From Ignavibacteriales bacterium (GTDB taxonomy: Bacteria > Bacteroidota > Ignavibacteria > UBA10030): DNA of 64,000 bases. Numbering within the stretch: the first letter of the stretch is position 1; the number at the start of each line of letters is the position of its first letter. Shown here in pieces: positions 1-64,000 of the stretch. Location: positions 11,293 through 75,292 of the forward strand of contig JACPUH010000037.1 of assembly GCA_016192345.1 (NCBI GenBank). The letters run 5' to 3'. The translations under genes were made by a program, and so were the position numbers. The notes beneath the pieces are model-generated. The model was not told the origin of the DNA, did no database searches, and was given only the letters and a program-made list of their open reading frames with translations.

Positions 1-246
1 CAGAACTATCCCAACCCGTTCAACCCGAGCACGACGATCGAATACAAGGTTCCCGTGGAAGGGCTTGTCCGACTGGCTGTCTATAATGTGTTGGGACAGG
101 AGGTCGCGGTGCTTGTGGATGGAATCGTTCAGCCGGGCCACTACAAGGCCAATTTCAACGCGAGGAACGCCCCCTCTGGTGCCTACTTCTATGTTCTTAC
201 GGCAGGCCAGACAGTCCTGAAAAACAGAATGATCCTGCTGAAATAA
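1..246 (+). CDS. 3' end of a T9SS type-A CTD protein (5' part outside window)
   Basis: Frame from base 1 reads QNYPNPFNPSTTIEY...VYNVLGQEV...SGAYFY...RMILLK*, the Por secretion C-terminal sorting domain. Confidence 0.9.
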   Translation, partial: QNYPNPFNPSTTIEYKVPVEGLVRLAVYNVLGQEVAVLVDGIVQPGHYKANFNARNAPSGAYFYVLTAGQTVLKNRMILLK

Positions 247-310
247 GCTTGCATCGGCGAAGACCCGCGGCCGCATAGAGCGGACGCTTCGGGTGTTCCG
301 GATCATATCG

Positions 311-347
311 ACGAAGCCGACCAGCGCATGGTCGGCTTCGTGTTTTT
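311..347 (+). terminator. Intrinsic terminator
   Basis: 13-bp stem ACGAAGCCGACCA/TGGTCGGCTTCGT followed by GTTTTT, downstream of the first CDS. Confidence 0.65.
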
Positions 348-437
348 CGTGGATCATTCCTTGAAGCTCGGTTGATTCGTCCCCTGGTGACTTTGTGGCA
401 AAAGGTCTTGGCTTGCACATCGTAAGGAAGGAACCTG

Positions 438-1814
438 ATGAAGAAGATCCACTCTCTGATCTGTATTTTCACCCCTCTTGTCTTCCTCCTGCCGATATAC
501 TCGCCTGCGCAGGAGAATCCCCGGTGGATCAAGACCGCGTACACTCCCTCCCCGGCATCCCGGATTAATGACGGATTTTTCCTGACCCCTTCGCTCGGAT
601 GGGTGGTCAACGGCGTCGGACAGATTCATAAAACGACCGACGCCGGCGCGACATGGAGCCGTGTGCTGACCCGGAGCGGCACCCATTTCCGGTCGGTCGG
701 ATTTCTCGATCCACTTCATGGTTGGGCCGGTTGCCTTGGGATCGGAGACCCGAACAATCCCTCATCAACCGATCAGAATATTCTCTACCGCAGCACCGAC
801 GGGGGCACCACGTGGACGCCGGTAACGGCCCTCAGTGGCCCGACGCCTCGTGGGTTCTGTGGGATGCATGTTTTGAATGATACCGTCATCAATGCCGTCG
901 GACGGGTCCGGGGACCCGCCACCTTCTACCGTACGATCGATGCGGGGAACACATGGGAGGCAACGGACATGAGCCCCCACGCGGCCGGTTTGATCGACGT
1001 CTATTTTTTCAGCCCCGATACCGGTATTGCCGTGGGACTGACGAACGCCATCCACGACAACTCGAGTGGCGTCATACTCTTCACATCGGATGCGGGGAAA
1101 ACGTGGGAGAAGAGATTTACGACGACGCGGGTGGGCGAATGGTGCTGGAAGCTCAGTTTTCCCTCCCGCAACGTCGGTTATGTTTCGCTCCAGAGGAATT
1201 CCCTCTCCCCGATATATTTTCTGAAGACGACCGACGGGGGAGCGACCTGGTCCGAGAAGCTTTTCAGGAACGCATGGTACTTCGTTCAGGGAATCGGCTT
1301 TGCCAACGAGTCGGTTGGCTGGATCGGGGGATGGAGCGGTGAGCCGATGTATGAAACACGAAACGGGGGAGAAAGCTGGTCCTCGATCGGCATCGGCCGG
1401 CGGGTCAACCGCTTTCGCATGTTCAACGAATCATCCGGATATGCCGTCGGGGATTCAGTCTACAAGTATGGGCCGCTCACTCCCGTCGGTATCCTCGCCG
1501 ATGCCGCGGAACGGTCCGGACGCTTCGCTGTCGCGCAAAATTTTCCCAATCCGTTCAATCCTTCCACCATCATCCACGTCGATATCCCGGAGGAAGCGTT
1601 TGTGTCGGTGAGGGTGTTCAACATGCTCGGCCAGGAGGTGATCACCCTCATAAACCAGGTGAGATCCCCCGGCGTGTTGGCGGTGGAGTGGGATGGTGTA
1701 AACGAGGAGGGGGAACGACTTCCATCCGGATCGTATCTCTATCATGTTCGGATGCGATCGCTTTCCGGTCACGGGACCTATGGGGAAACGAAGAGGATGG
1801 TGATGGTTCGATAA
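438..1814 (+). CDS. YCF48/BNR-repeat beta-propeller protein with T9SS type-A CTD
   Basis: Signal peptide; repeated Asp-box motifs (KTTDAGATW, STDGGTTW, TSDAGKTW, KTTDGGATW); C-terminal QNFPNPFNPST...SGSYLY...RMVMVR. Confidence 0.85.
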   Translation: MKKIHSLICIFTPLVFLLPIYSPAQENPRWIKTAYTPSPASRINDGFFLTPSLGWVVNGVGQIHKTTDAGATWSRVLTRSGTHFRSVGFLDPLHGWAGCLGIGDPNNPSSTDQNILYRSTDGGTTWTPVTALSGPTPRGFCGMHVLNDTVINAVGRVRGPATFYRTIDAGNTWEATDMSPHAAGLIDVYFFSPDTGIAVGLTNAIHDNSSGVILFTSDAGKTWEKRFTTTRVGEWCWKLSFPSRNVGYVSLQRNSLSPIYFLKTTDGGATWSEKLFRNAWYFVQGIGFANESVGWIGGWSGEPMYETRNGGESWSSIGIGRRVNRFRMFNESSGYAVGDSVYKYGPLTPVGILADAAERSGRFAVAQNFPNPFNPSTIIHVDIPEEAFVSVRVFNMLGQEVITLINQVRSPGVLAVEWDGVNEEGERLPSGSYLYHVRMRSLSGHGTYGETKRMVMVR

Positions 1815-1975
1815 GGAAGTGGACGGGGATAGACGCGCTATTTCCTTCCTGTCAGCCTCAACAAGTCCTTCAAATCGCCTGCGCCGACGATCATGATCAC
1901 AAACGCAGTCCCAAAAAAAAGAAGGGCAGCGACGCCAAAAATACAGAGCCAGATCAATGTGCCGGTCGTCATGGG

Positions 1976-3457
1976 TCACTCCTTTGGGATCAGCACGATG
2001 GGTGGATGAGATCGCTGAGTCGCGAGCGAGCCGAGGATCATGCCAAGGGCGGCAAGGAAAAAACTGAGGAACCCCGACACATTGACGTCGATCAGGAAGT
2101 GCAGGTTCCCGGGGAGGGAATCGCGAAGCTGGCTCAGGATAAGAAATGCAAGCGGAGCGAAGGCGCCGAACCCGAGCGATGAGTAGGCCCCGACAATGTT
2201 GGCCTTCTTCCAATACAGGCCGAACGCGATGCACCCGAACGCGCCCGCCGAATACATCGCTCCCGTGATCGTAATATAGTGAAATGCCGTCGCCGGTAGC
2301 TCATACCAGAGCCCGAAGATCAGCATGAAAACCCCGATCGTCGTTGAGATGATCCTGCTCAACAGCACCGTTTGCTTCTCGGTCAGACCGTTTTTCCTTA
2401 CCGGGGCGATGATGTCCCGCGCGGCAACGGAGCTCCAGGCGAGCAGGTAGGCGCTGTAGGTGGACATCGAGGCGGCCAGCATGCCCGCCACCATCAGTCC
2501 GAGAAACCCGGACGGTACCACGGTTCCCAGCAACTTTGGCATGGCGGTGGTCGGATCGATCCCGGGGCCGAACATCGCCAGCGCAGCGATCCCCCAGAAC
2601 ATCGGGATCATATACCTCCCCCCCAGCGTTAATCCCGCCACGAGAAACAGCTTCCTTCCCACCTCCGGGTTCTCCGAGGCGAACGACTTGGAAGCGACTG
2701 GCTGGTAGAGCGCTGAGGCACCGATGCTCGCAATCAAGTACCAGAGGAGGAAGGTCCACCCGAAGCGGGGATTGGTCACCGGATTGACCCCCTGATCGCC
2801 GTACTGTCGGGTCACGGCCGTCGCGGCCTCGGTCAGGCTTACATGGTTCAGGATGAAAAGGGTCGCGATCAACATGCCGAGCGTCAGAACAACGAATTGC
2901 ATGAAGTCGGTGACGACCACCGAGAACATGCCTCCGAGCACGGTGTAACTCACGACGATGAGAAGCATCAGGATCATCACGGCGGCCAGCACTTCCGGAC
3001 CGAACCCCATGACCTCCGTCAGGAAAATTCCATCCATCCTCAGGAAGATCCCCATGTTCAATACGCCAGCAAGGAACAGGACGATCCCGCCGATGAGCCG
3101 GACTCCCTTTCCGTACCGAAGCTCATAGTATTCCGGGATCGTCATCACGCGGAGCCGCCGGAGCCCGGAGACGATGAAGCCCGTTTTCCCAATGACCAAG
3201 AACCCGATGAAACCGATGATGCCGAGGATGAAGCATGAAAATCCCGTGACATACCCGATCTCGCCCAGATACATGAACGTGACGATCCCGATCTCCGTGG
3301 CGATCAGCGTTGCCGACCCGAGGGCGACCTTCACGCGCCGGCCCGCGACGAAGTATCCCTCCATGTTCTCGACGTACTTCCTGGCCCAGAGCCCGACAGA
3401 GACCGTGAAGCCGAGATAGAAGAACAGGATGATCCAATCCAACACTTGAAAATTCAT
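1976..3457 (-). CDS. Sodium:solute symporter (SSS) family transporter
   Basis: About 13 hydrophobic segments; YFVAGR, TIPEYYELRYG, GGMFSVVVTDFMQ and AASMST motifs. Confidence 0.9.
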   Translation of the reverse strand: MNFQVLDWIILFFYLGFTVSVGLWARKYVENMEGYFVAGRRVKVALGSATLIATEIGIVTFMYLGEIGYVTGFSCFILGIIGFIGFLVIGKTGFIVSGLRRLRVMTIPEYYELRYGKGVRLIGGIVLFLAGVLNMGIFLRMDGIFLTEVMGFGPEVLAAVMILMLLIVVSYTVLGGMFSVVVTDFMQFVVLTLGMLIATLFILNHVSLTEAATAVTRQYGDQGVNPVTNPRFGWTFLLWYLIASIGASALYQPVASKSFASENPEVGRKLFLVAGLTLGGRYMIPMFWGIAALAMFGPGIDPTTAMPKLLGTVVPSGFLGLMVAGMLAASMSTYSAYLLAWSSVAARDIIAPVRKNGLTEKQTVLLSRIISTTIGVFMLIFGLWYELPATAFHYITITGAMYSAGAFGCIAFGLYWKKANIVGAYSSLGFGAFAPLAFLILSQLRDSLPGNLHFLIDVNVSGFLSFFLAALGMILGSLATQRSHPPIVLIPKE

Positions 3458-3479
3458 ACCGTGTGCCGCAGGCTTTAAG

Positions 3480-3513
3480 TTTCTCTTGGTGAGGATTCGT
3501 GCAGATTCGTGGG
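3480..3513. repeat. Intergenic repeat family B, copy 1
   Basis: TTTCTCTTGGTGAGGATTCGTGCAGATTCGTGGG, 29/34 identical to 28895-28928. Confidence 0.6.
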
Positions 3514-4743
3514 TTATTCTTTATAGAAAAGGTACCGGGAGCGGATCTCCCCGAAGCGTTCGAGTTCCGGAATCCATGAATCGCAGATCGCCTCGTGCGG
3601 GGCGTTGCGATCGAGCAGTTGACGGATCGACGAAGACCCTGTCAGGATGTCGAACCGTCGATGCCGGAACTCCGTTTCCTTCGGATGTGCGCGCTTGAAT
3701 GCCGCGAGGACGGCAATTCCCAGGCAGACGGGACGGACTTCATTTCGGTCGAGCGTGGTAAGGCGAATTCCACGGCATTTCTCCCCCTCATATTTGGGCT
3801 GGCTTGCCATCCCAGGAATTTCCTGCGGGACAAATCGCTCTGCGCTGAATGTCACGCCGGCCGTTTGGCATCCGGCCAACTCTTTGAGCACCTTCTCCGG
3901 GTCGACCCACGGTGCCCCGATCAACTGAAAGGGGGATAACGTCCCACGCCCCTCGGAAAGAGAGGTTCCTTCAACGAAACAAAGTCCCGGATACACCACA
4001 GCCGTATCGAGAGACTGCATATTGGGGGACGGGGCGATCCAGGGAAGCCCTGTCTCGTCGAACCACATCGAGCGTCGCCAGCCGTCCACCGGAACCACCT
4101 CCAGATCTGTCTTGAGATCCGTCGAGTGCCCGAACGAATGTTCTCCGATCCATCCCTCTTCATTCCAGAGCCGCGCCAGTTCCCCGATCGTCATCCCGTG
4201 CGTCACGGGAATGGGCATCCAGCCGACGAACGATTTCAACGGCTGTGTGCGGATGGGTCCGTCGAAGTGCAGGCCGCGGATCGGGTTGGGCCGGTCGAGG
4301 ATCACGAACGGTATCCCCTGTTCCGCAGCCGCCTCCATCATCAACGCTATCGTGGAAATGAAGGTGTAGAATCGCGCGCCGACGTCCTGGATATCGCACA
4401 CCAGCACGTCGATCCCTTCAAGCATCGCGCGGGTCGGCTTATGGATCTTCCCATAGAGGGAAAAGATCGGTACCCCGAGGTCGGGGTGGTCGATATGGTC
4501 GACGACCTTTCCATCCGGCGTATCGCCTGCGATCCCATGTTCCGGCCCGTACAGCGCCTTGATCGTGCAGAGCCCCGATTCCGCCACGACGTCGATGAGA
4601 AGGCGCCCGTCGGACAACCGCCCCGTATGGTTGGTGAGGATGCCGATGCGTTTGTTCCGGATGAGCTCCGGGGTATCGGACAGAAGGCGGTCGGCCCCCG
4701 TCCGGACAATGGTTGTTTGTTCCGAGACCGCTGGATTCTTCAT
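3514..4743 (-). CDS. namZ: Exo-beta-N-acetylmuramidase NamZ (DUF1343/YbbC)
   Basis: GILTNHTG, YGPEHG, DIQDVGARFYTF, LDRPNP, HGMTIGELA, PSPNM and SEGRGT motifs; no obvious signal peptide. Confidence 0.9.
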   Translation of the reverse strand: MKNPAVSEQTTIVRTGADRLLSDTPELIRNKRIGILTNHTGRLSDGRLLIDVVAESGLCTIKALYGPEHGIAGDTPDGKVVDHIDHPDLGVPIFSLYGKIHKPTRAMLEGIDVLVCDIQDVGARFYTFISTIALMMEAAAEQGIPFVILDRPNPIRGLHFDGPIRTQPLKSFVGWMPIPVTHGMTIGELARLWNEEGWIGEHSFGHSTDLKTDLEVVPVDGWRRSMWFDETGLPWIAPSPNMQSLDTAVVYPGLCFVEGTSLSEGRGTLSPFQLIGAPWVDPEKVLKELAGCQTAGVTFSAERFVPQEIPGMASQPKYEGEKCRGIRLTTLDRNEVRPVCLGIAVLAAFKRAHPKETEFRHRRFDILTGSSSIRQLLDRNAPHEAICDSWIPELERFGEIRSRYLFYKE

Positions 4744-4744
4744 A

Positions 4745-5845
4745 TCAGACTTTGAGGTAAAGCTTTCGTCGGTGCATCCAGTAACAAAGCAGCCACCCGA
4801 CCAGGATGATCAAGGTGGAGTAGAGAAGGGAGCCGACAGTCGGCCCCGTGACGGCGGAAAAGGACCGGTAGAAATACCCGGTGAGCGAAGTTGTGGAACC
4901 GTCCCACGGGACTTTCCATGAAAGCATCACCCATCGGACGAACAATCCCGTCGCGACGTACACCGTAATGGCGTTCATGCCGTATACGACAAACGGGAAT
5001 CCGACGCGATGCAGTTGCCGTACTTCGATTACCCAGTAGAAAAGGAAGAACACGGCACATGCCCAACCCGCGGTATAGACCGCAAAGGAGGAGGACCAGA
5101 GGATCTTATTGAGGGGGACGATCGTATCCCATGCCAGGCCCAACACGATCCCTGCTATGCCGGCCAGACCAAAGGTATTCAGCAACACTGACGGACTGGT
5201 CTTCGGCATGAGGAACCGTCCTGCGTGTACGCCGAAGAGGACGCTGGAGAGTCCGGGGATCATGCTGATGATGGTTTCCTTATCCTCCGGGGCGAGAATG
5301 AAACTGTCAAGGTATTGCGCAGCGTTCACGTCCCTTTCGAACGATCCCTGGATGATGCCGGGCCCGCTCACGAATGCCAGGATGCCCCACCAAAGAAAAA
5401 GGGCCGAGACGGCGATGGTTGCCTGCCAGCCGCTCCGCAGACGCAGGAGCAGGAATGTGGCAAAATACAGGATGCCGATGCGCTGGAGAATTCCGAAGTG
5501 GAGTACCGGTTCGTTGAGGGAGGTGGATTTCAGGAACGCGCCCAGCAGGTACAGCAACAACGCCCGGCGGGCGGCAATGACGACGCTTTTCCAGAACGGG
5601 AATCCCTGTTCACGCTTCCTCGCGTCGCTGAAGGGCATCGCCATGCCAACGGCAAAGAGAAAGAAAGGGAAGATGAGGTCCGCGAAGGTGCACCCGTGCC
5701 ATTCGGCGTGTAGCAGGAGCCGCGGGACTATCGCCGGATCCCACGTCCCCGGATTGTTTACCAGGAGCATGCCCGCGATGGCAAACCCGCGGAAGGCATC
5801 GAGGGAGGTAAGTCGCTCAGAGGCTATGGAGGCTGGATTGCTCAC
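4745..5845 (-). CDS. Heparan-alpha-glucosaminide N-acetyltransferase-like (NagX/DUF5009-type) membrane protein
   Basis: RLTSLDAFRG, MLLVNNPG, HAEWHGCTFADLIFPFFLFAVGMA, GILQRI, PLNKILWSSSF and GMNAI motifs. Confidence 0.88.
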   Translation of the reverse strand: MSNPASIASERLTSLDAFRGFAIAGMLLVNNPGTWDPAIVPRLLLHAEWHGCTFADLIFPFFLFAVGMAMPFSDARKREQGFPFWKSVVIAARRALLLYLLGAFLKSTSLNEPVLHFGILQRIGILYFATFLLLRLRSGWQATIAVSALFLWWGILAFVSGPGIIQGSFERDVNAAQYLDSFILAPEDKETIISMIPGLSSVLFGVHAGRFLMPKTSPSVLLNTFGLAGIAGIVLGLAWDTIVPLNKILWSSSFAVYTAGWACAVFFLFYWVIEVRQLHRVGFPFVVYGMNAITVYVATGLFVRWVMLSWKVPWDGSTTSLTGYFYRSFSAVTGPTVGSLLYSTLIILVGWLLCYWMHRRKLYLKV

Positions 5846-7629
5846 GGGCGTGGAGAGAAAACCTCCAACTCCCGGATTGCATAGGGGGAACCTCCTCGTG
5901 GCCCTGTTGTCCCCTTCACCCCCTTGAAACGAAGGAAGCGTGTCTTGACCGGCGGGACGATCTCATGGTGCTCGACGCCCCCCGTTCCTCCACGCACTTC
6001 ACGGATCGCTCTCCATGTTGTCCCGTCCTGTGAGACCTGCAACTGGTAGTCCGTTCCATGGTTCTCGCCCCAAAGAATTCTGACGAGTCCGATCTCCTCG
6101 GATCGTTTCCATGAGAGTTGCAGCCAGTCGGGGTCCGCTTCGTCCTTTGTCATTTTCACCCCAGCGCGCCATCGTGTGTCGGTGTTGCCATCGATCGCCG
6201 ATGACGGAGTGAACGTTCCGGGTCCCCACAGGGCATTCAAAGGGCTGAAGGAGGAGGCCGTAGCAATTGCTCCGCGTGCAAGATTGGGAGAGGGAAGGAG
6301 GGAGTCCCGCTCAAGAAGGCGAACCATCATCAAAGCATAGGGCGGGACCTTCACGTCAAATTGCGCAGCGGGAATGGAAAGGTCGGGCAATCGCTCATTC
6401 TGCCGTTTCTCATCGAGTATCCAGGCTTCCGCCTTTGGATGCGGGTTGAAATGGCTCAACGCAATTTCAACGGGGATCGTTGCTCTTCTTTGTTTGTTGA
6501 TCAGGGCGAGTGTCAGTGTTTTCCCGGTGCGGCTTGCGTAGACCGAAACCGGGCCATTGGCGCCGGTGACCCGGAGGACCTCGCTTCCGAAAAGATTGAC
6601 AAACATGGGAAAGACGAAATAGGTGAACCGCGGAGTGTTGCGTCCATCGGAGGAGAGATAGCCAAAGTCCCCACCGCGCGGTGGATATTGATTATGCAGA
6701 GCCCAGAGGCAGCCGATATCGGTCCCGAGTTCCGCCATGGTGCCGAGCATGTCGGCCACCCAAAGGGCGTTGACAAGCTGTATCGTTTGCGGCCCTGGAC
6801 CTGTGTTGACCGAGTTGTACCCCACGTTGATCGTGAGAAGCTGTTTCGCTTTTTCCGGCCCTACAACCCGTTCGACCTCATCAACAAGCTGTTGGTGTAA
6901 CGCGCGAAAGGAACTGGTGGTTGCGAAAAGCGAGTCGTCGTTTTCCTTTCCCCCGTTTTGGGGAAAGTAGGTGTAGGTGAGCATATCGACATATTCGCCG
7001 GCGGCCCGCAGCACACGCTCCGTCCAGTTTTCCGGATGTGAACCAAGCGGCACGTTCGTCGCCACTTTGATCGTTGGATCGACGGACTTCATCGCTTTCA
7101 CAAACGAAATGTACTTTTTCGCATATTCCTCGGGGGGTGCATGCCCCTTTGCCCACCATCCCCATTGTTCATCCCCCACCTCCCAGAGTTTCACGCCGTA
7201 ACCCCGTTGGAGATTGCAGTATTGAACCCAGTCGGCGGCGAGCTCGGGAGATTCGTTGAAGTTGATGGTGATGAACGGCTCCGCCCCGGTTTCCCGGCAG
7301 AAGGCGATGTACTCGTCGGTGTCCATCTCGGTCGCGGGATTGTCGGGAGAATTCCACACATACCGGTCGGCCTGGTTCCCGCCGGGGTATTTGAGAAGCG
7401 TTGTCCCGGAAGCCTTGATTTTCGCGATCGCGTCCCGATCGGAGGTCAGAAGTATCTCCCCGGAGCGGCCGGGGAACAGCGATTCGTCCCAGTTGGCGGT
7501 GTTGATGCCGTAGAGCCATGGATTGATCGGCCTGACGGGTCTGGCCGCGTCCACCTCCACATGGACTGTCTGGGCGATCGTCGTAGAGACAGAGAGCAGG
7601 AAAAAGAGCGAGAGAGAGATGTTTTTCAT
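5842..7629 (-). CDS. Secreted clan-A-like glycoside hydrolase (GH51/GH79/GH44-like fold) with C-terminal F5/8 type C (CBM32-like) domain; catalytic residues atypical
   Basis: Signal peptide; INPWLYGIN, KYPGG..AD.Y.W, PFITIN..AADWV, WEVGDE; tail NLA..A.ASS..AIDGNTDTRW..WLQL..VSQDG..W..ELEV. Confidence 0.75.
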   Translation of the reverse strand: MKNISLSLFFLLSVSTTIAQTVHVEVDAARPVRPINPWLYGINTANWDESLFPGRSGEILLTSDRDAIAKIKASGTTLLKYPGGNQADRYVWNSPDNPATEMDTDEYIAFCRETGAEPFITINFNESPELAADWVQYCNLQRGYGVKLWEVGDEQWGWWAKGHAPPEEYAKKYISFVKAMKSVDPTIKVATNVPLGSHPENWTERVLRAAGEYVDMLTYTYFPQNGGKENDDSLFATTSSFRALHQQLVDEVERVVGPEKAKQLLTINVGYNSVNTGPGPQTIQLVNALWVADMLGTMAELGTDIGCLWALHNQYPPRGGDFGYLSSDGRNTPRFTYFVFPMFVNLFGSEVLRVTGANGPVSVYASRTGKTLTLALINKQRRATIPVEIALSHFNPHPKAEAWILDEKRQNERLPDLSIPAAQFDVKVPPYALMMVRLLERDSLLPSPNLARGAIATASSFSPLNALWGPGTFTPSSAIDGNTDTRWRAGVKMTKDEADPDWLQLSWKRSEEIGLVRILWGENHGTDYQLQVSQDGTTWRAIREVRGGTGGVEHHEIVPPVKTRFLRFKGVKGTTGPRGGSPYAIRELEVFSPRP

Positions 7630-7691
7630 GATGAGACCTGTACTACAGAGATATCAATATCATGATCAAAACCCTGGGTATGGTGGATTTG

Positions 7692-7799
7692 ATAATGTCA
7701 CCCCTTCGGGGTTGGCTCTCATACTATTGTCGAATGCTACCACAATTTCATCCCTTCGGGATTGGCTAACCCCCGAAAAAAACCCGAAGGGTTGAAATC
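7692..7799. repeat. REP-like cluster (CCCTTCGGG core): two direct copies and one inverted copy
   Basis: ATAATGTCACCCCTTCGGGGTTGGCT (7692-7717), ACAATTTCATCCCTTCGGGATTGGCT (7742-7767), inverted AACCCGAAGGGTTGAAATC (7781-7799). Confidence 0.7.
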
Positions 7800-7858
7800 G
7801 AATATGACCATGAAATTATTCAGGACTGCTGTACCATCATCGTTCGTGGCGGAGGAGT

Positions 7859-8791
7859 TCAATCAAAGGATTTCTTCATGATTTCGTGCCGGCGGAGGAC
7901 CTTGAGTCCTACCTTGTGATAGAAATCTTTTGCGCGTCCGGTTGTCCACGCGAGCCACAGGTTGTATTTCCCCTTCTTGCGCATTTGTTCCACCGTGTGG
8001 TAGTAGAGCATGGGTCCAAGACCCCGGCCGGCGTACGCCTCATCGATCCCGAAAGGACCGAACCGCTCATCCATGAAATGACTGAACCCCACGACATCGT
8101 GGTCCTTGAGTGCGACGAGAATCTCGTCGCACTCGGGGTTTTCCTTCAAGCGTTCCAGCGCGACGCGGAACAGGTCGCCCGGATAGTTTCTCCTGAGGAA
8201 TTCCAGGAGGCGCAAGGTGAGGGATGGGTGAAATACCTCGACCCGAAGGCCGGCCTTTTCCAGCTGGCGGAATCGTTCGTTCATCTCTTCGGGGATGGAG
8301 AAATCCATCAAGGGGCGTCCCATGCTGTAGACGCTCTGGTGCTTCGCATAACCGCATGTTTTGAGGAACGCATGCCCGTCCGCATAGGCATCGAGGTCGA
8401 CCCCGGGAATGAAATAGTTGGGGGTGTAATCCGACACATGGATTTCCCGAATCCCTTCCTTGCAAAGAAATGCCTCTGCCTGGCGCACCATGGTGGTGGC
8501 GATATCCTGCCGGCGCCATTCGGGATGGACGAAGAATGCGGTGATCCACCCCCGCCCAGGTTCCAGCCCGACATCGAAATACGGGTATCGTCTGCTCAGG
8601 CTGAGCAGGAATCCGACCGGCCTATCGTCCCCGACCGCCACCAGGCACCCGCGTTGGTCAAAATTCGGGTCCAGGATGATCTTTCGGCGGAAGGCGTTGG
8701 TGCTGATTTCATCGCGGGGGAGGCACATATTCCATAACTCGACAACACGCTCCTCATCCTCTGCATCATAAGGACGGATGGTATAAGCCAT
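7859..8791 (-). CDS. Tandem GNAT N-acetyltransferase (GlmA/MshD-like two-domain)
   Basis: Two acetyl-CoA motif-A regions (VHPEWRRQDIA; GIDEAYAGRGLG), linker YTPNYFIPGVD, FYHKVG. Confidence 0.88.
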   Translation of the reverse strand: MAYTIRPYDAEDEERVVELWNMCLPRDEISTNAFRRKIILDPNFDQRGCLVAVGDDRPVGFLLSLSRRYPYFDVGLEPGRGWITAFFVHPEWRRQDIATTMVRQAEAFLCKEGIREIHVSDYTPNYFIPGVDLDAYADGHAFLKTCGYAKHQSVYSMGRPLMDFSIPEEMNERFRQLEKAGLRVEVFHPSLTLRLLEFLRRNYPGDLFRVALERLKENPECDEILVALKDHDVVGFSHFMDERFGPFGIDEAYAGRGLGPMLYYHTVEQMRKKGKYNLWLAWTTGRAKDFYHKVGLKVLRRHEIMKKSFD

Positions 8792-8857
8792 GGGAATGCT
8801 CTCTTTCTTTTGGGGCGCTCCTCTGCGGGGCGCCGGCCGGTCCGGGACTAAAGACCG

Positions 8858-9562
8858 TTACGGCAGTACATCGACGACGCGCTTTTTTTCGAACGGGTCG
8901 ATATCGAACGAAACGGCATACCGGACACCCGCTTCAGCGCCACGAACACGCGCAAGCGCTTCGTAGTAATCGAGATACGGAAAGGAGGAGATCTCTCCCT
9001 TGATGAATTCATACTGCGTGACGCACTCTTTCCACCGGGCCAGTTCCTTGCCGACATCGACATAGAGGTACGGCTTGAAGCCCTCGGGGTCTTCCCAGTT
9101 CTCGGTGTAGTAGATCCCCTTGATGCCCCGATGGCGCGGCAACGTGCTGACAACCCCCTCCAGCGAAGCAAGAAGGATCGCATCGTTCACGATGGCGTGG
9201 GTGTTCGCGTGGTCCTTGTGAATGCTCGTTCTCCAGTGCGTCACGATCCGGGTTGGTTGAACCTTGCGGATGACGTCCATCACGTAACGCCGCGTCCCCT
9301 CGTCGTTCGGCAACTCGCCGTCCTTGTACGGGGCGAACAAGGCTTCTCCTCCAATCACATCCGAGGCGGCGAGCGCCTCGCGGCGCTTCTGCTCACCGTA
9401 GGCTTGCGGGGAGAGTTTTGGATTCCCCCCCTCGCCGAGGGTAAGATGGAGGAGGACCACCCGGTCGCCGGCGGTCCGGTGCTTGAGAAGGACAGCGCCG
9501 CACGTGACTTCGATATCGCCGCAGTGAGCACCGATGGCAAGGATAGTGTTCTGTGGTTCCAT
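8858..9562 (-). CDS. PIG-L/LmbE family deacetylase
   Basis: AIGAHCGD, HLTLGEGG, RREA..A..VIG, DGEL, VTHW...HKDH. Confidence 0.88.
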   Translation of the reverse strand: MEPQNTILAIGAHCGDIEVTCGAVLLKHRTAGDRVVLLHLTLGEGGNPKLSPQAYGEQKRREALAASDVIGGEALFAPYKDGELPNDEGTRRYVMDVIRKVQPTRIVTHWRTSIHKDHANTHAIVNDAILLASLEGVVSTLPRHRGIKGIYYTENWEDPEGFKPYLYVDVGKELARWKECVTQYEFIKGEISSFPYLDYYEALARVRGAEAGVRYAVSFDIDPFEKKRVVDVLP

Positions 9563-9568
9563 AGGCTG

Positions 9569-10513
9569 TCAGAGTTCCTTCTTCAGGAGTGTAAAGCGTC
9601 GCGTCTGGGTGAATCCGAACTTGGAGTACACCTTTGCAGCCACATCATCCGTCCACATGACCCAGGCGTTATGATATCCCTGGTGACGCATCCGTTCCAG
9701 GGTCCGGGCGAGAAGGACTGTTCCGATGCCGCGTCCTTGGTGCAGGTCGCTCACGCCGAACGGCCCGAAATGGGACCCTTCGAACTGGCAGTACCCGATG
9801 ATCTCATCTCCGTGAGTGACGACCGTGATCTGGTCCGTCCGGAAGCCCCCCTCGGAAATTTTGCGCAGATTGCTTCGCTCCACCCGCACCCAATCCGTGG
9901 GCATTGTCCGCTCCAGGAACCCCAGGAAACGGACAAGATCGGTGCGACGATAGGGACGAATCTCAATGCCCCCGGCCAGCAGGGTTTGTTCCATCTGCAC
10001 GATCTTTTCGGGAACGGTAAAAAGGGCGATTGGCGCATCCATGCTGAGCGCTTCGTGGAAGGCTTCGTACTTGTGGGAAACGAAGAACTCGAGCAAAGGA
10101 GCGGAGGCTTGTTGGTCGATCCCCGGCGTGAAATATCCCGGGGGGTAGCCTGAAATCCGGCATTCCCTTTTGCCGAGCGCTCTGAACCGGTTTTCCAGCG
10201 TGGCGAGAAGCGGTGTTCCAACCTCCTTCAACATGGCGGTGGGGTGTACACCGAATGCGGTGATCCAGCACCGGGTCCCATCCGGGTCCGCGTCTCCAAG
10301 ATGCATCCGCCGCGCATACACGCCGAGGACGAAGCCGACAAGGTTGTCGTCCTTGCGCGCGAGGAGGAAGGTCGAGGGATCGAAGTTCTCGTCGAGGAGC
10401 ACGCGGCGCTCGAAGATGTCCTCCGCGATGGCATCGAGCGGAAGACTCTGTGCCCAGAGCGATAACACTTGCTCCCGATCGTTATCCGTATAGTGATTGA
10501 TGGAAATGTGCAT
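9569..10513 (-). CDS. Tandem GNAT N-acetyltransferase, paralog of 7859-8791
   Basis: Shares LLDENFD/ILDPNFD, WITAF.VHP, YF.PG.D and FGPFG with the paralog; HQGRGIG motif. Confidence 0.88.
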   Translation of the reverse strand: MHISINHYTDNDREQVLSLWAQSLPLDAIAEDIFERRVLLDENFDPSTFLLARKDDNLVGFVLGVYARRMHLGDADPDGTRCWITAFGVHPTAMLKEVGTPLLATLENRFRALGKRECRISGYPPGYFTPGIDQQASAPLLEFFVSHKYEAFHEALSMDAPIALFTVPEKIVQMEQTLLAGGIEIRPYRRTDLVRFLGFLERTMPTDWVRVERSNLRKISEGGFRTDQITVVTHGDEIIGYCQFEGSHFGPFGVSDLHQGRGIGTVLLARTLERMRHQGYHNAWVMWTDDVAAKVYSKFGFTQTRRFTLLKKEL

Positions 10514-11535
10514 TAATAACTTACGGCAAGTGAAAGATGATGCACGGCGCCGAAGATGCCGAAGGTCTGGTACGCGTAATCCGCACGCACCGGGAATTCC
10601 CCGACGTGATAACGAATCCCCAGTCCCGCCATGAAGCCCCGCTCGTCGTAGTTCGTCGCGTAGCCCGCGCGCGCCACAAGCACGTCCAAGATATTATATT
10701 CCGCCCCCAATTTCAGCTTTTCGTTGAAATCTCTCGGGTGACGCGACTCAAAACTCAGGATAAGGGTATTCCGTTGTTCCGGGTCGAAGAACAGGAGTGG
10801 TTCGATCGAGGCTCCGAAACTGACGGCGAACGGGAGAGGAAACGCCTCGTTTTCGTAACGGACCTCACGGGAGATATTTTGCAACGTCGCTCCAAACCGG
10901 ATCCCATTGTACAAGAAATCATAGTACGCGCCGATGTCGAACGCCAGGGCATTCTGGGCGTACGTCCGCTCGGAGATCGCAAGGCCTGGGTCGGAGAGAT
11001 TCGATCCGGTCGGTGCAACCCACGCCGAGCCCAGGTCCTGGCGGACATATTTCATATGAAGGCCGTAGGAAAAACGATCGCTCACCTTCTGGGAGAAGGC
11101 GGCCCCCAATGCATAGGCGGAAGGGGAGAAGGTGCCGGTCTCCACGAACCCTTCCTCATTCGCGGCCCGCCTGGTTCCATAGAACGTTCCGTAATCCATC
11201 ATGAGGAGACTGAACCCGACAACCCCGACTCCACGGATGTGGATGGCGGCAGCAGCCGAATTGTAGTTGATCTCCGCTATTCCCCTGGTGTGATTTAACG
11301 TCAGGTCGACATCGGAACGAATCCATCCCAGGAGGCTCGGATTCCAGAAAATCCCATTCGCATTCAGGGTCGACGTCACCCCGACGGTCCCGCGGCCGAT
11401 GACTTCCGCCGAAACCGGGTTTTCCAGGAACCGAAAACCGACCTGGGCTTTCTTCATGATTTGTGCGTTTGCATCAACCTGCAGAACGGAGAGCATCAGC
11501 AGAACAAGGCATGCGGAAGATGTTCGAATGCTCAT
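10513..11535 (-). CDS. PorV/PorQ-like (UPF0164/FadL-type) outer-membrane beta-barrel
   Basis: Start at 11535 after AAGGAGG; KKAQVGFRFL...GIFWNP, AFDIG, FPLP, GAEY, DYAY..FG.F; terminal aromatic residue. Confidence 0.8.
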   Translation of the reverse strand: MSIRTSSACLVLLMLSVLQVDANAQIMKKAQVGFRFLENPVSAEVIGRGTVGVTSTLNANGIFWNPSLLGWIRSDVDLTLNHTRGIAEINYNSAAAAIHIRGVGVVGFSLLMMDYGTFYGTRRAANEEGFVETGTFSPSAYALGAAFSQKVSDRFSYGLHMKYVRQDLGSAWVAPTGSNLSDPGLAISERTYAQNALAFDIGAYYDFLYNGIRFGATLQNISREVRYENEAFPLPFAVSFGASIEPLLFFDPEQRNTLILSFESRHPRDFNEKLKLGAEYNILDVLVARAGYATNYDERGFMAGLGIRYHVGEFPVRADYAYQTFGIFGAVHHLSLAVSY

Positions 11536-11590
11536 AGAAGCCTCCTTGAATTTCATGGCGGGCGAAGTGGAATATCGGGTGGTCATCGCC

Positions 11591-13708
11591 TCACCTTACG
11601 AGCACAAATTTGACGAACTGGTTGTCGAGGGGTTGTCCATCGAGCCCCTGGCCGTCCGTGACTGTAAGGATATAGATCCCGCTGCTGACGTATTGGTTGC
11701 CGTCCGTACGCTGGTCCCATTCATGATCCGCCGTTCCGTAATGTTCAATCATCTTGACGTGGTCGCCGGTCTCCGTGTAGATTCTCAGCGTGCACTTGAC
11801 GGGGAGGTTGACAAAAAGGATCTTGTTGGGTGTCCCGGAAAAACCGAGTCCCCCGGCGGCAACGGTGGCGGGATTGGGAACAACCCGAACTTTTTGTGAT
11901 TCGCTCAGGCCGGGCTTGAAGGAGGTGGCCGGTAGCTGGGACCGCGTGGCAAAGCGTGAGCTTTCGAGCTTCACGCCGTTCAAGAGGCCCGAAGAGTTTT
12001 GCGTTCCGTTGTCGACCGCGGTGACGGCATAATAATAATCGACTCCGCGCTGGACATTCCGATCAAAGTACGAAGTTACCGTCCGGTCGGTTGTCTCAAA
12101 CACCAGCTCCCAGCGGGCCTGGCTCCGTTGATCGAGAGGATCGTTCACGTAGTAGGCGCCCTGCTTTCGGTACACTCTCCATGCATACCAATCATCGGTG
12201 CCCGGTCCCGGGTCCGTGAAGTAATCCGGGCTGGGGTAGGACCAGGAGACCTCCACCCGGTCAGGCCCGGATTGTACATTGATGTCCGGAGGTGGAGGAG
12301 GAGAGGGGATCGTCAGGCCTTTGCTTAATTGATCCCAGGCCCAGTTGGCCCGGTCCATCGTTTTCCAGAGGGAATCGATCCCCTTCAGGACCCACGCGTT
12401 CTTCTCGGCATCGGAGATCTCGCTCTTGAACCAGCCCCGGCCGATGGAATCGGCGGCATTCCAGCCGATGCTCCCCGATCCGACCGCGTAGACGAAGGTA
12501 AGGGAGTCGTACCGGTTTTGGGCCTTGTTCTTGGTCAGTTCATAAGGTCCGACCGTAATAAAGCGCATCGGCCCCTTTTGAGGACGGGAAGCGAGCCCCG
12601 CTGTGACAGCGTCGGGGGGAAAGCGACCGCGGATATCGTCCCCGCGGTAGGTTAGCTTGAGGTTGACGTCACGGCGTCCCCAAAGGTCTTCGACAATACT
12701 TGCATGAGGCATCGCATAGGGTTGGGCCGGATCGTCGGTCTTCTGGTTGTGTGCTTTGTCGGCGTAGAGGAGGGCATACCCCGGTATCTGGGTGGAGTGG
12801 AGGAATCCTGTGACCCTGTCCGGATCCCCCATGTCATCCGACTTGCCGTTCGTGAAAACAGCTGCAAGGGAATTATCGGCATCCCAGTAATAAGCGACAA
12901 GCAGGGAATCACGCGATCGGTTCGGCACCAATTCCGATTTCCGGCTGAACCAACTGTCGAGATCGTCCTCGCCTTCGAAACCAAACGATCCGTTCGTGCT
13001 GTATTCACCCGCCTTGGAGGGGCCGAAGCTGAAGGCGATCGGCCACCAAAACCGGATCGTCTGATCCGGCAGTGTGTCTGTGGGGGCGGACGATTCGCGC
13101 GGGCGCTTGGTCTCTCCGGTGAACTTATGCGTTGCCTTCCAGATGAAAAAGTCGGCCAGATGCGGATTGCTGAACGCATAGATCTCCACGTGACTGCGGA
13201 GGCCGAATTGTCCCAGCACGTCCTCGAACTCGAGTTTAATGTCCGACCTCAGGTTCCTGTCGACGTGCCATCGGTACGGAGGGTTGAGAGGAATGCCGTC
13301 CACGACGATCTGCGGGGGACGATATCGGCGAACCTCAAAGGCCCAGTCGGTTTTTCCGGGATTCGTCAATGCGTCGCCGCGCGTGAACATCGGCTTCCGG
13401 ACACCGAACTCATCGATGATCCCGTTATCATCCAGCGAGAGGGGGTTGAAGATCTGGTACAGCATGTTCGATTGCCAGCGATCCTGCGGCCAGTGGAAGA
13501 TCTCGGTCTGCTGCGGATTGGCCCCGGCCAGCATCCAGCTGTACTGCGTTTGAAGCCCTCCCTCGCCGTTCAGCTTGTTCATCGTCATGCGGAGGTTCCC
13601 CACATCGATCAGCATCGGAAACGGGTCCATGTTGCGTTCCTGCGCGAGGAGTAACGCAGTGGGAAGGAGCAGGGAGGCAAGGCCGCTGATGGACAATATT
13701 CTTTTCAT
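11591..13708 (-). CDS. Secreted ~705-aa protein with FnIII-like domain and variant T9SS-like CTD
   Basis: Signal peptide; PSPPPPP..W..YR..Y.D..V.RG..YYY; CTD VRVVPNP..KILFVNLP..C..RIYTETG..W...SGIY..KFVLVR; paralog of 22914-25070. Confidence 0.8.
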   Translation of the reverse strand: MKRILSISGLASLLLPTALLLAQERNMDPFPMLIDVGNLRMTMNKLNGEGGLQTQYSWMLAGANPQQTEIFHWPQDRWQSNMLYQIFNPLSLDDNGIIDEFGVRKPMFTRGDALTNPGKTDWAFEVRRYRPPQIVVDGIPLNPPYRWHVDRNLRSDIKLEFEDVLGQFGLRSHVEIYAFSNPHLADFFIWKATHKFTGETKRPRESSAPTDTLPDQTIRFWWPIAFSFGPSKAGEYSTNGSFGFEGEDDLDSWFSRKSELVPNRSRDSLLVAYYWDADNSLAAVFTNGKSDDMGDPDRVTGFLHSTQIPGYALLYADKAHNQKTDDPAQPYAMPHASIVEDLWGRRDVNLKLTYRGDDIRGRFPPDAVTAGLASRPQKGPMRFITVGPYELTKNKAQNRYDSLTFVYAVGSGSIGWNAADSIGRGWFKSEISDAEKNAWVLKGIDSLWKTMDRANWAWDQLSKGLTIPSPPPPPDINVQSGPDRVEVSWSYPSPDYFTDPGPGTDDWYAWRVYRKQGAYYVNDPLDQRSQARWELVFETTDRTVTSYFDRNVQRGVDYYYAVTAVDNGTQNSSGLLNGVKLESSRFATRSQLPATSFKPGLSESQKVRVVPNPATVAAGGLGFSGTPNKILFVNLPVKCTLRIYTETGDHVKMIEHYGTADHEWDQRTDGNQYVSSGIYILTVTDGQGLDGQPLDNQFVKFVLVR

Positions 13709-13716
13709 GGCAACTC

Positions 13717-15081
13717 CTATCGTAAGACGACCATAGTTCGGGCGAGCGTAAACCCCCCGCCGGTGAGTCGATACAGGTACACGCCGCTCGGGAGGGTCGC
13801 GGATGAAACCGTCACCTCGTAGGATCCGGGCTGGTGGGTAAATTCAGCGAGCGTATCGACCTCGCGGCCAAGAGGATCGTAGAGCCGGAGCGTGTACGCT
13901 CCCCCCCGGGTAATATGATACCGGATCCGGGTTTGCGCGTTAAAGGGGTTTGGATAATTCTGTGACAACTCGAATGCGAGAGGAGGAGTTTCCCCCACCA
14001 TGATGGGAACGGAGGTTGTTGCCTTCAGTGCCGCACCCAGACTCGCCAGGAGCGGTTGTTGACCGTTCATGTAATCCTGACCGAGCGCCCAGAGAATGAC
14101 ACCGCCGAGCGACTGGTTTTTGAGATACGCCGCCTTCTCCGCGATTGAAGCCGAGTCATCGTAACTGATGACCCGCGTCTGGAGAGAGTTCACAAGGAAG
14201 GGTGTGCGCGTCGGCAGGTCCCAGTGTCGTGTCCACCCCTGTTGAAGTAAGGGGGCGATGTTGATGTACGTAAGCTGTGAGGCACCCGTGCTTGGACCGA
14301 ACAGGGTTGTGGCATTGAATTGCCATCCATAGAAGGGGATTCCGAAGAGGAGTTTTTCTGCCGGGATTCCCTTGGCCCGGTAGTGGGCCATGGAATTATC
14401 GATCCATCCCTGATCGGTCGTCGCAGCGGTTCCGTAGAGCGCCGAATTCGGCCCTGCCTTGGTCGTCCAACTGCCGTAGAAGTCGTAGGTCATGATCCCG
14501 ATCCAGTCGAGGACTTCCTTCATCACGGTCCAATCGTACCGGCCACTCCAGTCTCCCGAGGGGGCGGCAATGCTGAGCGAGAGCGGTGGCATGACCGTGT
14601 TGAACGCTGCGCGCAGTTCCTGAAACAAGAGGGTGGCATTCGGCCGGTCCGCCGGGGCCGGATACTCCCAGTCGATGTCGGCGCCGTCATAGCCGTAGGT
14701 CTGACAAAAATTTTTCAGGTTGGAGACAAACCGCGTACGGGCAGTCGGATCGGCGACCATGGTTGCAAAGCGGGGCGTCCGCACCAGATCCCATCCGCCG
14801 ACCGAAATGACAACCTTGACGCCATGCTGATGCGCGGTTTGAATCAGCTCGGGATAATGAGCGAAGCCGCTCATCTCGAGAGTACCATCCGCAAACGGAA
14901 AGATGAACGCGTGGGCGATGTGCGTCAGATGCTGGTACTGTACCGCCGTGTGGGGATAGGACCCACGGATCCAACTCGGGTAATATCCCAGGACCATGCG
15001 CTCCCCCGCGGTTGCCGGACGCAGGAAGGCGGCGGCAAGGAACAGGAGGGAGAAGAAGAATCGTGTCGATGAACAGCGCAT
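13717..15081 (-). CDS. GH18 chitinase/endo-N-acetylglucosaminidase with T9SS type-A CTD
   Basis: Start 15081; THIAHAF, SVGGW, intact DGADIDWEYP, MTYDF, GIPFYG, ISYDD, GVILW; QNYPNPFN CTD. Confidence 0.92.
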   Translation of the reverse strand: MRCSSTRFFFSLLFLAAAFLRPATAGERMVLGYYPSWIRGSYPHTAVQYQHLTHIAHAFIFPFADGTLEMSGFAHYPELIQTAHQHGVKVVISVGGWDLVRTPRFATMVADPTARTRFVSNLKNFCQTYGYDGADIDWEYPAPADRPNATLLFQELRAAFNTVMPPLSLSIAAPSGDWSGRYDWTVMKEVLDWIGIMTYDFYGSWTTKAGPNSALYGTAATTDQGWIDNSMAHYRAKGIPAEKLLFGIPFYGWQFNATTLFGPSTGASQLTYINIAPLLQQGWTRHWDLPTRTPFLVNSLQTRVISYDDSASIAEKAAYLKNQSLGGVILWALGQDYMNGQQPLLASLGAALKATTSVPIMVGETPPLAFELSQNYPNPFNAQTRIRYHITRGGAYTLRLYDPLGREVDTLAEFTHQPGSYEVTVSSATLPSGVYLYRLTGGGFTLARTMVVLR

Positions 15082-15089
15082 GGGATACC

Positions 15090-18000
15090 TTAGAAATTTA
15101 CCCGGAGTCCGAGCATGACGCGCCGGGGGTTCAGGAAGATGGGGGCGTCCCACCATCCTGTTTTGATGTGGCCGTCGTCGGATTTCCATTGTCCCCATTT
15201 GTCGCTCCCCCCCTGGTGTGGCAGACGCAGGGAAGCTTTATATTCGTCATACTGTGTGCGGAGCATGTTTTCGGGGATGAGCCACTTGTTGTTGGTAAGA
15301 TTCTTGATCGTGACGACGAACTCCATGGAGGCTCCACCGAGCCGGAACGCTTTCGAGCCGCGGAAATCCATATTCCAGAAATCCATGGCGTCGACGTAGA
15401 TCCGGTTCTTGACGTCGGCCTCTTCCGGGTTCCAGAGGATCCGGCCGCCGTCACGCCACTCAAAGAAGAAATTCAGGTACATTTCTCCGAGCCAGTACAC
15501 GCCGCCGAGGTTCGGGCCGAAATCGACCGGCGAGTGGATGTTGAGGTTGAAGTTTGCTCTCGGGCGCGGCTCCGTGTTGAAGAGGTTTGCCGACCGCTCT
15601 TCGTCCTTCGCATCGAGCCGATTCTCATACACCCGGGCGAGCCCGGACTGCCCGTAGCTCTGCAGCATATAATCAACCATGCTCGTGAAGGTGATCCAAC
15701 TGCCGAGCGGTCGCTCGAGGCGCACTTCGATGCCCCGCACGTCGTGGTAGGCGTCGGGGAAATATGCCCGCACGATGTTGTCCCGATAATAGTTGATGAA
15801 CTGGCGGCTGAGCGGTTCGTTCCGCACATCCTTGTAGTACGCCGTCACGTTGAAGAGGAACTCTCCAAGGAAGAGCTGTTCGTATCCGAATTCGTAGGAG
15901 ATCGTCTTGCCCATGGTCAGGCCGGGAGTGGGAAGCAGGGTGGCCGCCAGGTCGATCGTCTGATTATACATGAAGGATGTCGCGGGGCGCTGGTAGAAGT
16001 GTCCGTAGTTGAAGTAGAGCTTGCTGCTCTCGGTGATGGGGAAGGAGACCCCCAGGCGGGGAGAAGCGAAGAGCTGCACTTCATTCTCTGTCTGCGGCCA
16101 GCCCGGAGGATTTTCCAGCAGGTCGCGGAAGAGCAGCCAGCGTTCATAGCTTCCCCATGCGCCGTCAAGGTTCTGATAGGTGTTGTTGTACAGTTCCGGG
16201 TAGTGATCGTCGACGGGCAGACCGACTTCGAACCCCTTTTTCATCGGGTTCAGGTAATCGAGGCGGATGCCCGCGTTCAGGATAATCCCGTCAAACTCGA
16301 GCTTATCCTGTACATAGAGCCCCATTTCGAGGGGTGTGGCGGTGTAGTACTGCCAGAGGTCCGGCGTGAAGGCCATTTGAGCCTGTAACCAGGTGCCGGT
16401 GTAGACAAAGAGCTTCTGGAGGCGGGCGGAGAACCCCGCTTCCAATTGATGATGCCGGCCCAACTGTGCGGTCACGTCAGCTTTGAACTGGCCGACCATG
16501 GAGTAGGAGGAATCCACACGCTGCAGGCCCCCGTACAGCCGCCACATGTTGAGAGCATCGCTCCCGGGATTCGTGGAGGCGTTCGGGCTGCCGCCGATCG
16601 GAACGTTCGGGTATCGAATGTCGGGAAGGTTGGGGTTCCTGTTTGGCAGGGTGAACCACGCGTCGGCGCCTGAGGTGTCCAGAGCGAAGGGTGAAAGCGT
16701 TTGATCGGTGTACCCCACCTGAAAGTCGAGCGTGTAGAAAGCCCGCCGGTCAAATGTGTGCGTCAGTTTTGCGCCCCCCACGAAGTACCGCTGGTTGTAA
16801 AACTGCAGCCGGCTCTTGTTGAACATCTGCCAGAGGTTGTCCCCCGCCAGGAGCCGGGCTTGCTGGCGGACGGAGGATTCCGTGCTGTTGAGGAAGTTAA
16901 AACTTGACGAGGCGTCAACGAGGGCCCCGCCGTAGGATGTGGTCTGTCCGCCGCTGACCGTCTCCACGTTGGCATAGAGTCCATTGATGGAGAGGCGCAT
17001 ATCGCTGGCGATTTGTGTCGTCAGTTTGAGCTGGGTGTTCCAGTCGACATAGTTGTTGCGTGGCCCGAGCGGGAACGCGAGCTGGGAATCTTCGTACTTG
17101 AATCCCAGCAGGAAGGTGGTGTTCTCCGCGTACGGTCCGATCAACGGAAGGCCGGCCCCCGGGAACGGACCGGTGATGCTTCCTTCGACGAAGAGATCCG
17201 GTTTGTCGGCATGCCGGTACTGCGGATGTTGGCGCTTCCACAGCTCGAGCTTGTCCAAGGTGTCGAGGTTGCGATCCGGGGTAAAACGGTTAGCCCAGCC
17301 CTGGAAATTGCGGAACTCGATCGGGACGGTTGTATCCCCGGGGGTGACCCCTTTCAGGGCGTACTCCCCTGCGAAGATCCTGTAGATCCATGACTCATCG
17401 CTCCAGGGGTTCGTACCGAAGTATTTTTTCTGTGCAGGGATTTGATCGACTTTCAACGCAACGGTATAGCGGTCGCGATACCCGTCTTTCGTGACGACAT
17501 TCAGAAGCCCCGACCGGATGCCGCCATACTTGGCCTGGAACCCGCCGGTCAACACCTGGATCTCCTCCACGGTCGTCGAGTTGAGGGCGAGATACGAATT
17601 CTCCGAACGGGGATCCTGCAACGAGATGCCGTCGATGCGGACGTCGGTCTCGCGGATGGCGCCTCCCCGCACACTCAAGCCGTTTCCTTCGGCTCCGCTA
17701 ACCAACTCGACACCTTTCACCCGGTTTACAAATTCATCCATACGTGTCACCGGCATCTGTTCCAGGCGCGAGGTCATGATCACTTCCTGAGTCCCGGCAA
17801 CGTCCGGTTTGATCATTTCGCGTTTTGCCGTCACGACCACCTGTTCGAGTTCGATCGCCGTCATCGCCAGCGTAAAATCGATCGTGACGGTGCGATCGAG
17901 TTCCACGCGGATCGGTCGCTGCGCCGTCGATGTGAATCCAACCATGCTGGCCTTCACGACATAGGTGCCGGGGGGGACGTTCAGGATGAAATAATAGCCG

Positions 18001-18248
18001 TTGACGTCGGTTGCACCTCCGAGCTGCCGGCCCAGCGATACCTCCGATCCGTCCGGTAAGATCGAATGGGTGATCAGCACGTTGGCTCCGGGGAGCGGTT
18101 CACCGGTCTCTCCGTCGGTCACACGCCCGGTCAATTTCCCGCTCGAGGCGTTCAAGAGGGTCGCGAAGACTGTCAGGAAGAGGACGGTTAACAAAAGTCT
18201 ACCCATGACAGTGGCAAACGAGCTTGGCTGGATCATACAATACCCCAT
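15090..18248 (-). CDS. TonB-dependent receptor (CarboxypepD_reg-like + plug + barrel); start may be 18236 or 18206
   Basis: GKLTGRVTD..GEPLPGANV; plug VRGG...TGGFQAKYG..SGLLNVVTK; YVQDKLEF, SPRLGVSFPI, NPRR..LG.RVNF. Confidence 0.9.
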   Translation of the reverse strand: MGYCMIQPSSFATVMGRLLLTVLFLTVFATLLNASSGKLTGRVTDGETGEPLPGANVLITHSILPDGSEVSLGRQLGGATDVNGYYFILNVPPGTYVVKASMVGFTSTAQRPIRVELDRTVTIDFTLAMTAIELEQVVVTAKREMIKPDVAGTQEVIMTSRLEQMPVTRMDEFVNRVKGVELVSGAEGNGLSVRGGAIRETDVRIDGISLQDPRSENSYLALNSTTVEEIQVLTGGFQAKYGGIRSGLLNVVTKDGYRDRYTVALKVDQIPAQKKYFGTNPWSDESWIYRIFAGEYALKGVTPGDTTVPIEFRNFQGWANRFTPDRNLDTLDKLELWKRQHPQYRHADKPDLFVEGSITGPFPGAGLPLIGPYAENTTFLLGFKYEDSQLAFPLGPRNNYVDWNTQLKLTTQIASDMRLSINGLYANVETVSGGQTTSYGGALVDASSSFNFLNSTESSVRQQARLLAGDNLWQMFNKSRLQFYNQRYFVGGAKLTHTFDRRAFYTLDFQVGYTDQTLSPFALDTSGADAWFTLPNRNPNLPDIRYPNVPIGGSPNASTNPGSDALNMWRLYGGLQRVDSSYSMVGQFKADVTAQLGRHHQLEAGFSARLQKLFVYTGTWLQAQMAFTPDLWQYYTATPLEMGLYVQDKLEFDGIILNAGIRLDYLNPMKKGFEVGLPVDDHYPELYNNTYQNLDGAWGSYERWLLFRDLLENPPGWPQTENEVQLFASPRLGVSFPITESSKLYFNYGHFYQRPATSFMYNQTIDLAATLLPTPGLTMGKTISYEFGYEQLFLGEFLFNVTAYYKDVRNEPLSRQFINYYRDNIVRAYFPDAYHDVRGIEVRLERPLGSWITFTSMVDYMLQSYGQSGLARVYENRLDAKDEERSANLFNTEPRPRANFNLNIHSPVDFGPNLGGVYWLGEMYLNFFFEWRDGGRILWNPEEADVKNRIYVDAMDFWNMDFRGSKAFRLGGASMEFVVTIKNLTNNKWLIPENMLRTQYDEYKASLRLPHQGGSDKWGQWKSDDGHIKTGWWDAPIFLNPRRVMLGLRVNF

Positions 18249-18643
18249 CGGATGGAAAAAGGGTTTTTATCAGAATCCTCTGGTCCCGGGCGAAAGGAGG
18301 TGAATGCCTTTGCCTACCAGAAGAGGATGAGCGTCTGTTGTGAGAGGGGGTGACCGGTGCCCATGATCGGGGGAAGACCCCGGCAGACCAAGCCGCTCCG
18401 TGACATCGTGCCATAAACGGAGTACGGCGCCTTCAGGTTCTTACGGGACCCAAAGGAGGCGCGGATTGTTACAAAAGAGAATTGGTGATACGGAGTGAAC
18501 CAATGCTCGCCCAAATCCGGCACAGCCTGGCAACAACGAAAGGCAAATCACGGTATGACCTCTGCGATGAAGAACGTGCGTTACACACTTGCCCGGAGTT
18601 ATGGAACACCCATCACTCAGTCCGCTCTTCTTCTCACGGCGCA

Positions 18644-18672
18644 AATATAGACAAGGTTACGCCATTTGTCAA
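18644..18672 (-). promoter_or_regulatory. Sigma70-type promoter for the amino-sugar locus
   Basis: Minus strand TTGACA-17 nt-TATATT(TG). Confidence 0.65.
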
Positions 18673-18750
18673 GAGAATATCCGTTGTGAGAACAGAATTA
18701 ATACATCGATCAAAAGTCATTCTCTTTTCTGAGAACGTCCCTCTGCAATA

Positions 18751-18835
18751 TAAAAAAAGGCCTCCTCAGCTTTGGGGATGCCCTTTCGAATTGCGATAAA
18801 CAAGAACCTGGCCCCGCGCGAACGGAGCCAGGTTC
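18751..18835 (-). terminator. Two hairpins downstream of 18901-20262, the second followed by a T7 tract
   Basis: GAACCTGG..CCAGGTTC stem (18804-18835); imperfect stem at 18759-18783 followed by TTTTTTT on the minus strand. Confidence 0.55.
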
Positions 18836-18900
18836 GGAGAAACTTACTTCGACAGCATTGCCGCCAGAAAACAGCGGGATTACTCCTCGTTCCACAAGAA

Positions 18901-20262
18901 TTATTTGAGGAGCATCATCTTGCCGGACAACCGTTGTGCACCGGAGGTCAGGACATAAACGTAGGTTCCGGAGGGGAGTCGGGCCGCATCGAATGTTGCG
19001 GTATACGATCCCGCTTCCATCATCCTGTTGACGAGGGTCGATACTTCGCGTCCCATCAGGTCGTACACCTTCAGCGTGGTCACCCCGGCCGAGGCGATCT
19101 CAAATTGGATCTTGGTCGACGGGTTGAAGGGGTTCGGGAAGTTCTGGGACAGTGTATAGCCGGTCGGAACGATGTTGTCATCACGCTCCACGCTCACACC
19201 AAACCCTTTGATGAACCGGATCACTGCCGGGACTGCCGTGGCGTTGAAGTGGCCGACGTACACGGTGTCTCCCGTCGGACTGAAGGCAAGTCCTCGTGGC
19301 AATAACGAAGTGGGAGCGGGGAGGAATTCATCCCAGGCACTGATATGGAAACTGTCCACCACTGCCTTTGTGGTTGGGTTGTAAGCGTAAGCGGTGTTCG
19401 GAGTATATGTGTTGGAACTGTTGTTTCCGGCAACCGCCCAAATGTGGCCGGTTGTGGGGTGAACCGCGATCGCTTCCACCCCGGCTCCAAGAAAGATGCT
19501 ATCTTTCAACGCGTATGGCCCAATGGTGCCCGCGCTTGATTCATAGACGTATGTCTTCCAGTCTGTAAAGCGCGGCACGTAGACGTTATTTCCATTACGC
19601 GAGACGGCTATTGCGCGGCCAATGGCAGGGACGGAACTGGAAAATTGGGTCCCCTGAGAGCCATCGGGGTTCAGTATCATCCCGGGGGTTCCACCCAACA
19701 CCGAACAAATAAAATATTCACCATCGTTATTTACGTCAACGGATGCAATGTTGTTTTGCAGTACGTTGACCCCGCCGACTGGACTCAAAAGGAATCTTTT
19801 TGCACCTTGCCCGGTTTTGTAATCAATTTCCCAGATCAAGGGACCCGGCTTATAGGCGAGGGATCCCCAAACGGCCACAAAATTACCATTTGAATGATTA
19901 ATGTTCCCGCCGGTTGACCCCGACCTGATGAGCGTATCGGTCACACCCCCTGAACTGAGAATAGTAATCGGGGAAAAACTGGCCTGTGTCCCGTTGGGAT
20001 TGAAAGCAAGGATCGGAAAGAGTCTTGCTTTTGTCCCTTCGGCCGTGGTGATCGAATCGCGCGTGGTATTTTCAGAGCGGGTCTGAATCCAGACTTTGCC
20101 CGCAGGGTCAACACCAATGCCGACATTGATGACGCCGCCGATTAATTTGTAGGCGTTGCTGTCTGCAGGGAATGGCCCCGCATACCCATACTTCGTGCTC
20201 TGACCGAGCGAGACCGCGACAAGCGCCAGAAGCACAAGGAAAATCCCGAACAATCTTCTCAT
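18901..20262 (-). CDS. Secreted beta-propeller-like protein with T9SS type-A CTD
   Basis: Signal peptide; NHL/YVTN-like blades (GVDPAGKVW, AVSRNGNNVYV, PRGLAFSPTGDTVYV); QNFPNPFNPST CTD. Confidence 0.82.
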   Translation of the reverse strand: MRRLFGIFLVLLALVAVSLGQSTKYGYAGPFPADSNAYKLIGGVINVGIGVDPAGKVWIQTRSENTTRDSITTAEGTKARLFPILAFNPNGTQASFSPITILSSGGVTDTLIRSGSTGGNINHSNGNFVAVWGSLAYKPGPLIWEIDYKTGQGAKRFLLSPVGGVNVLQNNIASVDVNNDGEYFICSVLGGTPGMILNPDGSQGTQFSSSVPAIGRAIAVSRNGNNVYVPRFTDWKTYVYESSAGTIGPYALKDSIFLGAGVEAIAVHPTTGHIWAVAGNNSSNTYTPNTAYAYNPTTKAVVDSFHISAWDEFLPAPTSLLPRGLAFSPTGDTVYVGHFNATAVPAVIRFIKGFGVSVERDDNIVPTGYTLSQNFPNPFNPSTKIQFEIASAGVTTLKVYDLMGREVSTLVNRMMEAGSYTATFDAARLPSGTYVYVLTSGAQRLSGKMMLLK

Positions 20263-20366
20263 GATTGTCTCCTTGCTAAATGTGAATTGTGTTAGTGAGT
20301 GGTGGATTAGTTGGAAAAAAACGCAATAGTGTAAAAAGAACGCACACCTCTTCCATGAATCACTCC

Positions 20367-21575
20367 TTATTGGCCATAATAAGGAGCGGTGGTTTTGCCC
20401 CAGAGTACCTTCAGAAGCGCTCCCGAAGTCGTTGAAACATACAGCGCATTACCGTTTCCCCCCATCAATGCCAATATGCCGGTCCCGAACGAGGTCGAGT
20501 AAGCGCGGTAGGGGGACGCGTAGGACTTGGATGGCGCCACGAGAACGAGGTACGCAGGCGCGTTGGTCCCGATGTATAAATAACCATCGGAGGAAAATGT
20601 CATCGAGGTCGGTATAAGCCCCTGTCCGGCAAAAGCCGCGCCAAAGTCAAAATAAACTTCCGGCGTCCCCAGATCTTCACCCGAGATCGCCGCGCGCCAA
20701 ATTTGGTCACCCGAAGCGGTGGTTGCCGCAAAATAGAGATGGCCGCCATAGACCCGGACGGAGCGCACATTGCCGACAAAGGGGAAAGCTTTCGTTGTCG
20801 CATTCGGCCGGATGAGATAGAGATTGGAATTGTTTCCCCCCACCCACAGGTTCTGATTCTGGTCAAACTCGATGTCGGTTGCGAACACCCCTACAGGAAA
20901 CGCAACCCAAAGAGCTGCTGCGGATCCGCCCCCGGCGGGAAAACGATACACTGCGCGAATCCCCCGCGCAGTGTAGAGAAAGCCTCCAGGCCCGAATCGG
21001 AGAGAGGTCCACTGGGGTGTTCCTCCCGTTTCGGGAGCATATTCGGACCGTACCCCTGCGGTGGTAAACTTGAAAATTCTGGCGTTGACCCCCTCCGGTT
21101 TAATGGAAACGGTGAGATTCCCGCTTGCGTCACGTGTCATAGGCCCGGCTGTCTCCGTTGGCCCAAGATTCCCGAAAGCGACGACAGCCGCCGTCAGGTC
21201 ATACTTCACCGTGTTGCTGAACAAGCTGGCGCCCGTGACACCGGTTTTGATCTCAATACCGCTGCCGGGTGTGAGCGGTGATAAAAGTCGCAACTGGGTC
21301 GTGCTTGCGCTCAACAAGGAAGCAGGCGTACCGTTGAAATAGACCGTATTTTCTGAGAGGGTCGCCGAGAAGTTGGTGCCGGTGATGGCCAGCGTGTCGA
21401 CCGCGGCAAGCGCGCCGCCCGAGGGAGCAACGCTCGTGATCGTCGGGTCGGGTCGCGGGCTTGCATAGTTCGGGTCGTACAAACTCCCCGTTTTTTCATT
21501 TTCACAACCGATCAACATCAGAGAAAGAACCGCGATCGGCGCGAGAAGGGACGAGCTGAGAAGTTTCATAATCAT
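20367..21575 (-). CDS. Lipoprotein with IPT/TIG domain and beta-propeller
   Basis: Lipobox LIGC; PTITSVAP..ITGTNF..N.VYFNG (IPT/TIG); FDQNQNLWV and FSSDGYLYIG blades. Confidence 0.82.
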   Translation of the reverse strand: MIMKLLSSSLLAPIAVLSLMLIGCENEKTGSLYDPNYASPRPDPTITSVAPSGGALAAVDTLAITGTNFSATLSENTVYFNGTPASLLSASTTQLRLLSPLTPGSGIEIKTGVTGASLFSNTVKYDLTAAVVAFGNLGPTETAGPMTRDASGNLTVSIKPEGVNARIFKFTTAGVRSEYAPETGGTPQWTSLRFGPGGFLYTARGIRAVYRFPAGGGSAAALWVAFPVGVFATDIEFDQNQNLWVGGNNSNLYLIRPNATTKAFPFVGNVRSVRVYGGHLYFAATTASGDQIWRAAISGEDLGTPEVYFDFGAAFAGQGLIPTSMTFSSDGYLYIGTNAPAYLVLVAPSKSYASPYRAYSTSFGTGILALMGGNGNALYVSTTSGALLKVLWGKTTAPYYGQ

Positions 21576-21581
21576 GGGAAG

Positions 21582-21769
21582 GTTTAGAGTTTCAAGTTGA
21601 AAAGTTCAAAGTTGATGTCAAGTTGCCAAGGCTCCAAAGTGTGGAATGCTATCGCATTCGAAGGTTTGTATAGCCTATATCCGAGTAGTCACACGCTAAC
21701 GCGTGTGTTGGTAACAGGCTTCCAGCGGCCTCCGGCAGTTTAAAGTTTCAAGTTGAAAGGTTCAAAGTT
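21582..21769. repeat. Pair of 32-bp direct repeats with ~7-nt internal periodicity
   Basis: GTTTAGAGTTTCAAGTTGAAAAGTTCAAAGTT (21582-21613) vs GTTTAAAGTTTCAAGTTGAAAGGTTCAAAGTT (21738-21769), 30/32 identical. Confidence 0.8.
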
Positions 21770-22833
21770 TAAAACCCGAATCGCAGCGAGAAGCGCTGCA
21801 CATCGTTGAACACACCAAAAGGGGTGTACGCATAATCGAGGGCAAATTTCGTCCCCGCCAGCGAATGTTGGAAGCCGAGACCGTACGAAACGCTATGCTC
21901 GTCCGCCGGACTCACATATCCGATACGAAAGGCAAAGGTGTTCATGAACATATATTCAGCACCGATCCTGATCTGTTCCGGGAAATCGCGCGGGTGTTCC
22001 GCGTCCACGGCCAGAAGCAACGATTGCGTCTCTCGGTCAAAGTCGAACAGGTCCATCGCGTTGAACGATATTCCCAGCTTGAACGTCAGGGGCAGTTGAA
22101 AGCCCTCTTTCTGGTAGGTGACTTCTCTCGCAAAGTTGCGGACCGTCATACCGATGTTCAGGCTCTTGAACCCGGTTCTGTAGAGGACTCCAAAGTCGAA
22201 CGCGACAACGTCGAGAGAGTTCTTTACTTCCTTCTTCGCGGAATCGCTGACGCCGGTGGCGGCTCCCGAACCATCCGTGATATAGCCCGCTTCGACAATG
22301 CCCGTGCCGAGGTTCTGGTTCACGAACTTCACGTTGCCTCCAACGGAGAATTTATCGGTCAACGAACGGGCATAGCCAATGCCGATGGCGTAGGCATTCG
22401 GTTTGAATGTGCCGACGTCAAGGAATCCCTGCGAGTTGTTGGCGAGGATGGTCGCCTCGATCTCGCCGTAATCGACATACTGGAAACTGATCCCGATGAC
22501 GCCGTAGTCTCCCCCCGCCGGGGCAAAAGCAACCGAGGCGGCGGAATGCTTGATATCCCCGATCCAACTGACCTGGCTCAGGGAGGCTTCGGCAACCATC
22601 CCGAGGTTTGCCATCCCGGCCGTGTTGTAGAACATGGAACTGGAATACCCGTCCGTGGAGGTGAACGCATCCGCAAGCGCAGCCTGGCGCGCGTTCAATC
22701 CCACATTGAGGAACTTCATGCCGGTCTGTGCCAGCTTCTGGTTCGTTCGCTGCGCCGGAGAAAGAGAGGGAAGCAGGGCGACAACGATCGCCACGAGGAG
22801 AATTGTCGCTGTACTATGTGTCCGTTTTCGCAT
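21769..22833 (-). CDS. PorV/PorQ-like outer-membrane beta-barrel, paralog of 10513-11535
   Basis: Start 22833; KLAQTGMKFL..ARQAAL..SMFYN, AFDFG, FQLP, HPRDF.EQIRIGAEY, DYAY..FGVF, terminal F. Confidence 0.82.
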   Translation of the reverse strand: MRKRTHSTATILLVAIVVALLPSLSPAQRTNQKLAQTGMKFLNVGLNARQAALADAFTSTDGYSSSMFYNTAGMANLGMVAEASLSQVSWIGDIKHSAASVAFAPAGGDYGVIGISFQYVDYGEIEATILANNSQGFLDVGTFKPNAYAIGIGYARSLTDKFSVGGNVKFVNQNLGTGIVEAGYITDGSGAATGVSDSAKKEVKNSLDVVAFDFGVLYRTGFKSLNIGMTVRNFAREVTYQKEGFQLPLTFKLGISFNAMDLFDFDRETQSLLLAVDAEHPRDFPEQIRIGAEYMFMNTFAFRIGYVSPADEHSVSYGLGFQHSLAGTKFALDYAYTPFGVFNDVQRFSLRFGF

Positions 22834-22913
22834 GGGAAATATCCAATGTTTGATGTGTTTCGATGCCGGGCCGTTCCCCGTGTCGGAAAGCCGGGAGAAT
22901 TCCGGCATTTCAC

Positions 22914-25070
22914 TTATCGAATAACAACCAGTTTTTTCATAACCCGCTCGCCACTGTCCTTGTTCTCGATGATGACCAGGTAGACACCGCTGACGACGAC
23001 CTGGTTGGACGAGGTGATGGAATTCCAATAGGCGTCCCCCGTACCATCGTCATGGACGATTTCCTTGATCAACTCCCCGAGCTCCGTGTAGATCTTGATG
23101 ACGCAATTCCCCGGAATGTTGAAGAAGGCGATCTTATCCCCCTCGTTCGGGAAGCGGAGGGAGTTTTCATTGGAGGAAATAATAAAGGGATTGGGAGCGA
23201 TGCGGATATCGCTTGTGCTCGTTCCGGCCGGTCGTTTCAAAAAGGCCGGATCGTACGTTTGGGTGTAGAAACGGCTGCTTTCCAGCTCCCCCGCGGGTGT
23301 CCGGGTCACCGGGTCCGCTGCAACGGGATTACCGAAGGTCGCCAGGTAGTAATAATATGAGATGCCGCGGACAGCGGTGACGTCGTCATAGGTGTAGGTC
23401 CGGGCATTGGAAGCGTACACGACGCCCTGGTCGGCAGGGCGGGTGCCGCCGGCCTGGAAAACCAACCGGAACGTGCTGTCCGGGCGACCGGTGGCACGGT
23501 AGATTCTGTAACCGACAAAGCCGTTGGCCGATTCCTTCGGGTTCGGCTCCCATGTCAGGCCGATCTTATCGCCCCCCCCGCGTACGCTGAAGGAAGCCGG
23601 GGGGTAGGGGGCTTGAGGGATCTTGAAGCCGGAAAGATAGTTGGCCCGGGCCCGCCTCATCGTTTCCAGCAAGCGGGGCCGTCCAAGCATCACCGAATCG
23701 TTCTTCGCTTTAGTGGTGATGGCGCCGTCTTTGTACTTCTTTCCGATCCGGATTGCCTCTTCGCGGGTCAATCCGTTGACCCCTTCCGCGAACACGATGG
23801 TGATACTCTGGCCGGGGGCCAGCGTATAGGGACCGTAACCGTTGCCGGAGGAAAATCCCCCGGGAGCCCCGACCCCGATATTGGCCATGACGGTTTGCTC
23901 GGAAAACTTTCCTGCCGGGTCGACAAGCCAGGCGTGACGCGGGGCGTGGCCCTCCGTCATCTTCTGGTATTCCTGCTCCATCAGCACGCTGTTGAATTGG
24001 CTGTTGTTGCGCGTCAACGGTTCATCCGACCCGAGATAATTCGACGTCGAAGGTTGGACGGGATCGTCGGAACGATCCGTGGCTGACTTGTCCGCTTTGA
24101 TGTGGCCGTAGCCCACGAACTGTGCCCCACCGAGCCGCCAGTTGGTGTCCGCCAACTGCACGTAGTTGTTCGACTGGCTCGGGTTCCAGATCGGGGCGCC
24201 GATGTTGTCAAACGTTGCGGCATTCGGGGAGCTTCCCGCCGGAGGCCTGTTCGCCTGGTTGTGCAGGCCGTGCCACGAGAACTGGACCTTGACATCATTT
24301 TCACCGGCGGGGATAAGCGCGTTGCTGATATCCGGCGGATACCCCCGCGCGTCGTTCATCGTGTTAATGCCCCAGCCTGCGGAGTTGTTGACGACGTAGC
24401 GAACCTCCTGACTTACCGAATAACGGTACTGCCAGTAAAAATACAATCCCGACAGCGTCCTGGCCTGAAGTCCGATCTCCGGGTTGCCGGTGTTGGTGAA
24501 AGTCATCTCGAAAATGTGATAGTTGTCGTGGTGCTGCTGGCTGAAGGCGTAGATCTTTCGTTCCACCGTCAGGCCAATGGACGTGTTCACGAGCGTCACC
24601 ATGACCCTGTCCGCCTTAGCGGTATCCGTGACCGCGGTGATTTCCTCCGGGTTGCTGAAGCTTGGGTTGCCGTCCACGAAGACGCGCGTTGGCTCGAACT
24701 GTGCGTAGACCTCAAATTTCTTGGGGAAGAATTCGTTGTTCCCGTTCACGCGTGGGCCTACGTGCACCACTTTGTACGGGTACACGACATTCCGTTCGTC
24801 GGTGAAGTTGGTTGTGCCGATCCAGAAGCCCTTCGCAGCCTGATTATCCTGGCGTTCGTACTGGGCCGGCCACCGGAGCCCATATTGCTGTTGAAGCACA
24901 TTGCCTTCTTCAATCTCCCACCCCTTTTCCGAGAACCAATTGTGGAGCGAACCCACCTGGAGCCACTTGGTCTGCCCTTGAGCGTGTGCGGATCGGGGAG
25001 TACAGCACAGAGCCAGGACGGCAAGGAGGATCGAAGAGAAGAAAAAATTCCGCTGGAAGAGTATCATCAT
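22914..25070 (-). CDS. Secreted ~718-aa protein with FnIII-like domain and variant T9SS-like CTD
   Basis: Start 25070 after AAAGGA; GPYTLA, APYPP..W..GYRIYR, RG.SYYYY, LESSRFY, IRIAPNP..KIAFFNIP..C.IKIYTELG..SGVYL..KLVVIR. Confidence 0.8.
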   Translation of the reverse strand: MMILFQRNFFFSSILLAVLALCCTPRSAHAQGQTKWLQVGSLHNWFSEKGWEIEEGNVLQQQYGLRWPAQYERQDNQAAKGFWIGTTNFTDERNVVYPYKVVHVGPRVNGNNEFFPKKFEVYAQFEPTRVFVDGNPSFSNPEEITAVTDTAKADRVMVTLVNTSIGLTVERKIYAFSQQHHDNYHIFEMTFTNTGNPEIGLQARTLSGLYFYWQYRYSVSQEVRYVVNNSAGWGINTMNDARGYPPDISNALIPAGENDVKVQFSWHGLHNQANRPPAGSSPNAATFDNIGAPIWNPSQSNNYVQLADTNWRLGGAQFVGYGHIKADKSATDRSDDPVQPSTSNYLGSDEPLTRNNSQFNSVLMEQEYQKMTEGHAPRHAWLVDPAGKFSEQTVMANIGVGAPGGFSSGNGYGPYTLAPGQSITIVFAEGVNGLTREEAIRIGKKYKDGAITTKAKNDSVMLGRPRLLETMRRARANYLSGFKIPQAPYPPASFSVRGGGDKIGLTWEPNPKESANGFVGYRIYRATGRPDSTFRLVFQAGGTRPADQGVVYASNARTYTYDDVTAVRGISYYYYLATFGNPVAADPVTRTPAGELESSRFYTQTYDPAFLKRPAGTSTSDIRIAPNPFIISSNENSLRFPNEGDKIAFFNIPGNCVIKIYTELGELIKEIVHDDGTGDAYWNSITSSNQVVVSGVYLVIIENKDSGERVMKKLVVIR

Positions 25071-25086
25071 TGTATCCTTTAGTCTC

Positions 25087-25123
25087 AAAATATTTTTCTT
25101 GGTGCCTTCGCGACTTTGTGGCA
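25087..25123. repeat. Intergenic repeat family A (GCCACAAAG...), copy 1
   Basis: 33/37 identical to 42029-42065. Confidence 0.75.
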
Positions 25124-25146
25124 TTCTTTCCTTGTTCAAAAGGCTG

Positions 25147-28100
25147 TCAGAGATCAAACGATAGCCGGACGCCGAGGAAAATATTCCTCGGGTTCAGGAA
25201 ATTGAACCATTCCTGGTTCGGCATATCAATATAGGCTTTGTCATTCAACACTCGATCGACTTCTCCACGGTCGGCAACCTGCCAGGCGTTATTCACCCAT
25301 CGGTAGTACTGGTTTGTCGACGCATCGAAATAGATAGGTCGTGTGTGCGGAGTCCCGACCGCCGTCAGGTTGCTCGTGTGCACCATCGGCTGATAGGCCA
25401 CTCCCGCCATCCGGTAATCTCCGGGACGGTCATCGCCCGAAATGTTTCCATAGTACTTGTTGAACTCTTCCGGAAGGTGGAGCGACTTGAGATAATTTTC
25501 ATAGTCTGTCCCATCCACGAAGCCGTACGTCGTCAACTGTTTCAGATTCAAAACATTGCCGATGTCCGCAAAGATCTGGAAATTGGCGCCTCCGAGCCTG
25601 AAGTTCTTGCTGATCCGGATGTCCATCCCGTAGTCGTCCCGCCACTGGATGTTATTGCTGACGCCCGGGACTGAACCTCCTCCGACCCACGTGAAGTAGA
25701 ATCCGGCGTTCCATGTCGCGAGAATATTGAGGCGAACATCCCCCAGGGGATGGAACCCGCTGAAGTCCGGTCCAAACTCCTCCGGCGTAAAGAAGTCGAT
25801 GTTGGCGCGTGCATAGGGGCGGGGGATCGGTTTGGTCTGAATCGGGTTGGACCGTTCGTAATTGCGCTGGTCCACGGGGTTCTGGTAGTACTGTGTCCAT
25901 CCAAAGTAACCGCTGGTGGAAACCATGTAGGTGTAGTTCAAGAATCCCTGCACCCAGTCGCCGCGGTTCTTTGTCAGGGTCAGCTCGAATCCCCGGATGT
26001 CCTCATACGAATTATTGGTCGTGACCTGGTAGTTCGGGACGCTGTTATAGCCGGTGTAGCGCACAAGCTGGGATTGGTCGCTGACATCCTTATAATACGC
26101 CGCCGTGCGGAAGAGGAACATGTCGAACAGATTATGTTCGTACCCTAACTCATACGCCACGGTTCTCTCCAACGGCAGGTTGGGGTCTGCGAGGCGGACG
26201 ACGTCACTGGTGGCAGTTTCATGCCGGACGAGGTAGAGGTTCTCCGGCGTGGGAAGTGCGCGGAAATGGCCGTAATTGAAATACAGTTTTGCGTTTTCGG
26301 TGATCGGGAAGGCGACGTTCAGCCGGGGCATCAAGGTCGTGATCCGCTTTGTCGGCTCCTTTTGCAGGAGGGAATCGATGCCGAAGGAGCTCGCACCGCG
26401 GAACAGTTTCGTATAGGGATCGTACACATACCACTCGCCGCCGGCGTGGGACAGGGTGAAACGCAGACCGGCGTCGACAATCATTCCTTCAAATTCCAGC
26501 TTGTCCTTGACATAGGCTTCGAGGCGCGTCGGATACGTGCGCCATTTTGACGTCGAGCGGCCGGAGGGGAGTACCTCATCGACGGAACCGTAATTCACCC
26601 CGTTGTCGGTATAGCCGAACTCGACGCCCCCCTTCAACTCATTGTAACTGTCGATTTGGCTGACGATGTCGAACTTTGCGATGTAGGAACGGACAATGCT
26701 GCTATCGCGCGCGTTGCTCATGCCGATGGCCATCCGCATGCCTTCGATGCCGGTCGTGGAGTAGTTCCCTGGATTGCCGATGAAGCCGAACGGCGCTTCA
26801 TCAAGGTAGTATCCATTGCCGAACTTGAAGACGCGCGAGGTATCCCTCGTCCGGCCCGGGTTCGTGCTGTAGTCGGAGGCGAACCGCTGCAGGACGACTT
26901 CATAAAACGTCGTCGGGTTGATCACGTGGGTGAGTTTCGCACCGATGATATTCCGATCGACGCTGTTCGGCGCCCAGTAGTCATTCGTGAACAGGCGCGT
27001 ATCGATGAAGCTGACGCGGTTCATCGCGTTTCCAATCGAGGCGGCGGACCCGAAACTCCCGTAAGCGCCGGTCTGGTTCAAATCGACGGCGTCGTTGCGG
27101 CCGACGGTTCCTTCGATCATGAGTTTCATCCCCTGTGCAAGATCGGAGGTGATCTTCAACGAACCGCTATAGTCGGTTGCGGCATCGCGGGAGAGAGGGA
27201 TCGCATATTGCGTGTTATTAAACCGGAAGGAGGAATAAAACCGCAGGTTCCCCAGGAGATCGGAAACGCCGGGGACGGGACCCCCCACACCGACGTCGAG
27301 CGTCATATCGGGTTTTGTAATATCGAAGCTTTTCCGGTGTTGCCAGAGGAACACTTGCCTGGCTGCCTCGGGAGTCAGATCGTCGCTTGGATCATCATTC
27401 GAGAGAAGCTTTTCGGAGATGCTGTTCCATCCTTCGAACACTTTATATTGCGCCTGCATCCAGGGATCCCATTTGCCGTTGGTCGTCCCGGTCCAGGCAA
27501 CATCATTATCGAGGAACGGTCGGATCCAGTACGAATTGAAATCATTCGGCTTGATGCCGAAGTATTTCTTCGTCGGCGGACTGTAGCGGACGATCGCCCC
27601 GACGTTGTACTTTGACCTGCTTCCCTCCTTGGTCACCACGTTGACCAGTCCTGAGCGGATTTGACCGTATTCGGCGCTGAAGCCACCCGTTTGAATCTGA
27701 AAATCTTCCACCGCGAGCAAGCTGATGCTGGTGTAGGGAGTGTTATTCCGTTCGTCCCGGAAGGTGAGCCCGTTGACGACGAACGCGGTTTGATCGGAAC
27801 CGCCTCCCCGAATGGTCAATCCCTGCACGCCCGCCTGCAACCCGATAATGCTCGCAACCTGGGATATCGGGAGGTTTTCGACTTCCTTTGCGGTGATGTT
27901 GGCCCGGCTTGCTGCCACATCCCGTTGAACGACGGGGCGGGCCGCGACCACCACAACCTCCTGCGTTTCGAAGACCGTCTCGCTGAGGGAGAAATCAAGG
28001 TTGGTGGTCTGGTTGATGCTGACGCGCACGTCCACCATGGTCGAAGGGGCATACCCGATCATGGAAGCTTTTAACTGGTAGGAACCGGGCGGGATGCTGA

Positions 28101-28287
28101 GGATGACATAGGAGCCGTCGATATTCGTGGAGGCGCCCAGCGTGGTCCCCTCCACGACGATGTTGGTCCCGACAAGGGGTTCCTTTGTCCGCGCGTCAAG
28201 GACCTTCCCGGCGATCTTTCCGGTCTGTGCGAAGGCGAATGAGCACCCGAGGACAAGGAGCAACACAACGTGGTAAGCAGACTTCAT
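25147..28287 (-). CDS. TonB-dependent receptor, paralog of 15090-18248
   Basis: GKIAGKVLD..EPLVG.NI; IRGG...TGGFSAEYG..SGLVNVVTKEG; YVKDKLEF, PRLNVAFPI, NPRNIFLG. Confidence 0.9.
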   Translation of the reverse strand: MKSAYHVVLLLVLGCSFAFAQTGKIAGKVLDARTKEPLVGTNIVVEGTTLGASTNIDGSYVILSIPPGSYQLKASMIGYAPSTMVDVRVSINQTTNLDFSLSETVFETQEVVVVAARPVVQRDVAASRANITAKEVENLPISQVASIIGLQAGVQGLTIRGGGSDQTAFVVNGLTFRDERNNTPYTSISLLAVEDFQIQTGGFSAEYGQIRSGLVNVVTKEGSRSKYNVGAIVRYSPPTKKYFGIKPNDFNSYWIRPFLDNDVAWTGTTNGKWDPWMQAQYKVFEGWNSISEKLLSNDDPSDDLTPEAARQVFLWQHRKSFDITKPDMTLDVGVGGPVPGVSDLLGNLRFYSSFRFNNTQYAIPLSRDAATDYSGSLKITSDLAQGMKLMIEGTVGRNDAVDLNQTGAYGSFGSAASIGNAMNRVSFIDTRLFTNDYWAPNSVDRNIIGAKLTHVINPTTFYEVVLQRFASDYSTNPGRTRDTSRVFKFGNGYYLDEAPFGFIGNPGNYSTTGIEGMRMAIGMSNARDSSIVRSYIAKFDIVSQIDSYNELKGGVEFGYTDNGVNYGSVDEVLPSGRSTSKWRTYPTRLEAYVKDKLEFEGMIVDAGLRFTLSHAGGEWYVYDPYTKLFRGASSFGIDSLLQKEPTKRITTLMPRLNVAFPITENAKLYFNYGHFRALPTPENLYLVRHETATSDVVRLADPNLPLERTVAYELGYEHNLFDMFLFRTAAYYKDVSDQSQLVRYTGYNSVPNYQVTTNNSYEDIRGFELTLTKNRGDWVQGFLNYTYMVSTSGYFGWTQYYQNPVDQRNYERSNPIQTKPIPRPYARANIDFFTPEEFGPDFSGFHPLGDVRLNILATWNAGFYFTWVGGGSVPGVSNNIQWRDDYGMDIRISKNFRLGGANFQIFADIGNVLNLKQLTTYGFVDGTDYENYLKSLHLPEEFNKYYGNISGDDRPGDYRMAGVAYQPMVHTSNLTAVGTPHTRPIYFDASTNQYYRWVNNAWQVADRGEVDRVLNDKAYIDMPNQEWFNFLNPRNIFLGVRLSFDL

Positions 28288-28415
28288 AAAAATCTCCTGG
28301 CGATGGAATTATCGATGGGGGGGAGAAGGTGCAGCAGGGAGAGATATCGGATGAACTGTTGCAGCATGAGTTCCACGCCTGCAAGTCAATAATGATGAGA
28401 GAACAATGGTGCGAG

Positions 28416-28444
28416 AATATGAAAAAACTTCGGGATGATGTCAA
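28416..28444 (-). promoter_or_regulatory. Sigma70-type promoter for the 28287 TBDR locus
   Basis: Minus strand TTGACA-17 nt-CATATT. Confidence 0.55.
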
Positions 28445-28894
28445 GAAGTTTCCCGGGTTTCTCACAAGGGAATCCTCATCCGGGGAGACTCAAAAGTTTG
28501 TCAGGAGGAATAACCGAGAAAGAAGGGAAAAAAGCCCCCGTCTCAAGCACCTCTTTAAGGGACGTGCGTTACCGATTTAAAGGAGTTTTAAACTTAGGAA
28601 TCAATGGCGAAAACAATAAACGAGAAGTGGGGCGAGAGTACCCATTGTCTTTATTTCATGCTCGATCTCAGCGAATGACGGGCTATGAGGGGGAAAAATG
28701 ATAGGACTTCTGATGCCGGATCGGAAAGGATGATTTCTTGTAACTGCCCAGCATAGAAGCAAAAAAGTAACCCATTAATCCCTTCGGGTCTGAGTTAGGC
28801 GCGCATTTCCTCAGGGTCGAAGACTTCGCTAATCCCCGTTCAATATGGGAATCCAGACTCGTCCTAAATAAAGAAGAGATCAATCAAGAGTAGT

Positions 28895-28928
28895 TTTCTC
28901 TTCGCGGAGATTCGTGCAGATTAGTGGG
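28895..28928. repeat. Intergenic repeat family B, copy 2
   Basis: 29/34 identical to 3480-3513. Confidence 0.6.
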
Positions 28929-28965
28929 AAAAAGACGCTGAGTAATTACAATTTCTTACTCAATC

Positions 28966-29898
28966 TCACTCGGTCGGTTTCAGCCGGATCGGCTGTGTTC
29001 CGGGAACAAGGTTGCGTTTTAGAAAAATTCTTTGTCCTTCCCTGCCGGCGAGGAACGTGACGAAGCCTGAGGCCAGAGACCCCTGTGGTGCTTTCGCGTA
29101 CACATGGATTCCCCGCTTCAACGGGTAGTAGTTCCGATACACGTGAGCGGGGTGGGGGGGATAAAACTTGCCGACGGTTTCAATGGGAGGGGGAAAGATC
29201 GAGTCGGCTCGCACATCGGGCTCTGCGATTTCAAGGACTTTGGCGGGGACGCGGGCTGAGTCGAGCCAATCGAGATCCGCAAAGCCTATCGAGAGAGGGT
29301 TCTGCACAACGGATCGAAGCGTCTGAAGGTTTGAGGATGTGTGTAGGATTCCCGTTCCCGGACGTTCTCCCTTCAACAATCGGCCCGCGAGGTATAAACC
29401 CAAGTCCGAGGAATCCTGGAGAAAGACGGTGATGGGCCCTTTCGCGCCCTCGGGATGGGAAAGTTGCTCCCAGCGCTTCAGCCTGCCGGTGAGGATATCG
29501 AGGAGTTCGGGAGTAGTGATCCGTTCAACAGGATTCGTATGGTGAACGACGGCGATGGCTGCGTCGTACGCGATCGTGATTTCGGAGGGGACAAGCCCTT
29601 GATTTGCCATTCGTCCCCGTTCTCTTTCATTGAACGGTCGGGTGACGACGATGCACCGGGCTGTGTCGGCGAGAAACCGGTCGATCGCCTCATCCGAGGT
29701 GCAGAGGTCATACGTTACCATCGCCCCGTTCCTGGCGTAGATTGCCATGAACTCCCCGACCTCCCGCTGCATGGCCGGCGCAACAGACTCCGAAACAAGA
29801 ACGTGCAGGGTCCCTTTGGTGGGGGTTTCCGGTTTCTCCGCTAGGCAGCCGCCGGCAAGAATTACCGGAAACAGGATCCAGGCTCTCATGGAGGTCAT
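28966..29898 (-). CDS. PstS-like periplasmic binding protein (PBP domain), lipoprotein
   Basis: Lipobox LAGGC; ETPTKG.L...ES, IAYDA.IAVVH..NP, YPL.R, ASGFVTFL...GQRIF. Confidence 0.82.
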   Translation of the reverse strand: MTSMRAWILFPVILAGGCLAEKPETPTKGTLHVLVSESVAPAMQREVGEFMAIYARNGAMVTYDLCTSDEAIDRFLADTARCIVVTRPFNERERGRMANQGLVPSEITIAYDAAIAVVHHTNPVERITTPELLDILTGRLKRWEQLSHPEGAKGPITVFLQDSSDLGLYLAGRLLKGERPGTGILHTSSNLQTLRSVVQNPLSIGFADLDWLDSARVPAKVLEIAEPDVRADSIFPPPIETVGKFYPPHPAHVYRNYYPLKRGIHVYAKAPQGSLASGFVTFLAGREGQRIFLKRNLVPGTQPIRLKPTE

Positions 29899-29910
29899 TC
29901 TTCATCCCTT

Positions 29911-29943
29911 AATAAAAAAGGCACCCGGGAATATCGGATGCCT
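29911..29943 (-). terminator. Intrinsic terminator after the 1498-aa gene
   Basis: Minus strand AGGCATCCG-loop-CGGGTGCCT followed by TTTTTATT. Confidence 0.7.
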
Positions 29944-29951
29944 GATGAAAC

Positions 29952-29983
29952 GGCCTGACAGGTTTTGAAAAACCTGTCAGGCC
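29952..29983. repeat. Perfect 14-bp-stem palindrome (REP-like)
   Basis: GGCCTGACAGGTTT-TGAA-AAACCTGTCAGGCC. Confidence 0.7.
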
Positions 29984-30000
29984 TTTGAACATGATGGTCG

Positions 30001-33000
30001 TTACTTTAACAACACCATCTTTTTTGATTGCACATATCCACCGGCGACGATGCGGTAGAAATAGACGCCGGTAGAGACGCTCTGACCGAAGGAGTTCCGG
30101 CCATCCCACCGTACGGTATGGCGCCCGGGGTTCCTGTCCTCACCGTTGAGAAGCACCACAACTTCACGGCCAAGGAGATCATAGACCCGCAGGTCGACCG
30201 GCAACCGCTCAGGCAGCGAGAAGTTGATGTTCGTTGTCGGGTTGAAGGGGTTCGGGTAGTTCTGGCTCAACGAGAAGGTGAGCGGAACGTTCCCATCCTC
30301 CACATCGGTGACCGTCGGCTGCGTCCTGTCCAACTCGCGAAGGATGATGGCATCTGCCAGCAGCGCGAACGTGTCGCGACGGGCAAAGTTCGTCGTGCCC
30401 GCCGGATAGGTTTTACTGACTTCCGCCGTGTCGTTCTCCAGGCGGACGTGGCCGAAGAAGGCCTGGCCGCCGGCGACATCACGTCCGCCGCGCAGGAACC
30501 AGTGGTTGCCAAGATTAATCTCGATGACATTCGACTGGCCGGGGACCGGTGCGCTGTTCTGGCTCACCACCGTATCCCTGGTGACGATGCCCCCCGTGCT
30601 GTAGACCTTGTAGCGGGCTGCCGGACTAAACCTGGCGCCACCGCGCGGGATTGTCACTGCAACGTTCATCAGGACTGAATCGGGGAACGCCGGGTCGGTC
30701 GGAATCTGCGGGAACCACTCCACTCTCGCATTGCCGTTAAAGTAGAGCGGTGCGAGGTGTCGGGTCTTGCCACGACCGATGATGTTGTCCGTGTTGTTTG
30801 TTTCCACCTGCCAGTTGGTCATCCGAGTCTTATCCCACCCGCTCAGGTAGAGACCGCCGCGGGCCGGAGTGAAAGAAACCTCCTGGTCGCTTCCATCATC
30901 CTCGATGGCATAAATCCCGCCGATACCATTTCCTGCCACGGGGATCAACATGATGGAATCGCGCGTGGAGTTTGATCGAATCTCAAGAGTGTCGATGTAC
31001 CCGTTAAATATCCGATCGGGGACGAACTCCGTTGTCAGCTTCAACTCACCCGTCAGGGCCCGGAGGAAGATCGGCGTTGCCGGCGGGGAGACAAGCTTAA
31101 AGAAGCGGCCATCCCGGAACTTGAGGCTACTGATGACAACCTGGGACTCACCACGGCTTCCGACCAAAACTTCCTTCTTGTTCGCCTTCCCATCGAGGCC
31201 CGCCGGAGTGCGATAGCTGATATCACCAAACCCGATCGTCGTGCCTTGGATGACATTCACGCCGATCAGTGCGCCGGAGGGGACTTTGCGAACCCGAAGA
31301 AGATCGGCTCGCAAGAAGCTTCCGGATGCGGTCGGATCCAACTCGGTTTGTGCATTTCTCTCCAGGGTAATGGAAATCGGCCCGCCCGGAGTCAGGAAAA
31401 ATGTCTTGGCGGTTCCACCGATCTGCAGCCATGTGTGGGTGGAAAGTGTCGTGGCGCTGAAGTAACCGCTATCCTGCGGGACACCGAAGGTGTGTACAAC
31501 CCTCGTGAGTGTGTTTCGGTACCCGTTGGGTGATCCCGCCGGTCCGCCATACTCCAGAATGTATCGTCCTTCCGTCGAAATCTTACCAAGCACGATTTCG
31601 GGAAGTTCGAATTCATAAATTGCCTGGTGGGGAAGAGTCGCTGTCCCACCGACGTTAACGCGGCTGCTGATGTTTCCATTCGGGACCGGATAGGCAATCG
31701 GAGACCGGACGGAATTAAGGAATGCAGTACCGGCAACTTCCCGGTAACGCGCAATCGTCTGAACAGCAGGAGGCCCGGGGGCACGGAAGTGAGGTTCGGC
31801 TCCACCGGCACTCGCGTTCATGATGAAATTGTAATTGACCCCTTCACCGATCAAGGGGATGTAGGCCTGCGGCTCGTTGCTGTCGTTGCTGTAAATGACC
31901 AGGGAGTCACGAGCGGAACCTTCCTGGAAGGGGGAGAATGCGAGCTCGATGTCTGTCCATCCGCCCGACTCCGTTCCGTCCTGGTTCACCGCCAACGGTG
32001 GAATGTTCAAGGGGAGGGTCAGGTTCTTTGTGTAGAACCATGGCACCGGCGTCGCCGTTGCGAAAAGCCTGATATCGCTGATGACGAGCGTATCGGAGCC
32101 GAGGTTGAACAGCCTATAATTCTTGACAAGCTCATCGCCCAGTGTGATCTGACCGAAATCTTCAAGCACCCTCACCGGCGCAAAGTCCACCGTGCGGCGA
32201 CCGAACTCAAGGTCGGCACTCTGTGAGGAGCGAAGCAGCCGAATGGCGTCGACGCGCATAAAAGCGCCGGATTGAGCATCTGCCCCAATAGTAATCGAGG
32301 CCGCATTCGGTCCTACGCCATCGATATTATGGAACATGATGGGAAACCATGTTCCGTTCACTCCGACGACGTTGTTCTGCTGCATACTGTAGCGTATGCT
32401 GTCGACGATTCCGCCGACGCCAAATTTCCGGAGATGGACGTAGTAGCCGGTGCCCACGTTCGCACTGTTGAGGATGTAGTGATAAATCAGGTACGGTGCT
32501 GTCTTGTCCACGGTAAATGTCCAACGAGCAGACGAACCATTGGGAGATCCGTCAAGGTTCGGGGACCGGCGGTGGCCGGTCGTCGTTCCACCGAAATCGA
32601 GGGTTGAGAGGTTTTCCCAGAACGGTCCCGTTTCCGCATAGCTTGAGTCGTTGCTCTGGGTCGGGAAGCCGTTGAGGCCTCGCACGTTATCCACGGTGAT
32701 GTAATTGGCCGGATCAATAATAGTCTGGTTGGTTCCGGTCCCGAGCAATGCGATCTTCCGCGGGCTGGTTTCCAACGCCGTGTAGGTATGGTTGATCAAC
32801 AGTGTATCGCGCAGGAGGCCGGCGATTGTTGGATTAAACCGGAGCTCAATACTCACGCTATCCCCTGCGGGAAGCTGGGTGACCAGCGTATTGGATTGAA
32901 TGGTAAAGTTTGTCCCTGAAACCAGGGCAAGCGAGCTCAATTGATAGGCATTCGCGGTGCGGTTGTAGAGTTTGATGGTCGAGTCCTTGGTCGCCCCGAT

Positions 33001-34497
33001 ACGGAGGTTTCCGAAGTTTACCGCTGCAGCGGAATACTGAACTGCCGATGCGACGCGTCCCAAAACGGGGAATCTGCCCGGCGTCGCTCCATGGAATGCC
33101 GAATAGACCAGGATCGTATCCGGATGCGTGGAAGCGAGGTTGGGCAATGTGTCGTTTGCCGTAAACTGAATATCCACAAACAATGTGTCCCCTGCCGCGA
33201 CCGGAAGATTCGTCGTGCCGGAAGTGATCTGGTATTTGCCATCGTTCTCATCGAACCGGAGGCTGTCGATGGTCAGGGCGACATCCTGGAAGTTGTAAAT
33301 TCTCAAGATGCCCTTTGCGGTGTTGCCAAGCCCGACGGTGCCGAAATCGTTCGTCAAGGCATTGGCCCCGTTCCGGAGCGTTACTCGTCGTGTGCTCCCA
33401 CCTTCTATGAGCATCATCACGCGGTTGCCGCCGGGGATGGTGTCGTTCGTCCAGACCGAGATGGTATCGCGGTGGACTGCCGCAAGTGTCTTCGGTTGAT
33501 AAATGAATTGCAGGATCCTGTCGGCTGAAACGGTTGCGGCGTGGGTATAGGGGGTCGGTGTAATACTTCTGAAATGGGGACCGTTGAACGTAATGCTGTC
33601 AACACGGACGGCGGGGGCACCGACCGTCAAGTTTCGAATTGTTATTAAACCCACCTTACTGCTATCGATGCCTACCAGGGGGTTCAAGGATCCCTTGTTG
33701 GCACCTGCGTTCAATGCGTTAACCCGGACCGAGTCTTCGTTGTCGAGGTTGACTGCGGCAAGTGAAAACCGGAGATGTCCGTGGGAGCGGCCGGTCAGAG
33801 AGAGCGTTAGGGGGGAGCTCCCCGTCAGCGAGCTGTTATGCACCACGCTCATCGTTGCCCGGTCGCGTGTGGCTGTGGTATTCAGGAACTGCAACATCAC
33901 CTTCACGCTATCCTTTCCTGCAATCGTCGCCGGTGTCGCCAACAGCGTGGTGAAGGAGGCGTGACTGAAATCAACGGCAGAGACCGTCACAGCAGCAGAA
34001 CCATCGTTCTTGATGGTGACGCTATCCAAACGCGGGGATCCGGAGAGGACATCGGTAAACGCGAGCGATGTCAACACGGCCCCGGTTCTCGGATTCGTGA
34101 TGCGCAGGGGGTTGGTCCCCGTCCCGCTCAAAGGGATCCTGAATGCCTGCTGGCTGCTGCTGTTGTGTGTAATCCTGACCGTATCGGGGATTGACCCGAG
34201 AGCGGCCGGAGTGAAGGTGACCTTGATCTTGACGCTGTCATTCGGAAGGATAAGAGCCGTCGGGTTTCCCTCCACCGCATAGGACGTGGTGTTCTTTGAG
34301 ATGCCCGTCAGGCTGAACCCAAACTGTGTGGTGTTCTTGACGTAGAAACTGTCCGCTTTTGACGTGAGTCCGATAACGTTGCCGAAAGCGATGCTGGACT
34401 TCGTTGTTGTCAACTGGGCGAAAACGTTCGACGTGGCCAACACACAAAGGGCCAGGCCGAGGATGCCCGTTGAGAGCGATCGTATCAGTCGTTCCAT
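30001..34497 (-). CDS. Large T9SS type-A surface protein with multiple choice-of-anchor-D/ASH Ig-like domains and three golvesin/CBM-like modules
   Basis: Signal peptide; repeated FG.V...I.N...F.P...DT..I..N....L.G.G units; modules ending VDAIRL, ADLLRV and ADAIIL; QNYPNPFNPTT CTD. Confidence 0.8.
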   Translation of the reverse strand: MERLIRSLSTGILGLALCVLATSNVFAQLTTTKSSIAFGNVIGLTSKADSFYVKNTTQFGFSLTGISKNTTSYAVEGNPTALILPNDSVKIKVTFTPAALGSIPDTVRITHNSSSQQAFRIPLSGTGTNPLRITNPRTGAVLTSLAFTDVLSGSPRLDSVTIKNDGSAAVTVSAVDFSHASFTTLLATPATIAGKDSVKVMLQFLNTTATRDRATMSVVHNSSLTGSSPLTLSLTGRSHGHLRFSLAAVNLDNEDSVRVNALNAGANKGSLNPLVGIDSSKVGLITIRNLTVGAPAVRVDSITFNGPHFRSITPTPYTHAATVSADRILQFIYQPKTLAAVHRDTISVWTNDTIPGGNRVMMLIEGGSTRRVTLRNGANALTNDFGTVGLGNTAKGILRIYNFQDVALTIDSLRFDENDGKYQITSGTTNLPVAAGDTLFVDIQFTANDTLPNLASTHPDTILVYSAFHGATPGRFPVLGRVASAVQYSAAAVNFGNLRIGATKDSTIKLYNRTANAYQLSSLALVSGTNFTIQSNTLVTQLPAGDSVSIELRFNPTIAGLLRDTLLINHTYTALETSPRKIALLGTGTNQTIIDPANYITVDNVRGLNGFPTQSNDSSYAETGPFWENLSTLDFGGTTTGHRRSPNLDGSPNGSSARWTFTVDKTAPYLIYHYILNSANVGTGYYVHLRKFGVGGIVDSIRYSMQQNNVVGVNGTWFPIMFHNIDGVGPNAASITIGADAQSGAFMRVDAIRLLRSSQSADLEFGRRTVDFAPVRVLEDFGQITLGDELVKNYRLFNLGSDTLVISDIRLFATATPVPWFYTKNLTLPLNIPPLAVNQDGTESGGWTDIELAFSPFQEGSARDSLVIYSNDSNEPQAYIPLIGEGVNYNFIMNASAGGAEPHFRAPGPPAVQTIARYREVAGTAFLNSVRSPIAYPVPNGNISSRVNVGGTATLPHQAIYEFELPEIVLGKISTEGRYILEYGGPAGSPNGYRNTLTRVVHTFGVPQDSGYFSATTLSTHTWLQIGGTAKTFFLTPGGPISITLERNAQTELDPTASGSFLRADLLRVRKVPSGALIGVNVIQGTTIGFGDISYRTPAGLDGKANKKEVLVGSRGESQVVISSLKFRDGRFFKLVSPPATPIFLRALTGELKLTTEFVPDRIFNGYIDTLEIRSNSTRDSIMLIPVAGNGIGGIYAIEDDGSDQEVSFTPARGGLYLSGWDKTRMTNWQVETNNTDNIIGRGKTRHLAPLYFNGNARVEWFPQIPTDPAFPDSVLMNVAVTIPRGGARFSPAARYKVYSTGGIVTRDTVVSQNSAPVPGQSNVIEINLGNHWFLRGGRDVAGGQAFFGHVRLENDTAEVSKTYPAGTTNFARRDTFALLADAIILRELDRTQPTVTDVEDGNVPLTFSLSQNYPNPFNPTTNINFSLPERLPVDLRVYDLLGREVVVLLNGEDRNPGRHTVRWDGRNSFGQSVSTGVYFYRIVAGGYVQSKKMVLLK

Positions 34498-34551
34498 AGT
34501 AAACCTCCTACAGGAAGGGGTGAAGGAATGGTGAAATGTACACCGTACAGG

Positions 34552-35028
34552 TCACTGTTTTCGGACCACGACGTGGAGCGGGTCCGAGGGTTGTCCGATA
34601 AAATTGTCGCCGCCGTTGGGAATGATCTTATAATAGACATCCAGGCTGTCGAAAATGAACCCGTCGTTTTGAATGATGGCACTCGTATCAGAGTACGAGG
34701 GGAATCCCAATGCAGGTTTAGAGATGATTTCAAGAGGCACATACGCTGCTGCCGCAGTGTCATCGATGCTGCGGGTCAAGTCCCAGGAACGAATGTTCGT
34801 GTTCTGGGTGTCGAAGGTCCATGTGACAAGAATCCGCCGTTTCCCTGAGGATGTTGCCCCGATGGCGCCTTGAAGGTTTTGAACAGCCGGGACTCGAGTA
34901 AAATGAGTGGGGGTGATGAGGTCCTGCGGTTCCGTGCAACCGGCTATAAGAAGATACAGAAAAATGAAAAGAAGGCAAGGGAAAAAAATGGGATTTCTCA
35001 TATGAAATATTCTGTCCATAATTATCAT
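34552..35028 (-). CDS. Lipoprotein, FnIII-like (start possibly 35001)
   Basis: Lipobox LIAGC; P.V.NL...VTW...YSD...YYKI pattern; co-oriented within the operon. Confidence 0.7.
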   Translation of the reverse strand: MIIMDRIFHMRNPIFFPCLLFIFLYLLIAGCTEPQDLITPTHFTRVPAVQNLQGAIGATSSGKRRILVTWTFDTQNTNIRSWDLTRSIDDTAAAAYVPLEIISKPALGFPSYSDTSAIIQNDGFIFDSLDVYYKIIPNGGDNFIGQPSDPLHVVVRKQ

Positions 35029-35031
35029 TTG

Positions 35032-35622
35032 TTAGAAGCGAACGGTCAGGGCCGCATTAAGCCCGTTCCTGGTGTCGGGAACGATGGCGAATGTGGCCCG
35101 GGGCGTGTTTAGAAGCCCAAAAGGTTTTTCTCCCCGATCGTCCGAAAAAAGGATGATATCCACCATATTCGCAACCCAGAGACCGATGGCGACTTTCACG
35201 AAAATATCGCGCCGCTTGACGTCTTTACCGAGAATATCCTTTGTGCTGACCATCTTCGACCAAACCGTATCGGCCCCGATGTAGGATGTCGCCGCGGAAT
35301 ACTGCACCTTCAACTCGTCCAGGCGTTCGTTGCGTCCCACGATATTATTCTCCGAGAGTCCGGCCATCAGGGCACTTGCGACCGTTCCGATGGTGAACGC
35401 GGCCCCCTTCTCCATGTGGCCGAGATAAGTCTGCCCCGCGCCGGGAATGACCGCCGAAAGGATCACGCTCATGACCTTTCGCTCCGTCCACGGATTCGAA
35501 GTACCCTCCTCCTGGACTGTGCTATCGGGGGCTGCGACGGGCGGATTTTCCTGTGCGATCGCGGGAAACGTGAAAAGACACGCCATGAGGAAGAGGAAGA
35601 AAAATCGCATACGTTGTTCCAT
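35032..35622 (-). CDS. DUF5683-like membrane protein
   Basis: Signal peptide; LSAVIPGAGQTY.G...KG and WVANMVD motifs; terminal VRF. Confidence 0.7.
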   Translation of the reverse strand: MEQRMRFFFLFLMACLFTFPAIAQENPPVAAPDSTVQEEGTSNPWTERKVMSVILSAVIPGAGQTYLGHMEKGAAFTIGTVASALMAGLSENNIVGRNERLDELKVQYSAATSYIGADTVWSKMVSTKDILGKDVKRRDIFVKVAIGLWVANMVDIILFSDDRGEKPFGLLNTPRATFAIVPDTRNGLNAALTVRF

Positions 35623-35684
35623 AGTTATATTGATTGAAAGTTATTGTTGCGCACTACGAGACACCTCGAACCCGGCTACGGACG

Positions 35685-37190
35685 TTACTGCTGTGCCCTC
35701 AACGCGGTCAGCGCGTACGCAATCACGTTTGCCCCGAGAGCATACTGATCCTGGAATTCCGGATCCTGCTCATTCCACATCATGGAGTATCCTTTTGACG
35801 AAACGACCGCCACCAACTGGTCCCGCCAGAAGAGACCTTGCAGGTAATTACGCTTCTCCGGCATGTTTTCGATATCGTCCATCCCGCGCGGCGGCGTGTC
35901 TGTCCGTTTCCACGCCTTATAGATCAGGTGATCGTTCGGCACGGGCATGACCCGGACCTGCCGGTCCACCTTCGAGCCGATGTTCTGCATCATGGCGACC
36001 ATTTGGTCGAAGTAGGGATAGTTGGAAGAGAAGGCGGAGTTGTCGATGAACAGGAATCCCCCGCGCCTGATCAAATTGGCAAGGGATTGAATTTCGATAT
36101 CGGCCAACTGGGGTTTCGAAGGTCCACAAAAGATGAACGCCACCTTCGCGTTCAGAAGGTCCGGCGATTCGATGGGGGTGGTCCGGAGATTCGGGCGGAC
36201 CTTCAGGCTGTCCCGGAGGAAGGTTGCCAGCGCGTTGAGCGCATTGGGTTTCGCGTTCCAATCCTGCTGGACCGCAGCTCCTTCTTCCTCTTCCACTCGG
36301 TACCGGATCTGGTGCATCTCGAACGTTCTTCCTCGGATGGAACCGGCGACCGTCCCGCCCTCAGAGGCGTTGTGTGCCGCCAGCAGGGTATCATGGACCT
36401 GGGAGGGGGGCGTGAAGTCTCGCTCGTTCAGGAGTGCGCGTCGGAAAAAGAACTGAAGGTTGACAAATTCGCTCGGCTCGTTATTCTCATCGTATCCGGT
36501 GATAAAATTGTTCATCACAAGCTTGATCCGGTCCACCGACTCGTGAAGCGGGTCATACACCACGATGCCTTCGCGGCTGTCACCCTGGAAGATCGGCCTG
36601 CCCAGATACAGAACGGTCTGGCGCACGATCCCCATCCTGCGTTCAAAGATCTCATCCTCCACGCCGCTGCTTCCCTTTCGTTTTCTAAAATATCCTTCGA
36701 TGCTTTGGTTGCGGCTCGATTTTTCCTCACGCCCATACCCTGCCTGGATGTCCCCCCGATCGCTCACCAGGAAGGACAGTTCCGGGTCATAATTCAATTT
36801 CGCCGAAGCATAATTATAAATGCTTACCTTGAAGACTGAGAACCTGTTTGGCGTAAATCCCAGTTGCGGGTCGGTCCAGTTTGCATACGTGAACGGGTTG
36901 GCGGAAAACTCGCCGTCCTTGGAATCATCCGGGAACTCGTAGTTGTTCAACTGGTAGTCCGGGAGGTATTTCACCTCCACTTTGAATGACGTCCGGTCAT
37001 ACACCACCGAAAGACTGTCACGGCTGATGGTGTAGCTCGTATCGTTCGCCAGGTGGAGCAGTTCGGGATCGGGCTTGAGCGTATATTCCAATCGTTCCGG
37101 GGGGAAAAAGAGATAACGGTACGCCGGATCGCAGCCAGCCATGATGAACGTCAGACAGCTTGTGAAAAGAATGGTTCGAAGCAGGTTCAT
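35685..37190 (-). CDS. Lipoprotein with C-terminal DUF4159 domain
   Basis: Start 37190, lipobox MAGC; W...P.AL..L, GGFLFID, P.DH.IY, YLQG....QLVAV.S.KGY, LGANVIAYAL. Confidence 0.8.
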   Translation of the reverse strand: MNLLRTILFTSCLTFIMAGCDPAYRYLFFPPERLEYTLKPDPELLHLANDTSYTISRDSLSVVYDRTSFKVEVKYLPDYQLNNYEFPDDSKDGEFSANPFTYANWTDPQLGFTPNRFSVFKVSIYNYASAKLNYDPELSFLVSDRGDIQAGYGREEKSSRNQSIEGYFRKRKGSSGVEDEIFERRMGIVRQTVLYLGRPIFQGDSREGIVVYDPLHESVDRIKLVMNNFITGYDENNEPSEFVNLQFFFRRALLNERDFTPPSQVHDTLLAAHNASEGGTVAGSIRGRTFEMHQIRYRVEEEEGAAVQQDWNAKPNALNALATFLRDSLKVRPNLRTTPIESPDLLNAKVAFIFCGPSKPQLADIEIQSLANLIRRGGFLFIDNSAFSSNYPYFDQMVAMMQNIGSKVDRQVRVMPVPNDHLIYKAWKRTDTPPRGMDDIENMPEKRNYLQGLFWRDQLVAVVSSKGYSMMWNEQDPEFQDQYALGANVIAYALTALRAQQ

Positions 37191-37303
37191 GAGCCTATGA
37201 TCGTCCAATCTGATAAGTGAGATCGTGCAGCCGCCGGGGTTTTCTCCCGTCGATTCCACGCGCCATTGTTCCGCACGTGAGAGACCATCTCAAAAAAATC
37301 TTT

Positions 37304-37347
37304 TGCCACAAGAAGGCTCATTTGTGCTTCTTGTGTCTTTTTGTGGC
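37304..37347. repeat. Repeat family A, inverted pair
   Basis: TGCCACAAGAAGG...TCTTTTTGTGGC. Confidence 0.5.
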
Positions 37348-37377
37348 CATCCTTCTTGTCCAATATTGAAACCCCAT

Positions 37378-38796
37378 CTATTGCCGCTGGTATTCCGCAG
37401 CGACCTTGTCCCTGTTCTGATCGATAATGCTCCCCTTGGCGGTACTGGCATACACCATGATATTGATGCCGAAATGGAGTTGACGGGCGTTATCCAGCGG
37501 CCCGCCTTGCGCCGGGGAAACGAACGGCCATTGACCCCAGGCATGGGTGTATCCTTTGTTCGAGATGAGCACCGCGAGTCGCCCTTTTAAGAATATTCCT
37601 TCAAGGTACGGATAGCGTTCCGGGATGCGACGCGGAGTCCGGCCATCCGTCTCGAGGGGCAGGTTGGCATCATCCAACCCCGAGGGGGGTCCGCCAAAAT
37701 CCTCCCAGCAGTGGTAGAGCCAGTGATTATTCTGGACGCGTTCGAATTCCGCGTCATAGCCGAGGGCATCTTTCAACAAGGCACGCACGCTCTTGTTAAA
37801 GGCGCCGTACTGTGCCGCATAGCCGTCGTCGATAAAAAGAAATCCCCCGCCTTGCAACCACTTTCCCAGGTTCTTTGCCTCCTGGGGCGTGTACTGGATG
37901 GACCCCGTGAATCCCATCATGAAAAGGATCGGTATTTCCCAGAGTCGCCGGTCGTCAAGCTTGATGTTGCCTGCGAGCGTTACGCGGACATCGGTACTGT
38001 CATGAGCGTACTCCTGAAGGATGGGGAGGGCCTTGGGGAAAACATTCCACCCCTCCTCGCCGTTTGGTTCCGATTTTGTCGCCCGCCATCGCAACTGGTA
38101 AAAGTTGACAAAGCCGCGGATTTTTTTCTTGTTGGAGGGATTCGCCTCGATAAACCCCTCGAACCGGTCCGTCAAGTTTTCCGCGCCGATCAACTCGCTC
38201 CGCATGGTTGCAAGTCCCGTACCTCCGGTTCGGACGTTCGTTACTTCCTCGGTGAAATCGGGGGTGAAATCCACTCCCGCCGTTTGCCCCTCGCCCCAGC
38301 CCAGACGGCCGCCGGTGCCGAGGCTTCGCCCGAAGGCCACAGCGCCACCGGGGATGCCCCAGCTCGCCTCCGCGCCCGCTCCCCCTGTCATGGCCCCGTA
38401 AAAGATGCTTCCTTCAACCCGGCTTGCCCGTCCGGAAGTTGCCCGATCGGAAGCCGTGGCCGGTGTTTGCTCGACGCGCGTCACCTGGGTCGGTTCGAAC
38501 TTGATCTCGCGCGGCGTAAACGATTCCACGTACGATGGGACCTTGGTCACGGAGAACGACTTTGCCAGCTTCGGCGCACGCAACTCGAATTTCACCGGAG
38601 GTTGCACCAGGTCGTACTCTTTCCGTTCCACCATGACGCCCACCTCCGAAGGGGGGCGCTCTGTCGCCACATGGTACACGCCCGTAACGATTAAATGGGC
38701 AACCGCTGCGATCAGGAATGCAAGAGCGAAATACCTCTGGTAACCCTTCTTCCATGATCCGGGCGGGCGAAGCCCTATGTTCGTATTCTCCGGCAT
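37378..38796 (-). CDS. DUF4159 protein with N-terminal TonB-like membrane anchor and low-complexity linker
   Basis: KKGYQRYFALAFLIAAVAHLI TM; Pro/Gly-rich linker; W..FP.AL, GGFLFIDDG, H.LYHCW.DF..PP.G, YLEGI..GRLAV, FGINIMVYA. Confidence 0.8.
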   Translation of the reverse strand: MPENTNIGLRPPGSWKKGYQRYFALAFLIAAVAHLIVTGVYHVATERPPSEVGVMVERKEYDLVQPPVKFELRAPKLAKSFSVTKVPSYVESFTPREIKFEPTQVTRVEQTPATASDRATSGRASRVEGSIFYGAMTGGAGAEASWGIPGGAVAFGRSLGTGGRLGWGEGQTAGVDFTPDFTEEVTNVRTGGTGLATMRSELIGAENLTDRFEGFIEANPSNKKKIRGFVNFYQLRWRATKSEPNGEEGWNVFPKALPILQEYAHDSTDVRVTLAGNIKLDDRRLWEIPILFMMGFTGSIQYTPQEAKNLGKWLQGGGFLFIDDGYAAQYGAFNKSVRALLKDALGYDAEFERVQNNHWLYHCWEDFGGPPSGLDDANLPLETDGRTPRRIPERYPYLEGIFLKGRLAVLISNKGYTHAWGQWPFVSPAQGGPLDNARQLHFGINIMVYASTAKGSIIDQNRDKVAAEYQRQ

Positions 38797-38880
38797 GAAC
38801 CTCGCGGCGACCTCTTCTCTCCGTTAAGTGCTTCCATGGCGCCTCCTTCCCGCGCGGTGATCAACCGCCGGGAGGGCCTT

Positions 38881-41800
38881 TTAATTTTCCGCTTCAATCC
38901 AGCGTTTATGCATTTCCGCAAAAAACACAGCCGACCGGGCTGCTTCGATATCCTTCCACTCCCGGATGATCTCCTCAAATAACTCGAGGGCTTTTCGTCG
39001 TTCGCCCAGTTGCTCGTACGCCGATGCAATGTTGGTTTTGCATCCGTAGAGAATCTCGGAGCCGGGATACTTGTTCATGATCTTGGTCAGTTCTTCCGCG
39101 GCCACGGTCCAGTTCTTTGCATCGAAGAACGCCATGGCTGCTTCGTACTCACGGTACGCTTCAACCTGACCGAGGTCCTTGATGAGCAAGCGAGCTTCCT
39201 CGACGCGCTCATCGTTCGGGAACCGCTCAAGGAAGACCTGGTACGCTGTGAGCGCCGAATCGTACGATTTCTGGTTATAATAGTAGTCGCCGATGGTAAA
39301 GGCCGCATCGGCGGCAAGGGTCGTTTTGGGAAATCGCTCGATCAACCCGCGGAACGTCCCGAGCATCTGCCCCGTGTTTTGCTCCTGGTAATAGGACCAT
39401 CCCTCATTAAACATGGCCTGGGGGGCAAGCGCGCTCTGCGGGTAACGGCGGTACACAAGACCGTACTCCCTGACGGCTTCCCCGAACCGGTTGGTATTGA
39501 AAAAAGCTTCCCCCAGTTGCATCTGTGCGTCCGCGGCATGCTTGGAGCCCGGGTACGCCTCGAGAAATGCCCGGAACCGCTTGACGGACTCGTCCGCTTG
39601 TCCCATGGAGTACAGGGAATACGCATGAAAGAACGCTGCATCTTCCTTGAAACGGCCCGAGGGAAATTGTTGAAGGTGGCTCTCGAACGCATCGGCGCTG
39701 TTCTTGAAATCGTCAGCTCGAAAATAAATCATCCCGAGCTGGAAAAAGACCTCTTCGAGATGCGTATTGGCGGGGAATCGTCCGGCTGCATCCTTTAAGA
39801 CTGCGATCGCCTTCTCATGTTGCTGCAGGTTTCCATGCGAATTGCTCATCGTGACATAGGCGCGGACAGCCGATGCCTCATCTGCCGTGGAGGCGGCAAG
39901 CGCCCTGGTTCCCACCTCGATGGCTTTTTCGTATTCACGCGAACGGTAATGAAAATCGCTGAGCAGGGCGAGGGTGCGCCCCTTGTCGTTGTCCGATGCC
40001 GCTCCGGCAACAAGCTCGTTCAGGAGCTCCGCACCCTCTTTGTTCCTGTTGAGGCTTGCATAGCTGAAGGCCAGTTTCTCCTTGGCGGACGGCACCAGGG
40101 TTGGGAACACTTGTTGGAACACCCCCGACGCCAGGCAAGCCCTAAGGTCGCTTGCCGCTTCGTTGAACTTCTCCAATTCAAAAAGGACAAGTCCGCGCCC
40201 ATACAGCGCCTGCACGCGCGTGTTCTCCGTAAGTTTCTTGTCTCCGATGATGCTTGTGAACTCTCCTGCTGCCGGATCCAGCTTATGCTGGGCCGTATAC
40301 AACTCGGCACGGGCAAGACGGACGAATGGCGTAAAGTCGGACGAATCGGTTTTTGCGGAGACAAACGCTCTGGTGAGGAACTCTTCGGCCTCGGTGAATT
40401 TCTGCTGTGCCGCAAATGCCCGGGTCACCCGGGCGAAGGTAAATGGAAAATAGGGGGATGTCGGGGCGACGCGGGACAGCTGGGTGATCGACTGGTCGTG
40501 GTTGCCAAGACCGTAATAACTCAGACCAAGGAGGTAATGGATTTCACTCAGGTCGAGTTTGGAGGAATCCCCCACGGCCAGCAGTTCTTCAAAAATCGTG
40601 ACCGCCTCCGGGTACTGACGCTCGTCGAAGTGGCTTTTCCCGATCTGGGTGCGGGCAAGCAACGCCTCGTTGGTCCCCGGTGCCAGCTTGATGACGGAGG
40701 CGAAGTCCTCACGCGACCCGGTATACTGTCCGAGGCCGAGCTTCGCAAGCCCTTTGTACATGACGAGCTTTGAGGCGTAATCGCTTCCCGGGAAGGCGAG
40801 CAGCGACGTATCTGCATACAGAAGCGTGTTCCCGTAGTTGCGGGCGTTATAGAAATTGCTGACCGTCAGGAACAATGCCTGTTCCAGGGGAAACGAGATT
40901 GCGGCCGCCTGCGCCGGATAGGCTTGCGTGTAAAACAAGTACTCTGTTGCGGCCTTCTCGTACAATTTTTGATCCTGGTAGGTGCGGGCGATTTTATACT
41001 GGAGCTTTGCCTGCAACGGCTTGTTGTTGAAGTTTGCATCGATGGCTTGCCGGAAGACAAGGATCCCTTCATCGAACCCTTTGACCCGCGCGGTATACTC
41101 CGCCATCTTGATATAGGTCGCTTCCACCAGCGTCGGCATCAACGCAAACGTGGCGATGACCTTCCGGTAGCTTTGAAGGGCCGCATCGAATTCCCCTTTT
41201 TGCTGATACGCATCCCCGATCTTCACCTGGGACTTTGCCACAAGCTCAAGGTTGGAGGCGTCGGCATCGCGCCCGGCCTGCGCTTCAAACAGGCGCCGGT
41301 CGCGGACGGCTTTCAACTCCACATTTTCCCACTCGGTGGACGCGAAGCTTTCGGGGCGATACGCTTCGATGACGCCGTTGAAGGCCGCGATCGCTTCATC
41401 CCATTTTTTCTGATCGAAGTAGTTCTGCGCGAGCTGATACCGGGCACGTGCGTCGAATTCCCCCTTGGGATATCCCGCGATGAGAGCGAGGAAGGCCGCG
41501 TTGGAGCTGTCGATCATGTTGCGCTCGCGGAATGCCCATCCGATGTCGTACCACGCCCTCGGCACGTGTTCATCCAGCGGGTGCCGTGCGATCAAGGCCC
41601 GTGCTTCTTCGATCGCTTTCTCATACTCCTTGCCGGCAAAGAACATCTCGTAAATCTGGTACTGGGCGAGAGCGGACAGGCGGGGGGAATCGCGCCGCTC
41701 TTCGACGATCCGGTAGTTCTCGATGCTTGCTTCCTTGTTCCCCTGGTTCCGGAGAGCATTCCCCTTTTGATAATAGGCGGCGGTCCGGACCGCCACATTC

Positions 41801-42021
41801 AGCTCGTCTCCGAGCAAGTTGACGCGCACGCTGTCGGATTCAAGGAACGTGCTCTCTGTGGAGATGATCCAATCATATTGCTCGATCGCCCGGCGGTAAT
41901 CCCGCCCTGCATAGAAGTCCTGTCCGCTCTTAAAGCGCGTCTGCACTTCGATCGGCGTCGGGATAAAATACGCCGCGAGGGAAGCGGAGAGGACGATGAT
42001 GATGATGGTTTTGTAATCCAT
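38881..42021 (-). CDS. Giant TPR protein (BamD/CpoB-like repeats) with N-terminal hydrophobic anchor
   Basis: Start 42021; many A.Y..G..Y......A...F..LI..YP repeats. Confidence 0.88.
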   Translation of the reverse strand: MDYKTIIIIVLSASLAAYFIPTPIEVQTRFKSGQDFYAGRDYRRAIEQYDWIISTESTFLESDSVRVNLLGDELNVAVRTAAYYQKGNALRNQGNKEASIENYRIVEERRDSPRLSALAQYQIYEMFFAGKEYEKAIEEARALIARHPLDEHVPRAWYDIGWAFRERNMIDSSNAAFLALIAGYPKGEFDARARYQLAQNYFDQKKWDEAIAAFNGVIEAYRPESFASTEWENVELKAVRDRRLFEAQAGRDADASNLELVAKSQVKIGDAYQQKGEFDAALQSYRKVIATFALMPTLVEATYIKMAEYTARVKGFDEGILVFRQAIDANFNNKPLQAKLQYKIARTYQDQKLYEKAATEYLFYTQAYPAQAAAISFPLEQALFLTVSNFYNARNYGNTLLYADTSLLAFPGSDYASKLVMYKGLAKLGLGQYTGSREDFASVIKLAPGTNEALLARTQIGKSHFDERQYPEAVTIFEELLAVGDSSKLDLSEIHYLLGLSYYGLGNHDQSITQLSRVAPTSPYFPFTFARVTRAFAAQQKFTEAEEFLTRAFVSAKTDSSDFTPFVRLARAELYTAQHKLDPAAGEFTSIIGDKKLTENTRVQALYGRGLVLFELEKFNEAASDLRACLASGVFQQVFPTLVPSAKEKLAFSYASLNRNKEGAELLNELVAGAASDNDKGRTLALLSDFHYRSREYEKAIEVGTRALAASTADEASAVRAYVTMSNSHGNLQQHEKAIAVLKDAAGRFPANTHLEEVFFQLGMIYFRADDFKNSADAFESHLQQFPSGRFKEDAAFFHAYSLYSMGQADESVKRFRAFLEAYPGSKHAADAQMQLGEAFFNTNRFGEAVREYGLVYRRYPQSALAPQAMFNEGWSYYQEQNTGQMLGTFRGLIERFPKTTLAADAAFTIGDYYYNQKSYDSALTAYQVFLERFPNDERVEEARLLIKDLGQVEAYREYEAAMAFFDAKNWTVAAEELTKIMNKYPGSEILYGCKTNIASAYEQLGERRKALELFEEIIREWKDIEAARSAVFFAEMHKRWIEAEN

Positions 42022-42028
42022 AAGGAAC

Positions 42029-42065
42029 AGAATTTTTTTCTTCGTGCCTTCGTGACTTTGTGGCA
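42029..42065. repeat. Intergenic repeat family A, copy 2
   Basis: 33/37 identical to 25087-25123. Confidence 0.75.
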
Positions 42066-42089
42066 CGTTATAGGTTTTCGTCCGAGTTT

Positions 42090-45000
42090 CTAGAACCCCG
42101 CGTAAATCGTCACGAAGATCAGCGATTCCTTTTTCTCGCGCAACCGTGGGTCGGGTTGGCGGGGGAATTTCCTCCCCGTCAATTTGTATCCCATGTCGAT
42201 CACCACGTTATAGCCGCCGTATGCTGATTTGTTGCTCAACGTTACGGCAAAGGTGGTCCTGTTCTCATCCCGCTCCGGAAAACGGAGGTCCTTGATCTGG
42301 TAGTTGAACGAATTACCCGTTCCGGGAATCTGGAAGCCCTGGAAGCCAAAGCGAAGGTCGGTTCGGTCCGTCAGCCGGTAATCCACGCGGAAAATCGGCA
42401 TCATTTCCTGAATATGGGTTTTGACGGCGTTCACCTCCACCACGGTATTGCCGATCTGTGCCTGTTCCCGTTGGACAATTTTCTGGGTCCGGACCTTCAA
42501 TTGCGGGATGAGTGCAAGCTTGTTGTTGAAGAAACGGAAGGTGTAGTCGATTTTGTTGACGATTCCCATTTTGATGATGCGCCCGTCCGATTGTTCGTCC
42601 GGATTGAGCAGGATGCCGCGGTTGTCGCGCCGCGCAAGGCCTATCGCCGTTTGTTCATTGTGTTCGTACTTCATGTTGTTCTCGATCCGCAGGCCCGGGA
42701 TCTGGGTGTACACGGTTCCGAGATACAATTGGTTCACAACACTGTTCCTGTACTCGAGCGGGTCGAAGACGAAATCGGGGGCGGCGGAAAGAATTGTCAG
42801 GGCGTTGACGAACTGGTACCCGTTGTTCGGGATGTTGTCCTCGACACGTTTCATGACGTAGAACAAGTTCATCCCGCCGAAGCGGGGTGTGTTGGCTTCG
42901 TACGTCCACCGCATATAATCGTTCCGGTTTTTTCCCCCCTGGGCAAAAGCCCGTTCCCGGATCGTCCCGAGCTTGATGTTCATGGACCGGATGATCTCGA
43001 AGCTCGCGAACAAGTGGTAGCCGTCAAGGTCGGGGTTGTACGAATAGTCGGGAAGAATATCGTTTTCCTGGTCGTCGATCACGCCGTTATTATTCCAATC
43101 GTCACCGTAGATGAAGAACGGGGGATCCGTGTAATACGTCAGGAAGTCCTGCACGTAGTCCGGGATGCCGTCCGAGTTGCGGTCGTCGTCCGGGATGCCG
43201 TCGCGGTCAAGATCCTTGCCGGGAAAAATTCCCGCATCCGGGCGGCGGATGATATCGCCGAGGCCGATCAACTCGTTGGTGTTCTGCCGGTAGCCGAGGA
43301 GGAACGGATCGCCGAACCCGGGAATGCCAAGCCGGTGGTTGTAGTTGACCACGTCACCGTTCCGAATGTCGGGTTGGGGCCGGACATTGTAGTGATAGAA
43401 CCCATCCTCCCATCGGTCATTATCGTCGTTGTCGTCGACGAGCGAGTAGACGGCGCCGCCTGCCTGCCCGGGGATATATTCGCCGGGGAGACTGGAAATG
43501 GGGGATGACGATGAAGTAAGATCAAATCCAAGAAAATCAGGGGCAATGGGGGTATTCAACGGTCCATAGTAGCTGTTGTCCATGGTATACAGGTTCAGCA
43601 TGCTTGAATACCGGGGGTTGATGCTGTAGCGCTCTCCTCCCAGCGTCAGGCGGCCGACCTTCTTTGTCCCGCGAATGTAATAGCCCCGACCGACGTCTTC
43701 GAACATCGCCCCCTGGCCGATCGGGTACTTCAGAAACTCCAGGCTCCGGACAAACTCCCCCTCAATATTAAAGCCCTGCCAGTTCAGCTTGAAGTTCATG
43801 CCGTACACCGCCATCCCGCTCACGAGGCCGTATGAAAAGAAGACCACCCGCTTGTTGGATCCGTCTTTCACGTTTCCTTCCGCCTGCACCATGGTGCGAA
43901 ACGTCGTCGGGACGGCGAGACTGCCGATCACGATGCTGTCCGCATGGGAGCGGAACCCGCCGGTATCATACTCATCAACATTATTGATCCAGTCATGGCC
44001 CGCGGTGATCTTATAATCATTGGAAAGGATAACGCTAAAATCGACAGAGTTCACGCCGGCCGGAATGACGTAAGCAAAGGTGACGTTGTAATCGAGGTCC
44101 CGCCGATCACTCTGGACCTGTACCGGGTACCGTGCGATGCGCGTTCCGCCGGAACGGGCGGCATAGTGAACGTAGTCGGTCTGGCTCACCGTGTCCCGCT
44201 GGGGATACGTACCGACATAGACCGGCTCGAAATCCTTGATGGCCCAGTACTGGATCGGGAAACGGATGTCAACCCGCTGCGCATCGGGGGAGCGGCCGTT
44301 GATATTGGTGATGGGGTGCACCTTGCCGTTGATGTGGATCTGCGGCGGAGCGAAAATGAGGGGGCCGGAATTATCGCCCGGCGAGTTGTCATGGACGCGG
44401 ACAAAGATCACGCGCGGCACTGCGTTGGCGGGTACCCCGCGCAGTGAAATATCCTTGCTGTCGAGCGAGCTTCGGCGCTGGTGCTGGTTGACGTACGTCG
44501 CGCCCACGGTAAGGATGTCCCCGATGTCGGTCTCGAAGTGTCCCCCCAGCAGGTAGGTCGTCCACTCACGCACGCGCCGCACCTGTTGCGACGAGGTGAG
44601 GACAATCTCGGGATTCATGCGAACGGGGTCGGAGATACGGGACGCGACGACACTCCCTCTATATTTGGTGGTGGACGCATCCCATCGGATACCGTTGAAC
44701 CGGGCTTTATCAAGCGTGAGCGAGGTGAACTTGGTCCGGATGGCATCACCGATCATCAGCCGGCTCGACAACCCGCCGTAGGAGTCGTTCAGAACGACGA
44801 GGTTGGAAAAATAAGAACTGTAAAACCGGGACTTGCTCAGGTTGCTGATCGGGATGTCGAGAAGCTGAAAATTGGCTGGCCGTTGTTCTTCGCTCAACCC
44901 GAAGACCGTTACACCGTCCACTAGGAAGTTGCCGAAATTGTCATAGAATTTCCGGCGGAGGAGTACGGAACTATAGTTCTCATAATTCCTCCCCGAGTAG

Positions 45001-45113
45001 TTTTGATATGTGCCTTTTTCCTGGTCGTTCGAAATAAACTGCGCCCGGAGCTCCGTGGGGATGGCCAGGGGGAGTGCGAGGAGAAGCAACAGGGAGAGAA
45101 ACGGACGTTTCAT
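42090..45113 (-). CDS. 1007-aa hypothetical outer-membrane protein with DxDxDG Ca-binding motifs
   Basis: Signal peptide; amphipathic beta-strand patterns; DDNDDND, DLDRDGIPDDDRNSDGIPD, DWNNNG; C-terminal IYAGF. Confidence 0.75.
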   Translation of the reverse strand: MKRPFLSLLLLLALPLAIPTELRAQFISNDQEKGTYQNYSGRNYENYSSVLLRRKFYDNFGNFLVDGVTVFGLSEEQRPANFQLLDIPISNLSKSRFYSSYFSNLVVLNDSYGGLSSRLMIGDAIRTKFTSLTLDKARFNGIRWDASTTKYRGSVVASRISDPVRMNPEIVLTSSQQVRRVREWTTYLLGGHFETDIGDILTVGATYVNQHQRRSSLDSKDISLRGVPANAVPRVIFVRVHDNSPGDNSGPLIFAPPQIHINGKVHPITNINGRSPDAQRVDIRFPIQYWAIKDFEPVYVGTYPQRDTVSQTDYVHYAARSGGTRIARYPVQVQSDRRDLDYNVTFAYVIPAGVNSVDFSVILSNDYKITAGHDWINNVDEYDTGGFRSHADSIVIGSLAVPTTFRTMVQAEGNVKDGSNKRVVFFSYGLVSGMAVYGMNFKLNWQGFNIEGEFVRSLEFLKYPIGQGAMFEDVGRGYYIRGTKKVGRLTLGGERYSINPRYSSMLNLYTMDNSYYGPLNTPIAPDFLGFDLTSSSSPISSLPGEYIPGQAGGAVYSLVDDNDDNDRWEDGFYHYNVRPQPDIRNGDVVNYNHRLGIPGFGDPFLLGYRQNTNELIGLGDIIRRPDAGIFPGKDLDRDGIPDDDRNSDGIPDYVQDFLTYYTDPPFFIYGDDWNNNGVIDDQENDILPDYSYNPDLDGYHLFASFEIIRSMNIKLGTIRERAFAQGGKNRNDYMRWTYEANTPRFGGMNLFYVMKRVEDNIPNNGYQFVNALTILSAAPDFVFDPLEYRNSVVNQLYLGTVYTQIPGLRIENNMKYEHNEQTAIGLARRDNRGILLNPDEQSDGRIIKMGIVNKIDYTFRFFNNKLALIPQLKVRTQKIVQREQAQIGNTVVEVNAVKTHIQEMMPIFRVDYRLTDRTDLRFGFQGFQIPGTGNSFNYQIKDLRFPERDENRTTFAVTLSNKSAYGGYNVVIDMGYKLTGRKFPRQPDPRLREKKESLIFVTIYAGF

Positions 45114-45134
45114 ACGAGTGCGATCGGGAAATGG

Positions 45135-46067
45135 TTAAAATGAATAACGCAAGGATACGTGATGCGTGCCTGAGAGGTAGAGCAACTCGGTCTGGTGCGC
45201 GAAAGCGTAATCGAGTATGAAGCCGGAAGTCATCAGGCCGAATCCTCCGCTGACATCCCCTTGCCTGGCCGGGGATTGAACTCCGCCTCCGCCGAACCGG
45301 ACGATGACCTGGAACGGTTCGCCGAAGGCGGCCGATTTCACCGCCACGATCTCCGTCCCGATTCCAATCCGTTTGACGTCGCCGGCAACGGTATAATGGA
45401 GCGTGACGGCATAATCGTACACCCGGGACACATAGGTCGCCCCGGCCGCCATTTTGAAATCGAGCTTTCCGTCATCCGAACCGTTCCTGGCAATCGACGG
45501 CTGGGTCACATCGCCGAAGAAGATGCCGAAACGGACATCGTTCTCCGGGACGATATCGCGGATCAACGACTGGGCGCCGACATCGAACGAAAGCGTCACA
45601 TTCGACATCCCCTCCTCCGGCACGGCATGCCGTCCGGTGGGAGGAGGGGTGGACCAATGAAGGAGCTTCACGCTGCCGCCGACGGAAAGAAATTCGAATA
45701 GTTCCTGACCATACGTGCCGACAAGCTCGTTCTCCTTCCAGGCGTTGGAGGAAAAGGATTTCAGGCCGATACCCAGGTTTCCCACCAACCCCAGGTTTGC
45801 AACGGCGCTCCCTGAGACATAGCCGACCTGATCGTCGGTGATTCCGCTGAAGAGTTGCGTGTAGGAGGTTGCAATGGTGAGCGAGTTCAGTGATGCGATG
45901 CCGGCCGGGTTCGAGAAGAGCACGTTCGGATCGTCTGCAAAACTTACCAGCGAGCCACCCAGCGTGACGGTGCGTGCACTGATCGGGAGTTTGGAAAACC
46001 CACCCGCATGGGACTTGCTCCCGGCAACGAGCAGAACGAAGACAAGAACGACAATGCGATGCTTCAT
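45135..46067 (-). CDS. PorP/SprF-like (T9SS-associated) outer-membrane barrel
   Basis: Signal peptide; AR..LGG....ADD...FSNPAG, DVG, DVTQP.I, LDYAF, GTHHVSLRYSF. Confidence 0.75.
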   Translation of the reverse strand: MKHRIVVLVFVLLVAGSKSHAGGFSKLPISARTVTLGGSLVSFADDPNVLFSNPAGIASLNSLTIATSYTQLFSGITDDQVGYVSGSAVANLGLVGNLGIGLKSFSSNAWKENELVGTYGQELFEFLSVGGSVKLLHWSTPPPTGRHAVPEEGMSNVTLSFDVGAQSLIRDIVPENDVRFGIFFGDVTQPSIARNGSDDGKLDFKMAAGATYVSRVYDYAVTLHYTVAGDVKRIGIGTEIVAVKSAAFGEPFQVIVRFGGGGVQSPARQGDVSGGFGLMTSGFILDYAFAHQTELLYLSGTHHVSLRYSF

Positions 46068-46069
46068 AC

Positions 46070-47794
46070 TCAGTAGGCGATTGAAAGTGTTTTTGTGACG
46101 ACGGCGGGTTCCAGGCCGTCGACCTCCACAATGATTTGATACAGATACAGACCAGGAGGGAGGAGACGACCGTTGTCATCCCGCCCGTCCCAGGGGATTG
46201 CATTCTGTTCGACATAGGCCTGGGCGGTCGATTTCGTATCCAGGAGAGTCTTGACGAGCCTGCCAGTCACGTCGTAAATCTTGACCTGGACGGGGCGCTC
46301 CTCCGTCAGGTTGGAAACGAAGAAGTTGAAGTACGTCTGGTCGTTCTTTCCGTCGCCGTTCGGGGTGAAAGGGTTCGGATCCGTGTGGGCGTCGACAATG
46401 ATCTTCTCAGGAACTCCCACCGCAGCGAGGGTCCAACTCTCCTGGTTGTTCGAGACCGTGGCATCCACCCGCTGCGGGTTTGTCGGGTTCTGGCGCGAAA
46501 TGGCCACGGAAGGGAAGACGGTTTGCTCAAGGAACGGCGTAAACCGGAACCCAACCACCACGGTGGCGTTGAAATTAATGGTGCTCCCGAACCCCACCAC
46601 GACCTGTCCGGCGCGGAGGGAGACATTGAACGGGATGTTCAGCTCGTTCACGGTGACGTTGTTGACGACAAGCGGGACATCGGTGAAAATGATGATCGTG
46701 TCGACACCGGTACTGCGCGAGTTCTGCTCCACGGTGACCCGGTACTGGAACTCTCCTTCCTTCAGGATCGGAGCCGATTGGGGCTCGACTGCCGCCGTTG
46801 CTTTGCTTGCCACGAGGAGCGTGTCGAAAGTGATCTTCACTTCATCGAGGCGCGGGGTCGCGATCGTGAACGTGTACAAATTAACGCGGTATTGCATGTA
46901 CCGCCGGGGTTCATAAACCGTAAAGAGCGAATTTGGTTCCGTCACTTCATCGCTCCAGGGGCTCCAGTTCGCATTCACATTCGGGGTGCTCCCGGTCCGT
47001 ACCTGCATGCGGATGGCGGTTCCGGCGGGGATGTCCCCGCCCCAGGCGGCCCTGTTCCAGTTCACGGATTGACCGGCGTCGCGCACGACGGAGGTGAAGT
47101 GCCCTTCGGAAAGATAGCCGGTGCCGTACACCTCGATCTCGCCAAAGGTCGTCGAGAACGGGTTCGTCAACGACGGGTCCTGCTTTTCCACGCGGATCAG
47201 CACATAGCGTGCGGTGTCGACCTCAAAGAAGTCATCGGTGTTGGCACGCTCGTTGTCCACCACCTGCTTGACCCTTCGGAAAGAAAGCGTATCAAGGCCG
47301 GTGAAAATGGAATATCCACGGATCCGGAAATTGATGCTGTTATTGGGGAAGGTTCGGATCACAACCCGGTTCACCGCGCGCACCGCCTGCAGATCGATCC
47401 GGATGAGGGTCTGTTCCTGCCCGGGGAGGAGCTCGAAGAACGAGTTTGCCGCAACCCTTCCGTCGATCATCAGCGAAGGATTGCTGGCGGTCGGGTGCGT
47501 TGAAACTTTCAAGGGGTCGGGGTTCGCATAGCGGACCACGATCTCCTTATTCAAGGCAAGATTGGTGTTCGTCCCGGTCTGGAGGATGATCCGGTCCGGA
47601 ATCGTGATCAAATCCACGTCGACCGTGTTGGCGGTATCCTGGATGCTTCGGAACGAGGTGTCGCGAAACTCAAGTTGGGCCTGTGCCATTTGGGCGGCAA
47701 GCAGAACGAACATGCCGACGAGGCTCCATGGGCGTCCCCCGGACAACGACCCCATGATCCGGTATCCCTGATGAACGTTGTTGTTGAACGACAT
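46070..47794 (-). CDS. Secreted discoidin/CBM-like protein with type-B-like (gliding-associated/FlgD) CTD; start 47794 or 47755
   Basis: NLAL..IDG..IDL..V..ARYV..EIEVYG; VRTG..WSPW..PRRYMQYR; PNPFTPNGDGKND..IYDVTGRLV..WDGRD..PGLYLY. Confidence 0.8.
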   Translation of the reverse strand: MSFNNNVHQGYRIMGSLSGGRPWSLVGMFVLLAAQMAQAQLEFRDTSFRSIQDTANTVDVDLITIPDRIILQTGTNTNLALNKEIVVRYANPDPLKVSTHPTASNPSLMIDGRVAANSFFELLPGQEQTLIRIDLQAVRAVNRVVIRTFPNNSINFRIRGYSIFTGLDTLSFRRVKQVVDNERANTDDFFEVDTARYVLIRVEKQDPSLTNPFSTTFGEIEVYGTGYLSEGHFTSVVRDAGQSVNWNRAAWGGDIPAGTAIRMQVRTGSTPNVNANWSPWSDEVTEPNSLFTVYEPRRYMQYRVNLYTFTIATPRLDEVKITFDTLLVASKATAAVEPQSAPILKEGEFQYRVTVEQNSRSTGVDTIIIFTDVPLVVNNVTVNELNIPFNVSLRAGQVVVGFGSTINFNATVVVGFRFTPFLEQTVFPSVAISRQNPTNPQRVDATVSNNQESWTLAAVGVPEKIIVDAHTDPNPFTPNGDGKNDQTYFNFFVSNLTEERPVQVKIYDVTGRLVKTLLDTKSTAQAYVEQNAIPWDGRDDNGRLLPPGLYLYQIIVEVDGLEPAVVTKTLSIAY

Positions 47795-47796
47795 AC

Positions 47797-48015
47797 TTAC
47801 GCTTCTTCTTCCTTGCCGTGGTTGAGTGTTCGTTGTGAGTAGAGAAGCAGGCCGCGGAAAATGCCGAACAGAAGGAGCACAATGCCCATCATCGTCCGAA
47901 GCCGGGAGGGAGTCTGGGGATTCAAGACAAACCCCATCAACACCAGACCTCCCAGGATCAGCATGCCGACCATGGTGCAATACCCGAACGCCCTGCGAAA
48001 CGTGATCTCCTTCAT
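47797..48015 (-). CDS. Small two-TM membrane protein
   Basis: 72 aa, two hydrophobic helices (G.VLLLFGIFR); start overlaps the exbD stop (ATGA). Confidence 0.7.
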   Translation of the reverse strand: MKEITFRRAFGYCTMVGMLILGGLVLMGFVLNPQTPSRLRTMMGIVLLLFGIFRGLLLYSQRTLNHGKEEEA

Positions 48016-48515
48016 GGAGTCGTGGCCACCACCTCCCCGATTATTTTTTTATCCTGGTCGAGGAGGGGAGCAATGCTAAAACGTGTGACATTGGTAAGGT
48101 TCAGTTCGTCGATCATTCGGACCATCGAAGCATATTTACTCTTTCGGTCCATCTTGATGAGCGTGATCATGGTCGGGTTCGCGTTGGAACGCTCGGTCAG
48201 GAACCCCTTGAGCTCCTCCCATGCGAGAGGTCGGGGAGAGTCGGTGCCGAAGTTCCAATAGATCGAACCCTGTTCCGTCACGCGCAACAACAGGAGACTC
48301 GCCTCGGTGATCTCTCCCTTGGATTCGCTCGGCGGGAGGTTGATCTCCATCACCTGGGGCAGACCGAAGGTCGTCGTGAGCATGAAAAAGGTCAGAAGGA
48401 GAAATGCCACGTCGACGAGCGGCGTCATGTCCAGTTTGACGCCTACACGACGCTTCTTTTTTCGTTTCCCCTTTTTCCCGTGTTGTCGACCACCGCCTAA
48501 GTCAACGGCACCCAT
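48012..48515 (-). CDS. exbD: Biopolymer transporter ExbD/TolR (second copy)
   Basis: LDMTPLVDVAFLLLTFFMLTTTF with conserved Asp; IK.D..SKY..MV..IDEL. Confidence 0.92.
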   Translation of the reverse strand: MGAVDLGGGRQHGKKGKRKKKRRVGVKLDMTPLVDVAFLLLTFFMLTTTFGLPQVMEINLPPSESKGEITEASLLLLRVTEQGSIYWNFGTDSPRPLAWEELKGFLTERSNANPTMITLIKMDRKSKYASMVRMIDELNLTNVTRFSIAPLLDQDKKIIGEVVATTP

Positions 48516-48518
48516 AGG

Positions 48519-48986
48519 TTACTCGTCTCTCGATAATTCTGTGACTAGCTCGAATCGCGCAATGTTTGCCTTCTGAAGCGCGTTCATGACATCCTCCGCC
48601 GGACCGTACATCGATTCTTTGTCCCCCTTGATCACCGTTCGCAGTTTCGGATTAACCGAGCGCGCTTCCTGCGCGAGCGAAGGGAGTTCCTCCAGCGTTA
48701 CCGGGATGGACTGTTTGAGTTTGTTCTGTTCCCCAAACAACTGCGCCCGTAGTTGCTGGGAGTCGACACCGAGGAAGATCTTGCCGTCGGGACTGAAGGT
48801 GATGGTCATAACATCAGATTCTGGAAGCTTGTACTTGGCGTGCGAGGAGGGGAGGTTGATCTCGACTTCTTCGAGAGGTTTGAACTTCGTCGTAAGCATG
48901 AAAAACGTCAGAAGGAGGAATGCGACGTCCACCAACGGAGTCATGTCGAGACTGACTCCAACCCGTTTTTTCTTGATTCTGCCCAT
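48519..48986 (-). CDS. exbD: Biopolymer transporter ExbD/TolR (first copy)
   Basis: Start 48986; LDMTPLVDVAFLLLTFFMLTTKF; IKGD...Y....VM..LQ. Confidence 0.92.
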   Translation of the reverse strand: MGRIKKKRVGVSLDMTPLVDVAFLLLTFFMLTTKFKPLEEVEINLPSSHAKYKLPESDVMTITFSPDGKIFLGVDSQQLRAQLFGEQNKLKQSIPVTLEELPSLAQEARSVNPKLRTVIKGDKESMYGPAEDVMNALQKANIARFELVTELSRDE

Positions 48987-49002
48987 GAGGGATCCACCGT
49001 CC

Positions 49003-49728
49003 TTACGATTCTTCGGTATCGGCGCTGAGAATTTCCATAATTTCAAAGACCGTTTCGTCGAGCATGAAGGTGAGACTGTCCACCTTGTTGACGAAAACGT
49101 TGTACGCAACAATGGCCATGATTGCGGCAAAGAGCCCCCCCGCCGTATTGATCAGGGCCTCGGAGATTCCAAGCGAAAGTTGCACCGCATCCGGCGCACC
49201 GGTGGAAGCAAGCGCCTGGAAAGATCGGATCATCCCAAGAGTGGTGCCGAGCAATCCGACCATCGTGGCGATGGAAGCGATCGTTGAGATGGCGATGAGG
49301 TTTTTTTCCAGGAGCGGCGTTTCAAGCGCCGTCGCTTCCTCGATAACCCGTCGCACTTCGGCAATCTGTTTTTCGTGAGAAAGACCCTTCTTTTGGGCAA
49401 AGAGATATCGGTCAAACGCCGCACGCAGGACGTTGGCACATACGCCGCCTTGTCGTTCGCACATACTTATCGCATCCTCATATTTCCTGGCCTGGACAGT
49501 GTCCACGATGTCTTTGAGGAACTTCTGAAGGGAATGCTTTCCCTCCGCCTTCCGCAGTGAAAGCGTCCGCTCGATGATAAATGTCATGACCATGATCGAA
49601 AGCGCGATAAGGCCGATGACGATATAACCGCCGTCTCGGATGAATTGCGGCAGCATGAAGAAATAAATAACCGCGGAAACGACCATCGACAGGACGAGCA
49701 GAGAGATGGTAAAGACCGATTGCTTCAT
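49003..49728 (-). CDS. exbB: MotA/TolQ/ExbB proton channel
   Basis: LEKNL..ISTIASIATMVGLLGTTLGMIRSF...GISEALINTAGGL. Confidence 0.93.
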   Translation of the reverse strand: MKQSVFTISLLVLSMVVSAVIYFFMLPQFIRDGGYIVIGLIALSIMVMTFIIERTLSLRKAEGKHSLQKFLKDIVDTVQARKYEDAISMCERQGGVCANVLRAAFDRYLFAQKKGLSHEKQIAEVRRVIEEATALETPLLEKNLIAISTIASIATMVGLLGTTLGMIRSFQALASTGAPDAVQLSLGISEALINTAGGLFAAIMAIVAYNVFVNKVDSLTFMLDETVFEIMEILSADTEES

Positions 49729-49820
49729 AGAGAAAGGCTCCAAATGACTGGGGGTGTGAACAGGCGCGCGGTGATATGCAACTGTTGTACCGGGGCAGGA
49801 CCTAACGCTCTACCGAAATG

Positions 49821-49849
49821 ATGTTACACGTATTTGGAAACAATTGCAA
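49821..49849 (-). promoter_or_regulatory. Sigma70-type promoter upstream of exbB
   Basis: Minus strand TTGCAA-17 nt-TAACAT. Confidence 0.5.
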
Positions 49850-49906
49850 CTGAAAATTCCCCACGAACAAAGGGAGATATCGCTTTTTTAGGAAAAGGGA
49901 TTCGCA

Positions 49907-51184
49907 TTATTCCGAAGACCGCATATGCTCGCGAGGCTCCTCCACTGGCAGGAGCAGCAGCAGTCCTGTCAGCAACAACAACCCGACCGAGAGGATGGCG
50001 ACACGCTGGTTGAAATTGGAGGAGATGAATCCAAAAACGGCAGGCCCGACAATAGCAGACGCCTTTCCGAAAAAAGAATAAAATCCGAAGAACTCAGTCT
50101 TTTTTTCAGCGGGGATGATCAGGGAGAAGAGGCTGCGGCTCGTCGATTGAGACGAACCCATCGCAACGCCGGCCAGCATTCCCAGAAGATAGAATACCGT
50201 CTTACTTTCGGTAAGGTAGGCGATCACGGTGATACCCAGCCAGAGAAGAAGAGAAATGTTCAGGATTTTCTTATGGCCGAACTTGTCGGCAAGGATGCCG
50301 AAACTCGACGAGCCGAGGATCGCTGTTGTCTGTACGATGGCGAAGAAGATCACGATTTCCGTGGCGTCCATCTTCAACGTCTCATAGGCAAAGATCGTCG
50401 AAAAGACAATGATCGTATTCACCGCATCGATGTAGACAAAATAGGAAAGGAGGAAGCGGCCCACATTTCTGTAACGGGGGAACTCCTTCAGGGTGTTCCA
50501 GAGCAGGCGGAAGCCGCTGGCGAACAGAGCGGGAGTAAGGCGTTCGTGCCGCTGCCGTTCCGGAACCAGAATGAGGAGTGGAGTGGCGAAAAGGGCGAAA
50601 AAGGCTGCCGCAATGAGAAATGTAATCCGGACGTTTGCCGCGTTCTGCAGGTCAAACCCCCCGGCGAGGAATGGGAATGAGACGGCGAGTGTGACAAGCG
50701 ATCCGATGTACCCCATGGCGAATCCGTACCCGGAGACGCGACCATAACTCCGCTCGGTAGTAATTTCGGGAAGGAAGGCATCGTAGAACACCAGTCCGGC
50801 TTCAAAGCCGATGTTGGCGAGGATCACCAACAGCATCCCGGGGATGATCATCCCTGCTTCCACGAAAAACAACCCAATGGTTGCGCCGATGCAAAGTGCG
50901 GTAAACAGAAAGAGAAACTTTTTTTTCCCTGCGCCGGAATCGGCCACCGCGCCAAGCACGGGGGAGAGCAGGACGACGCACAGCATCGAAATGCTGAACG
51001 ACGATCCCCACAGAAAGTCCGCCTGGGGGTCCGAACCGGTGACAATCGTTCTGAAATAGATGGGATAAACGACGGTGAGGATGATGACGTAAAACGCCGT
51101 GTTGACGAAGTCGAACAACGACCAGGAAAAAATTTGTGCCCTGGTGGCGGGGCGCTTCTCGCGGTCGGTACGCGGTTCCGTCAT
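49907..51184 (-). CDS. MFS transporter, UMF1/ATG22-like family
   Basis: W.LFDF.N, PVLGAVAD, VFYDAFLP, GRVSG.G.A.GY.G, SRSLFS..IP..EFFGFY..GK. Confidence 0.9.
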   Translation of the reverse strand: MTEPRTDREKRPATRAQIFSWSLFDFVNTAFYVIILTVVYPIYFRTIVTGSDPQADFLWGSSFSISMLCVVLLSPVLGAVADSGAGKKKFLFLFTALCIGATIGLFFVEAGMIIPGMLLVILANIGFEAGLVFYDAFLPEITTERSYGRVSGYGFAMGYIGSLVTLAVSFPFLAGGFDLQNAANVRITFLIAAAFFALFATPLLILVPERQRHERLTPALFASGFRLLWNTLKEFPRYRNVGRFLLSYFVYIDAVNTIIVFSTIFAYETLKMDATEIVIFFAIVQTTAILGSSSFGILADKFGHKKILNISLLLWLGITVIAYLTESKTVFYLLGMLAGVAMGSSQSTSRSLFSLIIPAEKKTEFFGFYSFFGKASAIVGPAVFGFISSNFNQRVAILSVGLLLLTGLLLLLPVEEPREHMRSSE

Positions 51185-51657
51185 GCGATCGGCTTCTTTT
51201 TCGTGGAGGTCTCGAGCAACCCGCGACCGGTTTTCTTCACCCGGTCCCCTTTCTTCAGGTCGGCAAGAATGGAATCCAGCACGCCGTTCACAAACTTGTC
51301 GCTTTTTTCCGTGCTGTAGCGCCGGGCGATTTCAATCGCTTCATTAATCGAGACTTTGGGGGGAATATCTTCAAAATAGAGAAGTTCACAGATTCCCATG
51401 CGGAGGATGATCCGGTCGATCACCGCCAGCCGGTTGAACTCCCAGTTGGCCACGCGTCCCTTGATCAAGGCATCAAGCTCCCCCTTGACCTCGATCGTTT
51501 TCAGGATGAGCTGTTTGGCAAGCTCGAACACCTCCGGTTCTTTCTTCAGCGGGGCGACAATATGCTCCAGGATCAGGTCGACCGATTCACCGGAGAGCTC
51601 ATGGGCATACAATGCCTGGAGCACCTTTTCCCTGATTTGTCTGCGTTTAATGGACAT
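51181..51657 (-). CDS. nusB: Transcription antitermination factor NusB
   Basis: RR..RE..LQALY, NW...R...IDR.ILR, IP.KVSINEAIEIA..YST..S.KFVNGVLD. Confidence 0.96.
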   Translation of the reverse strand: MSIKRRQIREKVLQALYAHELSGESVDLILEHIVAPLKKEPEVFELAKQLILKTIEVKGELDALIKGRVANWEFNRLAVIDRIILRMGICELLYFEDIPPKVSINEAIEIARRYSTEKSDKFVNGVLDSILADLKKGDRVKKTGRGLLETSTKKKPIA

Positions 51658-51714
51658 GGATTCGTCTGGACTCGTTTCTTGCGGGACCGGTCAGCGACCG
51701 GGCTCGGAGGTTGA

Positions 51715-52617
51715 TCAGCGTGCTCTGTTCCCGTGTTCCATGATTTGTTCCGGGATCAGCGATATTCGGATCGAAGAAGCTTGAGGATGCCGGTCGACAA
51801 GCACGCGTGCATGGAACACCGACTGAATGTTCGATTCCGTTAGAACGTCTTCCGGTGTACCCAACGCAACGATCGTCGATCCCGCCGCCCGCCTTTGGAA
51901 GGGTCTTCTTTCCCTTCCATCGGCAGATTCTCCGGCAGGGCCCGGATCCGGATGCTGCGGGGCAAGCAGCATGATCCGCTTGCTGAAGGTGGCAGCGAGA
52001 TTGAGGTCATGGGACACGGAAAGAATGGTCAGGCCCTTCTCGTGTTCGCGACGGAGGATTTGGAAGATATCGATCTGATGAGCAATATCCAGATGTGCGT
52101 TCGGCTCGTCGAGCAACAAGATCCTGGGTTGTTGGCAAAGGGCCCGCGCGATCAGGACGCGTTGTCGCTCCCCGCCCGAGAGAGCAGTTATCGGCTTCAT
52201 CGCCAAATGGTCAATATCGACAAGACTCATGACAGCGTGGGCAAGCTCGATGTCGTTCGCCCCTTCGAATCCGAACCGGCTGAGGTAGGGGGAGCGTCCC
52301 ATCAGCACGACTTCAAGAACGGTGAACGGGAATACCCAGAGCCCGTCCTGGGGAACATACGCGACTGTCCGGGCGATGTCGCTGCGACGGAGGGTGTTCA
52401 AAGGTCGGTCCCCGAGCGAGATGTTCCCTTCTCCCGGCAGAAGAATCCGGTTCAGCAGCTTCAGAAGAGTGGATTTGCCGGAACCGTTCGGTCCGAGCAG
52501 GCTGAGAAAATCGCCCGAAGGAACGTCGAAAGAAACATCGCGTAACACGGGAAGATCGTGGTAGCGGAAAGCAATGTGATCGACGCGAAGGTTCATGCGG
52601 GTGGTTTGAGAGAACAT
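51715..52617 (-). CDS. Iron/heme/cobalamin-type ABC transporter ATPase (FecE/HmuV-like)
   Basis: GPNGSGKST, LSGGERQR, LLLDEP, SHDLNLA; no permease gene nearby. Confidence 0.9.
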   Translation of the reverse strand: MFSQTTRMNLRVDHIAFRYHDLPVLRDVSFDVPSGDFLSLLGPNGSGKSTLLKLLNRILLPGEGNISLGDRPLNTLRRSDIARTVAYVPQDGLWVFPFTVLEVVLMGRSPYLSRFGFEGANDIELAHAVMSLVDIDHLAMKPITALSGGERQRVLIARALCQQPRILLLDEPNAHLDIAHQIDIFQILRREHEKGLTILSVSHDLNLAATFSKRIMLLAPQHPDPGPAGESADGRERRPFQRRAAGSTIVALGTPEDVLTESNIQSVFHARVLVDRHPQASSIRISLIPEQIMEHGNRAR

Positions 52618-52712
52618 GATCGAGCGAACAGGACGGCAGTACTTCTCACCGGGAAAAAGTGTTGATCAAAATAGGCAAAAAAGGAATCGGCTGCAAGTCA
52701 ACTCTGAGGCTC

Positions 52713-52741
52713 TTGACATCAATGTGCGTTCATGGTATATT
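52713..52741 (+). promoter_or_regulatory. Sigma70-type promoter of the thiamine operon
   Basis: TTGACA-17 nt-TATATT. Confidence 0.7.
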
Positions 52742-52770
52742 GGCGTAGTTCTTTTTATGTCAGTTGTTGT

Positions 52771-52867
52771 TTTTCCGTTAGGGGTGTCGCGTCGCTTCAG
52801 AGTGACGCGGCTGAGAGCAAACCCTTCGAACCTGAACTGGGTCATACCAGCGAAGGAAAACGGAAAA
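52771..52867 (+). ncRNA. TPP riboswitch (THI element)
   Basis: AGGGGTG...GCTGAGA..ACCCTT.GAACCTGA.CTGGGTCATACCAGCGAAGGA; P1 TTTTCCGTT/AACGGAAAA; upstream of TBDR and thiN. Confidence 0.95.
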
Positions 52868-52876
52868 TGGTGTATC

Positions 52877-52920
52877 AAAGCCGTTTTCCATGCTCCTTCG
52901 GAAAACGGCTTTTTTTATTT
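52877..52920 (+). terminator. Riboswitch expression-platform terminator
   Basis: AAAGCCGTTTTCC/GGAAAACGGCTTT stem followed by a T-tract. Confidence 0.88.
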
Positions 52921-52943
52921 CAAACGGATGGAGGGAGAGAACC

Positions 52944-55388
52944 ATGAGAAAAATATCATGCATCGCTGCGTTGTGTCTTTTCGGATTTTCCTTCGGTGCG
53001 GCGCAACCGGGGAGTATTACCGGGAGCGTGTTCGAAGGAGGGACCAAACGTCCGCTGGAATCGGCAAACATCCTGCTTCAGGGAACTTCCTTGGGAACAA
53101 CCTCCGACAGCGCAGGACAATTCCGGATCGATCATCTCCAACCGGGAGGCTACCGGGTGCAGGTGAGTTTCGTCGGCTATCGGACCAGGAGGCTCGACGT
53201 GATCGTGGGAGCGGGAGAAACGGTTTCGTTGGAGCTGGGACTGGAGCCGACGGTTCTGCCCGGCCAGACGATCGTGATTTCGGCCACGCGGGCGAGGGAG
53301 AGGGAGAACCCGGTGGCGTTTGCCACCCTGACGGCCGCCGACCTGAAAGAGCGGTACTCGACGCAGGACATCCCGCAACTTCTCTCGGAGCTTCCTTCCA
53401 CCACGTTTTATTCCGAGAATGGAAACGGGATCGGCTATAACTATCTCAATATCCGCGGTTTCGACCAGCGACGGATTTCCGTCATGATCAACGGGATCCC
53501 CCAGAACGACCCTGAGGATCATAACGTGTACTGGCTGGATTTTCCCGACCTTGCGGCGAACCTGGAGGATATGCAGGTGCAGCGCGGAGCGGGGAGCGCC
53601 TTTCATGGCCCCCCCGCAATCGGCGGCTCCGTGAATTTGATCACTTCGACCTTTGCCCGGACTCCCGGCATCGAACTTTCGCTCGGATCCGGAAGCTTTA
53701 CTACTCGCAAATATTCCGTTGCGGTCCAGTCCGGACTCGTGCAAAACAAGTACCAGGTGTACGGGCGCCTCTCACGCATCACAACGGAGGGATACCGCGA
53801 ACGCTCGTGGGCCGATTTCTCGAGTTACTTCCTGGGTGCGGTTCGGTACGATGAGTCCATGACCACGCAGTTCAACTTTTATGGCGGACCGGTAGCCGAC
53901 CACCTGGCCTACTACGGAATCTCAAAATCGGAGGCCTATTCCTCCGACCCCGGGATTCGCCGGCGCAATCCGATCGCCAGGCCGGAGGAGATCGAGAACT
54001 TCAGCCAGCCGCATTACGAACTCCTCCATGAATGGCGCGTGGATGAGAGGATCACGCTGAACAATGCGATCTTTCTCGTCACCGGTGAAGGGTTTTTTGA
54101 TTACGACGGATCGTGGGCACCGTATTCCTATTACCGGATCACCAGGGAAAATGGGTTCAACGTTGTCGGCGATCCGGAGGATCAGTATATCCCGAATGCG
54201 CTGATCCGTGCCTACGTCCGCAATACCCAGTACGGCTGGTTGCCGCGGGCGACGATCGAACACAACGGTGGTGCGTTGACGGTCGGTGCCGAATTCCGTA
54301 GTCATCGTTCCGTTCATTGGGGAGCTTTGCGCTGGGGTGAACAACTCCCCCCGGGGGTTACCCCCGACTATCATTATTATGAATATGAAGGGGCGAAGGA
54401 TATCGTTTCGGTGTACGCCCATGAAATGGTTCCACTCTCACCCGGCTTGATAGCGCAGCTGGATCTTCAATATGTTTTCAACCGATATCACCTGCGAAGT
54501 GAGAAGTACCTCGGTACGGAATTTTCTGTCCCGTACCACTTTCTGAACCCGCGCTTTGGTTTGAATTACAACATTACAGAGAAGCTGAATTTTTACACCC
54601 AGGTCTCCCGGACCTCACGCGAGCCGCGGTTGAAGAACCTCTATGACGCCGCTGAAGCGAGCACGCCCGCGTCATGGGGCGCGGTGACACCGCAGTTCGA
54701 AACGACTCCCGGTGGTCAGCATGATTTCAGTCGCCCCTTGGTGAAACCCGAAAAGCTGACCAGCATGGAGATCGGGGCGGGCTACACCGCCGGCAGTCTT
54801 CGTGTCGGAGCCAACGTCTATTATATGGACTTTACCGATGAGATCATCAAGAGTGGACAACTGGACCGTTTTGGCCAGCCCGTCACCGGGAATGCCGAAA
54901 AGACCCTTCATCAGGGGATTGAACTTACAGCGGCGACGCACCTCCTTGACGGACTCGAACTCTCCGGAACCATGACGGTGAGTCGGAACCGACTGACAAA
55001 GTACACAGTGTACGACGGCGGCACGCCGGTTGCCCTGAACGGCAACGCGATCGCAGGCTTCCCCGATTTCCTTGCCAATGGCCGCGCAACGTATCGCGCA
55101 GGAGCCTGGATATCAACACTTTCGTTTCAGCATGTCGGGGCTTTTTCGACGGATAATTTTCAGAACCCGGGGACCGGTGCAACCGATCCCGGCCGTACGG
55201 TCGATGCGTATACCGTCCTCCATGCGTGGCTGTCATACCAGATCCCGGTTTCGTTCGCACAGGAACTGGAGTTGAGGCTCCAGATCAACAACCTCTTGAA
55301 CAAGATCTATGCAGGCCATGGTGAGGGGGATGATTTTTTCCCCGCGGCAGAGCGGAATATCTTTGCTTCGATCCGTTTGAAGATGTAG
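52944..55388 (+). CDS. TonB-dependent receptor, probable thiamine uptake
   Basis: Start 52944 after GGAGGGAG; SENGNGIGY..LNIRGFD..RI.V.INGIP.NDPE.H.VYW; QRGAG; under TPP riboswitch. Confidence 0.9.
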   Translation: MRKISCIAALCLFGFSFGAAQPGSITGSVFEGGTKRPLESANILLQGTSLGTTSDSAGQFRIDHLQPGGYRVQVSFVGYRTRRLDVIVGAGETVSLELGLEPTVLPGQTIVISATRARERENPVAFATLTAADLKERYSTQDIPQLLSELPSTTFYSENGNGIGYNYLNIRGFDQRRISVMINGIPQNDPEDHNVYWLDFPDLAANLEDMQVQRGAGSAFHGPPAIGGSVNLITSTFARTPGIELSLGSGSFTTRKYSVAVQSGLVQNKYQVYGRLSRITTEGYRERSWADFSSYFLGAVRYDESMTTQFNFYGGPVADHLAYYGISKSEAYSSDPGIRRRNPIARPEEIENFSQPHYELLHEWRVDERITLNNAIFLVTGEGFFDYDGSWAPYSYYRITRENGFNVVGDPEDQYIPNALIRAYVRNTQYGWLPRATIEHNGGALTVGAEFRSHRSVHWGALRWGEQLPPGVTPDYHYYEYEGAKDIVSVYAHEMVPLSPGLIAQLDLQYVFNRYHLRSEKYLGTEFSVPYHFLNPRFGLNYNITEKLNFYTQVSRTSREPRLKNLYDAAEASTPASWGAVTPQFETTPGGQHDFSRPLVKPEKLTSMEIGAGYTAGSLRVGANVYYMDFTDEIIKSGQLDRFGQPVTGNAEKTLHQGIELTAATHLLDGLELSGTMTVSRNRLTKYTVYDGGTPVALNGNAIAGFPDFLANGRATYRAGAWISTLSFQHVGAFSTDNFQNPGTGATDPGRTVDAYTVLHAWLSYQIPVSFAQELELRLQINNLLNKIYAGHGEGDDFFPAAERNIFASIRLKM

Positions 55389-55469
55389 ATTGAACGGCAG
55401 TGCCCGACGCAAGGGGGGCGACCGCGAAGGGATCCACCGCTCCACAACTTCTATGACAAAGTTCCCGGC

Positions 55470-56105
55470 ATGGTCAAACGCGCACTCATCATAGCCAACG
55501 GCGAGCCGCCGAAGAAGAGCCTGCTGCAGACCCTCGCCCGGGAATCGGACTTCATCGTTTGTGCGGACGGCGGGGCCAACACGGCGCTCAAGTTCGGTAT
55601 CATTCCCCACGCAATCGTGGGAGACATGGATTCCATCCATGCCGAGACGCTCTCGAAGTTTCGCACCGTGCCGCAATATGCCGACACCGACCAGGAATCG
55701 ACGGACCTTGAGAAAGTGGTAACGTGGACCATCAGGGAACAGTACGATCACATCACGGTCGCGGCAGGATTGGGAAAACGCATGGACCACACCGTCGGGA
55801 ACCTCGGGGTCATGGCGAAGTTTTATCCCGACGCCGTTATTCGTTTTGTCGATGACCTCGGAGAACTCTCTTACGTCGGCAGCAAGACCGAATTCGAGGC
55901 CGAGATCGGTTCAACGGTTTCACTCATTCCTCTCAACCGCTGCGAAGGAATCACCACGGCCGGATTGAAGTATCCCCTGACGAACGAACGGCTGGAGCTC
56001 GGGTTTCGCGATGGCACCAGTAATGAAGTGATTTCCAATCCCGTCCTGATTGTCGTTAAAAAAGGGCACCTTCTCCTGTTTCGGCTGCACACCGGACCTC
56101 ACTGA
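55470..56105 (+). CDS. thiN: Thiamine diphosphokinase
   Basis: CADGGAN, IVGDMDS, DQ.STDL.K, G.R.DH..N, GLKYPL, GTSNE. Confidence 0.93.
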   Translation: MVKRALIIANGEPPKKSLLQTLARESDFIVCADGGANTALKFGIIPHAIVGDMDSIHAETLSKFRTVPQYADTDQESTDLEKVVTWTIREQYDHITVAAGLGKRMDHTVGNLGVMAKFYPDAVIRFVDDLGELSYVGSKTEFEAEIGSTVSLIPLNRCEGITTAGLKYPLTNERLELGFRDGTSNEVISNPVLIVVKKGHLLLFRLHTGPH

Positions 56106-56114
56106 GCTTCCACG

Positions 56115-57548
56115 ATGGTTTCCCTCTCGCTTGTTGATTCCCTGCTGATCGGCCTCTATTGCGTGGCGGTCGTGTCTGTCGGATTCCGTGCCGCGCACAG
56201 GCGGAAAACGGGCACGGATGATTTTTTGCTCGCCGGGCGAACACTGACGCTCCCGATGTTTGTCGCGACGCTTGTCTCCACTTGGTACGGAGGGATTCTC
56301 GGGGTCGGGGAATTCTCCTACAACTTCGGCCTCTCCAACTGGGTCGTGTTTGGCCTGCCGTACTACTTCTTTGCGCTCCTCTTTGCGCTCGTGCTTGCCA
56401 AACGCATCCGCGCCACAAACCTGTACACGATTCCCGACAAGCTCGAAGCCTCGTACGACCGGAAGACGGCACTCCTCGGAGGTGTACTCACCTTCATTCT
56501 GGTGACCCCCGCGGCCTATGTATTGATGCTGGGCATCCTTGTGCAGTTGATGGTGGGTCTCGACCTGGCAACAAGCATCCTGCTCTCCACGTCTCTCACC
56601 GTGTGTTATCTCTATGCGGGCGGATTCCGGTCCGATGTCTGGGCAAATGCTTTCGAGTTCGTCATGATGTTCCTAGGCTTTGCGATGATTCTGCCGTTTG
56701 CCTATGCCCAATTCGGAGGGTTCGATTTCATCGCCTCTCACGTCCCGCCCCTCCACCTGACATGGCATGGCGGCAACACGTGGCAGTACATGACCGTCTG
56801 GTTTTTCATCGCCTTGTGGACGCTCGTTGACCCGGCTTTTCACCAGCGTTGTTACGCCGCAAAGGATGGCGCGACGGCACAACGCGGGATTTTGGTATCG
56901 ATTCTCTTCTGGTTCTGCTTCGACTTCATGACAAGCACGGCGGGATTGTATGCCCGGGCAGCGCTGCCGGAACTGGAAAAACCGCTCTTTGCCTACCCGA
57001 TGCTTGCGGAATTGACCCTGCCAACGGTGGCAAAAGGGCTCTTTTACATCGGCATGCTGGCGACGATCATGTCCTCTCTCAGCAGTCTTATGTTTCTTTC
57101 GGCAACGACGATCGGGAAGGATATTGTGGGAAGGTTACGGTTGGATACAAAGGAATTGACGGCTTATGCGGTGCCTGAGCATGGTGCCGTCAACCGGTGG
57201 ACGAAGATCGGCCTGTTTATCAGTTCCGCGTTCGCCATTGTGCTCGCGCTCGCGATCCCCTCTGTAGTGAGCATTTGGTACACGGTCGGCACATGCATTA
57301 TTCCCGGCCTCCTCGTCCCCGTGATCGCGGGTTATTTCGAGCGGCTGCGGATCTCCGCACCATATGCGTTTGCAGCGATGTTGTTCGGCTGGCTGACCTC
57401 AACCGTGAGCCTGATCGTTGGCATGCTCAATACGAGCAGCGGCACCCCGGAGTATCTGTTCGGCATGGAACCGATGTATCCCGGACTGCTTGTATCATTG
57501 AGTATCTGGGGAGCCGGGCGGATGTGGGGGAGGAAGGAAACGGCGTAG
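56115..57548 (+). CDS. SSS-family transporter, probable thiamine or precursor importer (ThiV-like)
   Basis: FLLAGR.L, TWYGG..G.GE, YTIPD, GG.RS.V, QRCYAAK; third gene of the TPP operon. Confidence 0.85.
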   Translation: MVSLSLVDSLLIGLYCVAVVSVGFRAAHRRKTGTDDFLLAGRTLTLPMFVATLVSTWYGGILGVGEFSYNFGLSNWVVFGLPYYFFALLFALVLAKRIRATNLYTIPDKLEASYDRKTALLGGVLTFILVTPAAYVLMLGILVQLMVGLDLATSILLSTSLTVCYLYAGGFRSDVWANAFEFVMMFLGFAMILPFAYAQFGGFDFIASHVPPLHLTWHGGNTWQYMTVWFFIALWTLVDPAFHQRCYAAKDGATAQRGILVSILFWFCFDFMTSTAGLYARAALPELEKPLFAYPMLAELTLPTVAKGLFYIGMLATIMSSLSSLMFLSATTIGKDIVGRLRLDTKELTAYAVPEHGAVNRWTKIGLFISSAFAIVLALAIPSVVSIWYTVGTCIIPGLLVPVIAGYFERLRISAPYAFAAMLFGWLTSTVSLIVGMLNTSSGTPEYLFGMEPMYPGLLVSLSIWGAGRMWGRKETA

Positions 57549-57554
57549 AAAACA

Positions 57555-57586
57555 GTACAGGCGAAGAAATGCCTCTTCGCCTGTAC
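57555..57586. terminator. Hairpin between convergent genes
   Basis: 13-bp stem GTACAGGCGAAGA/TCTTCGCCTGTAC. Confidence 0.55.
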
Positions 57587-57598
57587 CTTGATCCTGGT

Positions 57599-57976
57599 TC
57601 ATCCCTTCTTTGCTCTCTCGCTCATTAAGGCAAGCACATTCTGATCCGGATCTTTAAAGAACGCCATCCACACCTCGCGGTCCCCGAGGTCTGCCACCAT
57701 GTGTGGAGGGGCGATGAAGTGCACTCCTCGTTGAGCCAGGGTTTCGTGCGCTGATGGCAGATCCGTCACACTGTAATAGACAACGGATGATGGATGATCG
57801 AACTCCGGCCCTTCGGGAATACCGAGATAGAGCCTGATCCCGCCGCAATTAAAGAACGCCATCTTCGGGGCCTGAAACAGAAAGTGCATGCCGAGCACAT
57901 CGCGATAGAACGCGACCGCCCTGTCGATATCATGAACGATGATGGAGATTTGCCCTATTTGATCGAGCGAGAACAT
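57599..57976 (-). CDS. VOC/glyoxalase family protein
   Basis: IGQISI.VHDIDRAVAFYRDVLG; FFKDPDQNVLALM. Confidence 0.9.
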   Translation of the reverse strand: MFSLDQIGQISIIVHDIDRAVAFYRDVLGMHFLFQAPKMAFFNCGGIRLYLGIPEGPEFDHPSSVVYYSVTDLPSAHETLAQRGVHFIAPPHMVADLGDREVWMAFFKDPDQNVLALMSERAKKG

Positions 57977-58018
57977 GAGATCAGTGGCTCCCGGTTTGGA
58001 TAAGGGAAAAGACCCCCT

Positions 58019-58906
58019 CTACTTGGTGTCGAGGATCAACGGCAGGCCATCTTTCCCGGCGCCGATAACGACAATTTTGGCATTCGGAGAACTGGCAAGC
58101 TTCTCCGTGGCTTCGATCCCTTTCCACCGCAAGAGTTGTTCACTGATTCCCTTGGCTACGATGTTCTGAAAGTCGGAGATGCCCTGCGCCTCGATCCGTT
58201 TCCGCTCGGCTTCCTGTTTTTCCTTCAACAGAACAAACTGCATGCGCTGGCTTTCCTGGTCGGCACGGAGTTTCTCCTCGATCGCCCTCGAGAGGTCGGG
58301 GGGGAGGCCCACGCGGCGAAGCGGTGTTGCCTCAACCGTAATTCCCCTGGGCTCGACCATCTTTTCAAGATCGTTCAAAATAGCCAGTGTGAGAAGCTCG
58401 CGTTCCGAGGTGTACAGGGCCCTCGCATCGAAGGCTGCCGTGACGCCGCGTGCGACGGATCGGAAGTTGGGCTCAAGAATAATTTGAACGTAATTCTCCC
58501 CGATGGTTTTATACGTTTCTGCAGCCTTATCGGGATTCAAATGAAAGAGTGCGCTTAGCTCGAGCTGCACGGTCAATCCCTCCTTCGACGGAACATCCAT
58601 GACCTCCTTGATCTCTTGCGTTTTCACGGAAAACTTGATCACGCGCGCGAGCGGATTGACAAGGTTGATGCCGGCTTTGAGGGTATTGTCCGAAACCGTT
58701 CCGAAGAAATCCACGACACCGACATTTCCCGCCGGAACGACCGTGAAGATCTGGGATAGCGCGATGAGCAGGAACACGCCAGCCAGCATCCCGGCGAATG
58801 TGGACGACGAACGGCCGAGCGGCGTGCCGAAGTTCGCGCGTTTGCGCGCGGTGTTCCAAACAACGATCGCGCCGATGGCGATAAACAGAGCAAGTAGAAA
58901 TACCAT
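58019..58906 (-). CDS. Prohibitin/SPFH family protein
   Basis: VPAGNVGV, SKEGL.V, AIEEK..A.QE, KQEAERKRIEAQG, W.GIEAT.KL..SPNAKIVVIG. Confidence 0.9.
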   Translation of the reverse strand: MVFLLALFIAIGAIVVWNTARKRANFGTPLGRSSSTFAGMLAGVFLLIALSQIFTVVPAGNVGVVDFFGTVSDNTLKAGINLVNPLARVIKFSVKTQEIKEVMDVPSKEGLTVQLELSALFHLNPDKAAETYKTIGENYVQIILEPNFRSVARGVTAAFDARALYTSERELLTLAILNDLEKMVEPRGITVEATPLRRVGLPPDLSRAIEEKLRADQESQRMQFVLLKEKQEAERKRIEAQGISDFQNIVAKGISEQLLRWKGIEATEKLASSPNAKIVVIGAGKDGLPLILDTK

Positions 58907-59281
58907 AAGCTCCTCCTTTGATTGTGCAAACCCCGATGGACGGGGTCATGCGGTGATGGAAAGTCTTTGACGAGTCGGTGAAGGACAAGCACTGTCCGAT
59001 TTCTCTCCCCTTCCATTGGATCGCCCGACCGCCGGGAGAGAAGTGTGGGAACTGGGATTGCTGTTCTTCTGACTTTGAGCAATGCCGGAGACGTGGTTAA
59101 CTTACTGTTTTTTGGGTTGGGGAGCAATGAAAACAGGAGCGGTCCGGAGGGCTGGATTGAAGCGCATTCTTATCCATGGAACCGGTCAATACACATCGCG
59201 TATTTCAGAAGATCATCCCCGGGAGCGCTCCTTTGAGTCGCGGGCTAATTTTTGTATTTTGACTCCACGAAAGGAGACACC

Positions 59282-60058
59282 ATGATCAAGACAGCGATTG
59301 AAGCTGCCGTGGAGGCGGGGCGGTTCCAGAAAATGAGCGTCGGGAAGTTCAAGCATGTTGAACAAAAACAAGGACAGGAAACCAACCTTGTGACGGAGAT
59401 CGATAGGAAATCGGAAGAGATCATCATCACGAAAATCAAACGACGCTACCCTCATCACGATTTTCTCGCGGAGGAGTCGGGGAGCCACGAAGTGTCATCG
59501 GAGTATCGTTGGATCATCGACCCGCTGGATGGGACGCTGAACTTCACGCACGGCTTTCCGGTCTTCTGTGTTTCCCTCGCCTTGGAGGTCAAAGGGGAGA
59601 TCGTGCTCGGCGTTGTGTACGATCCGAACGGGGATGAACTCTATCGTGCAGAGAAAGGAAGGGGTGCACTTCTCAACAACAAGCCGATCCATGTCTCAAC
59701 CACGCGAAAGCTCATCGAGAGCATGCTGGTGACCGGGTTTCCGTACAGCATCAAGAGTAATCCGGACAACGCCGTCCAACACTTCAATAACTTCCTCATG
59801 GAAGCGCAGGCCATCCGGCGCCTGGGATCCGCCGCGCTCGATTTGTGTTATGTTGCCGCAGGCAGGTTTGACGGGTTCTGGGAGGTTGCTCTCCACCCAT
59901 GGGATATGGCGGGAGGGGTTTTGATCCTTGAAGAAGCGGGGGGAAAGTACACTGATTTCCGCGGATTCCCCACAACGATCTACCACAAACAATTGCTGGT
60001 GAGCAACGGCGTGATACACGATCAGATGGTCGATGTGTTAAAAAGGGGGCAGGCGTAG
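59282..60058 (+). CDS. suhB: Inositol monophosphatase
   Basis: Start 59282 after AAGGAG; LAEE, WIIDPLDGT.NF.HG, RRLGSAALDL.YVAAG, WD.A.G..I..EAGG. Confidence 0.93.
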   Translation: MIKTAIEAAVEAGRFQKMSVGKFKHVEQKQGQETNLVTEIDRKSEEIIITKIKRRYPHHDFLAEESGSHEVSSEYRWIIDPLDGTLNFTHGFPVFCVSLALEVKGEIVLGVVYDPNGDELYRAEKGRGALLNNKPIHVSTTRKLIESMLVTGFPYSIKSNPDNAVQHFNNFLMEAQAIRRLGSAALDLCYVAAGRFDGFWEVALHPWDMAGGVLILEEAGGKYTDFRGFPTTIYHKQLLVSNGVIHDQMVDVLKRGQA

Positions 60059-60084
60059 CTGGTTGTCAAAAAACCTTTTCTCTT

Positions 60085-60184
60085 TGCCACAAAGAACACA
60101 AGGAACGCACAGAGAAGGTTTTTGAAAGAACAAGGTGAAGGATTTCTTCAAAATAATTTTGCGCTCTCTGTGTTCTTTGCGGCA
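60085..60184. repeat. Repeat family A, inverted pair between convergent genes
   Basis: TGCCACAAAGAACACA...TGTGTTCTTTGCGGCA (15/16 complementary). Confidence 0.6.
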
Positions 60185-60264
60185 TTTTCCATCAAAAGGC
60201 CATAAGAGAACACGGCGGAGCCTTTGCCACCTCCCGTGCGGTAGAGGTTGAAGGGCTCCTCCCG

Positions 60265-60714
60265 TTAGATTTTCTGCACCAAGTCGAGTGCGATCATCAC
60301 CATGATCACGGCCATGCCCAACAGAAAGGCGGAAACCACGGCGGCATACTGAACGGCGCGTTTCGTTTCGAGCGAATCCAGTTCCCGCGTCGGAAGGGTC
60401 TTCACTTTGATATCGCCGGTCACATTCACCTGGCAGGCAAGTCTGAGGTTGGGGGTGACCCTCCGTTTGATCAGGTACCGTCCTGCGATCAGCAATTCCT
60501 CCTCCTCCGTGCGGGCATTGACCCCCTTTCCTTCAATCTCCACCACATCTCCCGCGCATGGGAATTTGAGAGGGCCCAACTCGATATGGGCATGCAGGAC
60601 TCGCCACAGGGGGGCGTACAAATGAATGCCGCTCCTGAGAGCGGCCTGGCGAAGATTGGATCCGGGTAACAGATCGAGCGAAACGAATTCTTTCTCAAAG
60701 GAAACTGCGGACAT
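60265..60714 (-). CDS. Degenerate 2Fe-2S ferredoxin-like protein with C-terminal TM helix
   Basis: GSNLR.AAL..GI.LY, RT..E and RLACQV.V.GDI.V.T as in Fer2 proteins, but only two Cys. Confidence 0.7.
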   Translation of the reverse strand: MSAVSFEKEFVSLDLLPGSNLRQAALRSGIHLYAPLWRVLHAHIELGPLKFPCAGDVVEIEGKGVNARTEEEELLIAGRYLIKRRVTPNLRLACQVNVTGDIKVKTLPTRELDSLETKRAVQYAAVVSAFLLGMAVIMVMIALDLVQKI

Positions 60715-60749
60715 TCCGGTATGTGCTCCCTCGTTGTACGATTCAGTGG

Positions 60750-61214
60750 TTACGGGTTCTCGCCATACCGCTTGGTGGTCCCGGGCGGTACGGTATAGAT
60801 GTAGCTGTGCAGGTAATCGATGTTTTGTTCCTTCACATCCAGGTCCATCAAGAGAAGGTCACGGAGCGATACCATCCCGATCAGCCGGTCTCCCGCGACG
60901 ACCGGAAGATGTCGGCAATGGACCTTCTGCATTTTCTTCAGGCACGATTCGTACCCTTCCTCCGCCTCCGCCACCACGATCTTCGTGGTCATCACATCGT
61001 TCACCGGCGTCGCAGCGGGATCCAGTCCTTGTGCGATCACACGGGTGATGACATCCCGTTCGGAGAAGATCCCCACCAGCTTGCTCTCCTCGTTCACCAC
61101 GGGCAATGCACCGACCTTCTTTTCAGCCATAAACCTTGCCGCTTCCGTCACGGTCTTCTGGGGCGTGAGGGAAAACAACGGCCGATCATGGACAAGTTCG
61201 CTCATCGGTTTCAT
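60750..61214 (-). CDS. CBS-domain protein
   Basis: Start 61214 after GGAGGA; VGALPVV..LVGIFSERD; RHLPVV..LIGMVSLRDL. Confidence 0.9.
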   Translation of the reverse strand: MKPMSELVHDRPLFSLTPQKTVTEAARFMAEKKVGALPVVNEESKLVGIFSERDVITRVIAQGLDPAATPVNDVMTTKIVVAEAEEGYESCLKKMQKVHCRHLPVVAGDRLIGMVSLRDLLLMDLDVKEQNIDYLHSYIYTVPPGTTKRYGENP

Positions 61215-61327
61215 ACGTCCTCCTGCATGGTGTGGATGGATGTTGAAGAACCGCGCGGAACTGTTGAATCGTGGGGGAGCAAAATAAGAAGTTTTCGGAA
61301 GGGACGCAACAACGACCTTCTGGACTA

Positions 61328-62671
61328 TCAAGGCCAGTCGTGGACCCCCTCCTTGTCGATCATGGTCCGAATCAGCGGAGGTCTTGTCGGTTCCGTTGCT
61401 GTGACCAGAAAGGCGTTTGTGATGCGCTCGCGGGCAGCCGGGATCACTTCTTCACGGTCCGTATGAAAGAGCGCCACAACCTCGCGGTCTTCCACTCGTT
61501 CCCCCACACGCTTCTTCAGGATGATGCCGGCTTTGTGATCGATGAGGTCTTCTGCGCGCTGACGTCCCGCCCCGAGAAGGATGGAGGTCATGCCGAGCTC
61601 GAGTGGATCGATTCCTGCGACGAACCCACCTTCCCGGACGCGAATTTCAATGATATGGCGGGGAAGAAGATATTGGTCCAGGTTCTCGATCGCCGACACG
61701 TCCCCTCCCTGGATCGCGACCAGTTCAAGGAATTTCCTGTAGGCAGATCCATCCTTGACGGATTGCTTCGAGAGGGCGATTCCTTCTTCGTATCGTTTGA
61801 CTCGTTTGCCGAGGAGGAGCATATGGGCGGCGAGGAGGTGAGTCAACTCCATCAGATCGGAGGATGCGTCGCCGATCCCGCGGGTGCCCCTCAGGCACTC
61901 GACCGATTCAACCATCTCCAGCCAGTTGCCGATCGTCATCCCAAGCGGCTGATTCATGTCGGTGATGAATGCCATGGTCTCCAGCCCAAAGTGGTTTCCG
62001 ATTCGGACCATCATCTCGGCGAGGCGGGTCGAATCTTCGGGAGTTTGCATAAAGGCGCCGCGACCGGTCTTGACATCCAGAACCAACCCGTTAATTCCCG
62101 TCGCGAGCTTCTTGCTCATGATGCTGCTGGCAATGAGAGGAATACTTTCGATGGTTCCCGTTACATCGCGCAAGGCATAAATTTTCTTATCGGCCGGAGC
62201 GATCTCGCTGGTTTGGCCGATCATGACAACCCCGATTTCCCCGATGATCCTGCGATATTCCGCAATCGAGAGATTGGTCCTGAATCCGGGGATGGAGTCC
62301 AGTTTATCGAGGGTTCCCCCGGTGTGGCCGAGACCGCGACCGGAGATCATCGGGACGGGGACACCGCATGCGGCAACGATGGGGGCAACGAGGAGAGAGA
62401 TCTTGTCTCCGACTCCACCCGTGGAGTGTTTGTCCACCTTGACTCCGGGGACATCGGAAAGATCGACCGTTTCACCGGAGTGCAGCATGACTTCGGTGAA
62501 GACGAACGTTTCCTCTTCACTCATGCCCCGGAAATAACATGCCATCAGGAAGGAGGAAATCTGGTAGTCGGGGACACGGCCTTTCACATAGCCGGAGAGG
62601 AGAAAACGAAATTCCTCTTCGGTCAACGACTTGCCTTCGCGTTTCTTTCGAATGAGTTCGACGACGTTCAA
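61328..62671 (-). CDS. pdp: Pyrimidine-nucleoside/thymidine phosphorylase
   Basis: TTG start after GAGGA; DKHSTGGVGDK, SGRGLGHTGGTLDKL, YALRDVT, SIMSKK, DVK.G.GAFM. Confidence 0.94.
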   Translation of the reverse strand: MNVVELIRKKREGKSLTEEEFRFLLSGYVKGRVPDYQISSFLMACYFRGMSEEETFVFTEVMLHSGETVDLSDVPGVKVDKHSTGGVGDKISLLVAPIVAACGVPVPMISGRGLGHTGGTLDKLDSIPGFRTNLSIAEYRRIIGEIGVVMIGQTSEIAPADKKIYALRDVTGTIESIPLIASSIMSKKLATGINGLVLDVKTGRGAFMQTPEDSTRLAEMMVRIGNHFGLETMAFITDMNQPLGMTIGNWLEMVESVECLRGTRGIGDASSDLMELTHLLAAHMLLLGKRVKRYEEGIALSKQSVKDGSAYRKFLELVAIQGGDVSAIENLDQYLLPRHIIEIRVREGGFVAGIDPLELGMTSILLGAGRQRAEDLIDHKAGIILKKRVGERVEDREVVALFHTDREEVIPAARERITNAFLVTATEPTRPPLIRTMIDKEGVHDWP

Positions 62672-62765
62672 GGGGTCCTCACCATCGATTGGTTCATGGA
62701 ACATGCTCCATGCGTGCCTGCGATGTGACCATGGAGGTCTCCCTTTGCATGTTCCCGTTCAGTGA

Positions 62766-62954
62766 TCATACTTCCACTTTTACGGTAAACTCTCTCCCGC
62801 ACGTATTGCACTTGCATTCGATGGTGACCCAGTTGTTCCGTTCGTAGTAACTCAGCTCCGCAAGCTCCCCGTCGCACGCGCGGACGAGACACCGCTTCAG
62901 GTCGAGCCGATACGCGCGGTCCTTCGGATACTCATCCTCATGCTCCTCGCTCAT
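62766..62954 (-). CDS. 62-aa Cys-rich (zinc-ribbon-like) protein
   Basis: Cx4C...CxCxxCG; co-oriented, starting 15 nt after the NUDIX stop. Confidence 0.6.
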   Translation of the reverse strand: MSEEHEDEYPKDRAYRLDLKRCLVRACDGELAELSYYERNNWVTIECKCNTCGREFTVKVEV

Positions 62955-62969
62955 GGCCGATGTTCAAGG

Positions 62970-63557
62970 TTATGGTTGCACATGCGGGTCCATTCCGGAC
63001 GATCGTTTTGTTTCGAGCTTCATCAGAACTTTTTCTGCCAGAAGAATTCCGCAGATGGTCTTTGCGTCCACGATCTCTCCCGCCCCGATCATCCTGAGCG
63101 CCTCCCGGAATGGGGTTCGGTGAAGCGTCAAGCCAATTTCCCCTTCTTCCAATTTTTGTCCGGTGGGTGATTTTTTGAGATCGCTCGCAAGGAAGAGATG
63201 CAATCGTTCGTTGCAGAAACCGGGTGTTGTGTAGATGGTTGTCAGTTCCTTCATCGAACCGGCAAGGTACCCGGTTTCCTCTTCCAACTCCCGCGCGGCA
63301 CACCGGCGCGGGTCCTCGCCGGGATCGAGCTTGCCGGCGGGGAGCTCAAACAACCGTTGCTTGACCGGGTAGCGGAAGTGGTGGATCAACAGCAGATCGC
63401 CGTTCTCAAACATCGGGACCGCAACAGCGCCGCCGGGATGATCGGCGATCTCCCGAACGCCGCGGTTGCCGGAAGGATATTCGATGGTATCGACAACAAG
63501 GTTGAACACATTCCCGCTGTATCGCTTCTCACTAGTGAGGGTCTTTAGGTCAGCCAT
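62970..63557 (-). CDS. NUDIX hydrolase (ADP-ribose pyrophosphatase-like)
   Basis: HPG.V, ELPAG.LD.GE....A.RELEEETGY, PGF..E, I.DAKT. Confidence 0.92.
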   Translation of the reverse strand: MADLKTLTSEKRYSGNVFNLVVDTIEYPSGNRGVREIADHPGGAVAVPMFENGDLLLIHHFRYPVKQRLFELPAGKLDPGEDPRRCAARELEEETGYLAGSMKELTTIYTTPGFCNERLHLFLASDLKKSPTGQKLEEGEIGLTLHRTPFREALRMIGAGEIVDAKTICGILLAEKVLMKLETKRSSGMDPHVQP

Positions 63558-63575
63558 GGGGAGTTTCGATGAGCT

Positions 63576-64000
63576 TCACGGCTTCGAGGAAGGATTGACA
63601 AGATGGACGGTCCGTTGCGGGAAGGGGATTTCAATTCCCTCCTCGTTGAAGGATTTGTAAATTTGCTCCCGGAGGGAGGTTTCGATCAAAAACTTTTTCC
63701 GGTAGTCTATCGTGCGGGCGATCAGGCGAAGGTTCACCGACGAATCGGCCAGGGCAACGGTAAATGTCTCGGGGATCGGATCGGCAAGCAGATCCGGATG
63801 TTGCTTGGCGAGGTCCGTTATGATCTTCTTGGCGTCATCCAGGTTCGTTCCGTAGGCGACCCCCACATCGACCATGACACGTATCGCCTGTTGCGGGTAG
63901 GAATAGTTGACGATACGGCCTTTCACGAGCTCCGCGTTCGGCAGGATGATCAGGTTATTGTCAAAATCCTGGATTTTGGTGCTCCGGACGCCGATTTCAT
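63576..64000 (-). CDS. MscS-family mechanosensitive channel, 3' part (5' part outside window)
   Basis: EIGVRSTKI..DN.LIILPN..V...I.NYS; VGVAYG; ADSSVN; GIEIPFPQR. Confidence 0.9.
   Translation of the reverse strand, partial: EIGVRSTKIQDFDNNLIILPNAELVKGRIVNYSYPQQAIRVMVDVGVAYGTNLDDAKKIITDLAKQHPDLLADPIPETFTVALADSSVNLRLIARTIDYRKKFLIETSLREQIYKSFNEEGIEIPFPQRTVHLVNPSSKP

Follow-up and report, generated by a model that had tools for sequence, protein, structure and literature searches.

The window analyzed here is a 64,000-nt stretch of contig JACPUH010000037.1 (positions 11,293-75,292, forward strand) from an Ignavibacteriales bacterium (GCA_016192345.1). It contains a row of reverse-strand genes (Table 1), one of which encodes a GH51-like protein with an Asp-Glu pair in its motif WEVGDEQ, hereafter the D-E protein. 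The gene occurs once in the source genome. Proteins of this type carry the public names "discoidin domain-containing protein," "hypothetical protein," and "alpha-L-arabinofuranosidase." Here, we describe the locus and then focus on the fold, conservation, and possible catalytic mechanism of the D-E protein.

Table 1. Genes of the amino-sugar operon, and features of the D-E protein, in window coordinates
Feature	Position	Strand	Evidence and remarks
Sodium:solute symporter (SSS), last gene of unit	1976..3457	-	Pfam SSF 3.4e-29; 39/58 loci
NamZ-like protein (GH171, DUF1343), no visible signal peptide	3514..4743	-	Pfam NamZ_N 4.3e-79, NamZ_C 7e-44; PDB 4k05 6.4e-66; 35/58 loci
NagX/HGSNAT-like membrane protein	4745..5845	-	Pfam HGSNAT_cat 1e-10; 40/58 loci
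GH51-like D-E protein, CDS	5842..7629	-	Open ORF, 595 aa (ORF list and translation)
CBM32 / F5_F8 type C, C-terminal, aa 453-592	5854..6273	-	Pfam PF00754 E 5.4e-17
Beta-sandwich, GH51-type, aa about 351-445	6295..6579	-	AF2 strands 350-440; VIA span 21-440
(Beta/alpha)8 catalytic barrel, aa about 21-350	6580..7569	-	AF2 secondary structure; Foldseek and VIA; hhalign
INVGYNS, strand beta-7, aa 267-273	6811..6831	-	G270 at clan-A nucleophile Glu site
WEVGDEQ, end of strand beta-4, aa 149-155	7165..7185	-	D153 at clan-A Asn; E154 is retained acid/base Glu
Signal peptide, about aa 1-20, MKNISLSLFFLLSVSTTIAQ	7570..7629	-	Translation; cleavage site by eye
Terminator-like hairpin in 229-nt gap upstream of D-E gene	7781..7793	-	Consensus scan; pattern match only
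GlmA-like tandem-GNAT protein	7859..8791	-	Pfam Acetyltransf_1, two stretches; PDB 5kf1 E 2e-16
PIG-L/LmbE-family de-N-acetylase	8858..9562	-	Pfam PIG-L 3.6e-23; PDB BshB1 6.4e-14, diacetylchitobiose deacetylase 1.1e-5; 44/58 loci
Second tandem-GNAT protein, paralog of first (about 30-35% identity)	9569..10513	-	Pfam; locus comparison
PorV/PorQ-family outer-membrane protein	10513..11586	-	NCBIfam PorV_fam 1.5e-50; 30/58 loci
705-aa protein, conserved in operon	11591..13708	-	No Pfam match; 26/58 loci
GH18 chitinase-like protein, T9SS sorting tail, intact DGADIDWE	13717..15198	-	Pfam GH18 7.2e-65 and Por_Secre_tail; 17/58 loci (many of the 58 are too short to reach the GH18 position)
TonB-dependent receptor, heads gene row	15090..18248	-	Pfam CarboxypepD_reg and Plug

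A conserved amino-sugar operon

The operon is kept in 58 loci from metagenome-assembled genomes of Ignavibacteria, Kryptoniota, and Bacteroidota, with identity to the D-E protein down to 42%, and the GNAT pair is present in 50 of these related loci. All of the operon neighbors with an assignable family act on 2-amino or 2-acetamido sugars, and by Pfam the operon contains no pentose or glucan genes. An earlier note on this DNA had described the region as an N-acetyl-amino-sugar locus; this holds, in that the operon families concern the N-acetylation state of amino sugars. Among them are the two tandem-GNAT proteins, which are GlmA-like glucosamine/glucosaminide N-acetyltransferases by family.

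The start of the NagX-like gene overlaps the stop of the D-E gene by 4 nt, and the D-E gene is perhaps the first of a sub-operon that continues with the NagX-like, NamZ-like, and SSS genes. The NagX-like protein matches NCBIfam NagX_SO_3504 over its full length, with a score (155 bits) under the cut-off of 480. Two CCCGAAGGG-containing repeats, identified by eye, lie in the 229-nt gap before the D-E gene. The GH18 chitinase-like protein carries a T9SS sorting tail; in the D-E protein, the Pfam scan gave no Por_Secre_tail match, i.e. no T9SS C-terminal sorting domain.

Published work on the neighbor families, as far as the cited excerpts go, gives some functional context. The structure 5KF1 is named GlmA (PMC10936415). 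Sequential exo-lytic breakdown of peptidoglycan by NamZ made use of NagZ, an exo-beta-GlcNAcase, and of the amidase AmiE (PMC8054146). For bacterial NagX, fitness data led to the proposal that it acetylates GlcN in the periplasm, and the protein has the putative MurNAc transporter TfMurT among its relatives (PMC9007349). No MurQ scored above the family cut-off in the source genome, and a MurNAc-catabolic role of the operon is less convincing for that.

A GH51-like fold without the canonical nucleophile

By sequence, profile, and fold, the D-E protein is a GH51-like (beta/alpha)8 barrel plus beta-sandwich. A phmmer (HMMER) search against the PDB matched GH51 chains (3s2c, E 7.6e-24) with GDE aligned on the GH51 GNE; the best Foldseek match of the model was likewise GH51 (E 1.6e-27), and superposition on GH51 3ug3 in VIA gave Z 37.0 and an rmsd of 2.5 A over 396 residues. 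The top structural neighbors in VIA are all clan-A enzymes (GH51, GH79, GH44, GH30, GH39, and GH5), and an ESM Atlas search returned generic GH51/GH39/GH79-like clusters only. The protein does not reach the curated GH51 family models: Pfam PF06964 (Alpha-L-AF_C) gives no match within an E of 0.01, and the score against NCBIfam ArfA is 56 bits, far under the cut-off of 625. PF22848 had no match in the Pfam scan, yet it is present in the precomputed domain list.

To place the catalytic residues, an 18-sequence alignment of the D-E clade was compared by hhalign with five canonical GH51-like proteins (PF06964 plus DEWN motif), giving a probability of 100% and E 4.8e-55 over 416 columns. In this alignment, D153 pairs with the Asn and E154 with the Glu of the acid/base motif, and G270 pairs with the Glu of DEWN. 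The earlier note had read WEVGDEQ as the G-N-E acid/base motif of GH51/GH79/GH44-like enzymes with Asn replaced by Asp, which HMMER and hhalign both bear out for GH51, and had read INVGYNS as the nucleophile strand without its Glu, which the hhalign pairing confirms. It had also called for a structural alignment of these positions, and profile-profile comparison and fold agree on Asp at the Asn site and Gly at the nucleophile site. As a correction to the note, the exact nucleophile site is Gly270 and not the Tyr or Asn of GYN. The AF2 model (pLDDT 84.1) places D153-E154 directly after strand 148-152 and G270 near the end of strand 265-271, as expected for these sites. Its confidence falls to its lowest around the active site, with a pLDDT of 59 in the loop at residues 151-160 and 61 in that at 271-280.

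The nearest known structures to the C-terminal CBM32 are chitosan-binding modules: 4zy9, 2rv9, and 4zxe lead its PDB sequence matches (E about 1e-8), and against 4zxe, VIA gives Z 21.5 with an rmsd of 1.4 A over 129 residues.

Relation to GH51 and to clan GH-A

The D-E protein shares the barrel and beta-sandwich plan of GH51, which includes alpha-L-arabinofuranosidases (e.g. Thermotoga 3ug3/3s2c and Geobacillus 1pz3) and an endoglucanase branch, and also its acid/base Glu on beta-4 in a W-x-x-G-x-E context. It differs from GH51 in having Asp for Asn, Gly for the nucleophile Glu, mostly Lys for the beta-2 Arg, Thr for the beta-6 His, and Ala for the beta-1 Glu, as well as in its added CBM32 and its place in an amino-sugar operon. 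The signature of clan GH-A comprises carboxylates on strands 4 and 7, a beta-2 Arg, a beta-6 His/Tyr, and a beta-8 Trp. The D-E protein retains the TIM barrel, the beta-4 Glu, and the beta-8 Trp (W309), but it lacks the beta-7 Glu and has mostly Lys in place of Arg80 and Thr in place of His220, so that it departs from the clan signature.

The nearest relatives that keep the Asn-Glu pair (N-E relatives; E 1e-59 to 1e-40), defined here by E-value and identity and not by tree, bear CBM11, CBM30, or a GH5 cellulase domain. These modules suggest a gluco-configured, beta-1,4-active ancestor of the D-E clade. The N-E sister proteins are 30-37% identical to the D-E protein over the whole barrel and share most pocket residues, including N272 and S273; their motifs are W-D, G-N-E, H-x-Y, and T-E-W/N-N-S. 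Unlike the D-E protein, they have both the Asn and the Glu nucleophile, together with Arg80 and His220, and the modules that many of them add are beta-glucan/cellulose binders, where the D-E protein has CBM32. Fibrobacter succinogenes Cel51A also combines CBM30/CBM11 with GH51.

Conservation of the Asp-Glu pair and loss of the nucleophile

The homolog alignment has 270 rows, and 255 of these cover both motifs: 134 with x-D-E and 121 with N-E or S-E. None of the 134 x-D-E rows has Asp or Glu at aligned positions 269-271, and at position 270, 132 of them have Gly and the other two have Ser. An acid at the beta-7 nucleophile site would have spoken against the earlier note, and with Gly270 there and this result (0/134) across the clade, its claim that the canonical nucleophile is lost stands. 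The N-E/S-E rows keep the nucleophile Glu in 119 of 121 cases (103 in the aligned column and 16 as T/D-E a few residues upstream); the two exceptions without a nucleophile acid are P0248 and P0263. Residues that support the nucleophile change as well. R80 is Lys in 129/134 D-E rows versus Arg in 107/109 N-E rows, and H220 is Thr in 128/134 D-E rows versus His in 117/126 N-E rows. Further changes in the D-E clade are G125 to non-Gly and V192 to Asn, while the Tyr222 position is a mix of Phe and Tyr.

The D-E sequences form one clade in a FastTree tree, though support at its base is weak (0.33), and the co-occurrence statistics therefore reflect one event that was later conserved. The covariation for which the earlier note had proposed a test is thus found as complete co-occurrence (134/134) and not as independent repeats. 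Replacement of Asn by Asp together with nucleophile loss is, on the alignment and tree, a single ancient switch, held to about 27% identity. In the same tree, the sister of the D-E clade is an N-E group on a long branch, a topology that we do not rely on.

All 137 rows with the D-E pair have D153, E154, and E150 without exception, and together with the near-constant G270 this goes beyond chance; within the D-E clade, the three residues are unchanged down to 27-33% identity, as expected of catalytic residues. This bears on the possibility that the protein is a dead enzyme, a noncatalytic periplasmic glycan-binding protein that delivers or senses amino-sugar oligomers; the earlier note had offered an inactive binding protein as its alternative. 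Loss of the canonical nucleophile along with the Arg and His that support it would fit, as would the CBM32 and the frequent occurrence of binding proteins in carbohydrate operons. Dead enzymes usually lose such catalytic and pocket residues, however, and here 137/137 or nearly all rows keep the acid/base Glu, E150, the new Asp, and most residues of the pocket. Binding would not need the specific gain of Asp from Asn, and the protein already has a separate binding module. We consider a pure binding function improbable.

A retaining clan-A glycosidase of the ordinary kind (arabinofuranosidase, glucanase, or exo-glucosaminidase) could instead take its nucleophile from another strand or loop. There are conserved acids on the barrel loops (D48, D88, E229, D231, and D321), the model is least confident in the active-site loops, and one homolog is named alpha-L-arabinofuranosidase by JGI. 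But these loop acids are equally present in the N-E relatives, which have the beta-7 Glu, and so they are not compensating replacements; D48, D88, and D321 belong to a wider set common to both groups (W47, D48, D88, W92, N123, W149, E150, N272, W309, N313, and D321). Apart from D153, the D-E-clade alignment has no acidic residue that is at once specific to the clade and universal in it. The beta-1 Glu of GH51, which binds arabinose, aligns with Ala45, and the operon, as noted above, is devoid of pentose and glucan genes. Altogether, a displaced nucleophile appears very improbable.

Two specific substitutes were considered and rejected. A compensating acid elsewhere fails because D86 and E49 are common among close relatives only. 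Tyr271, as a sialidase-style nucleophile, fails because position 271 is Phe in 7/134 and Trp in 2/134 rows.

A possible substrate-assisted mechanism

Our preferred reading, to which we give a probability of about 0.55, is that the D-E protein is a periplasmic beta-N-acetylglucosaminide hydrolase with substrate-assisted catalysis. The substrates are probably N-acetyl-amino-sugar chains, from chitin or the bacterial cell wall. The enzyme would trace back to GH51 (clan GH-A), specifically to its beta-glucan-active branch, and have been adapted to beta-linked 2-acetamido sugars. Acting in either an exo or an endo manner on chito-oligosaccharides and/or glycan fragments of peptidoglycan, it would bind GlcNAc at subsite -1. 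The general acid/base would still be E154, where beta-4 ends. Replacement of the beta-7 Glu by Gly270 may open space under C1 in which the substrate N-acetyl carbonyl could attack, giving an oxazoline/oxazolinium intermediate. In clan A, the Asn before the acid/base hydrogen-bonds O2; D153 in its place could orient and polarize the acetamido N-H, as GH20 does with the Asp of its D-E pair. The CBM32 would hold amino-sugar oligomers, and the translationally coupled NagX-like transacetylase may re-acetylate GlcN residues that the enzyme would be unable to cleave. The switch to substrate-assisted chemistry raised by the earlier note is thus strengthened by residue mapping and co-occurrence, with the mechanism itself suggested from sequence; its inactive alternative loses weight because E154, D153, and E150 are strictly kept.

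An active glycosidase could also use other nucleophile-free chemistry: attack by O6 to give a 1,6-anhydro sugar in the style of lytic transglycosylases, inversion with water or phosphate in the Gly270 cavity, or D153 as base or nucleophile. The retained acid/base, the vacated nucleophile site, and the new polar residues K80, N192, T220, and N125 are compatible with all of these, and anhydro-sugar chemistry fits the peptidoglycan context given by NamZ. They explain the change from Asn to Asp less directly than acetamido participation does, and O6 attack would probably still proceed via an oxazolinium and hence overlap with the substrate-assisted reading. Phosphorolysis is argued against by the signal peptide, since sugar phosphorylases are, to our knowledge, cytoplasmic, and also by the unfavorable placement of an Asp beside bound phosphate. 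We regard this group of mechanisms as rather unlikely.

The substrate-assisted reading invites comparison with the GH20 beta-N-acetylhexosaminidases, as well as GH18, GH84, GH85, and GH123, all of them retaining enzymes with substrate-assisted catalysis. These have, like the D-E protein, an adjacent Asp-Glu right after beta-4 of a TIM barrel and no nucleophile at the canonical site, and the GH20-type enzymes share the setting of periplasmic amino-sugar degradation. The likeness is one of working only. The Pfam scan found no PF00728 match and thus no GH20 homology, and WEVGDEQ does not match the GH20 motif (H/N)-x-G-(A/C/G/M)-D-E-(A/I/L/V) (PMC13436218). In addition, an equivalent of the acetamido-binding Tyr of GH20 is not strictly conserved in the D-E clade: the candidate counterpart, Tyr271 beside G270, varies as given above and is not essential. 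A further analogy, and only that, is the lysosomal degradation of heparan sulfate by HGSNAT and NAGLU, in that this locus places a homolog of a transmembrane acetyl-CoA:glucosaminide N-acetyltransferase, the NagX-like protein, beside a glycosidase that would need the N-acetyl group; the glycosidase family and anomeric configuration differ between the two.

Implications and distribution

It is an even bet, in our judgment, that the D-E clade is the first natural clan GH-A (GH51-lineage) family in which 2-acetamido participation replaces the double-displacement nucleophile. Two point changes, Asn to Asp and Glu to Gly, would together with remodeled support residues have brought such a family to the same solution as GH20/GH18 by convergence, turning a cellulase-type scaffold into a chitin/peptidoglycan hydrolase paired with a membrane transacetylase that restores the needed acetyl. 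We found no description of a D-E-type GH51-like enzyme or of a clan-A substrate-assisted hexosaminidase in the literature searched, which comprised titles and abstract openings with subscription journals largely outside.

If true, this would be a clear natural case of a change of glycosidase mechanism inside a conserved fold. Replacement of the nucleophile by Gly is the same change as in engineered glycosynthases; here, evolution would have fixed a glycosynthase-like change, with the substrate making up for it, giving a new mechanistic class in clan GH-A. A separate CAZy family or subfamily would then be warranted, and the systematic misannotation of D-E proteins would be corrected. The finding would also define a conserved operon for scavenging amino sugars (chitin, chitosan, or peptidoglycan) in two groups that abound in groundwater and sediments, Ignavibacteria and Kryptoniota, and suggest a testable role for NagX-type transacetylases beside a glycosidase. 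D-E-type enzymes are further candidates for transglycosylation with oxazoline donors.

The D-E-type enzyme occurs in 16 of the 201 sampled genomes of the class. The idea that it displaces GH20 nonorthologously was dropped, as there is no mutual exclusion: 10 of the 16 carrier genomes also encode a full-length GH20. The source genome, in addition, has four GH3 genes.

Fold and domain architecture

The target protein (P0001, whose residue numbers we use throughout) has a typical N-terminal signal peptide, read from its translation, and neither the translation nor a Pfam scan revealed a T9SS sorting tail. Only two Pfam matches were obtained: F5/8 type C (CBM32) at the C-terminus (E 5.4e-17) and GH79 below threshold. 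In NCBIfam, the match to arabinofuranosidase ArfA fell far short of threshold, scoring 56 bits where the cut-off is 625. By phmmer against PDB sequences, the top matches were GH51 arabinofuranosidases (3s2c, 4atw, 3ug3; E ~8e-24), with V-K-L-W-E-V-G-D-E of the target placed over V-K-F-W-G-I-G-N-E of PDB GH51.

An AlphaFold2 model built from a 50-sequence alignment has a mean pLDDT of 84.1 and a pTM of 0.74, with active-site loops at only ~59-61. Foldseek ranked GH51 structures first (E 1.6e-27), and VIA-align against 48,161 representative chains gave 3ug3 as the best match (Z 37.0, rmsd 2.5 Å, 396 residues), followed after GH51 by GH79, GH44, GH30, and GH39, all of clan GH-A. The model follows the GH51 plan: a barrel (~aa 21-350), a beta-sandwich (aa 350-440), and then the CBM32. 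This CBM32 most resembles the modules with which a Paenibacillus chitosanase/glucanase binds chitosan (E ~1e-8; structural match with Z 21.5, rmsd 1.4 Å, 129 residues); because CBM32 specificities vary widely, we treat the likeness as a lead only.

Catalytic residues

The earlier note had read an Asn-Glu to Asp-Glu change and a lost nucleophile from two motifs, both of which are present (Table). We compared an 18-member alignment of homologs carrying Asp-Glu (the D-E clade) with five canonical GH51-like proteins chosen for their D-E-W-N nucleophile motif (hhalign probability 100%, E 4.8e-55, 416 columns); both canonical references scanned, P0280 and P0257, contain the Pfam domain Alpha-L-AF_C. 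The Asp-Glu change holds, with the phmmer alignment agreeing on the partner of D153. The nucleophile loss is likewise confirmed, but the vacated position is Gly270 rather than the Tyr or Asn of the motif. In the model, beta-4 spans residues 148-152 and beta-7 residues 265-271, so both sites lie where clan-A catalytic residues sit.

Table. Features of the target and its gene row (nucleotide positions in the window unless marked aa)
Feature	Position	Strand	Assignment	Basis
Gene row	~18248 to 1976	-	TonB-dependent receptor to symporter	Pfam/NCBIfam
1	ends 15090	-	TonB-dependent receptor, first in row	Pfam
2	13717-15198	-	GH18, T9SS tail, intact DGADIDWE motif	Pfam, motif reading
3	after GH18	-	705-aa protein, no assigned family	Pfam
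4	after 705-aa protein	-	PorV/PorQ-family protein	NCBIfam
5	9569-10513	-	Tandem GNAT	Pfam
6	between tandem GNATs	-	PIG-L deacetylase	Pfam
7	7859-8791	-	Second tandem GNAT	Pfam
Hairpin	7781-7793	-	Terminator-like, in 229-nt gap 7630-7858 upstream of target	Pattern match
8	5842-7629	-	Target CDS, open, 595 residues	ORF
9	start overlaps target stop by 4 nt	-	NagX/HGSNAT-like membrane protein	Pfam/NCBIfam
10	3514-4743	-	NamZ-like GH171 protein	Pfam
11	row ends 1976	-	Sodium:solute symporter, last in row	Pfam
WEVGDEQ	aa 149-155 (nt 7165-7185)	-	Acid/base motif	Translation
INVGYNS	aa 267-273 (nt 6811-6831)	-	Nucleophile-strand motif	Translation
A45	aa 45		Aligned with beta-1 Glu	hhalign vs canonical GH51
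K80	aa 80		Aligned with beta-2 Arg	hhalign vs canonical GH51
D153	aa 153		Aligned with Asn of G-N-E	hhalign vs canonical GH51
E154	aa 154		Acid/base Glu	hhalign vs canonical GH51
T220	aa 220		Aligned with beta-6 His	hhalign vs canonical GH51
F222	aa 222		Aligned with beta-6 Tyr	hhalign vs canonical GH51
V269-G270-Y271-N272	aa 269-272		D-E-W-N, nucleophile Glu onto Gly270	hhalign vs canonical GH51

Conservation and ancestry of the D-E clade

We aligned 270 rows to a catalytic-domain profile: the query, 119 close homologs from a 90%-clustered collection, and the best 150 of the 3,902 matches obtained by scanning 1.84 billion representatives exhaustively with HMMER. Both motifs are covered in 255 rows. 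In the 134 x-D-E rows (132 GDE, 1 HDE, 1 ADE), aligned positions 269-271 are free of Asp and Glu; at position 270, 132 rows carry Gly and the other two Ser. The other 121 rows read N-E or S-E; 103 have an acid in the aligned nucleophile column, 16 have it displaced upstream by a few residues, as T-E or D-E, through alignment slippage, and two are exceptions (homologs P0248, a truncated alignment, and P0263, which reads V-T-K-T). In a FastTree phylogeny restricted to rows with 300 or more aligned columns (131 rows), all 20 D-E tips form one clade, with a support of only 0.33 at its base and 0.93 at the parent node. The proposed covariation of D-E with nucleophile loss thus stands as a linkage in all 134 rows, but within one clade and without independent repeats: it represents one evolutionary switch, strictly kept since, and the 134 of 134 is no statistical test. 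All 137 rows with the pair conserve D153, E154, and E150 without exception, even where identity to the query falls to 27-33% (homologs P0159 and P0138).

Comparing D-E with N-E rows column by column, we found three changes in every clade member (Asn153 to Asp, Gly125 to non-Gly, and Glu270 to Gly/Ser) and three more in nearly all of them: His220 to Thr/Ser/Asn (Thr in 128/134 D-E rows vs His in 117/126 N-E rows), Arg80 to Lys (129/134 vs Arg in 107/109), and Val192 to Asn. The Tyr adjoining Gly270 is not strictly conserved, and the comparison yielded no clade-specific, universal acidic residue except D153. Common to both groups are W47, D48, D88, W92, N123, W149, E150, E154, D215, E229, D231, N272, S273, W309, N313, D321, and Y322. 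In clan A, the residues remodeled here normally hold and tune the nucleophile. The residues supporting the nucleophile were thus remodeled alongside its loss, whereas the clade retained the acid/base and the bulk of its sugar pocket. Altogether, sequence, structure, and context give good support to a clade of GH51 lineage whose catalytic mechanism is predicted to have changed.

Ranked by E-value, the nearest N-E relatives (homologs P0144-P0154, P0162, and P0235) contain a CBM11, CBM30, or GH5 cellulase domain, modules with cellulose/beta-glucan specificity. The D-E clade therefore looks derived from a beta-glucan-active GH51-like side rather than from arabinofuranosidases. The beta-1 Glu of GH51 is itself replaced by Ala in the target. 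Source databases name the homologs "hypothetical," "discoidin domain-containing," or "alpha-L-arabinofuranosidase," and we found no description of a D-E-type GH51-like enzyme in the full-text literature, a scope with most subscription journals and CAZy outside it.

Gene row and related loci

The earlier note's N-acetyl-amino-sugar locus is borne out by the neighbors: GlmA-like GNATs, PIG-L, NagX-like and NamZ-like proteins, and GH18. The tandem GNAT at 7859-8791 matches PDB 5kf1 (E 2e-16), the glucosamine N-acetyltransferase GlmA (PMC10936415), and the PDB matches of the PIG-L protein are BshB1 and diacetylchitobiose deacetylases. NamZ of B. subtilis is described as cleaving off terminal MurNAc (PMC8054146). 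Fitness data underlie the proposal that NagX acetylates periplasmic glucosamine with acetyl groups drawn from cytoplasmic acetyl-CoA, and the same source relates a putative MurNAc transporter, TfMurT, to NagX (PMC9007349). The operon concerns the N-acetylation state of beta-linked amino sugars.

Using peptide patterns that included WEVGDEQW, we collected 58 related loci, which are therefore D-E by construction; they come from MAGs of Ignavibacteria, Kryptoniota, and Bacteroidota, with one labeled Opitutales. Tblastn with the window's neighbors, on loci of which many are contigs too short for all genes, recovered the GNAT pair in 50 of 58, PIG-L in 44, NagX in 40, the symporter in 39, NamZ in 35, the PorV-like protein in 30, the 705-aa protein in 26, and GH18 in 17. 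Among the matches listed, neighbors lie on the target's strand throughout.

Given the terminator-like hairpin in the gap, the target may head a sub-operon with the NagX-like, NamZ-like, and symporter genes. Past this hairpin, two copies of a motif are visible by eye, a palindrome-like CCCGAAGGG followed by TGA-AATT/CATT; these repeats may be a putative regulator binding site or small hairpins. The two GlmA-like GNAT paralogs are 30-35% identical and flank the cytoplasmic PIG-L, an arrangement that most related loci keep. It is puzzling that a single catabolic operon should combine two acetyltransferases with a deacetylase. At its longest, the GH18 ORF runs ~108 nt into the end of the receptor gene; the more likely start is an internal Met immediately ahead of MRCSSTRFFFSLLFLAAAFL, a stretch resembling a signal peptide.

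Proposed mechanism

Clan-A enzymes bind O2 through the Asn and position the nucleophile beneath C1. A single hypothesis, participation of the substrate acetamido group, accounts for both substitutions (Asn to Asp and Glu to Gly) together. E154 would protonate the leaving group, and the acetamido oxygen would attack C1 in the space vacated at Gly270; D153 would polarize the N-H and stabilize the oxazolinium, and E154 would then activate water. We give slightly better than even odds to such a periplasmic beta-N-acetylglucosaminide hydrolase. Chitin/chitosan or peptidoglycan are the candidate substrates.

A glycosidase needing the acetamido group would stall at de-N-acetylated residues, and a coupled NagX-like transacetylase could lift this stall. 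In lysosomes, HGSNAT acts before NAGLU; by analogy, the NagX-like transacetylase may serve the target.

In GH20, GH18, and GH84, the acid follows beta-4 with a neighboring Asp, and an enzyme nucleophile is absent. The D-E motif of GH20 (PMC13436218) is not fully matched by the target and homology is absent, so a likeness to GH20 would be convergence.

GH20, GH3, and MurNAc genes in carrier genomes

Replacement of GH20 by the target enzyme is excluded: in a sample of 201 genomes, full-length GH20 coexists with it in 10 of 16 carriers, and its own genome has four GH3 genes. The enzyme is thus an addition. The only GH20-type match in its own genome is a partial one (contig C88, 2094-2732). Proteins of ~800-950 aa that match only the first ~240-265 GH20 Pfam positions (~40-90 bits) are widespread across the class and may be a divergent GH20-like family. 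No MurQ etherase scored above the family cut-off in the target's own genome (94% complete; best 36 bits). No signal peptide is visible in the NamZ homolog, and its best PDB match is titled "exported protein."

Elsewhere in the window

A second module of TonB-dependent receptor, ~700-aa family-less protein, and PorV-like protein (21769-28287, - strand; compare 10513-18248, - strand) lies upstream of the amino-sugar operon, with an IPT/TIG protein and a T9SS-tailed protein after it. The duplicated module may be a recurring Ignavibacteria-style polysaccharide-uptake module, unlike SusC/SusD. A 1,498-aa T9SS-tailed protein with ASH, Cep192-like, and HYDIN-like Ig domains lies at 30001-34497 (- strand). 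A TPP riboswitch (Rfam RF00059, 72.9 bits; 52770-52875, + strand) directly precedes genes for a TonB-dependent receptor, thiamin pyrophosphokinase, and a sodium:solute symporter (52890-57548, + strand); together these look like a riboswitch-controlled thiamine uptake/salvage operon using an outer-membrane receptor.
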